Below, in pieces: positions 1-55,707 of a DNA stretch of 55,707 bases. A model generated the notes under the pieces. That model was not told the origin of the DNA, searched no databases, and saw only the letters and a program-made list of their open reading frames with translations. Origin of the DNA: Azolla caroliniana (lineage: Eukaryota > Plantae > Polypodiophyta); the NCBI GenBank assembly GCA_043228905.1, contig JBHGNT010000193.1, forward strand, positions 1 to 55,707, read 5' to 3'. Position 1 is the first letter of the stretch, and the number at the start of each line of letters is the position of its first letter. The translations under genes were made by a program, and so were the position numbers.

Positions 1-855
1 CATGCGATAATGTTGATTCCCAAAGGGAAGGTGAAGACCAATGTTGATTGTGTGATTGGTTGTACTGCCATCCTTTTCAACATTTAATAGGGACATTGAG
101 CCAAACTAGGAATCCCACTTTATGGAAAATGGCATGATCCCCGATGTTGCTAACATGTGTAGGGGAAGTTGTTTTATTCGTGATATGAAAGCTAATACTG
201 CTCGTGCACTAAATGATCTTCAAGTGTCACGCCCTTGAAGTTGTATAATGGCTTCTTGTGTCAGCATACCTTTGGGTGATAGGATTCTAACTCTCGAGAT
301 TTCCTTGGAGGAAGGCATTCATTGTGCTCATCTAATGGAGGTTGCATTCCCTTCACCACGGTGAGTGCTAACACTATCCAAATGATCATCAACTCTTCCC
401 CATAAGAGCAAAGATAATATTGTATTCGACATCATGGGTTTGAGCATAAGCCCTTAGAACAATGAGGGAAACTTTTTACCGGTTCACAGTGCCACTAGAG
501 TTGTATACTTCACTTTGTAGACATGTTGACGACCAATAGGCTTTGTGCGTGGTAAAGACAAAACAAGGTCCTGTGCTTTGTTGCGTAGTGATCTTGCATC
601 TCTTTATCTATTGCCTTCACCCATTGAGGATCTTGGACCGCTTGCACCAAGTTATTCGTCTACTGCAACCTTCATTATGAAGGCATGGCGGTGTGGTTGT
701 TATAGACGAGTTGTGTCACCGATTGCTTTTGTGCTTTTCACAAGTCTTTCGTCACGCTAAATATCCTTACAATAGACATACCTAAATTGTCATCAATTTA
801 AAGGATCGAGCATTGTAGTTGCTTTTGTGCCTTTCACAAGTCTTTCTTAAATTTA

Positions 856-1290
<435 letters not shown>

Positions 1291-1433
1291 CTCGACTCCC
1301 TCCATCAATCGATCGTATTTCTTCTCCTGTCGTGTAGCAGATCGGCAGAACAGGGGGCCTCTTTTCTTCGCTCTCCCTCTCTCTCTCTCTCTCTCTCTTT
1401 TTCCGCTGCAATTCTCTCTCTCTCTCTCTCTCT

Positions 1434-1960
1434 TGCTGACCGTTACGTGGCCGTCATCTGCTGACCGTTACGTGGCCGTCATCTGCTGCCGCCGTCGTCT
1501 GCAGCCGCGTCGCCTGCTGCTGCCGACGACGCCGCCTGCTGTCGCTGCTGCTGCTGACGCCGCCGCCGTCGCCTGCTGCCGTCGTCGCCGTCGTCTGTCG
1601 ACGGTCGTTGTCGTCTGCTGCCGCCGTCTGCCGTCTGCCGTCTGCCGACTGTCGCCTGCTGCTGCCTCCGTTTTCTGCCGCTGACGTCTGCAGACTGCCG
1701 CCGTCGTCTGTCGTCTGCAACTGCTGTCTGCTGCCGTCGTCGTCTGCAACCGCTGTCAGCCGCCGTCTGCTGCCGCTGCCGACTGTCGCCGTCCGCCGTC
1801 GTCTGACGTTTAACGTCTGCCGCCGTCGCCGTCGTCTGACGTCTAACGTTTGCCGCCGTCGCCGTCGTCGTCGGTTCTTGGCCATCGTCGTCACCCGTCG
1901 CTGTTGTGGGAAATCGGTGCCCTTGTCGCCGTCGTTGTTGTCATCGGTGTCGACCGTCGC
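1434..1960 (+). repeat. CpG-rich degenerate GCCGTCGTCT-type repeats, probable LINE 5' UTR; starts with a 25-bp tandem duplication (1434-1458, 1459-1483)
   Basis: tgctgaccgttacgtggccgtcatc x2 followed by gccgtc/gtctgc repeats. Confidence 0.8.
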
Positions 1961-2105
1961 TATCACCTACACCTCTTACGGCGTCGTGACGAGAGAGTAC
2001 AAATGTGCTTCGACACTTGTACCTAGCGCGCAAGACATCGATGCTCGGCTAAGTTTTTTCTGCCCTTTTTGACTTTTTTCTTTCGTTTATTCTTTGAATT
2101 ACAAC

Positions 2106-2872
2106 ATGACTTCTCGACGAAACCATAAGGAAACACACGACGAAATGATAAGTAAGGAAGAATTTTTAGATGTCCTTAACCGGTTAGTAAAATTTGAAAA
2201 ATGGGCGAAAGAAATTGAAGCTGAAAAACAAAAAGATAAGGAAGAAAAAGAACTACTTTTTGCGGAAATAGCGAAACTTAAGGTAGACAATGTGAACCTC
2301 CGAAAACAAGTTAAGGACCTCGAGATATCTAGGGAAGATGGTGAAATATCTTCCCTAGAGGATATTAAGGACGAGATAAAAAAGGTTAAAGAAGAGGTTA
2401 AAAGTGATATGGAATTAGCTAAAACTGGGTGGGTTGATGTAGTAAAACGTAATATTAAAAAAGAACTAAAGGATGAAAACATTGTAAACACCACCCTCGA
2501 GGAAGAAAAAATGCGTCAAGCTCGACGCCTAAATGTACGAGTTACTGGGCTCAAGGAAGGGGCATCTCCGGATGAAGATGCACAAACATTAGGGAAAATG
2601 TTAGGGTACGAAGCCCTACCAATCACTAAAACCTGGAGGGTAGGGCGTGACACAACTAGGAAAACTCAGAATCTAGAATCGCCTTTTTTAAAAAGAGACC
2701 AATTCTTCGAGGCTTGGGCGGGGAGCCTATCTACCTCGATGAAGACTTGACCAAGATGCAAATTGAGCATCGTAAAACTTGTATGCCGCGAGTCATACAA
2801 GCTCGTAAAGAGGGGCATCGTGCTTTCTACCGGGACGGACGTGTCATAATAAATGATCGTGCCGCCAATTGA
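2106..2872 (+). pseudogene. LINE ORF1 (coiled coil + RRM-like + C-terminal domain) with a frame change near 2660-2690
   Basis: First frame gives coiled coil ...RRLNVRVTGLKE...WRVGR; the -1 frame (open 2660-2869) gives ESRIAFFKKRPILRGLGGEPIYLDEDLTKMQIEHRK...ARKEGHRAFYRDGRVIIND, the typical ORF1 IxxxEDLT C-terminus; TGA at 2870-2872. Confidence 0.85.
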
Positions 2873-2878
2873 CGGCGT

Positions 2879-5800
2879 GTGGCCCATGTGACAGATAATA
2901 AACTTAGGATCACTTTATGGAACTGTAACGGCGCACTTTGGACACATCCTGGCCGTCTAGAGGAGATTTTGAAAGTGTCTGATATACTTTTTGTAGTAGA
3001 AACACATCAAAGCCCAAATCGAGGACTGCCACGAGTTGACGGTTTTCGTTGGGAATCTGTCTTTAGACAAACCTCACGTCGACACACTACTAGAGGGTCT
3101 GGGGGGGTTGCGATATTATTTCGGAAAGAGATAAATAATAGGATAGAAATACTAAAGTCAGACCCAGAAGCCCATTTTATGTGGGTGAAAGTCCTCACTA
3201 GTAAGGATCAGGTGATATTTATCGCAATTTGTTACTTCCCCCCGAAAGGGTCCCGCTACAATATGGCTGGAGAGGCGAGTATAGTTGATGAAGGAACGCC
3301 ACATGGGCCTTCTCCATACGAACCTTTGTCGGATGACATAATCCGATATTCTTCTCAAGGGGAAGTCTTCCTGGTAGGAGATTTCAATGCGAGAACCCAG
3401 TCCCGACAATGCACAATATTTCAGATGGATAGAAACCTAGAAATGGTGAATGTCGACCCTTTAGCCTTAGGCATAACATGTACATCGAAGGATCAAGGTG
3501 CGGATGCCACAAGCTTTGGCCATCATCTGCTTGAACTTGGAAGCCGACACCAGATGATCATATATAATGGCTTAGCCAAGTGGCCGGGCTCGGAAGAGCT
3601 CACATGTTTCCCACATGGAGGAGGGGAAAGCACCGTTGATTATCTAATAGGACGCCCTGAAGCTACCCACATGGTTAGCTCCTTCCGGGTGGCCCCATGC
3701 CCCATTGGGGCAGACCATACCTTCCTATACTTTGAGCTAAAATGTGACACCTCCCACACCACCAACTCTAGTAAACCAACCCATCACACTATAATACATT
3801 TCACGCATGAGCTCGCGGACATCTACTCTCGACATGTTCAAGCCCATCTTTCCTCGTTTGATTCTTCCTTGCCTTTAGAGAACCTCACTACAGAACTCAC
3901 ACACATCCTTCACTTAGCCGCCACTAGTAGCTTCCCATACACGAAAGACTCCAATCATAGTAGAATAGGGTCTATGCCACAAAACAAGTGGTATGACGAG
4001 GATTGTAGAGAGTTGTATAGACAACTTAAAGTATCGCGACTCAGTGGTACTATCTCCTTAGTACAGGCTCGCAAAGAGATGCGCAAGATGACACGTCGTA
4101 AAAGACGAGCTTGGGAAGCATCTCAATATTGGGAACTCTACCATATGCTCATGAGTAGGGATTGTGCCCTTGCATGGAAGAGACTACGGGAACCGAGACC
4201 ACAAACACCCATCGAGGATCCCAATATTTGGCACACATATACCGAGAGACTCTACCATGTCCCGAACCAACCACCCATTCCAATGCCCTCCACACCTCGA
4301 CCTACCATGGGGACACTTTTCACGACCTCTAGGGTCACGAAGGTCATAAAAAAATTACAACATAGGAAATCCATGGACCACACAGGATTGCGAGCCGAGC
4401 ACATCATATATGCTCGAGAGTGCCTAGCTCCCCTTCTCACTCTAATCTTCAACCGCGCCCTCACCGAGGGTTTTCCACCACAATGGGCCATGAACACTGT
4501 GGCCCCTATACATAAAGGAGGGGACCCAATGGACCCAAATACATATAGGACCATTATGATAGGTCATACGCTTGCTAAACTATATGGTGCAGTAATGGAA
4601 GCGGAGCTCAGTGATTATATGGAAACATTAAGTCTTCGAGCACCTGAGCAGGCTGGCTTTAGACGAGCCTTCTCCACTATTGACCACATCTTCACACTTA
4701 GGTGCTTAATTGACCAAACAAAGGCTCGTAAGAAGAAACTATATTGTTGCTTTGTGGACTTTCGCAAAGCCTTTGATACAGTACCTAGGGAGAGGTTGTT
4801 TGATAGACTTAAGAGCTTGGAGATACCAAATGACATGATTTGGGCCATTTATGCCCTATATGAGCAAGTCTATGGGCGCGTAAGATGCCCAGGTGGCCTA
4901 TCCGATTGTTTCACTAGCACCATTGGTGTAAAACAGGGTTGCCCCCTATCACCGACTCTTTTTGGGATCTACATTGATGAGATCACTGATTTTATTGCTC
5001 GTAAGGGAGGCAAAGGAGTGGCTATTGGGGATACGCAAGTTAGTCTCTTACTCTACGCAGACGACATTGTCTTGCTCTCGGAGTCGGAACACGACCTACA
5101 AAAGCATCTTAATGCCCTAGATGACTTTTGTACACAACGAGGACTGGTAATGAATCTAGCGAAAACTAAAGTCCTTATCTTTCATACATCGCCCAGAGTT
5201 AGGAGTAAATGTCACCTCATCCTCTCTCATAAATTAGTTGAGGTGGTGGGATCTTATGTATACTTGGGAGTCACTTTTAGTGCTCGCTCAGGTAAATTCT
5301 CGATGACCCAGGCAGCCAAAGATAGGCTAACGAGAGGATATGCATCCCTCTCACTCTTAGAGAGACAATGCCACCAAGCATACTTTCAAGAGCCACGGAC
5401 TAAGGGATGGCTTTTCGACTCATTAGTGACCCCGTCCCTCATGTATGCATCAGTAGTATGGGCTCCAGGTCTACCATCTTTCATGTGGACGCAATTGGAG
5501 AGACCTTTAGTGGTGATGTTATCACGTCAACTCCGAAGCAAATCGACAGTACCACATGACATTATTAGAGCGGAGTTTAGCCTACCCCCGATGTTAGTAG
5601 AAGCACTCTTTCAAGTGGTAGCTTTTATTCATCGGATACATAGTCAACCACAAGATAGGATATCCCGTCGAGCCTTTGAGGCATCCCGATCCTTACATGT
5701 GTCTGGAGACACCAACTCTTGGTATAGCATTGTGGTGAGTTGGTTATTTGCAAATGGCATAGACATTAATAACCTACCTCCCCTTAAGTACAACCATGGG

Positions 5801-6625
5801 ACTGATCAAACTTTAATCTCTCGTGAAGATCGTAATAAAGTGATACGCCAAGAAATATGGCAAATCTACACTCGATACAAATGGATCACCCCACGAGAGC
5901 CACTCCCATCTAAAATGGTGTACTATAAGGAACACTTCTTGCACTTCTCTAAGTTAGGGTTTATTACACGACCAAGATACCTAGATACTTTCTTATCAAA
6001 TGCACTAAGGGTGGCCATTGGACGACTTAGGATATCATCTCACCAACTTGAGATTGAGAATGGTCGAGCTAATAGAGTCCCTAGAGAGGAAAGGCTATGT
6101 AGGTTATGCCACATAGAGATAGAGGATGAGTATCACTTCACATGCAAGTGCCCAACTTATGCCGAGATACGGGCGGAATACCAAGACATACTAGGACCCT
6201 CTCCCACCCTCTCCAAACTATTAGATACCCCGAGTGTAAAGAGACTAGGTAGGTATATCTTAGAGCTAAAACAACATAGGGAGGATAAATTACAAAGTGT
6301 TAATCATAACCCTTTTACTACTCATCAACATGTACCTAGTGTAATTTTTCAGGAACATGGGGAGACGATGAATGTGGATACACTTATGCCGCTCGGCCTC
6401 TCCCTTGAGGAAGCAGAAATACAAAGAGCAACCAAACGTCCTCGGATGTTGGGCTTCAACACAAGTCAATGTGGAGTAGAAAAGATTAAGAAGATAAGGG
6501 AACGTGAGCTACGTCGACTCGAAGCTATGGTTGGGGTACCTCTTACATGGGGACCACGGGCCACATCCACATCATGGCAACCCTTTGACCCCCCGCTTCT
6601 CTTCGAGAGACTTGGATGGAAATGA
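2879..6625 (+). CDS. LINE ORF2: AP endonuclease + reverse transcriptase + CCHC motif, intact (1248 aa from GTG; start uncertain)
   Basis: EN motifs WNCNG, ETH, GDFNAR, VDYL, GADH; RT motifs QAGFR, FVDFRKAFDTV, GVKQGCPLSP, YADD, YLG; CRLC...EDEYHFTCKC. Confidence 0.95.
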   Translation: MAHVTDNKLRITLWNCNGALWTHPGRLEEILKVSDILFVVETHQSPNRGLPRVDGFRWESVFRQTSRRHTTRGSGGVAILFRKEINNRIEILKSDPEAHFMWVKVLTSKDQVIFIAICYFPPKGSRYNMAGEASIVDEGTPHGPSPYEPLSDDIIRYSSQGEVFLVGDFNARTQSRQCTIFQMDRNLEMVNVDPLALGITCTSKDQGADATSFGHHLLELGSRHQMIIYNGLAKWPGSEELTCFPHGGGESTVDYLIGRPEATHMVSSFRVAPCPIGADHTFLYFELKCDTSHTTNSSKPTHHTIIHFTHELADIYSRHVQAHLSSFDSSLPLENLTTELTHILHLAATSSFPYTKDSNHSRIGSMPQNKWYDEDCRELYRQLKVSRLSGTISLVQARKEMRKMTRRKRRAWEASQYWELYHMLMSRDCALAWKRLREPRPQTPIEDPNIWHTYTERLYHVPNQPPIPMPSTPRPTMGTLFTTSRVTKVIKKLQHRKSMDHTGLRAEHIIYARECLAPLLTLIFNRALTEGFPPQWAMNTVAPIHKGGDPMDPNTYRTIMIGHTLAKLYGAVMEAELSDYMETLSLRAPEQAGFRRAFSTIDHIFTLRCLIDQTKARKKKLYCCFVDFRKAFDTVPRERLFDRLKSLEIPNDMIWAIYALYEQVYGRVRCPGGLSDCFTSTIGVKQGCPLSPTLFGIYIDEITDFIARKGGKGVAIGDTQVSLLLYADDIVLLSESEHDLQKHLNALDDFCTQRGLVMNLAKTKVLIFHTSPRVRSKCHLILSHKLVEVVGSYVYLGVTFSARSGKFSMTQAAKDRLTRGYASLSLLERQCHQAYFQEPRTKGWLFDSLVTPSLMYASVVWAPGLPSFMWTQLERPLVVMLSRQLRSKSTVPHDIIRAEFSLPPMLVEALFQVVAFIHRIHSQPQDRISRRAFEASRSLHVSGDTNSWYSIVVSWLFANGIDINNLPPLKYNHGTDQTLISREDRNKVIRQEIWQIYTRYKWITPREPLPSKMVYYKEHFLHFSKLGFITRPRYLDTFLSNALRVAIGRLRISSHQLEIENGRANRVPREERLCRLCHIEIEDEYHFTCKCPTYAEIRAEYQDILGPSPTLSKLLDTPSVKRLGRYILELKQHREDKLQSVNHNPFTTHQHVPSVIFQEHGETMNVDTLMPLGLSLEEAEIQRATKRPRMLGFNTSQCGVEKIKKIRERELRRLEAMVGVPLTWGPRATSTSWQPFDPPLLFERLGWK

Positions 6626-6827
6626 AATTAGGCCTAGTATAGAATCATTCTCATTGTAGAACATGTTTTTTTTATATAGAACATGTTTGTTGTTTTCTTA
6701 GAACTATTTAGCTTAAACTCTATTTTATCTTATTTTTATTTTTACTTTCGATGAATGGGTAAATATCCCATTTTTGTTGTACACCATTTGTCTCATGGGC
6801 CAATTTTGGCCTTAGAAGACGTTAATA

Positions 6828-6860
<33 letters not shown>

Positions 6861-7033
6861 CCTCCTCCTCACCACTGCTGCAGACACATACAGCAACAAA
6901 TCGACTCCCTCCCTCCATCGATCGATCAATATTTCTGTCCCTGTCGTGGAGCAGATCGGCAGTACTAGGCTTCTTTTTGATTCCCTCTGCTCGTCTTCGT
7001 CCTCCTTCTAATCCCCCCCCCCCTCTGCTGCGA

Positions 7034-10000
7034 ATGACGACAGAGCTGGTCCTGAAATCCTCGTGCTGTTCGTGCGGCGTTACATCAGACCTTTATGGTA
7101 GCTCGTGTAGGCACCTCACACTATGCCCCGCCTGCGGCAAGACCATGATCGAGAACGCCTCCCCGTGCCACGACTGTGGCGTCCCTCTCTCCGGGTTAAT
7201 CCGAGTTAGTCTACTTTTCTTGGGAAAAACCTTAAATTTTATTTAAATTCATTAATTTTCTCTCGTTGTTGGATTTCTTGCTTTGTATGAAAGCAGACAC
7301 CTTATGGACTGGTTTAGGCTTGCTTATTTATTTATGCATTATTCTCATATTTTTTTTCATTTTGTTACATTTCATGCCTAAAACATCAAGATTTGGCGAC
7401 CAAGACGTTACTTGGTATGAGAATCAGTTTCTCTCTTGTTGTGCTGTATTACTCAATTTGTTAATGCCCTCAAGGTAGCCCTGGGATTGCCCTTGATTGT
7501 TAGTTTTTTTCAGACTATTCTGAAAGTCAAGTTAAACTATTGGAGATGTCTCTGTTAGTGCTAAACACGTGATTGTTAATGTGTCAAGGTATTTTGTTGT
7601 AATTTTGGCCTACTCTCTCTAAATACAAGGGTTAAGCATAAAGACTCGGATATCATGGTTTTCACAGAGTGCAGGTTGTGCTATGATTTGATTATTAATG
7701 TCTTGAGGTGTAGTCTTGCAAAATTCACTTGGTTTTTAACTTCCCCTTCTCTCTGAACACATTGGTGAGAGCTAGAGCATAGCTTAAAACTTAGTAAAGG
7801 TATCATGGGTTGTCATAACTCTTGATTGCTAATGTCTCAATATGTCACCTGGCAAAAACATTTGAGTGTTTGTTTCAGCCTACTTTAATATAAATACACT
7901 CGATAAACCTAGGGATTTGGCTATCACAGGGCAAAACCTACTGAAAGTATCCCGGGCTGTGTGAACATTGGGTTGTCAGTTTTGGCCTACTCTTCCTATC
8001 GATAAACCTAAATTAGTGGTTCACTGATTAAAACCCATTGAAGCTATCCCATTCGTGCTGATATTTTTATGTAGCTTTGCCAACTACATTTGATGGTTAA
8101 TTTTGGCATCCCCTCTGAATTCATTTGGGAAACCCAAAAATTAGGAGTCTATAGGTTAAAAATAACTGAGGTATCATGGGAGTAGCCTTGTGAGTACACT
8201 TGATAAGTTTGGCCTACTATTTGAGCACACTGAGAAAACCTAAAAATAAAATTTTTTACTGTCTCAAAGTCTATTCTTACTGGATATGTAGCCAATGGTC
8301 GGAAGCTATGGTATCTGATGTGACTTGTATTGGAGCTTAAGAAAATCACAAGAAGTTAGACTTGTTTGCTAATTTCTCCAGGTGTAACGTTACCTGAAGA
8401 AGTTTGATAGGGGCATTGTCAATGTGTATAGCCTCCCAAAATTCTATTCTACATTTTACTAAAAGACGAGAAAATTTGGTGTCAGTGCCTTTAATTGTAC
8501 AGGGTAATTTTGCCTCAGTTTCCATTGTCATTGGAAAGAGGCAATGATTAGGTGTTCACATTTTAAAACTACTAAAGAATGCAGAGAAAATTGCTCATGG
8601 CATTGGAACACACTCTCCAGAATACTTGGGTTAAAGTAACAGTCTTACAATCCCTCAAGCTGAGTAGTATTTAATCTCTTCCCCTTCTTGGAGGTTGATA
8701 TGAAAGTGGGCTTTTTGTAACTAACAAGTACTTATATTTAACTCCCGAGATTGTTATGCAAATTAAATGTGAAAAAGAGTTAGAACAAGCTATCTTATAG
8801 TTATGATTATAAAATCAAATATATTATGCTCACAACTTCTGGAATCGGCATATTTCTCCCCCCATGACATAAGTTGCAGTTACATTGATCTTAGGCATGT
8901 AGTGTCTAGATTCATGGTTGAACCCCACTCTCTAGAGTGCTCGGGTTAAAGCAACAGTATTATGATGCCTCAAGCTGAGTGGTAGATAATCTTGTCCCCT
9001 TGTTGGACGGTAAGAAGGTGGGCTTATTTATGCAAATTGTTTATCACAAGTACTTATAGTACACTTTGGATAGTACTATGCAGATTTCATTTGAAAAAGT
9101 GTTAGTACAAACTGTATTATAATTATGATTATTGAAACAAATAGGTCATGCTGAAGACTTCTGGAATTGTTACATATTTCTCCCCCTTATGAAATAGATT
9201 GTAGTTCTATTGTGTTTAGGCAGGTAGTGTCTAGATTCTACACCAAAAGCACCCTTGAAGTTTCTGAATGCATAGAGATGAAGCTCTATCCTCCTTCAAG
9301 GCTACAATGTTGTGGCATTAAATGCCATGCCGCTTTGATATTTCTGAATTCAAAGAGATCAATCTCTTGGCTGGTTCAAAACTACAATCTTGTGGCAACA
9401 AATGCCTCACCCCCTTGAAATTTCTGAAGGCAAAGAGATGAAGGTCTAGGCTGCTTCAAAGCTATAATGTTAGGCAGATCTTAAACACCATCGGCATCCC
9501 ATACCACTGAATGTTACCTAAGATCATACATTGGATGAAAAATTCACAGCGGTATTGTTAAGAAGAGCCTTGCCACACCACTAGTGTCTCGCCGCATTAT
9601 GATAGATATATTTGTCTCCTCCCAATGAGGTTAGCTACGCCTCATTTTATGCTTGCACCTTAGGTCCTTGGGTCACCACATGTACTTTCCATGCATCATT
9701 ACCTTATGTGAATTGCCTTGACTTTTAATATACCTTTAGAACCATTAGAAATTTGTCCCTAAATAATGTATTAAGGTTCTGCATGTAACACAAATTGAGC
9801 TCAGAGTTAGGGATATAGGAATTAAAAACATGTGCCATTCAATAAATAAGTATAGAAAACCAATTCCATCGCTGCTATACAGATATGTTCTGTTTAATCC
9901 TTAACATGATTTGGCACGTAAAGTCTCATCCACATCGAACAAGGAATTTGTATTTTATCTGCACAACTCTGTTTACCTGTCTAGAGATTGTTGTGCTTCA

Positions 10001-13000
10001 ATATGAGGGCCTTTTAATATGGTCTATCAACTCATAAATGAGAAACTTAAGGAGTCCATCCCATGCAAATCACTCAGAAGAGGCCGGAGTCTGCACAAAA
10101 GATTTTCTAACTATTACAAGACCCTTGATTGTTAGAAATATGTGGTTCTAAGGTCATGATAAATAGGATCCTTACAATGACATCCAACCCATGGAATGAA
10201 ATGCCTAGGTACCATTAGCCACCATTTAAACGAGGCATTCGATGAAGGTATCGGTTTTAATAATGGTAAAAAACATGCCACACTAAATGGAAAGCCTATT
10301 TACAGCTTTTGTAATCTTTGCCCACATTGCATTCACAAATGAATGTTTGCACTTGTGAAGACTGTGGACCGAAAGTAGAAAATGGTGTCATGTGAGCAGA
10401 AAGTTATGACTCAAGCTTGAGCTGGAGTTGGTAGTCCTTTGTCAACCACAATGGAACTTTGGTGGCAAGATAATAAGGACATGCTCAGCTGGCTATTTAA
10501 AATTAAAACTGGGCTGACGATCAGTATGAACTGATAGTAAGTGGTTGTGGAGTCGTCAAAATTGGTTGCATAACTATCATGGTGGAAGCAACATGATTGT
10601 AACAGCTTTGGGAACTCTTTGGAATATGTTAGCAACATTTGGTCTACAAGTTGCAACAATTTGTAAACGGTTGCTTCATAAGAGATATTTTGCAGTAATC
10701 CGACACACGAATGTTCCAGATCAAATTATGATGGAGATAATACATTGCTTATTTGACACACAAGGGTATAATTTAACTGAATCCCCCTTCTTGGTTACTT
10801 CTGCAGATTAGATAGTTGAGCTTTAGCTTCTCTTAATAATAGAAAAGTTTTCTTTCTTTAATTAAGTGTCACTCTTTCATGGCTCTCCAAATCCTCTTGG
10901 GAGAGAACCCATAAGGGTATGGATAGATTGTACTACGAGTAGTATTGTCTCTCTTGCGAAGCTTCAAAAAGTCTGGAGTCATCTTCTACAGAACAATGTA
11001 TTTCATATGATATCTATATCTAACTCTTATGATTCATGTCACTCTTTCTCCAGGAGTTCAATGTAAAGGCTCATCCAGTCAGCAAGCCACATTTTGTGGG
11101 TAGATTTTTACAAGGTCTTCCATCATTATCAAGAAAGAAGAGTGGTGATCCAAAGTGGACCATGCAAAGAGAGGGTCTGCAAGGTCGCCAACTTACTGAT
11201 GCTCTTCGGGTATTTTTCTTTTTTATGTTGCTTGTACCGTTTATGTATCAATTGTATGTCAGAATAAGTTAATAATGAATGGTTTGGAATACAATATTTT
11301 CGAAGAATCATTTAGAGAAGAGGATGCAAAAAATTATATTGGCATGCACATAGTTTGACAATATTTTAGGTCATACTACAGATTTCACCTATGGTAAGGA
11401 TAGATCTTTGTTAGCAATTCAGTGAATATTTTTCTTCATGCTGCCTGGAGTAATTTTATAATCGTACATACCACACTGAATTGAACATAGGTGCTCTTTT
11501 CCATGAGATTGCTGCTTTGATTCGTTGTGTCTGTATGTCAATTGTCTATGTGCTTGGATATTTGGATATTTGATTATTCATTTCATTCTTGAAAACAGAT
11601 ATGAAAAATAAAAAAATGGATTTAAGGCCCACGCTTATTGTAACGATACCTGAATATAGGAGAAATATAAGGCAAAACCATGGCTCTTGGAAGACGACCA
11701 AGTAATTTTATAATCGTACATACCACACTGAATTGAACATAGGTGCTCTTTTCCATGAGATTGCTGCTTTGATTTGTTGTGTCTGTATGTCAATTGTCTA
11801 TGTGCTTGGATATTTGGATTTTTAATTATTCATTTCATTCTTGAAAACAGATATGAAAAATAAAAAAATGGATTTAAGGCCCACGCTTATTGTAACGATA
11901 CCTGAATATAGGAGAAATATAAGGCAAAACCATGGCTCTTGGAAGACGACCAAGGACATCAGTCATTTCAAGGGGTACTAGAGGGTGGACAACAAGCTTC
12001 TTATTACCTTTTAATGATGCATGGAAAAGACTTTCTGGCTATGCCTGCAGGTTCTTGGTATGAGTTCATCACTTTTTTAAGATCTATTTTACATAGTTGC
12101 CATCTGCATAGAAATGTTCCTCACTTACATGATCCTATATGTGAATAATATACAGAGGTATTTTAAGGAATCAAATATGGATGCATAACAGGAAAATTGA
12201 CGTCTCGTAAAAGTCCAAAATGACCCACAAGGCTGAGCATGAGAAAGAAAAAAAGTAATAGTATTGTCTACAAAAGGCTAAACTGACTTATGAGACCAGA
12301 ACGTTCTTAGAAATGTTTTAGCACACACATGATTGTATCTAGTCATAAATATGATAGATTGTCTGTAAACAAGTTAAAAGCTAAACTTGAGGTGTCCTCA
12401 GTATCCCTTATTTGTTATTTTATTTCAGAGGGTTTACATTAGTGTCGTCTATGGCTTCTATGGCAGGCTTTTTGAGATTGTAAGTGTGGGGAATAGGTTC
12501 TCAAGGTATTGCCTGTTTCCTCTATTTAAGGTGACTCCTCTAAGGTGTGTTCTATTGTTTGTTGAGGGTCAGAAGTTATGTGATGATGAATATAGGTGTT
12601 GAAAATCTACTTCCTAAATTGCAGCACTTTATTGTTAACATAGTCCATTGAATCTTAATGTTTGGGATATCTTTGATGCTTAAATTTATAGATTGTTTTT
12701 TTTCATTGTTTATTGTATCATATGATTCAAATAGGGCTTTTGATGGTTCAAAATTACACCTATTCTCAAAATTGTAACATTTTATTGTCATTGTGGTCTA
12801 CTGAACCTAATGTTTGGGATATCTTTAATGCTTAAATTTAGTGATTGTTTTTTTCCCACTGTATGTATCATATTGTAAATACACCATCCTGGTACACCAC
12901 TACACCACATATATGGTGTTGTATGACTTAACAAACTAGGTGCCCATTCACATCCATAGTTCTCCTCTGTTTCAAGCACTTGACCAGAGCGAAGCTTGGC

Positions 13001-16000
13001 AGCCCAGAGATGGTCCAACTAGAATTGACTTTCAATATGCGGAATTGCATTCAATTGTAAAGTTTAACCCTATAATGTCGCTTCATGTTAGGTACTCATA
13101 CCAATGTTAGATCCCTCTGCTCTTCCACAACTCCTTCCTTCACATTTTCCCACTACATCATACTCTTTGCCCCTTCAAATCACTTTCTCTAGGGCCTAGG
13201 ATGTCTACCTTTCCAAAACTTCAAATTTCTATTGAATAATAGGATAAATATCTATCCCAAACCAACAAAGAGAGCAATGGTAAAAATCTCCGTAGATCTG
13301 TTCAGGTGTAAATGTAAATTAACTCTTGGGGGTTTAATAACATCCATCCCAGTAATAGCAACTTTTAAGGAGTTTTTTGGTTCACATCCCTTATCACAAT
13401 TTCTAGACCAAACCAATCCACAATCAAAACTAGTTCATAGAAGGAGAACTTGCCTATTTCTAAAAGAGGAAAATCATTTGCAGGTATAATTTTCATAAAG
13501 TAGCGAATTACAAGCAACTTACACTAGAGGAAGCCGAAGAGCAAATGAAGAATCGACGTAAAACTGCAGATGGATATCAGCGTTGGCTGATGAAAGCTGC
13601 AAACACTGGTGCGGCTGCTTTCGGTGAAATTGAAAAAGGAAGTGGTGGTGGTGGTGGTAGTGGTGGAGGTGGGGGTCGTGGTGGTTTCCGCAGAAGGGCT
13701 GATGATGAAGACGAGGCTGCTTTCTCTGATAAAGGAGAGGAAGATGCTGATGATGAGGAGGATAGAAAGAATAGGCTTGGCATGAACAAAAAAGGAGGTG
13801 ATGAAGATGGAGAAGAGCCTGCTAAAAGGGATGACTTTGAATTCGATGATGAGGATGCAGAAAAAGGTATTTGGTCTTAGGGTTATTTGAGAGTATAGTT
13901 TCTATAAATTGATTATGATTGCCGTCTATATTGTTCCTGGCAATTTATTGCAGGTGATGATTGGGAACATGAAGAAACTTTTACTGATGATGATGAAGCA
14001 GTTGGTAATGACCCAGAAGAGAGAGAGGATCAAGCTCCTGAGCTTCCTGCTCCACCTGAAATCAAAGAGGTGGCCATTAATAGTATCAATATACTCCATT
14101 TTTTAATATTTGCGTTCACAATGAGGCTACACCATCTAACATCTTATTTACAATATTGTGGTTTCTACGCTCTTAACTTGTGTTCATGAAATTGGGTTAG
14201 TCCAATAATATGTGAATCTGTTCTAAAACATCATAATTTTTGCAGCTACAAAATATTTCTATTTTTCCTGAAATGAATTTTGAAGCTTCTTACATGTATA
14301 TCCATGCTATCTAACAACTGTATTTCCATGACAGGAAGAAGAAGACGCAGAAGGAGAACAGGAAGATGGGCAGCAAGATAAGGGTGGTTTAAGTGAATCA
14401 GGGTTAGAGTTAAAGAAGCTGCTTGGAAAATCTGCTGGTTTAGATGAATCAGATGAGGAGTCCTCAGATGAAGATGTAAGTAGTAATTATATGGAAGCTA
14501 TAAACAATGACAAATATATCTTTCTGACGAGCATTATTTATTATGTAGACTGTTATCAGCAAAATGCTGATTCTTTCTATGAGTATTTTTAGATTGATAT
14601 GGACAATGAGGACAACGTATCTCCTGTTCTTGCTCCGAAACGAAAAGAAGTACCTAAGGAAGAATCCATGGAAACTACACCTGTAAAAGCTGCCGCTGTA
14701 GCAGCAGGACGCACAACCCCAGCATCTAGTGTGGCACCCAAAGGCAAAAGGAAGGCTGGTGCCGATGAATCAAAATCTGGTCCACCTGCAAGTTCTAAGA
14801 AAGTCAAAGCAGAAACTACACAAGAGGTTAAATGCTATAACTCTATCAGTATAAAAACACCAAAGTATCCCTAACCTTATGGATGTTGACTAGAGTACCC
14901 CCTAAGTCTCCAAACGTACCAAACTCCTGTTTTGTAATGCACAAATTTATTACTTCAGTGAACTATTCTGCTGATTCTTAAAACTTTTCAGGATATTCTG
15001 AACTTCTGGTAAAATGTCAATTGAAGACTTCATTCTAAGGATCCAGAATTTTTTTCTATAGCAGGATGCCAAGCTTTTGAAAAAAGAATCTTCTGTATCC
15101 ACATTGTCATCAACATCAACAACCAAGGGAATTGTGTCACCTGCCAAAGGTGGAGGTGCAATGCAAACAAAAACTGGCTCCCAAGTGCTTGGAGGGGTCA
15201 CTGAAGAAGATGTAAAGGCAGTGCTGAAGCAATCTGGACCTATTAAGAGTCACGACCTGGTCAACAAGTTCAAAAGTAGATTGATGACAGCTGAGGTTAG
15301 TTTTAAGGATAAAAAAGGCCTTAATATAGTTTCGTTTTTGTATGTTGTTGATGGTTACTGTGTAAATATTGTTGGGATGCATTCAGATCAGTGTTCTATG
15401 CTTGTGCATGGCTTCCTTTAGAGCCATATAAGATTTTGTATGTGTGTGCATATTTAAGATACCATTCATATTATCTTTTTCTTCCAAAGGTGACACTAAC
15501 AAATTCTCTATTTTTAGTTAGAGAAAGAAAGAGAGAGATATATTAACATCTTTTAATAGGCCAAAATGGCCTATAAGACCAAACAAGAGATTACATCTTA
15601 TCAGAACATTTAAGATTCTCAGATCAAAAAAATTGTAATTTTTGTTTTTGAAAGGTCTCTAGTCTAGGTTGATCCAGAATGTAAAGGTCTCTGAAGCAAG
15701 GGAAGCACCTGCAATAGCGGGAGATAATAGCCTTTATCTGTCAATGACAAAGGGTGAGATCGTGGTCCATGAGGCCAGGCCCTACATGCACGACAACTTG
15801 CTCTTGCCCGATCTATTGTAGCCACTTTGTTATGTCCTGGTTGGGAACCCATTTCTGTGGCCCTTGATTTGAGTGATGGGGCTAAAGAATGTTGTGATTG
15901 TCCTTTGTTGATGAGTTTGTGTAGCTGTACTGTTGTCCTTCAACAACTTTTCCATGTGTCTCCTGTGTTCTAGCAAGAAAAGACTAAGCATCTTTTGTCC

Positions 16001-16728
16001 TCATATTCCATTACCTTCCATATTGGGTCAAAGCCTTGGTTAAAGAGGCAATGGTATCTCCCTCTTATTTCATAAAAAACGCTACAGGATAAACATAGTG
16101 ATGAAGTTCGCAGCTGCCCTATCACACTGTGCAGTGCATAGGATAGATGTATGTCCATATAAACGAGAAAGATACACTAAGGCTCCTAGAGCCCAAAATT
16201 GGCCTATGAGACAAATCATGATTACAAATATGGGTGAATTCATGTCATCCCTAAGAAAACAAGAATAAAATTTCTAGGTTTCCTAGAGCTATGATCAATA
16301 TCTGAATGCATGTGGTGGAATGATTCTGAGATGTTCTACAAGCAAGAAGGAGAGATATCTTGTTCACGGATACATGGATTTTATCATGCAACTATTTAGG
16401 ACTGCTCTTCTAAATTCTTTGGGCCTATTCCCATGAATATGTAAGGTTCATTCATGCATAAACCTTTCACATACGTATGGATTATCTCCATCTACATATT
16501 TGCTTACATTCCTTTAAACAAACCTTAGCATACAACAGCAACTGAGCTTTTCCCCAATATATGGGTGGCATATGGAATAGTTCGTTAGTTTTATGATGTA
16601 GTTATGAACAATTATGTAGTTTTGCGATGTATATGCAGGATAAAGCAGCTTTTGCTGGTGTGCTGAAGAATATATCAAGGATCCATAAAACAAATGCAGG
16701 GAACTTTATTGTACTACGGGAGAAATAA
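7034..16728 (+). CDS. RAP74: Transcription initiation factor IIF alpha subunit (RAP74), 9 exons, about 555 aa
   Basis: Exons 7034-7204, 11054-11209, 11912-12057, 13484-13866, 13954-14069, 14335-14475, 14593-14826, 15065-15295, 16639-16728, all GT-AG, total 1668 nt. Motifs [52 protein letters not shown]-terminal FIVLREK. Confidence 0.95.
8611..9240. repeat. Diverged tandem duplication of about 315 bp in TFIIF intron 1
   Basis: cactctccagaatacttgggttaaagtaacagt... recurs as cactctctagagtgctcgggttaaagcaacagt... with collinear similarity through gtagtgtctagattc. Confidence 0.8.
11450..11953. repeat. 252-bp tandem duplication spanning the intron 2/exon 3 boundary of TFIIF alpha
   Basis: Copies 11450-11701 and 11702-11953 differ at only a few positions; AG microhomology at the junction. 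Confidence 0.95.
12608..12875. repeat. Diverged tandem duplication of about 150 bp in TFIIF intron 3
   Basis: taatgtttgggatatcttt(g/a)atgcttaaattta shared; antisense ORFs both read [15 protein letters not shown]. Confidence 0.8.
13331..13447 (+). pseudogene. rpoB: Plastid rpoB fragment (NUPT) in TFIIF intron 3
   Basis: Translates to [39 protein letters not shown], matching the plastid Rpo[19 protein letters not shown] signature. Confidence 0.88.
15520..16160 (-). mobile_element. 5'-truncated LINE fragment related to the 1433-6860 element, in TFIIF intron 8
   Basis: [20 protein letters not shown]...[11 protein letters not shown] parallels LDTFLSNALRVAIGRLRISS...CPTYAEIRAEY of ORF2 (internal deletion); 3' end taggccattttggccta...gttaatatatc plus CT/CTTT tail. 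Confidence 0.85.
16161..16330 (-). mobile_element. Second LINE 3'-end fragment abutting the first
   Basis: Minus strand tttgtctcataggccaattttgggc...tatctttctc matches tttgtctcatgggccaattttggcc...tatctttc at 6787-6835; upper boundary approximate. Confidence 0.7.
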
Positions 16729-18864
16729 GCAGAGTAATAATTGTGCCTGAAATATGTATTTTCGACCCGGACCCAAATTGGAAAAGATTGCTGATCACTA
16801 CTTGTTAAACAAAGCAAGTTGATTCTCATGCTAATACATTAATGGATCAGAGTATTTGTCAGGAGTTGAAAGAATGCTAACAATAGGTAAACCTAACAGT
16901 TCGTAAATGTAATGTCGATTTGGTTTTTTCTGAGGTAAAACATCTATATCACAACTTGGTCTCCGGCATCCCAATTTTTGGAATTATACATATAACATGG
17001 CTTTTATACATATCCTTGCATTCTGTTTTGACTATTTTTTATTTGCAATTTAACTAATCACTGAATATATGGAGCGACCACACAAAATATGGATTCTCTT
17101 TGGCTTCATTGTATAAGGCAACAATATCAGGCAAGTATAATAGAAGCTTACAATATCAGGCAACAAATATTTTCATGTTGATTGTGCTACAAAAAGCCAA
17201 ATCATGCACCCCACACTTTTATTGATTGGCATAATATGTTGCCTGATGTATGAAAAGTTTTGTTCTATTCATTGAGAAATTATGATTCTGCATGAACTGA
17301 TCCAGAACCAAACCCTCATAATTTTCTTGGTATGGGAACCTTGGCGAAAACTTGCATGGTATCAAATCACTGTGTGAGTCTGTAAAAGGTATATTATGTC
17401 TGTTTTATAAATGGTTATGCAAAATATAATGTCTATCGTAGTGTCGGCTGTGTTTTATTAAGCCCAAGATGGCTTAATTTACAGAATCTTAGCTTTAAAC
17501 CTATCTCGTTTGGAAGTGATGGTACTTTGGTTAAGGGACATAATAGTTGCATCATGAAGATACCTGATTGTCAAATTCCTCTCAGTTGTCAGTGGACCTG
17601 TTGTACTGTTTGATTGATTGTTGTTGACGGATTGCTTTGAAAATAAAAGTAAGATTTTAACTGTGGGGGGTATACAGCTACTGTTCTCACCAAGGGCCCT
17701 GAAAGTGTGATATTGTGCTCTCAGTTAAAAAAGTAAATACATCACTACACTCACTGAAGGGAACGACATTAATTTCGTGATGCCAATTATTTAAAGATTG
17801 TGTTCCAATAATTAATGAATACTTAATTATTATATTTTATGGAATGCAAGGCTTGAACATGAAATATTTTATAAAATGTGGGTTTAAAGAATCTTTATTT
17901 TGTTTCGCCGCATCTCTCATATGAAGTATGGTGGCATGTTGAATTGAGTGGAAAGTGCTTTGTGAGTCTACCCACATAGGCAAACCAATAAGATACCCAT
18001 AACATTTGGGATATAATACATATAAGAACATCCCTTAGTTTGTGAGAATGTGCTATAGCTTCATACTAATTATTTTATAGCTTATTGCGAATCTAGTAAT
18101 TGTTCAAAAGGCTAGGTGTATTTTGTGGTCTTGCCCAAAATAAAATTGAATTATAGGTATTTCATCTTATGCCTACCTTGTAAGAACCATAGCATAAATT
18201 TGTCTTGAGTTTCCAATGTGCAATTGTAATGTTTCGACAATATCTCACATAATGCTCTCTTTTAGATGGTTTATTCCAACTAAAAAAACAGGACATTATT
18301 TCCCTTAACAATCAGCAAAAGAGTTCTTTACGTGATACAAAGAATCCAACCATAGACACGATGAAAAACCTACATGACACACTTTCTCAATACACAACAA
18401 TGTTCACAACATTCCATACACTTACGATGAAGAAACCATCCATGCACCGAGACGAAGAAACGATTGCAGTGCCTCGTCCATCCATCACACGCCATGTTTG
18501 ATGCGATCGTTAGTGATTCTCGGTTTGCTGGTCGTAGTGTGGTTTCTGCTACACACGCTCGTTGACAAACATGAAGCGTTTTGGAGCCATGAAGAGATAG
18601 AGCACAAATGTGTCTCTTCGTCGACAAGCATTCTTCGGCATTTGTCCTAGAAGACGGCCCTCATTGTTGAGAGTTTGGAGTAAGCCTATGGTTTGTGTGG
18701 AGTAAGAATCCCCTCCCCGCCCCCCCAAGGGGCAGTTTCTCGAATTTTCAAAAACCAAAAACCCTCCTGCGTCTATCTATCTATCTATCTATGTAATTGC
18801 GTTTCGATCGGTCGCGGGTTCGAATCCCCTCAGAACGAGTTTGCGTGCGATCCATCTTCTCGCC

Positions 18865-21648
18865 ATGGCTCCAGCAGCAGCAGCAGCAGCAGCAGCAGAA
18901 GGAGACGACGCAGAAGCAGACGGAAATGCCGACGATCATCCGCTCCCTGTACATTCCTCCTTCGATCCTCCTCTATCCCTTCTCCAGGAGCTTTCCGCAG
19001 AACGAGAAGCGCGGAAAGCTGCCGAGGCCTCCAGGTATGACCTTCAGGTTGCTTTCTCTCGCCTCAAGACCTTCGCGCTCGAAGCCGTTCGTCAGAGAGA
19101 CGACGCCGTAAGGCTCAGATGTGAGGTTGAATCGTCGAAGGAAGACTTTGAGCAGAGACTCGGTGAAGCTTTACGATGGAGGAATGAGGCATTTCAGCAG
19201 AGAGATGAGGCGTTTCAGCAGAGGAATGACGCAATTAAGGAGAGAGATGAGGCTCTCAGACAGAGAAACGAAGCTTTTGGATCATTAGAGGAGGCTTATT
19301 TGCATAAGGATATTGCGATTCATGGCAGAGATAACTCTAGATCTGATATTGAAATTGCTACGAAATTGCTTGTTGCTGGAGCGGATCTCATTACTACTAG
19401 GGTTTCTTGTGTTAAGAGGTTTCCTAATACACTTCCCAGGTCTTCTTCTTACACAGGTCTTTCTGCCATTGCTTATGGTTTCTCAAAAAGGTCTGAAGAG
19501 ATTGTGAACGAGTTGCTCAGCCAATATGATAGCGCTGTTAAAAAAAACTATGCCTTCTCAGAGCAGATGGATCGTCAACATAACCAGATTAATCTTAAGG
19601 TTTCTGAACTAGAGTCCACCATTGCGGTTTTAGAAGGAAATCTATCAAAAAAGACATTGGAAGTTGAGAAATGTCGAGAGTTAATTGCAGAAAAAGAAGA
19701 AAAAATCTTGGAGATTGAACGAATTGCATCACAGAAGATTGTTGAAGATGGAAATGAAAGCCTCAAGCTAGCAAATGCATTAAGGCTCGTGGAATCAAAG
19801 GCAGAAAATGTGAAAGTATCTAGCCATGAGTTGTCACAATTGATTTCAAAGATACATGAGATGATAGCAAGTTATGCAAACGTATTTTTCCCTGTTCATT
19901 TCCATTCAACCGCTGAAGCTTCTACGGTTGATGAGGCTGATGAGTGCATTCGTGATTCCATCGATAGATTGAATGAGATTCTGAAACTTTTCTCTAAACT
20001 AGCAGCAACTTGGGAGGAACAATTAGAGTTGAGGAAAAAGGCTTTAGAGGATACCGAAGGAACTATATCCAGACTTATAGTGGAAAAGAAGGAAATCACA
20101 AATTTCCTTGAAAGTGCGATCGCAGTGAAACAAGAGATGCTGGAAGCATTTTCCAAGCTTAGTTTGGACAGTAACCACAATTTAAATACAAAAACCAAGA
20201 ACAGGGATACAAGAAAAGAGACTATTTCAGGAACCGAGAACTCGCTCAATGAAGAGCTCAAAGTAGAGACATCTGGCAGGGTATGCAATGGTTTTATCAT
20301 AAGAAACTTTGTTATGAAATCTGTCTCAGTATTTCTAATTGCCTTTTTTTGTCTGGTTTAAACAGATAGCTGCATTAGAGGATAGTTTAAAGAAGTCGAG
20401 ACAAGAAATCTTTGAACTCCAACGTTTATTAGCTGTCTCCAGGTTTTCTATTGCTTAGATAGCAAAATAATGTTCTATCAAACCATTCTTTCTATTTACG
20501 AGTAACCTTGGATTTGACAATGGACAGGGGTGAGGTGGAATGGTTACGAATAACTTTGGAACGCCATGTAAAAGAATTATCAGTCAAGGGCGATAAAATT
20601 AAAGACTTTGAAGAGGAAAGGCTCCTTGTAGAAGAAACTGTATGGAATTGCTTGATTTTAAGAACTTGAGAAACTATTGTCTTGAAGGTTGAATCAAGAA
20701 ACTAAATTTCATTTTGTAATTATGTGGCTTTGAAGATTAATAGTTTCAAGAGAGACTTGGCAGCAGCAGAAGAAAACATATTGCTTTGGAAGCAAGCTGC
20801 TACAAAAGAAGCCGAGTCTGGAGCCCATATGCTTGAGGAGTTGGAGAAATGCCAAGAACAAGTAAGTTCAGCAGAAAGATAGTAAAATTTCAAGGATATA
20901 TTTCATTTTTAATAATTATGGACAAAATGTGGAAATGGTGTATGTTGATTTGCTGACATGATGAGATTCACTTTATCCATTGATTCAAGTTGCATAACCT
21001 AGAGTGTGCATAGAATACGCCATCTAGATAGATAGCACATAGTGCAAGTTCATGCACCAGGATAAATGAAATTTAATTTAGAGGAACATAATTCGTATTA
21101 GGCGATGAAATCTTGTACACGTGGAATAATGTAATGGGTATATTATCCTCTTCTATTTGCATGCTTATGATTCTCTCACATTCCTTGTACAGATTCTTGC
21201 CCTTTTTGTGCAGAATTATGTTCCCTTTGATTTCTTAATTTTTAAGTTTCAGAACATCCTTCCTGTGTGCTGATGATGGTAATGAAACCTTCACCAGACT
21301 GCTGTCCTCAAGGAGCAAATACGACAGCTCAACTATGCATTGGAAGATTCCAAGAGCAAGCTTCGGTCAAAAGAGGAGATGGCAACTACTGCCATAGCTG
21401 CACGTAGTGCTGCAGAACGTTCTCTTCAGATTGCGGACGACCGTGCATTAGAATTAAGGAAGAAGATTGAAGTTATGACAAGACAGTTTGAGCTCTTGGA
21501 TGGAATAGATGATGGGATTACTTCTGTAGGATGGCTGGATGCATGTTGGCCATATAAACGGCAAAGTAATAGGATTTCTCAGACAAAAGGCAATCGAAAT
21601 GGCCGGTTTGGAGCTGAAATGGAAAAGCTTTTGGAGCCATTTGTATAG
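18865..21648 (+). CDS. At3g49055/At1g24560-like coiled-coil protein, 5 exons
   Basis: Exons 18865-20280, 20366-20442, 20528-20639, 20736-20861, 21298-21648 in phase. Family-like motifs LPRSSSYTGLSAIAYG, KEEMATTAIAARSAAERSLQIAD, CWP; QRDEA heptad repeats. Confidence 0.85.
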
Positions 21649-22238
21649 CTGTAAAATGAGTTACATGTATAAAAGTTACATGATCATGAATAATATAAAT
21701 ACAATTTGTGGAATGCCTGTCATGCAATATATCATATCAAACTGTTAAGAGAGTCAGACTGTTGTATAGTTGAGTAAAGTCTACTTATTGTCACAGAAGG
21801 CATGTGCATTATTTGGAAGCCAATTTATTTTATGTTTCATTGATCCAAGACTAGGTATATTACATACTTTTTCTGTGGTTGCCAAGGCTACTAGAGGATG
21901 ACAGTTTATGAAATCACAGTTGATAACAAAGGTAGATAAAAGAAATCATGAAAATAACCTCTGGAAACTTGGATGTGGAAATTTTCATTAGAAAGACGTC
22001 CGGTCCGGGAAGCAGAACATAAAGACTAGATACTGTCTCCTTCCCAAATCCATGGATATAAAGCATGCTTGCTTGGCTAGATACAGAGAGATATTTATTC
22101 TGGTATTCTGATACTTATCTGGGCTGCAGAGAGGTATGAATTCTGATATTCTGATACTTATCAATAAACTAGAGTAGTGCGTCAGTGGCAAAGAATGAAG
22201 TCATATGCAATATATCATCATGTTGAGCATTGCAATGT

Positions 22239-22371
22239 CAATTAAGTTTTTGTATAAAGCTGATTGCAGGAATAAGTGTTAAGTACTCACTATACTAACC
22301 AAACACAATTAAGTTTTTGTATAAAGCTGATTGCAGGAATAAGTGTAAGTACTCACTATACTAACCAAACA
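22239..22371. repeat. 67-bp near-perfect tandem duplication
   Basis: caattaagtttttgtataaagctgattgcaggaataagtgt(t/a)aagtactcactatactaaccaaaca x2. Confidence 0.92.
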
Positions 22372-24115
22372 TGTTATCCTCTGGGTACAGATAAAGAGAA
22401 GAATAGTATTAAAGATGAGTTCAACACAATCAACCCAATTGAAGCAAATTACAAGCATGGGTCTAAAAGGAAGAAATGGCATGGCATATCACCAAGCATG
22501 TTAGTTCCATGAATTCTACATAACGAATTAATGACATCTTTCTCTCTTTGATTTCATAACCAGAAGTTTGAATAGGAAAATCCTAGGGTTTTATCTCTAG
22601 TTAAAGCTTCAAGTTCTCCTTTTCTTACATGTGATGCATGCACAGCCCCGCCAATTTCCTTTTACAACAAGCTCGTTCTCAACATACTTGGACAATGGGG
22701 TATACCTTGTGTTGGTGGAAGATGTAGTAGTCAGCTTCATAACTATGGTATCAGCACGAATAGTTGTGCAAGGATTTTTTAAAGTTTTAGTTGGAATTTG
22801 CTTTCATAAACATGGTCTTAGCACAAATAGTTGCTCTATGCATCTAGCAACCTAATGAGCAAAAAGGGCATAGAGAAATTGCATGTATCACATTAGGGGT
22901 TCATTGACACGTAAGGAAACTAGTAAGTAAACAAATCGAAGCACCCACAATATTGTTGCTTCTTGTGTAACATGCAAATGATCATGATGCCATTGATCAT
23001 GGGCATCTAACCTCCATTTGTTGTAGCCATTCTTACGCCTAACCAACTGATTACAAGCAACTAAATGAGTGAGTGACCATAAGCATGTATGTTGGTACCA
23101 ATGTTTGAGATTGTTCTAGACAGCTAGAACAAATGTGTCTAGACACTAAGATCAAATTAGTAGGGGAATCTTGTCAAGTGAGAAAGGACCAATTTAGAGA
23201 ACCTTGTTGTTGACTGACTAAGTGCAAAGACCATACTAAGATGTAACATCTTTAGAAGTTTGTTCCCCAACATGGCCACCTATCATTGAGATCCAAGATC
23301 GGTGATGAAAAGACCACATCCTTGCTAATTGTATAGATCTCTCCCTTAGTTTGATTCCGAGTGTGCACTCACAATGTAGCTCCCATATCAAACAACATAT
23401 CTTTCTGACGACATCCTAATGGTTGTCATGTGACATGGTTCATTAATGGAATAAGTCAAATGTGGATCCAAAGTATTGGATATTTCCACAATCTAACTCA
23501 TCTATTATGCGCTTCTAAGTGCATGATAATGCATAATGCATGACAATTCAAGACATGGTACTCATTGTACTACGTGTGGGCATCTAGCAACAATTCATTG
23601 AAATGCACTATGTAGCAATGTTATCATCACCTAGGTTACCTCATCCTTACTCCCCATCACCAAGGCATGCACTTCAATTATGAGAAGAAAGAAAGAAGGA
23701 TTATGGGAGATGGTCTAATAAGGAGCAAACCATATCCTCTAGTTGTAGGAGGGTAAAATATGGTAATGATGTCATATGTCTTGGCTATAAGAAAAGAAAT
23801 TTCATACATACATACATACATTATTACAATTTACATATATATAAGTCTATAGATATATGATTTGCTTTAGAAAGGAAAAGAATGTCGCCTAGTTTTTTAA
23901 ACTTTTTGAGTTGGAGCTTCCCATGTATGTACTTACTATACATATTCATATTACAATGTAACTAGGGCACGTTCTTTACAGAACAAGAAGAGCATATGCC
24001 ATAACATATACACACAGAGTCATAGAAAGGAACAGAGCATTCCTCAAGGGCAGAGCAGTGCAGAGAGAGAGCGAGAGAGAGAGAAGCAGAAGCAGAAGCA
24101 GAAGCGACTGATAGT

Positions 24116-25117
24116 ATGGGTGGTGGTTTACAGGGTTTTGTGGAGGGCGGGATGGCGTCGGTTGCAGCCGGCTGTGCCACTCACCCCCTGGATCTGATTA
24201 AGGTCAGAATGCAACTCCAAGTATCACATCAGCCCTCCTTCACCGCCACCCATTCAGCCTTTGCCCTACAACCACAACCTTCTCAGCCTCTTCGTACTCC
24301 TCTCCACCCTTCTCCTTTTACACCTTACTCCTCCCACGGACCTTTCTCTATGGCCACCCGAATCATCCGCACAGAAGGTGTCCCCGCCCTCTTCTCCGGT
24401 GTCTCAGCAACCATTCTACGCCAAACCCTCTACTCTTCTACACGTTTAGGAATATATGAAACCCTCACCGCTTACACACGGACCTCCACCAACAACCCTC
24501 TTCCCCATTCTGGACAGACTATGAAATTAATGAAGAAGATAGGGGCAGGAATTATAGCTGGCGGTGTTGGTGCAGCCATAGGAAATCCTGCGGATGTGGC
24601 ATTAGTTCGAATGCAAGCCGATGGCCGGCTCCCATTTCATCTCCGACGGAACTATGCAGGAGTTGGTGATGCCCTCTTCACAATAGTTAAGCAAGAGGGG
24701 ATACACACACTGTGGAGGGGGTCCTCTCTCACCATCCAACGAGCCATGGTTGTTACTGCAGCCCAGCTCACCACCTATGATGAGGCAAAAGAACAGTTGT
24801 TAAGAAGCTCGGGGATGAAAGATGGAGTGCCTGTTCATATTGCTGCCAGTTTCTTGGCTGGCTTGGTTGCCTCAGCTGCTTCTAACCCGATTGATGTAAT
24901 CAAGACCCGAATCATGAATATGAAAAGCGAGTGTGGCCCAGGCTCACCGATAACTTGCGGTGCTTTAGATTGTGCTATTAAGACCGTGAAATTGGAGGGT
25001 TTCATGTCTCTTTATAAGGGCTTCACCCCCACCGTCATGAGGCAGGGTCCATACACTGTGGTGCTTTTTGTCACTCTAGAGCAGATTAGGAAGTTGTTTG
25101 GGCAGCCCTCATCTTGA
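24116..25117 (+). CDS. DIC: Mitochondrial dicarboxylate carrier (DIC / UCP4-6 type), intronless, 333 aa
   Basis: Three carrier signatures PLDLIKVRMQ, PADVALVRMQ, PIDVIKTRIM; FVEGG...THP, RQTLYS, ADGRLP...RRNY, RQGP motifs. Confidence 0.93.
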   Translation: MGGGLQGFVEGGMASVAAGCATHPLDLIKVRMQLQVSHQPSFTATHSAFALQPQPSQPLRTPLHPSPFTPYSSHGPFSMATRIIRTEGVPALFSGVSATILRQTLYSSTRLGIYETLTAYTRTSTNNPLPHSGQTMKLMKKIGAGIIAGGVGAAIGNPADVALVRMQADGRLPFHLRRNYAGVGDALFTIVKQEGIHTLWRGSSLTIQRAMVVTAAQLTTYDEAKEQLLRSSGMKDGVPVHIAASFLAGLVASAASNPIDVIKTRIMNMKSECGPGSPITCGALDCAIKTVKLEGFMSLYKGFTPTVMRQGPYTVVLFVTLEQIRKLFGQPSS

Positions 25118-26717
25118 TTTGGGAAGGGAACCTAGGGGTTCTGTGGATGAATTCATGTATACAATGAGGGATGTGTGCTTGTGGTGAATTCGTGCTTGTA
25201 TGCATAAAATTGTTTTTGTCACACACTTAGGAGGGTAGTTGTCTGAGCAATTCTCATCTTGAGTTGTGAAACGAACTTCAATGGATGGGTGGCTGCATGG
25301 GTGCATTCAATATGTGGACGTGTTCATGTATGCAAAGGGAGGGGTTTTGCACTTAAGTGAATTTATATCCATGTTTAAATGGATATATACATGTAGAAGG
25401 ATCCCATGTGTGAATGTATGGATGCATATTCATGCAGAGATGATAGAAGAAGAATGATAGACCGATTGCAGGATTCCTTTGAACATAACAAGTAGGTGTA
25501 GAAATAAACCCATCTTTATATTAAATCTGCAAGTTATGGCAATTTTGGCAGAGAGCCATAATAATAATCTGTTCATCCATTATTTGAAATATGAGCCACA
25601 TTGTAGATTCTTTTTCATGGACATGCCATGCAATACATGTACACCTTGGTATCTTCTTTGTCTATATTCCAGTACGTGTTATTGATAAAAAGCAATTGAT
25701 CAATAATGTTGGTTTTTGATTGGCAATGTGCGTGCATGCTCTCCCTGTAGGACATTGCACACTTCTCCAAGAGAATCTGCATCTTTTCCAATGGGTTGTA
25801 TGTTATGTTTGTGGAACTTTCTGATTGATGAGCTTGATGTCATCTATAACTGATTCTTTTAAACTTTAATTAACTTGGATACAAGAAATTTGAATGCTTA
25901 AGAATGAGAAACATTTCCAATAGAATAGTTTAATATCTTCTCTATGCTTCTCAAATGGAACACTTAGCACCATGATGTAAATTAACTTCTTATAGTGTAA
26001 TATCTTCTCTATGCTTCTCTGATGTAAATTAACTTGTTAGTGTGAGAAACTTGCAGAGAGCCATTTCATTTTCAACAATCACATTTTATCCAATGGGGTT
26101 TTGCTCTGTTTTGTTTACTCACTACAGATACCGAGATAACATAACAAGACCTGAAAACTAACATCTTCCAGATTCTCTAATTTCCAGACCCACACTCAGT
26201 TTGCTGTTAATTTTACCGAACTTCTAAAATGTGCCTGTGAACTTCCTGCTTTAAAGCACGGGCAACATTCGCATTACATAAAGAATGAAGAGCGGCCAGA
26301 TGCATTTTAAAAATTTTACATTTGCATTACCACTTTTTTCGCAACGGATGCACATAAATGTTGTATATAAAGAGACTGGATCCATATCCATCATTTGAAA
26401 ATTTCCTGTCCCCATTATGAAATGAGTTAAATCGAATACATATCAAAAAAATATCTACTTCTGAGGATAAATAAACTAATCCACAGCCTGTTTAAAATCC
26501 AGGACTTCTCAAGACTACAAGGATATGATAAGATACATTAGCTCTTATCGCTCAAAATATAGTTTGACCAATTTCTCATGAGAGGAAACATTCATGAACC
26601 CACGACCCCCTCTGAAACAGAACTTTCAGATGCCGATCCTCTGTAGGTGTGAAGACCCTTGCCAAGTAGAATAATAACAACAAGACTTCAACAGATTTTG
26701 CCTATTGATAGTCCCAG

Positions 26718-29700
26718 TCAATCACATTTTATATTCCTGTAGATTCGCCTCACAAACATGGAAGAACCCAAATAGCCAACAGCACCTATAGACAAGCAAA
26801 AGCCACATGATCAAGAAACAGAGAAATAACGTGTTTAATGGCTACCAGTAAAAACTTCACTCACCACAAAGAATTCCAAGGCCAAGGCAGAACATGAGTG
26901 TGTAGCCAAAATAAAAGCTCGTCTGAAAGAACCCTGTCATCTTGGTCTTCATGTAGTAATAGTAGATGGCGTACAGGTAAACATAAACAGAGGTGGATGC
27001 CGCGGACAAGAAGGATGTCCATTGCCAGTGATAGTTCTCAGCATTAAGAAGAAAGTATGTTCCCACGATAGTAACACAAATGGTGACAATTGTGAGTATT
27101 ACAAACACCAAGAGCATGAACCCATAAACATAATAAACCTGCAGCATAAACATAATAATCAACTTTATGCATGCAAAAAATGTTAAACATGATTAATCCA
27201 CAAAAACGTGAAGGTTTGCACACTGCTGCTACCTTGTAGTTCCAGAAGGATGTGAACACAAAGTACATCTCGATAAATATGCTTCCAAACGGCAATAATC
27301 CCCCCATCAGAGATATGACAGATGGTGTCAGATACCACTTCTTTTCAGGAATTGGACGAGGAATAGTTTTTACACGACAAGGGTTGTCTGGGGCACCAGA
27401 CCAGTTCCTACCAATCACGGTACCAAGTAATGCTAAAGGGAAAGAGATGAAGGCCCATATAACAAATACCACAACCTACAATAAAATCAAACTTAATAAA
27501 CCAGCCATCCTGTTGGTCAATGCAACAAATTAAACAGTGAAATCTGCATACCATGGTACCAAATGGAATGGCTGCTAATGAGTGGTAATAGATAGCTACG
27601 AAATTCAGCACAAAACCAATCCCAAAGCACATGAATGGGAAAAATGATGCCGTCAAAAGCATAGATTTAATCCAATACTTCCCTGTCAAGTGTGAATCAA
27701 GCAACTTAGATAACAATGGCAGAAATCACCTTAGTTGAATATGCAGAACTGCAATTTTAACAGAAATTTGTTTACCATCATTCTTTGAATAAAGACTGCC
27801 GCTCACATATCCAGCAATAAAGGATGTAAACGCATAGCAGACAATAAAAGCTGTGACAATTGCTCCCCTCCTGGGATGGAAAAAAGCCAACACTTTCAGC
27901 TATGAACTATCAGTATTAAAGTTTATTAACTGTTTCTTTGCATCATCAGAAAACTAACTGGCAAAAGACAACACGGCCTTGACACTACTTTATGCTGGGT
28001 CTGCTGGCAATCAGGGATATATCACATTCTAATTCAAGAGCAATGGACTATCACATAATACAACTAAATGATATTAAAGCACGTCTTTGGAATGTCGGAA
28101 ACATATGAATACATGGCATGGAGGGTTGGGGCTGTGTACTAAGACTCGTGACACTTTACTTCTTTGGAGAGTAAGACTCATGCATGGATTTCACAGGCTT
28201 TATTACCCTTGGTTATGAGAATTCTTAATAAAAAAATTGGGGCCGTTGTATACCACTTAAATCAGCTGGCCTTACAAAAATTTATGAACAGGAGTTTCCA
28301 AATTCAAAGTTCAGACTGATAACCTTATTCATACCTCTTTACAATACTTCTTTTCTTTTGTCAACATTAATAAATCTCAATTAGCAATAGTATTAAGTTG
28401 GTTGAAGTAAATATCAGGATTTATAGAACATACCCAACATAAAGCATCCCGACTATTGCCAGCAAGATAACCACAAAAATGAGTGCTGTGAGTTGAGCAC
28501 CTGTTCCGATCAGAGCTGACAGTAGGACTAGATGTCGAGGTGACCTGAAAACATCACCATGCACAAGCTTCCAGCCAGATTCTTCATTGACATCTCTTTC
28601 CTAGTTTAAAAAAAAGTAACAATTAAACCTGTAGGCATGTGATTGCTATTTACAGCAAAAACAATGTTCTACAAAAGATCATTACCAGTGAATCCAGATC
28701 ATCTTCTTCTCTAGCATACTTAGCATAATCATTGCGTAAAGTCCTCATCAGGATCATTGATACCAAACCAGTTAGAAATATGACCATCATAAAGGAGTTG
28801 AATATTGAGAACCAATGAATCTGAAAAGCATAATAAAGTTGGTTAATGAATGAAGGCAAAGCAAAAAAATGGTATGCACAAATAAAATATCACAAAAAAA
28901 CATAATAGCTAAAAGACAAAAGGAATTGAAAAGGAAGAGCACATATGGAGAAGACGCAAACAACTTCCATAGAAATACAGAACGTCATCCATCATTAAAC
29001 CTAGCTAAGACTGGACACTCAATGGCCTGTAATATCTTATTGGCTGTAGGTGGCAAGGAAAACTTTATAAAATAGAAAACATAATTCTCCCAATGTCATT
29101 TGCAACCATGCATGATAGCTCCTGCCAACAGAGATGTAGTTTAGCACTTACAAGTCTCCATAAGAAAACAGCTGTTTCTTAATTTCAAGGTCAGGCAATC
29201 AAAATAGGAGTGACTAGGAAGAAATGCCTAAACAAAGTTATGAGAACTGGGGCAGCTAGAATTCATGATAGAACCATTCAAACTATCTTGCCACAAACAA
29301 GAACTCTGTCATGGTTGTGGGAAGCACTAGAAATCCTATAAGTAACTTAGCTATTACATTTTGCAGCAATCTGCAAAAGATTGATGAGATAAAGAGTTGC
29401 TTCAAAAACTCAGAAAGAAACAAATTCATGTGAATTTACAGTCTTTGGACTCCAGATAAAAAAGTAGAAAAGTAGAAAGGAACCAAACTGTTCACATGCA
29501 TATATATTGGAAGTCCATCTAAATGAAATAACACAGAAGAAAGCAACGCCTAATGTAAAAAGTATTATTTTATATGGTCAAATCTATAGTGCAGTTGATG
29601 TATGTATGCACAGCCATTTTTCTGCTGGAGTTTAGTAAATACAGCAGTTTCAATGATTCCACCTGTAGAGAGAGGTTATATAAAATCCACCAAAAACCAA

Positions 29701-32700
29701 AATCACAAATGACTAGGAGTATGCGTAATCATACCTGGTGCTCAAAGAAAGGATAATCCAAGTATGCATCAAACCGCCTAGCAAATGATATGTCTGTCTC
29801 CAACCAAGTTACTGAATAGGTGAATTCCAGGGATTTCCCAGGAACCAATCGTACTGGACTGTCTTGTGTAAGATTGACTTGAATGATCTGTTTTGATACA
29901 GGCAATCCACCTCATTTACATGCCTCATGAACACCTATATCATCTTTAACATCATTTACAATACCTGGTTGTTGTTGTATTTGATAACAAAATTCTTATG
30001 AGTATAAAGAAGATGCTTTGAATCGTCATTCTTTCCAGGATGATATTCACCAACAAATCCTGTAAAATCAAGCACCCATCCATAAGTATTGTTCTAATAT
30101 TAATTTTAGAAAACAGAGAAATATATAGTTGACATACTATATGTACATACCCCACAGAGGCAGATCATCTGCAGAAACAGGCATCATTGCAGAAGATCAT
30201 TCACCAAAAGATATAATAAGTAGCTTTCAATTGAAAACAAATATAATTGAAAGAATGGCAGGCATTTGTTCAATTTCATACCCATAAAAAATTCAAACCA
30301 GTAAGTATTTTCGATGGCATCCTTAAATGCTTGAACATTTCCATTATCCGGTTCAAGCTTACATATTGTAACCCTTTCAACATCCCCTATAATCCATGCA
30401 CAGTGTTAACATTAGCCGGATGAAATACATTCTCTTTGACAGAAATTAAATTTAAAAATCTAAAGAACGGATCTCACGTTTGAATTTTATGTCGATTTGA
30501 CTGTCAATGAGCTCATTTCCTTCCAAGACCTCACCTAGTCCACCCCACTTATGAACAGGATTCTCATTTCCTGATGAGCAGAATGGTAAACTATAGTAAT
30601 TGTAAGTCTCTTGAGGATTGTAGTATGGCCCAACCTTATTAACCCACAGTGCCACACGCTCTTGATCTGTATACTGGAAGAAGAGATTCAACTTGTTACT
30701 TACATTACTTACAATGAGAATTCAGTGTGTTCTAGCACATAAGTAATTATCCATCCAAGGAACTCCCGATTAATTTACAAAGTAGACATCTAGTTATCTA
30801 TGTTGCATTCATGAAGTGAAGGGAACATCAATCCTAGTGCTCCAGAGTGAGATTAATTTAGTCAATCACGCTGATTGTGTAACATTACATTCAACAATTC
30901 TTTAAATGCACTTACATGTTAAATATGTAAAATGTATACACATCTAGGAGACTGCAAATCTGGACCTTGACATCCATCTTCTTTTCAAAAACTTAGCATA
31001 TATAAAGGAGGGGATTTAAGATAGATTGTCTTCCATTTTTACTCCATCCAAGCATCGTAAGGGGCTCACAAGACCCTCTTCCATTTATAATCCATGAGAT
31101 GGCATTCAAATAATAAATCGCAGCTATTATCCTTTCAATTCAGACATCTGTTTAAAGGTACCTGGCTCAATCAATGCACATACACAAGATTCGACAAGAA
31201 ACTCCAGGTTTAGTATCATGCATTGTCATCCAGACAATTCAATTATCATAAAATTCAGATACTATCCAGGTACAGGTTTGGAGATACAGATCAAGGGATT
31301 CATTAAGAAAATATTCCACGTTTAGTCCACGAAATAGCATGTGTACAATGCTCTATACATAAATGCCAAATACATTGTATATACAGATCTTAGTTTGAAG
31401 ATCCACATCAAGGGATTCACCATGAACATGTTTCCATTTCTAGTCCACGAAATGGCATAAATTCGTACAATGATCTATGCACAAATGTCATTCCACATAT
31501 TCTATCAGATATTATTTGGGGCTCTCTGCCACTACAGAACTGAGACTGAGGTACTTGACATTCTTCTTGAGCAATGATTCAGGCATGTTTGGAAATCATG
31601 CTCACAACATCTCAACACACAAGCTCAAAACTTCTGATAAACATGTAAAAATGTACACATATAGGAGACCAAAACTATGGCTAGCAATCATCTTAATTTT
31701 GTGAAGTGGGGCCTCTTCCTACACTATAGCTCTCATAAGAATGAAAATTCTGCAAGATCTTATGCTCATTGACAGAGACTCCATCTTTTTTCCGGTTTTG
31801 ACAATTTAAAAACACTATTGTCTATAGGAGCCTAACATTTCTGTTAATAAGCTCTGCCTACAGTTACACCTGTCACAAATGCAAAAGTTCGGCAAGATCT
31901 GAAGCTCAGTCATCAAAGAAAATTTGTTTCTTAATCTTTAAAAACATTTGCTCATAAGATCTCAACGCATATCTGAATGCTTCTGAAAAACTATGCCTAT
32001 ATTTTATCCACAAGATATGAAGCTCAGTGGAATAGAATCATTCACTGATCAAAATAAAATTGTTTCTTGAGCAAAGATTTTGACTCTTTCAGGACTATCG
32101 CTCATAGGAGGTCAATCCAAAAGTTGAGGCCTTCTAAAAAACTGTCTACATTACAACAACAAGATCTGAAAATTAGTGAGAGCTTTGGCAAAACTATGCC
32201 TACGTTATATCCACAAGATATGAAGCTCAGTGGAAGAGACTCTGTCTCTGAACAAAGAAAATTTGTTCCTTGACCAAAGATTTAGACTCTTTCAAAACTC
32301 TTGCGCATAAAAGCTCAGTACAGAAGTTGACGACTTCAGAAAAACTGTGTCTGCATTACATCTGCAAGATCTGAAGCTCAGTAAAAGAGAATCTTTCCCT
32401 GATCTTAGAAAAGATTTAGATCTTGCAAAATAGTCTTGCTCGCAGAAACTCAACGATTCTAAGAATAAGCTCTATGTTGAGTTAAATCTGTCGTGAGAAA
32501 GGACACTTTTGCAAGATCTGAAGGTCAGGGAAAGAGAATACTTCCCTGAGAATGATTTAAAATATTTTTGTTCACGGGAGCTCAAAGTTTCTGATATTAA
32601 GCTCTCCATTTGGTTAAATCTGTCGTAAGAACGAAGAATTTTCGCAAGATCTGAAGTTCAGTTAAAGAGAGTCTTCTCCTAATCAGATCTTGTTCAGGAA

Positions 32701-33011
32701 TCAGAATCTAAGCAGCATTCTTCCAATAAGAATGATCAAATGTTACAGTGAAGCAGAAATCCAGCGGGTTTTACCTCATGAATAAGACAATCGAAGTCTC
32801 AATCTTCCAAGGGAGGAGTTCGAGTAGCGCGACAGAGAGATGAGAAAAAATAAACAAGCTAAATTTACAGGCAGAAGTAGAAGAAACCTCAACTTACCCT
32901 GTGGTCGTATTCTCCCGCAGAAACACCGTCCAAAAAGTGGAGGAGGAGAAGGAGAAGGAGAAGGAGAAGATGAAGGGAAGAGAAGGTGAGGTGCGATCGG
33001 GATGGGAGCAT
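26718..33011 (-). CDS. TMN1: Transmembrane 9 superfamily member (TMN1/EMP12, TM9SF3-like), 13 exons, about 597 aa
   Basis: Exons 32898-33011, 30478-30673, 30282-30386, 30151-30168, 29965-30059, 29735-29887, 28686-28820, 28434-28600, 27776-27870, 27552-27682, 27233-27475, 26865-27138, 26718-26785; total 1794 nt. Signal peptide, [34 protein letters not shown]-terminal IKCD. Confidence 0.95.
31740..32700. repeat. Degenerate tandem array in TMN1 intron 1 with core GCAAGATCTGAAGCTCAG
   Basis: Core or close variant near 31752, 31892, 32011, 32159, 32214, 32364, 32511 and 32644. Confidence 0.75.
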
Positions 33012-33313
33012 GGCGAGCGATCTTCTCCGTATCTCTTTCTTCGGCTACAGAAAACCCTAAAGAGAAGGCAGTAGCGGGTAGGGAGAGAGAGAGTTCTTCT
33101 TCTTCTTCTTCTTCTTCTTCCCTTCGTCTTCTGCAGAAAAACGTGCTATCGTGCGCCAAAGCTATGGTAGAAAGTAAAAATAAACAACACAGATAATAAT
33201 AATTTCTCGATTTTCTTTCTCTCTCTGTTTTCTTCAAAACTTTTTCTTTCTTTTTCTTCTTCTTCTTCTTCGTTTTTAACGTACTTGTTGTTGTAACTTG
33301 TTACTAAGGCAAG

Positions 33314-33570
33314 GAAGACGTGTGTGTGCTCCTCAATCTAGCAACTCTCTTCTGGTTCCACGGGACGAGAACAAGAATAGTTCTGGGTTCCCTCGGCCAC
33401 GAAGACATGTGCGCTCTATCTAGCAACTCTCTTCTGGTTCCACGGAACGAGAACAAGAATAATAGTGCCGAGTATCTCAGCCCGTGAAGTCGCGTGTTCT
33501 CTCCATCTAGTAACTCTCTTCTGGTTCCACGAGACGAGAACACGGAATAGCCCCAAGTCCCTTGGCCACG
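33314..33570. repeat. Three-copy 82-87 bp minisatellite upstream of TMN1
   Basis: Core atctag(c/t)aactctcttctggttccacg..acgagaaca at 33336, 33418 and 33505. Confidence 0.9.
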
Positions 33571-34082
33571 CCCGCCACCACCGACTTTTCGTCCACTTCT
33601 TTGTATGTATCTTCCCCACATGCTAACTCTACGTACGTACGTACATACATACTAACAATGTGCAATCTATGAAGCATCTCATCCAATGACGGGCCAGGAA
33701 AGTCACTAAGATAGCGATGATCATGCTTTGTTCGCAAACTGCGGTCTGGAAGAGCATCTCAACGTCGCATCATCACACTTGAACACATGCCAACACTAAA
33801 GAGCCGTGTTACTAGAAGAAAAACCAAGTGCATGTGTTTTTACTACACACACCTCACATCACAATACGAAGCAAATGTTTCAATGGTAATTCATCATTCT
33901 ACACTCATGAGTGTCAGTTTCTTAATACTTTTAGAGGCAGCCCTCTATATCTAGCTTTGTTCTACTCCCCTTCTAGCTCAAAAATGCGTTAACAATAAAC
34001 TTGATAATTGTTGTTTTTATTAATTTCATGTTTCCCTTAAAGCTCTTATTTGCCAAATTTCAACCTTTCACCATATCCCATT

Positions 34083-34725
34083 CATAGATTGACACATGCG
34101 TGATATTCGTGATATTCTCCATGCGCAATATTCTCAATATTCGAGAATACAAAATGGCCCCAAGAATATTAAAAAACCATTCGTTTTGTAAAATAAATAT
34201 AAAAAATTATTTATTTATTTAAATAAATGTATTTCACCAAAAAAAAACAATTATTCATTAATAGATTATAGTGTCAAGAGAGTTTATGAAACTTATTTTA
34301 ATTAATTAATTTTTTTAAAACTAATATTTTTATATTTATTATACAAATATGATTAGTATGAACTTTGAAGATATGATTAGTTTGAAGTACCATTTTTAAT
34401 GTCAAGATAAAAATATCCATAAATTTTGAGGAAATAAAAAGTGAGAAATTAATGAGCCTTTATTTTATTTATTTTATTTATTAAAAATAAAACGACTATA
34501 CATTTATTATAAAATTTTAGTAGTGTCAAGTCCCCAAAGTCACTCTTTTATTATCCTTATTTATTGTTAAGTTCTTTTTTTTTTATCTTAGGAAATTTTA
34601 AAAACAAAAGTTTTTTTTTTTTTTGGGGAGGGGGGTGGGTTAAACGAATACTTGACTACCCATTCGTATTCGTATTCGTTTGCATTCGAATGGGAACCCC
34701 ACGAATGCGAATATGTCAATCTATG
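34083..34725. mobile_element. Non-autonomous hAT-type DNA transposon (MITE), 643 bp
   Basis: 12-bp TIR CATAGATTGACA...TGTCAATCTATG; perfect 8-bp TSD ATCCCATT at 34075-34082 and 34726-34733; subterminal TATTCG-like repeats; AT-rich core. Confidence 0.92.
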
Positions 34726-36680
34726 ATCCCATTTATACATGATCCCTTTCTACAACCCTTCTTCTTGAAATAACAGAAATAACTTCTCTCGGGAAAGCAA
34801 TATATTTCTTACTTGAATGGTGAATGCAATATTGTGACCATAACATTCGTCAAAGGAAGTGCACATATACATTTTCGGCTAGCTAGATGCCCAATCTTCA
34901 TCAACATGTAAGACACATTGTTATATAGGGGTTATCTATCACACCAAGGTGTACAATGATGGAAGTACAACATGTAGAGGAATTTGACTAGAATAAAATT
35001 ACAACTAATTAGCTAGTTAAAATGCCAAATACTAGAAATTGAATTGATACTTTTGAAACAAAGGTTAACCATGCACATGTACGAGCTCCCATGAATGCAA
35101 GGACATAGAAGTACTCTTAACTTAAAGACATGGGATTTAATGGTGAAGTTGCATTCAATGCATCACCTCCATTGTACTATGATCTCCACAACAAACTTAA
35201 AGATGACTAAGGAATTCGACCATGTTTTTGGCGGTTTAGTTGTGCCACCGTCATCAACAACGATGATAACCGTGTTGTGCATCAAAATCGAAGAAAAGTG
35301 TGACTTGAAGTATGTGAAGGGACCATCTAACAATGGAGAGAAACAATCCTTTAGGGATTGGTTGAACCTCATCAACAAATGAGCCAACAATGTCCAAATG
35401 AGAGCCTAACACATAATGGAAGAGGAAAATTAATGGACTCAACCAAGCACTTCTTTTTAATCACATTTACAACTATATTTGTTTGAGTCCAATCCTACAT
35501 ATTTTCTCTCGTTATTGTCCCGTCTCATCATCACCCCTTCATCATCCTATGGAGGAAAAGGTTACAAAAAAATCTGCCAAGGATCAACATCAATTCTTTG
35601 AAAACTTGGCATTTGAGTTAAGGACAAAAAATGGGCAATTGCATGGAACTTGACTCGCTTGGAAGTTTATATCCGAAATTCTAATTGTACTAAAATGCAT
35701 CGACGGCATGGGTCAATGACCCTACCAAAAGTTTCACGTATACCTTTGAGGACTAGACACTCCATATGATGCCAAATTGTCACATTGGTTATCAAAGAAA
35801 GCAAGCAATGTTGGCCCATGAGATAGTAACTCTATGAGAGCAAGTCATCCAATTGAAGTTGGAAGTGAAATGGATAATACGAGCAGGGCAGTATTGGGGG
35901 CAAATATGCTAAGAAGGAAATAGTTGAGATATGGACCATACTTATACCTCCTTGCACATGATATTCAAGTAATTAGAGAACCATTGTAAGTGGCTAAAGT
36001 AAAACTAACCAAATCAACCTTGCTTGAGAATTGTCGAGATGGAGAACATATCACAAGTGTAAGATAATACTTCAGTAAATAAAATCACCTTGTTTTTAGT
36101 TGAGAATGTGTTGTGTGGTGCTTTTATTTTTTTCTAGATAATCAAGTACCAAGTGGTCATGACTACAACTAGGGCACAATGTGTTATGTACAACTAAGTC
36201 TTGCACAACCATGTATTAGAACCAAACAACTAAGTCGTGTACAATGCGTCATGAGGAAGTAGATGGTCAATTGGTGGTAGGATATTAGGAGGAATACTTT
36301 GTGGAGCTCTAGGAGGTGACATAGGTGTTGCATGTATGGTTTCTGGGCAACTCTCCTAGTGGTGCCTTCCAATAGTTCTTAGGGCTATGTGATATGAATG
36401 CCTTACAACAGTTGTGAAATTGTGTAGTGCACTGATGCAATAATGGACATTCATGCCAATGTGGTGGTCTAACGGAGAACATATGTGTAGGTTATGTAGT
36501 TTTCGTGCAAACACCAAAACATGTTTATGAACAGATAAAGTTTTACCTCCATGTTGATATAATTGAGAATAAGGATTCAGACCAATGTTTACCTTGGAGT
36601 GGTTGTCAATCACCCTCGAGGCTCTAGCTTCACAAACATAATCTAACTCGCGCACACACACACACTCTCTCTCATGCATC

Positions 36681-36715
<35 letters not shown>

Positions 36716-36739
36716 TAGAATATTATCACTTAGAAACAT

Positions 36740-38504
36740 ATACACATGAGAAGATCTCAAAACAATATAAGCGTGTATCTACAAGCGTGTTGTTGACGAG
36801 GATCTCTCTCTCAAATCCCTTCTCAAAGATTTCCATGTGTGTTTGATGTAGCCTATCTACAGCTCTTGAGCTTCCACATGCTTTTTTCTTCTTCCTTTTT
36901 TCAAACAAAAGATACACCTTGGTATTATAAAATCATTAGCAATACAAAAGTTGATGGCTGGTTCAGTGAGAGCTTCCACATTCTTTCGAGATGAAAACAA
37001 AGGTTCATTAATGCTTCTTGACCAAATCCATTATCAACATATCCAGAAAGTAGAACATTTCATAACACATCATCCCGTGTGTAGAGAGACCCTTGAAGAT
37101 AATCCATGCTTCATGGGTTGCACCACATTTTTCATATAAGTCGACCAAACTGCTTCCAACAAAAAGATATTTTTCATATCCTTTCAGAAGGATTTCAGTA
37201 TGTATTTTTACCTTCATAGAGAGCATAAATGCTACTACATGCTTTTAAGACTGCAACATATATGCCACAGTCCACATACATATTTTTTAAATACATTTTT
37301 TCTATATAGTTTCCTACATGTGAGCTATATCCACAATATAAGAATCCAATAATTAGTGCGTTCCATGAGATGCCATCATGTTTAGACTTATCAAAAACCA
37401 TACATGCATCTAGAAGATACTCGCATTTGGCATACATATCAACCAACATACTAGCAATAAACATATCATTATCATATAATGGCAATAAGATTTGGATATG
37501 TATCTTTTGTCCAATACTAATTGACTTCAAATTGCCACAAGGTCTCACTATACATGCCAATGTGATAACATTAGGAAATAAACCATCTAACTAAATCAGT
37601 ATAAAACAATGTAACACTTTGTTATCTGGCCCAAACTTGTCATATCCTAAAAGTAGCGTGTTCCACAAGAGTAGATCTCGATTTGGCAATGAATCAAAAA
37701 TATATCGTGCCTTTGACATCAACCCAAGTTTAGCATACATATCCACTAGAGCACTAGCTACTAAAAAATTTGAATCATAACCCTCTTCTGCAATCTCCAT
37801 GTGTAATTTTCGGCATTTTGTGCATTTCTTGGCCCTTGCATAAACTTTCTATGTTCCGACAAACTTTCAAACCATATACAAATGTGAGGGCATCTTGGGA
37901 GATTCCTTCTAGCTCCATCTTCCCAAAGCATTTAATCTTAGGCACTTCTTCAATATGGATCAGTTTCTAACCCCTTTTTGCAAATTTCAAAATGGGAATT
38001 CTAGCCTCTTAACTATGTCGTAGCAACGACACATGCTTTCAATAGGTAGACATATGCAAGGACATTTCCAACCATACACTACATTCCACATACATGTCAA
38101 TCAAAGCATCTCCAATCACCGCATTCTTCTCAGCCTTTGTATGCAAGTATTGTCCCTTGAGAATGTCTACTTTGTTCCTACGAGCATTTAGGACACTTAT
38201 ATAGGTCACTGCATCAAGAGGGAATCCCATCATTTCCATATGTTCTAACAACTAACAAACATAGGGCTTCTTCAGTTGGCCCATATTTAGCATATCCACT
38301 AATAAGGGTATTCCATGGTATCACATGTTGACTTGGTAGACCCTCAAATACATCCCATGATAGCGTAAGCAAGCCACATTTTGCGTACATGTCTATCAAA
38401 GCATTACCAAGAAATTGATCTCTTTCATACCCATCTTTAGCAATCTCCAAATGTAATTTTTGACCTTTGTCCCAATTACCCATCTTTGAGCAAGCAACAC
38501 TCAT
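36740..38504 (-). pseudogene. Degenerate PLS-class pentatricopeptide repeat gene
   Basis: Fragments in several frames: GNALIDMYAKCG...WNTLISGY, ASALVDMYAKLG, SMLVDMYAKC...SWNALI, GSSLVDLYEKCG; many stops and frameshifts. Confidence 0.88.
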
Positions 38505-38790
38505 CCTTATAAAAAACTGAAGAAGTATGCTTCATCTTTCCACATCAACCATCTCGCTTGTTACCACCAAATTCTTGTACATACAACAACAAAATGAGTC
38601 TAGTTTCCTCATCTCCTCATGATCATATGCTTCGGCCCCACACCATCATCACTCATCCTTATCAAAAACATAAAATATCTTCAATAAGTCCACATCAACC
38701 ATCTCGGCGATTACCACCAAAATCTTGTACATATAACAACAAAATGAGTCTAGTCTCCTCATGAGAATATGCTTTGGGCCCCACACCAAC
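38498..38790. repeat. Tandem duplication of about 150 bp next to the PPR remnant
   Basis: actcatccttat...ccacatcaaccatctcg...aacaacaaaatgagtctagt...gccccacacca x2. Confidence 0.88.
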
Positions 38791-41700
38791 ATGCTTTTAT
38801 ACCTATTTACAATGAGGTTGGGCTCTTTTCATAGCAGGGTGACCATTTCACTACAAGCATTTTTTGTAAGATTTACTCTATCCCACGCTTTTTCTATCAT
38901 CCTCTTGAGCTTTATGTACATTCTTGGTGCCAATGTCTTCATGGTTCTTGATTCAAATGGCAAAATTTCCTTAATAAGGGTTTCTCCATTTCCTTAGGTT
39001 GAGTGCAACGATGGAAGGACATGAGATTTGTCCCCTAGGATTTGTTGTTAATCATGATTTACAAACGTAAAATGCAACGAAAACAAAGAAAACAAAAAAT
39101 TGACTCAACAATTAAGGTTGGTGCTAGTTATTCCTCACCTCCCTAACTTATACATAGTCGTGGGGGCTTACGAAAAGCCCACCATTAGCTTCGAGCGGTG
39201 GTTTTAAGCCTTCACAAGAATACTAAATATGTAGAGTCTTTTAATGTTTGTATTGAAAGCTAGTGTTACTCATGTGTTCTTCTCGAGGACCACCTTGAGG
39301 TCAATGGGTGGGAACATGTCATCATCAACCCTTTTATATGTGAGAGTGAGTGTCAATCACCCTCAAGGTACAAAACCTTAATCTTACTCCATAACTTAAT
39401 CACTTACACAAAACTAGATTTTACCACTTAATCATGAACATACTTTACTATGTTTTCGTATAATCAAAGAAGAGTGAAAGGTTAAGAAATGATTAACAAG
39501 CTCTAGCTTTCATTAGTATGCTTCATATCATTACAAGCTTTACAATGGGCTAATGATGGAGGGATTGGGAGTGTCACTCCCTAATTACAAACGCCATGTT
39601 ATACTTGATTGGATCGAAACACTTTCCTCTCCACTTCATGGAACAATCCAAGTGTTGAGGGTGTTTTAAGCCAAACTAAAATTAATACACAACTAATCAC
39701 TATATTATTAAGGATATTTTTTTCTTAGTTAAATAGATAACTATAAGATTAAAAACTTATGAATTGTATTAATTAAATAACTAAATAAAAAACATGTATG
39801 TCGCAATTAATTAATGTGGAAAAGCTACATGGAGGGAAGTAGTTCTTAGTTTATGGAAAAGGGAGAGAACAAGTATCAAAAGGTGGCCATGAAGTCAGGG
39901 CATAGTTCATTTTTTACATGAGAGCTCTTACACAAGTTGGAAACCCTAAAGGGTTCCTTCCAAAATACAAGCACATTGGGCGCAAGCCATTGTCACCTAA
40001 TAAAGAGTACTTTCCACAAATTATATATGTCAATGGTTTCAATCAATATTTGGCCTATGACCAATATTCTTGATAGAAAATGGTAAACTTCATAGGGTTG
40101 TTAAAATCAAGGAATATAACTATTTCCTTAACATAATTCTTTTTGTAAAATCACGCAAAATAACATGTTGTGAATTGTAGTACTCAATAATATGAGTGTT
40201 CCTAATAAATATTCTTCTATTAGTAAGTGCTTGTAATAGTGTGGACTTCACAAAACTTGTCTCGTATTTGTAAGTGATTATGTCTACCATTGATACAAAT
40301 AATTAGCCTATGTAACTAATGTATAGTTTTAAATATTTCATGCACACTCTACTCATGTTGGGTGGCTTCACTATTATTCAGCCTTTACATGAATAGCTTT
40401 AATAGACAATTTTAACTAATAAACCACTTTTAACTTTGATTGTGTAAAGATATTGCTCAAACTAATAGAGGTTCGTTTGATGCTATACTAAAGACGAAGG
40501 GTTTACAAGAAGATTTCATTGTATAATATATAAAAGGATATGGCATCGATATAAATATCCTTTTGGAAAACCTTGTATGTTTTTTTTTCAAGATTCAAAC
40601 ATGCACATGCATTTTAAAATTTGCCTCGTGTCCAAAATATTCGTAATAAATGTGTCAAAGTAAGTAACGTACAAAGTTGTCAAACACAAACAAGTAGTGA
40701 GACAATCAAGCAAGATTTTAAATGAGGCTTTCTCACTGATTTACTCATAACCATTTCATTCTTATTTGCACTTGTTTCATCATCTTTGTAATCATGTTCA
40801 TGTCAACCTTGACACTAGAGAAGTAGGGATCACACAATATGTGATCTTGTTATGAGTATATGATCACATAACATGCCATCCACATTATGTATGACTTTAT
40901 AGACAAAATATTTATACAAGTACGAGATCATACCGCACGTAGTCCGCAATATGTATGAACTCATCTTCAAAATCTTGATCCAAAGCCACAATCACTTAGT
41001 TGCTAGTTCATCGTATGTATCGAATTGTCGAACATGAGAATGCTATATAGAACACCAAATAACGACGATATGATATGTGGATGTTTTATAATGTTCTAAA
41101 TTGAGAAGATAGACGTAAACTTGTGTATGTTCATTAATAATCAAAAGAAGCTCATAAGTAATCTTAACTTAATTAATCATCTAAACATTCTTCTATATAA
41201 TTATTACATTTTATGCATGGGAATTTGCCTTTTCCCAATATAGTTATGATGTGAAGTCTTAATAATTAACAAGGCATATGAATTAGGTTAGTTAAAGCTA
41301 AGTCTTCTTAATCTCAGGTAAGGTCTATTCCCTTCAAATTTTTTGAACACTGCTTTCAACTATTACCAGTTTCTCAGAATGTTAAACTTTGGGGATTGGT
41401 TTTTCATTGTAGTTTTCCTGTGTATATACTTGACCACTTCATGACATGAGTATTTCCATTCATCATCTTCCTCATCTCATTCCCTGATGGCTCATATTGT
41501 GTTAAAAGAAGGGATCGTGCCTTTGAATCCCGAGGAACCTCTTCTCCACCATGCAAGCTTGCCACGTTCTATCCCATAGATGTATGGCCATCACACATGT
41601 TGATCTATTTGAACACACAACAAATTTTGAAGTGCATAGATAATGCAAATAAAGGTTTTTAGGACACAAGGGATTTGCGCAATCCAAGGAAACCCATGCA

Positions 41701-41803
41701 GAGTCGATGATTCTTGATGAAGTTGGAGAACCCACGAACATGACTCGTATATATTGTTGATCCATGACAACTTTCTTTCAAGTCTGAACCACGAATCTCT
41801 AGA

Positions 41804-41969
41804 CATAACTTTCTTCATGTCCAAGCAAGTGAATTTTGGAAAATCGATGAATCGTTATACATAACTTTCTTCATGTCCAATCAAGTGAATTTTGGAAAAA
41901 ACCAATGGATCTCTATACACAACTTTCTTCATGTCCAAGCAAGTGGATTTTTTGGGAAATCGATGAATA
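41804..41969. repeat. Three-copy 56-58 bp tandem repeat just 3' of the orphan ORF
   Basis: ca(t/c)aactttcttcatgtccaa(g/t)caagtg at 41804, 41860 and 41918. Confidence 0.9.
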
Positions 41970-41973
41970 TCAA

Positions 41974-42744
41974 TCAAGTAGTACCTGAATCTTTCCGTCC
42001 ATCATTCTCACGATCAAATACATAAGTTTGTCTTCTCGAATTAGCTTCGTAACCATTCTCGCGGTCAAATGCATAAGTTTGTCTCGACCTAGTTGCCGAC
42101 GCTACCGATGCTTGCTCTTCGAGGGTATGTACCTTGTCCACAAGCATGGCCTCGGATTTACGCAAGGATCGTACTTCCTGGGTCAATGCCGATGTTTTCT
42201 CCTTCTCGAGCTGCATCATCTTGGAGAGCTCCCACAGGAGATGGTCTGAATTCTCCTGTTTCCGTTGCATGGAGTTGATGTGTTCCAACATAAGCTCGAA
42301 GGATGAGGAGCTACCGATCGAACCATGGCTGTTCTCATCACCATAAGCCCTTCCTTCGAGGGAGAGAACTCTTTCTTTGAGGAACTTGTCCGACATGCGG
42401 AGCACTCGGATCTCGTTCTCCATGGCCCGGATCCTCTCCCTCTCGGCGAGCAAAGTAAGGTGGAGATCCTCGATGACTTCTTCCAAAGCTTCGGTCGGGA
42501 CAAAAGATCGAGTGGCAACCGCGAATTCTGAGGAACTTTGTTGTTGTTGTCTTCTTCGTGCTGTGGCCGAGAAGCTCGATTGGCGAGTAGGATTGGAGGA
42601 GGAGGCGATCGGCTTCTTGAAGAAGGCGTTGATCAGTATCTGTTTGCTTTGTTGAGGCAGCAGGCCGGCTATGGAGGAGAAGTAAGGCACGCCCGCGGAG
42701 AAGACAAAGAAACTCAAGGTAAAGAGAAGGAGCTGGAAATTCAT
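41974..42744 (-). CDS. Hypothetical 256-aa protein: hydrophobic N-terminus, two repeated coiled-coil modules
   Basis: Uninterrupted ORF, GC-richer than its flanks; modules ERERIRAMENEIRVLRMSDKFLKERVLSLE and EKEKTSALTQEVRSLRKSEAMLVDKVHTLE; no family recognised. Confidence 0.55.
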   Translation of the reverse strand: MNFQLLLFTLSFFVFSAGVPYFSSIAGLLPQQSKQILINAFFKKPIASSSNPTRQSSFSATARRRQQQQSSSEFAVATRSFVPTEALEEVIEDLHLTLLAERERIRAMENEIRVLRMSDKFLKERVLSLEGRAYGDENSHGSIGSSSSFELMLEHINSMQRKQENSDHLLWELSKMMQLEKEKTSALTQEVRSLRKSEAMLVDKVHTLEEQASVASATRSRQTYAFDRENGYEANSRRQTYVFDRENDGRKDSGTT

Positions 42745-42880
42745 ATACAGGAGGAGGTGGAGGATGGAATCGAGAGGTGAGACGAAATCCGACTGGACTG
42801 TCTGTCAAGGGTGAGGGATGGGAGGCAGATAGCAAGGCAATCTTTTCTGTTCATGGAAGGGTTTTAGGGTTGATCCATGT

Positions 42881-43237
42881 ATGAACATATTCAGAACGCC
42901 ATCATATATCACACACACATATATGCACACCAACAATTAGATAGCCTGAACAAAACAAAAAAATTTATCTGGTAATCAGAAGGATCCCATTCCCTTCCAA
43001 AATTTCATCATCATCATCTTCTCCTTATGATTATTATAGGTTCAAGATCTTGGATGAACATATTCAGACCGCGATCATATATCACGCACAAATATACACA
43101 CCTACAATTAGATAGCCTGAACAAAAAAAATAAATTTATCTGGTAATCAGAAGGATCCCATTCCCTTCTAAAATTTCATCACCATCATCATCATCATCAT
43201 CTTCGTCTTCTTCTTATGATTATAGGTTCAAGATCTT
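42881..43237. repeat. Tandem duplication of about 172-185 bp upstream of the orphan ORF
   Basis: atgaacatattcaga...aatttatctggtaatcagaaggatcccattccc...ataggttcaagatctt x2. Confidence 0.9.
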
Positions 43238-43563
43238 GCAGGGGAGGGAAGACAAACAGAAAACAAGGCGAAGAGAGGAGATTTCCTTGTGTAGGAGAGG
43301 CATGGCATGGCGGTCTGTGGTCTGTGCGTGTGCGAGTGCGTGTGCGTGAGCGTGTGTCAGCACGTGTATGTCTGTGTGTGGTGTGAACGCTCTGAACAGG
43401 AAGGAAATCGCAGGAAATCGCAGGGGAAACTTCTCGTGGGGTTTCCTCTGTTTAACGAAGGAAGAAAATAGAAAGAACAAACAAGATTGAAATTTTACTC
43501 AAATAAGAAAAGGAAGAAGAAAGTCAAGTCTCTAAAGGAAGGGAGGACCCAGAACAAGCTCGG

Positions 43564-43601
<38 letters not shown>

Positions 43602-44638
43602 TATTTTCCCAGTCCATATGTTGGTCCATAATTTCCCCTCTAGGCAACTGTACGCATGCACTCATTTGATTCGTCCGCTCCTCCTTTCGTTCTTTCCTTG
43701 TCCATTCGCTCGCCCATCCTTTCCCCGAAAATGCCCGTGCGTGCGCTTATGTTTTCACTGTTCGCGCTCCTCTTCATGATTCCTATTTCTCACTCTCCGG
43801 ATCGGCCCCTTTCGAGACTCATCCCTTTCTTTCTTCTCCATCCATCACAACTGACGCTTAATGAGCTCTTTTTATATTTGCGTCGAGTTCTACCCCTCCC
43901 CCCATTTCTTCTCTCTTTTAGGGTGGGGGTTGACCGATTCACACATGGCAAGCTCATTTCTCCACCTCTCTCTTCTTACAAGGGGCAACTTGACCAGTTC
44001 ACCACAACAATAGGGTCCACCATTTAGATGATGTGTGGACTACTGACATGGTACATGCATGAATCTTTGGCTTCCCCAAATACCCTCTCCATGTTGATGG
44101 ACTTGATGGACGTGACACCAAGGTTCTTGATCAAACAACAAGTCATTGTTGAATTATATCCCCAAACCTAGAAAAGACAATCTAGAGCCAAAAAAATGCG
44201 ACCAATCACCAATAGTGCACTTCCATTATCATGAAATCAAGGAACTCGTGAACCCTTTATTAGATGGTGATGTACATGAAGAGTACAACCTTCTGTCCAT
44301 AAGCGAATCATTTAGTAAATTCTACTAATAATGGAAAATTGAATGAACTAGGATCACATGCCCAATTCCATCCTTTAGGAAATAATATCACACCCACCCA
44401 AGGGGTGGACTTTTTAAGTCCCGTTGAATGACTTTATTGTACATTGTAAAGTATGTTGGGCTATAGAGTCTTGACACTTGCATGGTTATCAAACTTTTTT
44501 AGACTACATGCATAGATCATGCATTGTAATATGATGATGTATAAACCAAATGAATTAGAGATTTGAAATCAAAGCCAACCCATCACAGATATCAAATTTA
44601 CACCTTGTAACGTGCTCACTAATTTGACATCTATTCTC

Positions 44639-44910
44639 AAATGCATGCAAAACTGGATAGTTTCAAACTAGAGGTTTATAGTGATATAATATTTCAAACA
44701 AATCAATGAAAGACAAATCATATTTCAGTAATACATTAACCAATTGTTCATTTTATGTTGACGTCTATAGGTTGAAATGCATGCAAAACTGGATAGTTTC
44801 AAACTAGAGGTTTATAGTGATATAATATTTCAAACAAATCAATGAAAGACAAATCATATTTCATTAATACATTAACCAATTGTTCATTTTATGTTGACGT
44901 CTATAGGTTG
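44639..44910. repeat. 136-bp near-perfect tandem duplication
   Basis: Copies 44639-44774 and 44775-44910; one substitution seen (ttcagtaat/ttcattaat). Confidence 0.93.
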
Positions 44911-45735
44911 GTGTGACTTCTTCCGAGATTATATTCTAACTCTAGGTGAAGCGGATTACATCCTAAATCTAGTTCAAGCTTGCCATGTGATCTTCATTGT
45001 GCCTGGGAAGGACTTCTTTGCACAATTATGGGATTACAAGCTAGCGTACGCCCCAATTCCGACATGAGTGCCAACATTCAGACAATGTTTCATCATAAGC
45101 AATTTAATCTCATCTTTGCAGCACAAGCATAGAATCTTCACAAAATGTTTGTGGGGTACACTTTGCAACCAATTCACTCGTAAGCGCTAGAGACACAAAT
45201 TTGAAGACTAAGTATTTGATTTCCCCCCAAATTTTTGTCCTATAAACTTCACAACCCATTCCACTTATAAGAATGGGTGAGAATAAGTTTGAAACACAAG
45301 TTTCCAATTCTAATTCCTGTAAACTTTTGACGAAATAAACTGTACAACGCACTCAATTATAATAACTCGAGATGCAGAATTTTGGACCAACAGCTCTGAT
45401 TCCTGTCAAGCTCATCCATTGTACATAATAGCATTGCTATAAATATAATTCTGCCTTCCCACATTAACATGCATAGCCAGGAGAACAATAATGGTTGTAT
45501 AGAACAAACTAAAATGCTGCCGAAAAACTGATTCTCTTTCCTTGCAAGGTGTTCATCGAATCCAGTAACTGATTCTCTTTCCTTGCAAGGTGTCCATAAA
45601 ATCCAGATTGACGAATTTACAAACTCAAAATTGCGATGCATCTTCAAACTCAACCATATACATCAAAAGATCGAAGATTTTTTACAAATTCATGATTCAT
45701 CCTTCACTAGAAGTAATGTCACTAGTGAATCACAA

Positions 45736-46832
<1,097 letters not shown>

Positions 46833-48140
46833 GCTTGAAATGTTAAGCCTTCTTCTTGATTTGGTTGGTGAAATCAAACACTTGGGAAGAGTATTGAAAA
46901 GGGTCTTCCGGAAAACTCATTGCAATGCTAAACTAAGACATATCTTGATTTGATGAACTTGGGCGCTTGTTCCGATAAAAATACATTTGCCATACCATGG
47001 TAAAGGAACAAAATTTACTGAAAAAGTAAACCAGCATGGAGTTCTCTATATCGTTTTTGGTATTTTCTTGTTGTTCTTGATCGATTTTGATCATTAAAAA
47101 GGAAACTCTAACACTATCAGAACATTATTTTCCTTCAAACAATGTCTTTACTAGAAAATTGCAAAGGTTTTTATAAAAACATAAACATTTATCATCAAAG
47201 ACTACAAAGATGAACAGGGAAATTTGTACAGTTTCTCAACATTGGGTAATAAAGGGAATGTTAACAGTTTTGAATCGTTGGGTTGTAAAACAGGAATTCG
47301 CAAGGTCAAGACTTTAATATAAAATTAACAACCTCCAAATGTAAACTTCAATGCACATTTCAAGAAGAAAGGATAAATTTGGAAGCAAAGAAATCTGGAA
47401 ATCTGAAATCTGGATTACATACAGTAATGAGCTCACAAACCCATCGCTTCTAGTGTACAAATATTCTACTCTACCACGTTACATACGCATGTGTTTGGAC
47501 GTCATGTGATCGTTTCTAATATTCATTTTCATCTCACTATGTCTAAATTTTTTGTCAACTTCTGAAACCTAGAACACCATATACAACAAAATTTAAGAAG
47601 TAAATTTCCTTTCAACATACACCATCTTCCCAACAATGACAACAAAATCAATACCAATTCTATGAGTGAGTATCAAAAATTTATTGTTAGTTCAATAAAC
47701 TTCATACTTTTGCATAAAAATATGACATTCAATAAATAAACATAAGCGCACTGTTGAGAAGCATCACCTATATATATAACAATCTTCCAAGATTTTCACC
47801 TGGACCTGAAGTTGCTGAACAGAGTTCTTCATTGGTTTAAGAATAATAATAATATACAGGTGTTTAGGCAGAAAATTACATTTCCAAGCCTTCCCATCCA
47901 TAAACCAACACAATGAAGAGAAAAAATAGCAAATTAGTAAAAAGAATCAATCTGCAACTGTGGCTCCTTTAATAAAATTTTCTATCTAGGTCATGATCTG
48001 CAATTTGCAGGATCTTGGTTAATGTAAGGAATTGGCTTAAGGTAATTGCATGGGCTCACAGCAATGTATTCTCTAGAGCCATGACTCAATGTGCCTAAAA
48101 TCTAACAAAAAATTGTGTAAGATGGATTTCTCTTTCCCTC

Positions 48141-54991
<6,851 letters not shown>

Positions 54992-55707
54992 CTACGTTAC
55001 AAAACAATGTATTCCTGAGAATATACATATACTCAAATGACTCGGCAACTATGCAAAAGTGTCTGATGAATACCACTTTTTAAACACAGCAGCTGTTTTT
55101 TACCGAAGATAAATATAAGAAAGGTCTATTCTAACCATCATTACAGGGTCAACAGGTGGATAACAAATTAGTCATCCATATTGAGCTTTGAAACTTAATA
55201 AATAACTACAGTAATAAAGCCTAAAGATTTTAAACATTGCAAAATAAAACTCAAATAAATCCCCAGGTATAGATAAATTATACATAGAACATGAATGATG
55301 TAGATAATTTACGGTGATACAGAAATTTTGAGGGATCATACAAAACTAAATTTGAGGGTCTATATTCAAGTTTAAGTACTTTGGGCATACCTCAAATTGT
55401 AAGCTCATTGTTGCCCAGTATATTCTTTCTTCTTAGGCTTTTGGTATTTAAGAAATTAATGATTTCTTTTCCTTTTCTCTCTAGCTATATACATGCTGCC
55501 TATGCAAATGCAAAACCATAAGATTGCCATTAGAAATAATACAATTACAAAAATGCAAAAATAAAAACGAAATACACAGCAAAAATCAAGTCTGAGATTA
55601 TAAACAAAAAAGAGAGAGATGCCAAGGTTGCTCGAATAGGATACGCTTAAAGACTTGAAATGATAAGAACCAGTAGCAATGCGAATGAAGTCGAAAAAAC
55701 AAAGATT

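Follow-up and report, generated by a model that had tools for sequence, protein, structure and literature searches.

How is the second open reading frame of a LINE translated when a single in-frame stop codon is all that separates it from the first? The way in which LINE ORF2 is translated is an open question, called "interesting and important" in a review (PMC3894237), and it is raised here by an element of the fern Azolla caroliniana. The window, that is, the whole 55,707-nt stretch of contig JBHGNT010000193.1 (assembly GCA_043228905.1) that was analyzed, carries this element on its forward strand. A first-pass annotation had suggested that its stop, a UGA followed by CGG, is read through as in certain RNA viruses to yield an ORF1-ORF2 fusion.

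The element and its stop junction in fern copies

With an ORF2 that joins APE endonuclease to reverse transcriptase, an ORF1, a simple-repeat tail and many copies (152–1629 contigs per sequencing run), the fern element is an APE-type non-LTR retrotransposon (LINE). ORF2 spans 1250 codons (2873–6625) and encodes an endonuclease at amino acids 16–277 (PF03372, E = 7e-11), a reverse transcriptase at amino acids 546–801 (PF00078, E = 4e-33) and a C-terminal CCHC-like motif near 6098–6151. The 3' tail (6831–6869) consists of tetranucleotide (CTTT) and then trinucleotide repeats. Upstream lies ORF1 (2106–2872), with a coiled coil, an RRM and a C-terminal domain. ORF1 matched no Pfam family and was given no name by a protein atlas either. 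A Foldseek comparison (E = 1e-6) matches the structure predicted for ORF1 of an intact relative, L004 (pLDDT 80), to the ORF1p trimer of human LINE-1, and on this model ORF1 encodes a nucleic-acid-binding protein that shares the L1 ORF1p fold. The esterase family was absent from the 42 ORF1s scanned; an ORF1 esterase occurs in some RTE-X members and is not presented as a requirement of that clade in the text available (PMC3905857).

ORF1 and ORF2 had been placed in one frame. In the window copy this holds for the last 70 codons of ORF1 only (2660–2869). As compared with L001, 25 nt are deleted after 2662; the frame from ATG 2106 therefore closes at 2748–2750 and ORF1 is discontinuous with the TGA, so that this frameshifted copy could not make a fusion from its ORF1 start. 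In the intact relatives L001–L005 and L023, on the other hand, 272–337 open codons run up to the TGA.

The immediate surroundings of the stop are as they had been described. The TGA (2870–2872) terminates ...YRDGRVIINDRAAN and the same frame continues with CGG CGT GTG GCC CAT, remaining open for 1250 codons. ATGs 2853 and 2886 sit in a different frame, and past the stop no in-frame ATG occurs until 3179 (codon 103 counted from 2873, earlier given as 101), beyond the WNCNG and ETH motifs. TGA-CGG (2870–2875), in frame with the downstream gene, is a type II context, defined as UGA followed by CGG or CUA (PMC3542737). Among 20 fern loci holding the junction, which are closely related and not independent, TGA was present in 20/20 and CGG in 17/20, and no variant at 2% or above was listed for 2870–2875 in 4 runs. 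The junction block is not unusually conserved; 28 of 449 nine-codon windows are just as devoid of synonymous change.

The supposed lack of an in-frame AUG before WNCNG did not extend to the family. An in-frame ATG is found at 2909–2911, four residues N-terminal to the Asn of WNCNG, in 21 of 22 related loci; the window reads ATC, and position 2911 is G in 78–96% of contig depth (4 runs). The missing early AUG is a minority state among fern copies. It is not a one-off, since an AUG-less junction identical to that of the window reached contig depths of 374 and 618 in two runs.

These codons bring in termination-reinitiation, in which ribosomes would stop at the UGA and restart at an ATG or GTG 6 nt downstream, or at ATG 2909, to make a separate ORF2p. 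Across the 20 junction-holding loci, codon 2879 is ATG in 8, GTG in 9 and another codon in 3, which leaves ATG or GTG in 17/20; reinitiation needs nothing beyond the 2909 ATG and the second ATG 6 nt past the stop present in 8/20. At this position the gene calls of the remoter fern relatives P0004 and P0006 start with MAH or MAY, although gene callers write M for GTG as well, and those of P0005, P0007 and P0129 (protein calls only) start past the motif. The 2909 codon, moreover, specifies Ile in the window variant and in P0006, as expected of an internal hydrophobic residue. We regard reinitiation as unlikely, though as the chief competitor of readthrough, with a real chance in the fern family because most of its copies have an in-frame AUG before WNCNG.

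Distant relatives across the clade

The strong evidence that the junction layout exceeds chance comes from distant relatives rather than from the fern loci. The distant set comprised 68 elements scoring at least 59 bits on an endonuclease profile, of which 65 could be judged. An ORF1 with 104–696 open codons lies in frame upstream of one stop in 60 of these 65. With the profile-building elements excluded (58 left), 52/57 were in frame vs 3/51 low-scoring LINEs (Fisher p = 5e-21, the families not being independent). The junction stop is TAG in 60/60 in-frame elements; the ORF2 stops of the same elements are TAA (21), TGA (8) and TAG (4), and ORF1 stops of outside-clade elements are TAA (19), TAG (5) and TGA (2). 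With G at +4 in 52/60 and A at -1 in 40/60, the distant junctions match the type III UAG-G context, in contrast to the type II UGA-CGG of the fern (PMC3542737). The invariant TAG favors readthrough, since reinitiation gives no reason for the choice of stop codon; the leaky type II context is left unexplained by reinitiation as well.

A start codon near the ORF1 stop, present in most fern copies, is found neither in the window variant nor, counting Met, in 52/60 distant elements, which have no Met between stop and endonuclease motif. Among these 52, 28 also lack CTG, GTG, ACG and TTG, and in 9 none of nine near-cognate codons occurs. In 10 distant elements the motif Asn occupies codon 7 past the stop, and open linkers extend to as many as 550 codons. 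Reinitiation finds support in a subgroup of the clade whose ORF2 begins with its own ATG, in a frame other than that of ORF1 (L141 and L144; proteins P0015, P0017 and P0018), and that adjoins the fern lineage in one RT tree, with weak support (0.583).

The fern family itself nests among in-frame distant elements in two RT trees (support 0.955; 0.942/0.821). From the RT trees built, 66–85 of 153–156 sequences, including most outside elements, were dropped at domain extraction. The trees disagree on the sister group of the fern lineage and contain unlabelled elements and plant L1-like outgroups only. We refer to the distant LINEs and the fern family as an RTE-X-like clade. Two of 13 RTE-X-labelled snippets (PMC10294476, supplementary file 25) show the junction, and there, as compared by eye rather than computed, an in-frame TAG-G without ATG precedes WNCNG or WNIQG.

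Two candidates were set aside. A stop-N6-GGCC motif, seen in 10/10 first junctions, was not general in the larger set, and L098/L140 was rejected as a natural ORF1-ORF2 fusion, its TAG lying 550 codons before the motif. No fused ORF1-ORF2 relatives were found among longer proteins, where 3 matches were chimeric gene models; this is weak evidence.

Loss of the stop at the RNA level, through splicing at a TAG|G acceptor or A-to-I editing to Trp, or an internal promoter giving an ORF2-only RNA, appears very improbable. TAG-G looks like a 3' splice site, and ADAR prefers the UAG triplet. However, the pyrimidine tract expected of splicing is absent upstream of the junction (mean pyrimidine fraction 0.43), the fern stop TGA is no acceptor, plants are not known to have ADAR, and local folds leave the A of the stop with below-average pairing (0.38 vs 0.54). 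Edited or spliced RNA copied into new insertions would also be expected to erase the stop. The Tca2 junction does contain a minor promoter (PMC2194720), but an internal promoter cannot supply the Met missing in 52/60.

Predicted RNA structure after the stop and at the 3' end

The first-pass annotation had assigned the role of readthrough stimulator to a local stem in which GGCC and ATGTG (2881–2890) pair with 2943–2954. This stem was discarded. Its pair probability is 0 in a fold of 2870–2990, the 2886:2947 pair is an A-C mismatch in 14/15 loci, and the covariation check returned no compensatory change at any of its pairs (15 loci). Similarly, the local extended stem-loop of type II, about 8 nt 3' of the stop, was absent from 90- and 130-nt folds (z near 0), and no local hairpin after the stop emerged among 61 elements (60 distant elements and the window), with mean z of -0.20 to +0.06 at eight offsets.

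A predicted partner for the post-stop sequence lies in the 3' UTR. Positions 2880–2896 are complementary to 6786–6802, 3.9 kb away, over 16 bp with one mismatch (9 bp, the mismatch and 7 bp), and the 3' UTR site is the best partner of the post-stop probe within the whole element. Conversely, when the 3'-terminal 60 nt, a tail window picked only after the match had been seen, were paired with 1804 probes, the best was the probe from 2873 at -31.2 kcal/mol (next -22.3), about 5.6 SD below the mean of -11.1 (SD 3.6). In L004 the post-stop and 3'-terminal sites are likewise reciprocal best partners (1646 probes). The predicted helix begins at the 8th base past the stop, after a 7-nt spacer (2873–2879); the spacing stated for type II stimulators is about 8 nt 3' of the stop (PMC3542737). 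The GTG/ATG codon at 2879–2881 begins with the last base of the spacer. Only this unpaired base of the codon varies, and the start-like look of the codon may arise because its second and third bases are fixed inside the predicted helix, which argues against reinitiation at this codon.

The core of the distal arm is identical in L004 and L017, although the upstream UTR differs; conservation of the 3' end may simply stem from a reverse-transcriptase recognition site. No compensatory change was seen in the fern helix between the two close subfamilies (about 84% identical) readable at both ends. The distal arm is shared with a predicted 3'-terminal hairpin (6790–6820, -13.8 kcal/mol), and because of this overlap the helix and the hairpin would exclude each other.

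Among 34 distant elements with both ends, probes taken 0–9 nt past the stop gave a perfect match of at least 8 nt to the element's own tail in 10–11 cases, against 1.8–3.0 expected from the tails of other elements; 15 other probe positions gave 0–6. Eleven of the 34 fell in the top tenth of a cross-element pairing control (binomial p = 3e-4), as did 7/28 without one subclade (p = 0.018), and an overall rank test of pairing in distant elements was not significant (p = 0.15 and 0.62). Different complementary pairs are thus present in only roughly a third of distant elements.

Could the layout be neutral or an artefact, with the premature stop of a dead copy, stop-codon reassignment or chance complementarity behind it? 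The damaged ORF1 of this copy and the ordinary synonymous-site conservation at the fern junction point in that direction. However, in 61 of 68 near-length relatives read by eye ORF1 ends at the same column, 8 residues beyond an RDGR-like motif, ORF2s of more than 1000 codons in relatives have no internal TAG while some terminate in TAG, and the fern complementarity stands well apart from the other probes. These observations already largely refute such a reading, which we consider extremely improbable.

A proposed readthrough model and its parallels

Virus-like readthrough as first suggested has lost its local stem and the general absence of an AUG, and has gained a clade-wide layout and a predicted stimulator from the 8th nt past the stop. 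What is established here is a layout with one in-frame stop, which extends across the clade, together with the complementarity and the sharing of distal-arm sequence with the predicted 3' hairpin. On these grounds we think that ORF2 is probably made as an ORF1-ORF2 fusion via programmed UGA readthrough, likely stimulated by CGG and the predicted long-range pairing. Most ribosomes would halt at the UGA and release ORF1p, and a few would insert an amino acid there while the long-range helix is formed. Since only full-length RNA could form this helix, truncated RNA would yield no enzyme. If the 3' end refolded into the hairpin, the RNA would shift from translation to serving as a reverse-transcription template.

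More tentatively, and with slightly less than even confidence, we propose that, in a clade of animal and fern LINEs, the enzyme is made as a Gag-Pol-like fusion through stop readthrough that depends on end-to-end pairing of the RNA. The 3' terminus would toggle between stimulating readthrough and starting reverse transcription, tying enzyme synthesis to full-length RNA in cis, and the plant lineage would have swapped UAG-G for the UGA-CGG type of plant viruses while keeping the design. The fern element contributes a plant example, with UGA-CGG rather than UAG-G. The helix can also be accommodated by a version of reinitiation, in which it would retain or place the ribosome after termination, as the downstream structure does in SART1, and the in-frame layout would be left over from an ancestor that used readthrough. 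Against readthrough, the in-frame gag-UGA-pol junction of Tca2 was by itself insufficient to direct it in yeast (PMC2194720). A reporter limited to 2850–2990 could give a false negative, because the stimulator appears to pair with the 3' UTR. Our literature search, whose coverage stopped short of Repbase Reports and subscription journals, returned no paper on LINE ORF1-ORF2 readthrough.

The arrangement resembles that of Tombusviridae (carnation Italian ringspot virus; PMC3234231, PMC3542737), where the polymerase is also made beyond an in-frame stop, an element directly 3' of this stop pairs with one about 3.5 kb away near the RNA 3' end, and the distal element overlaps a 3' structure that cannot form at the same time, as is predicted in the fern LINE. 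In contrast to the fern element, with its UGA-CGG and no significant local stem, the tombusvirus, an RNA virus, has UAG-GGR together with a large local stem-loop, and its long-range readthrough is proven by experiment whereas that of the fern is predicted from sequence. Type II viral readthrough (tobra-, peclu- and furoviruses, alphaviruses and coltivirus segment 9; PMC3542737, PMC13517186) has in common with the fern LINE the UGA-CGG and a helix about 8 nt past the stop; the stimulator there is a local extended stem-loop, whereas the predicted partner strand in the fern is in the 3' UTR.

Among retrotransposons, RTE-X (RTEX; Martelossi et al. 2023, PMC10294476) resembles the fern LINE in combining a genuine ORF1 with an APE-RT ORF2 that carries a Cys motif at its C-terminus, and in its microsatellite tail. 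Readthrough goes unmentioned in the available text of that paper, and the fern family differs by TGA-CGG and, usually, a downstream ATG. Non-LTR Group 3 of Paramecium tetraurelia (Guerin et al. 2017, PMC5405496) is a separate ciliate clade, for which the available text describes no stimulator, long-range pairing or experimental test. Human L1 and silkworm SART1 (PMC5972666, PMC10275272, PMC3894237) have a bicistronic LINE RNA, as does the fern element. Both employ termination-reinitiation, L1 across a 63-nt spacer and SART1 at a UAAUG overlap with a required structure downstream of the ORF1 stop. This precedent speaks for reinitiation in the fern, and the separate ORF2p that results is unlike the proposed fern fusion.

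The worked-out LINE cases are reinitiation, and a large readthrough clade, if true, would provide a third route, with LINEs then paralleling gammaretroviruses and tombusviruses. The ORF2 of such families would then be mis-annotated wherever the caller begins at the first ATG. The predicted 16-bp pairing of the fern element is short and clean, and can be disrupted and restored in a plant reporter. A stimulator at the RNA 3' end, if true, would explain enzyme synthesis that favors full-length RNA.

The element and its ORF1-ORF2 junction

The LINE lies at 2106-6869 on the + strand, with ORF2 at 2873-6625 on the same strand (1250 codons, endonuclease and reverse-transcriptase domains). Among named proteins, the nearest relatives of the element are from Adiantum, Ceratopteris and Pteridium, which marks the window as DNA of a land plant, probably a fern. 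Pfam gave no match for ORF1 of L004, an intact fern relative; its predicted structure (mean pLDDT 80) matches the human L1 ORF1p trimer (E 1e-6). Upstream of ORF1, a GC-rich, internally repetitive segment (1437-1990) probably comprises the 5' UTR and promoter of the element. An 80-base stretch flanks the element on both sides (1296-1374 and 6909-6988, 79% identical, the same kind of microsatellite before each) and may mark a preferred target site or be where a neighbouring element has its 5' end; the flanks yielded no clean target-site duplication. The last 55-70 bases of the element's 3' end recur in the window as three short copies, all decayed (12242-12296, 15522-15582 and 16166-16234, minus strand; 73-83% identical); these are either insertions strongly truncated at the 5' end or the tails of a SINE borrowing the LINE end. 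Other features are a decayed C-terminal fragment of a more distant LINE ORF2 (50849-51107, 41-52% identical), an uninterrupted mitochondrial-carrier reading frame (24026-25117; PF00153, E 7e-62) and a coiled-coil frame of 551 codons (18706-20361).

As the first-pass annotation had stated, the frame continues open past TGA at 2870-2872 with CGG CGT GTG GCC CAT and contains no ATG before 3179. The shared frame of ORF1 and ORF2 that it described is found in the intact relatives, where 272-337 open codons lead up to the TGA; in the window copy a 25-nt deletion after 2662, as judged against the close relative L001, throws ORF1 out of that frame, and ORF1 ends at 2750. A metagenome scan yielded 33 loci, 22 covering the endonuclease start and 20 holding the junction. 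In the alignment across copies that had been called for, TGA is kept in 20/20 and CGG in 17/20 junction-holding loci. The supposed lack of an early in-frame ATG applies to the window copy (ATC at 2909-2911) and not to the family, which has ATG there in 21/22 loci. When contigs from four runs were aligned to 2846-2965, base 2911 was G in 78-96% of depth, and for 2870-2875 and 2879 the listing gave no variant of at least 2%; the window junction itself recurred in identical contigs at depths of 374 and 618, depth not being equal to copy number. Splicing, editing, an internal promoter and stop reassignment fit poorly. The fern data by themselves are insufficient to settle the question of readthrough.

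Gene calls in more distant fern-type families (P0005, P0007, P0129, P0012) begin after the first endonuclease motif. This hints that they have no usable upstream ATG, as far as gene calls go, since callers misplace starts too (P0152, P0155).

In-frame junctions in distant relatives

Scanning a prokaryote genome collection gave 14 LINE contigs of eukaryotic origin that had been binned into metagenome-assembled genomes. Two of them show the junction; in each, ORF1 is in frame, the stop is a single TAG and the endonuclease motif has no Met ahead of it. With an endonuclease profile built from 11 regions, further genomes were searched and 100 regions fetched; 88 of the 98 profile matches in one genome, G188, were taken, some sharing one contig. 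G188 (9 Mb), G003, G005 and G214 are classed as prokaryote species and hold many intact eukaryotic LINE contigs, the 98 endonuclease matches in G188 reading as heavy host contamination. Most distant elements come from one contaminated assembly, so the host range is narrow; we infer that the hosts are marine invertebrates.

The non-redundant set comprised 127 elements: 3 fern, 68 others scoring at least 59 bits and 56 below. Scoring an element as in frame if 100 or more open codons of the same frame precede a single stop, we counted 60 in frame, 5 not and 3 ending at a contig edge among the high-scoring elements (52 vs 5 without the 10 training elements), compared with 3, 48 and 5 among the low-scoring ones (Fisher p 5e-21, which overstates independence because families share ancestry). 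The upstream frames of 63 in-frame elements, the 60 plus 3 outside, matched the fern ORF1 profile at E <0.001 in 21 cases and <0.05 in 38. L205, L211 and L228, which fall outside the clade by profile score, also read ORF1 in frame over a single TAG; all three carry a Met ahead of the motif, and their layout may have arisen independently. A 2A-like DxExNPGP motif lies in the ORF1 frame of 3/63 in-frame elements (L035:373-1458, L039:1-2073 and L052:2-1390), possibly marking two recoding events within one element.

TAG is the junction stop in 60/60 distant in-frame elements. Their ORF2 stops are TAA in 21, TGA in 8 and TAG in 4, and the ORF1 stops of outside elements are TAA in 19, TAG in 5 and TGA in 2. 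The junction stop codon of distant elements looks selected. The next base is G in 52 of the 60 and the previous base A in 40; passages of one source list UAG-G as a type III and UGA-CGG as a type II viral readthrough context, and state that adenosines 5' of the stop favour readthrough (PMC3542737). No Met precedes the endonuclease motif in 52/60 distant elements. In 10 elements the Asn of the motif comes as early as the seventh codon past the stop, with open linkers elsewhere of up to 550 codons. Some very long linkers (L140 550, L172 310, L175 194 and L154 137 codons; L175 and L154 have no Met there) may add extra domains to the fusion.

Because two RT trees place the fern family among distant in-frame elements, a single stop in frame was probably the ancestral state, the fern line having switched stop type along with context. 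The trees differ on the fern sister group. One places an ATG-start subgroup (L141, L144, P0015, P0018) beside the fern family with support 0.583. Within the clade, ORF2 of L141, L144, P0015, P0017 and P0018 begins at an ATG of its own and in a different frame from ORF1, a naturally occurring change of mechanism. Junctions read by eye, rather than the tree, suggest that the clade is probably RTE-X: in the part of a bivalve library consulted (PMC10294476), 2/13 RTE-X-labelled snippets show the junction, apparently TAG-G in frame before the motif.

A predicted helix between the junction and the 3' UTR

The local stem drawn in the first-pass annotation (2881-2890 with 2943-2954) had to be abandoned, with a pair probability of 0, an A-C mismatch in 14/15 loci and no compensatory change; local folding after the stop gave no signal in ferns or distant elements. 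For the 25 bases after the window stop, the best partner in the whole element is in the 3' UTR. The predicted helix joins 2880-2896 with 6786-6802, starts at the eighth base after the stop and consists of a nine-pair and a seven-pair stretch separated by one mismatch (among the seven, two include G-U or A-U ends). In the opposite direction, the last 60 bases, a length picked only after the match was seen, pair best among 1804 probes with the one starting at 2873 (-31.2 kcal/mol; next -22.3, mean -11.1, SD 3.6), and L004 gave the same reciprocal result among 1646 probes. The distal arm shares bases with a hairpin predicted at the terminus (-13.8 kcal/mol).

Both ends were available for 34 elements. 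In 10-11 of them, probes placed 0-9 bases downstream of the stop matched the element's own tail perfectly over at least 8 bases, where the tails of other elements lead one to expect 1.8-3.0; 15 other probe positions gave 0-6. Own tails gave better duplex energies than foreign ones (p 0.002, 35 elements). A stricter helix score placed 11/34 in the top tenth (p 3e-4; 7/28, p 0.018 without one subclade), and the overall rank test with this score was not significant. Judged by complementarity, putative long-range pairing is clear in the fern and about one third of the other elements and undetected in the rest.

We consider it fairly likely that an ORF1-ORF2 fusion is made by UGA-CGG readthrough when the predicted long-range helix is formed; layout and complementarity are observed directly, and we infer that readthrough occurs, that the 3' end acts as a switch and that CGG plays a part. 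Most ribosomes finishing ORF1 would stop at UGA, and a small share would pass UGA-CGG while the helix exists, giving the fusion. The helix would require an RNA whose 3' end is intact, and refolding of that end into the terminal hairpin would hand it to reverse transcription. The same design, predicted here, has been shown in carnation Italian ringspot virus, where the two elements lie about 3.5 kb apart (passages of PMC3234231). A caution comes from Tca2, where, in the portion of the report consulted, the junction, although in frame, did not by itself lead to readthrough in yeast (PMC2194720); if a distant element is required, a short reporter would likewise show none.

Reinitiation at 2879 or 2909, possibly aided by the same helix, is the main rival and the less likely of the two. 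It has a precedent in SART1, whose reinitiation is aided by downstream structure (review passages in PMC5972666, PMC10275272 and PMC3894237), and codon 2879 is ATG in 8, GTG in 9 and other in 3 of the 20 junction-holding loci. Variation in this codon is, however, limited to the unpaired first base, the 2909 codon is Ile in the window variant and in the related protein P0006, and reinitiation offers no reason for a leaky stop context.

In the literature covered, from which Repbase Reports and subscription journals were absent, we found no study of LINE ORF1-ORF2 readthrough and none of long-range pairing in LINEs; for Paramecium Group 3, passages of one paper suggest ORF1-ORF2 readthrough from consensus sequences (PMC5405496). 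The fern case would add a viral recoding design in a plant LINE, with an altered stop signal and an unusually clean, testable predicted helix.

What the first reader, a model, noticed from the sequence alone, without database searches (positions are those of the whole stretch)
11450..11953. Exon birth in progress: a tandem duplication builds an in-frame 42-nt exon with a new splice donor in TFIIF alpha
Seen: copy 1 holds the exon-3 acceptor (AG 11658-11659) and 42 nt encoding [14 protein letters not shown] (11660-11701). The junction then reads CAA|GTAATT, a plausible donor absent from the parental exon. Copy 2 gives an intact acceptor (exon from 11912). Possible outcomes: skipping (normal protein), inclusion (14-aa tandem repeat in the N-terminal region of RAP74 and a new 210-nt intron), or reading past the junction to an early TGA. 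The few differences between copies argue against a simple assembly artefact.
Basis: partly seen in the sequence, partly recalled or inferred. Interest (0 to 1): 0.7.

Follow-up and report, generated by a model that had tools for sequence, protein, structure and literature searches.

The report
Skipped duplicate splice site in TFIIF
A real 252-base tandem duplication has copied the intron end and first 42 bases of exon 3 of a single-copy plant TFIIF-alpha gene, but the assembled RNA carries only the normal form, so the extra copy is likely a skipped decoy exon and an ordinary example of a known kind of duplication.

Summary
The duplication is real. Both assembled haplotypes carry it. Two DNA runs, one 1.4% diverged, show about double depth and a junction contig. 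A 6%-diverged relative has one copy, so it is derived, shared and not brand-new. The proximal acceptor, the 42-nt in-frame segment and the junction donor CAA|GTAATT are as described; the read-through stop is TAA, not TGA. Exon birth is not shown. Both RNA assemblies laid join exon 2 to the second copy with no 42-nt insert and no 11701/11912 joint. Only one of them (X7) likely comes from a carrier, and contigs hide isoforms below roughly 15-20%. The new donor matches U1 well (7/9) but lacks both -1G and +5G; all 8 real donors have one. The segment's length is nearly fixed in plants (109 of 112 homologues identical, none longer). Best reading: a skipped pseudo-exon that lengthened intron 2 from 450 to 702 nt. 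The same layout is published as amphioxus 'mirages' (skipped) and a potato intron gain (used), and this scan found the kind before in other genomes. A minor 14-residue-longer isoform remains possible (about 20%).

The parts
7034..7204 (+). TFIIF alpha coding exon 1 (ATG at 7034)
   Evidence: tblastn with homologue P0001; RNA loose ends before 11054 read the end of this exon
11054..11209 (+). Exon 2, donor CGG|GTATTT, phase 0
   Evidence: RNA contigs X7 and X16; frame check
11210..11911 (+). Intron 2 as actually spliced, 702 nt (about 450 nt before the duplication)
   Evidence: Joint 'skips 702, GT..AG' in X7 and X16; single-copy relative X8
11449..11700 (+). Duplication copy 1 (intron end plus start of exon 3), now inside intron 2
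   Evidence: both haplotypes identical here
11450..11455 (+). Parental latent GTAATT (context GGA|GTAATT, 5/9 U1 match), source of the new donor's intronic half
11658..11659 (+). Proximal (duplicated) acceptor AG; not seen used
11660..11701 (+). 42-nt candidate exon (pseudo-exon), in frame, 14 residues
   Evidence: absent from RNA contigs
11699..11707 (+). Junction-made candidate donor CAA|GTAATT (7/9 U1 match, no -1G, no +5G); GT at 11702-11703
   Evidence: genomic junction contigs 11673-11730 in X1 and X2
11711..11713 (+). In-frame TAA met if the proximal acceptor is used and the donor is not
11701..11952 (+). Duplication copy 2 (holds the candidate 210-nt intron 11702-11911 and the working acceptor AG 11910-11911)
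   Evidence: haplotype C21 differs at 11904
11912..12057 (+). Exon 3, the copy that is used, donor TTG|GTATGA
   Evidence: RNA joints in X7 and X16; Pfam TFIIF_alpha
13484..16728 (+). Exons 4-9 (13484-13866, 13954-14069, 14335-14475, 14593-14826, 15065-15295, 16639-16728); the 9 exons give 1,668 nt = 555 aa plus stop
   Evidence: tblastn and exon-by-exon phase check; only exon 4 and its joins lie in the RNA-laid stretch

Best explanation
A 252-nt tandem duplication copied the end of intron 2 and the first 42 nt of exon 3 of the TFIIF-alpha gene, and the assembled transcripts splice past the first copy to the second, so the first copy likely acts as a skipped decoy exon whose main effect is a longer intron. 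Shown: the duplication, its sharing between haplotypes and genotypes, its absence from a more distant relative, and skipping as the only assembled form. Inferred: it arose by repair or template switching at a 2-nt AG overlap. Inferred: the two acceptors are locally the same, so the choice rests on what follows them. Copy 2 is followed by the full 146-nt exon and its donor with -1G and +5G; copy 1 by only 42 nt, a donor with neither, and U-rich intron sequence. Inferred: any leak is either in frame (both new sites used) or meets TAA and is likely degraded, so the duplication cost little and spread by drift.
For: RNA: X7 (depth 10.7) and X16 (42.4) each give one unbroken contig, exon 2 > 11912-12057 > exon 4; no 11701/11912 joint, no cover of 11702-11911, no loose end at 11701. 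Inclusion would add 29 private 31-mers and should break the contig at the repeat, as the genomic repeat does in X1 and X2, where even the 58-nt junction contigs were kept and laid. X7 likely carries the duplication: 1 difference in 575 exonic bases, and it has the window's C at 11161 where X2, X4, X8 and X16 have T, while the more distant X2 already carries the duplication. Donor: AA//GUAAU fits neither the AG//GUNNN nor the NN//GURAG class described in PMC11732430; 8 of 8 real donors have -1G or +5G, the new one neither. Protein: anchor spacing is 40 residues in 109 and 39 in 3 of 112 scorable homologues (130 retrieved, 18 lacked an anchor); inclusion would make it 54; 0 of 130 has the motif twice. 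One gene copy per haplotype in the genome. Precedent: amphioxus mirages reported not to disturb normal splicing.
Against: Only contigs were available, and they drop rare forms; at depth 10.7 an isoform below roughly 15-20% could vanish (my estimate). Only X7 is informative: X16 differs at 13 of 687 exonic bases and may come from a single-copy genotype, and no DNA run of the X7 plant was laid; its species label is that of the single-copy run X8. One sample, unknown tissue. The donor is the best U1 match among 458 intronic GTs of the gene and equals the best real donors (4-7 of 9). An in-frame donor this good arises in only about 0.4% of random breakpoint pairs. By the strict two-class test only 5 of 8 real donors qualify, so that test is soft. 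In potato the same layout gave a used new intron.
Confidence: 0.72

Rival explanations
1. A young minor cassette exon: both new sites are used in a reproducible minority of transcripts (about 5-20%), giving a TFIIF alpha with a 14-residue tandem repeat and a new 210-nt intron. The in-frame donor would be why the duplication survived in an essential gene.
For: Frame kept; donor 7/9, best of 458 intronic GTs; 0.36-0.38% of random junctions do as well; the proximal acceptor and the 42 nt are unchanged in both haplotypes; the candidate intron inherits the parent's acceptor and is 39% T; potato precedent.
Against: Not seen in X7 or X16. An unchanged 42-mer is expected by chance (p 0.48-0.58). The donor lacks -1G and +5G. 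No longer homologue among 112 scorable.
Confidence: 0.19
2. A poison acceptor: the proximal acceptor is used without the new donor, the frame meets TAA at 11711, and nonsense-mediated decay removes a sizeable share of transcripts, lowering TFIIF-alpha output.
For: The two acceptors are identical in the window haplotype; in-frame TAA three codons past the junction; decay would hide such RNA from assemblies (established knowledge, recalled).
Against: No RNA cover of 11702-11911 in X7 (98 private 31-mers expected). A costly allele in a single-copy general factor is unlikely to be carried by both haplotypes and by a genotype 1.4% apart.
Confidence: 0.06
3. A constitutive or major new exon and intron, as in potato RdRp.
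For: Same layout as the potato case.
Against: The X7 contig runs unbroken through the single-copy form.
Confidence: 0.02
4. Assembly artefact.
For: Low-depth DNA runs X6 and X9 show single-copy-looking contigs.
Against: Two haplotypes carry it; doubled depth and junction contigs in X1 and X2 from different studies. At about 4x depth, X6 and X9 can be collapsed paths like the 254-nt collapsed contigs of X1 and X2.
Confidence: 0.01

Closest known systems
Amphioxus 'mirages': tandem duplications of exon-intron boundaries (globins BflGb6 and BflGb9, Adh3; PMC3087553, passages read)
   Same: Tandem copy of the 3' end of an intron plus the 5' part of the next exon, with duplicated splice signals; normal splicing reported; proposed there as raw material for intron gain.
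   Different: Here a single 252-nt extra copy in a plant, with no copy-number difference between haplotypes; those are 10-160-nt units, often in unstable arrays. Here a frame-keeping donor forms exactly at the junction.
Intron gain in potato RdRp gene PGSC0003DMG402000361 (Ma, Lan and Niu 2016, PMC4974935, parts 1-3 of 5 read)
   Same: Duplication across an intron/exon boundary; acceptor, branch site and composition inherited from the parent structure; shared by related taxa and absent from outgroups.
   Different: In potato the new intron is spliced (106 RNA-seq reads) and its donor GTAAG is a cryptic site inside the duplicated exon part. Here the donor is a chimera of exon and intron sequence, and no use was seen.
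[quoted passage not shown]
   Same: Would be the imprecise kind, adding coding bases through a latent site.
   Different: Not a purely exonic AGGT duplication, and the defining step, splicing of the new intron, is not shown.

Membership tests
TFIIF alpha (RAP74/Tfg1, PF05793) | Match to the family profile above the curated cut-off | tested here: met
   Exon 3: 38.5 bits against cut-off 27.1; a profile of homologues hits human RAP74 and yeast Tfg1 structures
Mirage-type boundary duplication | Tandem repeat unit spans an exon-intron boundary and keeps the splice signal | tested here: met
Mirage-type boundary duplication | Regular splicing is kept | tested here: met
   Major form only: X7 and X16 contigs; minor forms are not testable with contigs
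Mirage-type boundary duplication | Minisatellite-like instability in copy number | tested here: not met
   Two copies in both haplotypes and about 1.7x depth in X1 and X2; so it works like a mirage but is a two-copy duplication, not an unstable array
Intron gain by tandem duplication (potato RdRp type) | Duplication is real, with an identified source | tested here: met
Intron gain by tandem duplication (potato RdRp type) | Phylogeny shows the single-copy state is ancestral | tested here: met
   X8 (6.3% diverged) skips 264 nt with 11 letters between, in one 2,826-nt contig; one outgroup only
Intron gain by tandem duplication (potato RdRp type) | The new intron is removed in mature RNA | tested here: not met
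   No 11701/11912 joint in X7 or X16; not met for the major form, low-level use not excluded
Young alternative cassette exon | Minor inclusion shown by junction reads | not testable with these tools
   All 23 runs offered were kept as contigs, none as raw reads
Major 5' splice-site classes (AG//GUNNN, NN//GURAG) | Junction donor fits either class | tested here: not met
   AA//GUAAU; 5 of 8 real donors fit strictly, 8 of 8 have -1G or +5G

The most novel reading that the evidence does not exclude
The junction donor is used at a low, regulated level and rescues the frame whenever the decoy acceptor is picked. The plant then makes a minor TFIIF-alpha isoform in which the strand carrying the start-site-selection residue (human D95 / yeast E346 region) is doubled: a polymorphic, datable first step of exon and intron birth in a core transcription factor, with single-copy relatives and a hybrid as natural controls.
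Probability: 0.19. Interest if true: 0.5.

Novelty: new member of a known kind. Interest (0 to 1): 0.22.

Why it matters
As found, it is a clean plant example of a known kind: a duplicated intron-exon boundary that splicing tolerates. Its modest value is as a natural twin-acceptor experiment. Two locally identical 3' splice sites lie 252 nt apart and the distal one wins, which points to downstream context (full exon and a strong donor) deciding the choice in this plant. Carriers, a single-copy relative and a likely hybrid exist for comparison. If a minor in-frame form were shown, it would be a datable early stage of exon and intron gain in an essential gene, at a site where 109 of 112 scorable plant homologues have the same length.

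Tried and rejected
(1) Single-copy allele in X6/X9: first read as a pre-duplication allele, then dropped. They are about 4x contigs carrying copy 2's letters, and deeper runs collapse the repeat the same way. (2) X16 as evidence for skipping in a carrier: discounted, 1.9% exonic difference, may lack the duplication. (3) Structure prediction from alignment A1: mean pLDDT 45.9, N-terminal domain under 50; not used, no fold search run. (4) RNA folding of 11210-12100: both acceptors equally unpaired (0.43), so no structural explanation. (5) Microhomology as the cause of the in-frame donor: conditioning on an overlap of 2 or more bases does not raise the odds (9 of 2,599, 0.35%). (6) Two protein searches for a product of this species or a repeat-bearing homologue: best identities 87% (exon 2) and 92% (exon 3); the window's own protein was not among the hits, so no test. 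(7) Literature on this gene or event: none in the 10 listed of 30 papers or the 1; two searches gave no plant twin-acceptor experiment. The library lacks most subscription papers, and Gao and Lynch 2009 was not held (known only as cited). (8) Earlier scan notes near this place: none; the genome-wide look-up returned unrelated notes. (9) Direction of the copy differences (two likely T losses in copy 1, one T gain at -8 of the used acceptor in C21) fits weakening of the decoy, but four sites are anecdotal and the outgroup rows at two of them were among 62 not shown.

Full report
OBSERVATION. Tandem Repeats Finder and the repeat finder give a 252-nt, two-copy array at 11449-11954. The copies match over 11449-11702 and 11701-11954, differ at three sites and overlap by the two bases AG. 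Copy 1 holds an acceptor (AG 11658-11659) and 42 nt that translate in frame with exon 2; the junction reads CAA|GTAATT; copy 2 holds the acceptor at 11910-11911. Read-through of copy 1 gives GTA ATT TTA TAA, so the stop is TAA at 11711-11713, not TGA. The GTAATT already lay in the parent intron (GGA|GTAATT at 11450); the duplication changed only its exon side.

THE GENE. Nine exons (7034-16728) give 555 codons with continuous phase and GT-AG introns. Exon 3 matches Pfam TFIIF_alpha above cut-off. Searches of the own genome with exon 2 (protein) and exon 3 (DNA) find it only here and at C21:3.65 Mb. The window is a whole small contig, 99.3-99.7% identical to C21 over the 18 kb compared, so it is the second haplotype. 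The plant is likely a fern: the nearest named relatives of the closest homologue are Adiantum and Ceratopteris proteins. This is an inference, not an identification.

IS IT REAL, AND HOW OLD? Both haplotypes carry the duplication; copy 1 is identical between them and copy 2 differs at one base. I laid 4 deeper DNA runs. X1: flanks 34.9x and 42.3x, a collapsed 254-nt repeat contig at 67x, and a 58-nt junction contig at 43.9x. X1 may be the assembly's own sample. X2, from another study and 19 differences in 1,355 flanking bases away (1.4%), shows the same pattern (17.4x, 18.7x, 30.4x, 12.6x). X4 has two flank haplotypes, one like X2 and one like X8; its junction contig is not in the printed rows, but two depth bins each imply one at about 16x (inferred). 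X8 (78 differences in 1,242 bases, 6.3%) crosses the region in one contig with a single copy. So the duplication is derived, arose between those two divergence levels, and is shared. The 1.2-1.6% difference between copies fits that age.

WHAT THE RNA SHOWS. All 23 runs offered were contigs. Of the 4 laid, two behave as RNA (X7, X16) and two as low-depth DNA (X6, X9). Both RNA runs give a single contig that joins 11209 to the exon continuing through 12057 and on to 13484. Neither shows a 11701/11912 joint, cover of 11702-11911 or a loose end at the junction. Inclusion would add 29 private 31-mers and read-through 98; a major such form should break the contig at the repeat. X16 differs at 13 of 687 exonic bases and may lack the duplication, so it says little. 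X7 differs at 1 of 575 and shares the window's C at 11161 against T in X2, X4, X8 and X16, so it falls inside the carrier group and likely has the duplication; its label, though, is that of single-copy X8. At depth 10.7, forms below roughly 15-20% could be lost (my estimate). Skipping is therefore shown as the major form in one likely carrier. Absence of inclusion is not shown.

HOW IT LIKELY WORKS. Origin (inferred): repair or template switching at a 2-nt overlap, with no transposon marks. Such local duplications are common here; intron 1 holds older ones (8595-9238, 74% identical; 9252-9468) and the window holds others. Choice of acceptor (inferred): the two are identical in the window haplotype and equally accessible in a folding model, so what follows them must decide. 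The new donor matches the U1 consensus (recalled) at 7 of 9 positions, the best of 458 intronic GTs and equal to the best real donors. But it has neither -1G nor +5G, whereas 8 of 8 real donors have at least one, and it fits neither major donor class of PMC11732430 (5 of 8 real donors fit strictly). A plant microexon study notes that in human brain short constitutive exons have stronger sites than long ones (PMC8831610).

WHAT INCLUSION WOULD DO. The peptide aligns to human RAP74 94-100 and yeast Tfg1 346-355, inside the dimerisation domain; yeast E346 (human D95) affects start-site selection (PMC2810376). Among 130 plant homologues, 112 had both anchors: spacing 40 in 109, 39 in 3, never longer; inclusion would give 54. 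The structure model was too poor to use.

AGAINST MY READING. An in-frame donor of 7/9 or better forms in 192 of 53,710 possible breakpoint pairs (0.36%; 145 of 38,096 after collapsing equivalent junctions), or about 2% at 6/9. After-the-fact selection by the scan explains part of this. Survival bias may explain the rest: a duplication whose leak keeps the frame is less harmful, which would mean some leak occurs. This is why a minor isoform gets 0.19.

COMPARISON. The layout is that of amphioxus mirages, where normal splicing persists, and of the potato RdRp intron gain, where the new intron is spliced; reviews class such cases as imprecise intron gain by tandem duplication. It works like a mirage but is not an unstable array, and it fails the defining test of intron gain for the major transcript. 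The mirage lead came from earlier scan notes and I checked it in the paper. Papers seen: PMC4974935 parts 1-3 of 5; passages only of PMC3443670, PMC11732430, PMC3087553, PMC2810376, PMC7111264 and PMC8831610; no supplements (the potato read tables and mirage alignments there were not seen); Gao and Lynch 2009 not held.

VERDICT. Real, derived, shared duplication; exon birth not shown; most likely a skipped pseudo-exon (0.72). New member of a known kind; interest 0.22.

Noticed in passing
window 1388-6847 (ORF 2873-6625, +): A 5.46-kb LINE-type element (endonuclease plus reverse transcriptase, open 1,250-aa frame, TCTT tail) sits 186 nt upstream of the TFIIF-alpha ATG in this haplotype only; C21 has the empty site. 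All 40 scored copies of its 3' part are 99-100% identical (2,325 candidates), so the family is young. It may affect this allele's promoter or 5' UTR, and could matter more for expression than the duplication.
   Followed up: partly
window 7000-9999 versus 10000-14713: The two haplotypes differ at 45 positions in the first 3 kb and only 10 in the next 4.7 kb, which includes the duplication: a shift in haplotype age inside intron 1.
   Followed up: no
window 1316-1374 and 6930-6988: A 59-nt, 76%-identical repeat that would lie about 150 nt apart without the LINE: an older duplication in the promoter or 5' UTR.
   Followed up: no
window 8595-9238, 9252-9468, 12616-12873: Older local duplications in introns 1 and 3 of the same gene (74-80% identical).
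   Followed up: no
window 44639-44910 and 50455-50686: Further young tandem duplications (136 nt x2, 99%; 115 nt x2, 89%); overlap with exons not checked.
   Followed up: no
window 13308-13447: A 140-nt stretch of intron 3 matches very deep contigs (about 490x, 9-15 kb) in X6 and X9 at about 93% identity: likely a small organelle-derived insert.
   Followed up: no
runs X7, X8, X16: Species labels and genotypes disagree: X7 shares the label of X8 but matches the window, and X16 shares the label of X1 but differs at 1.9% of exonic bases. X4 looks like a hybrid of a carrier and an X8-like genome.
   Followed up: partly
window 18706-20361, 24026-25117: Neighbouring open frames: 551 aa with no Pfam match at E 0.01, and a mitochondrial carrier with all three repeats in one 363-aa frame.
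   Followed up: no
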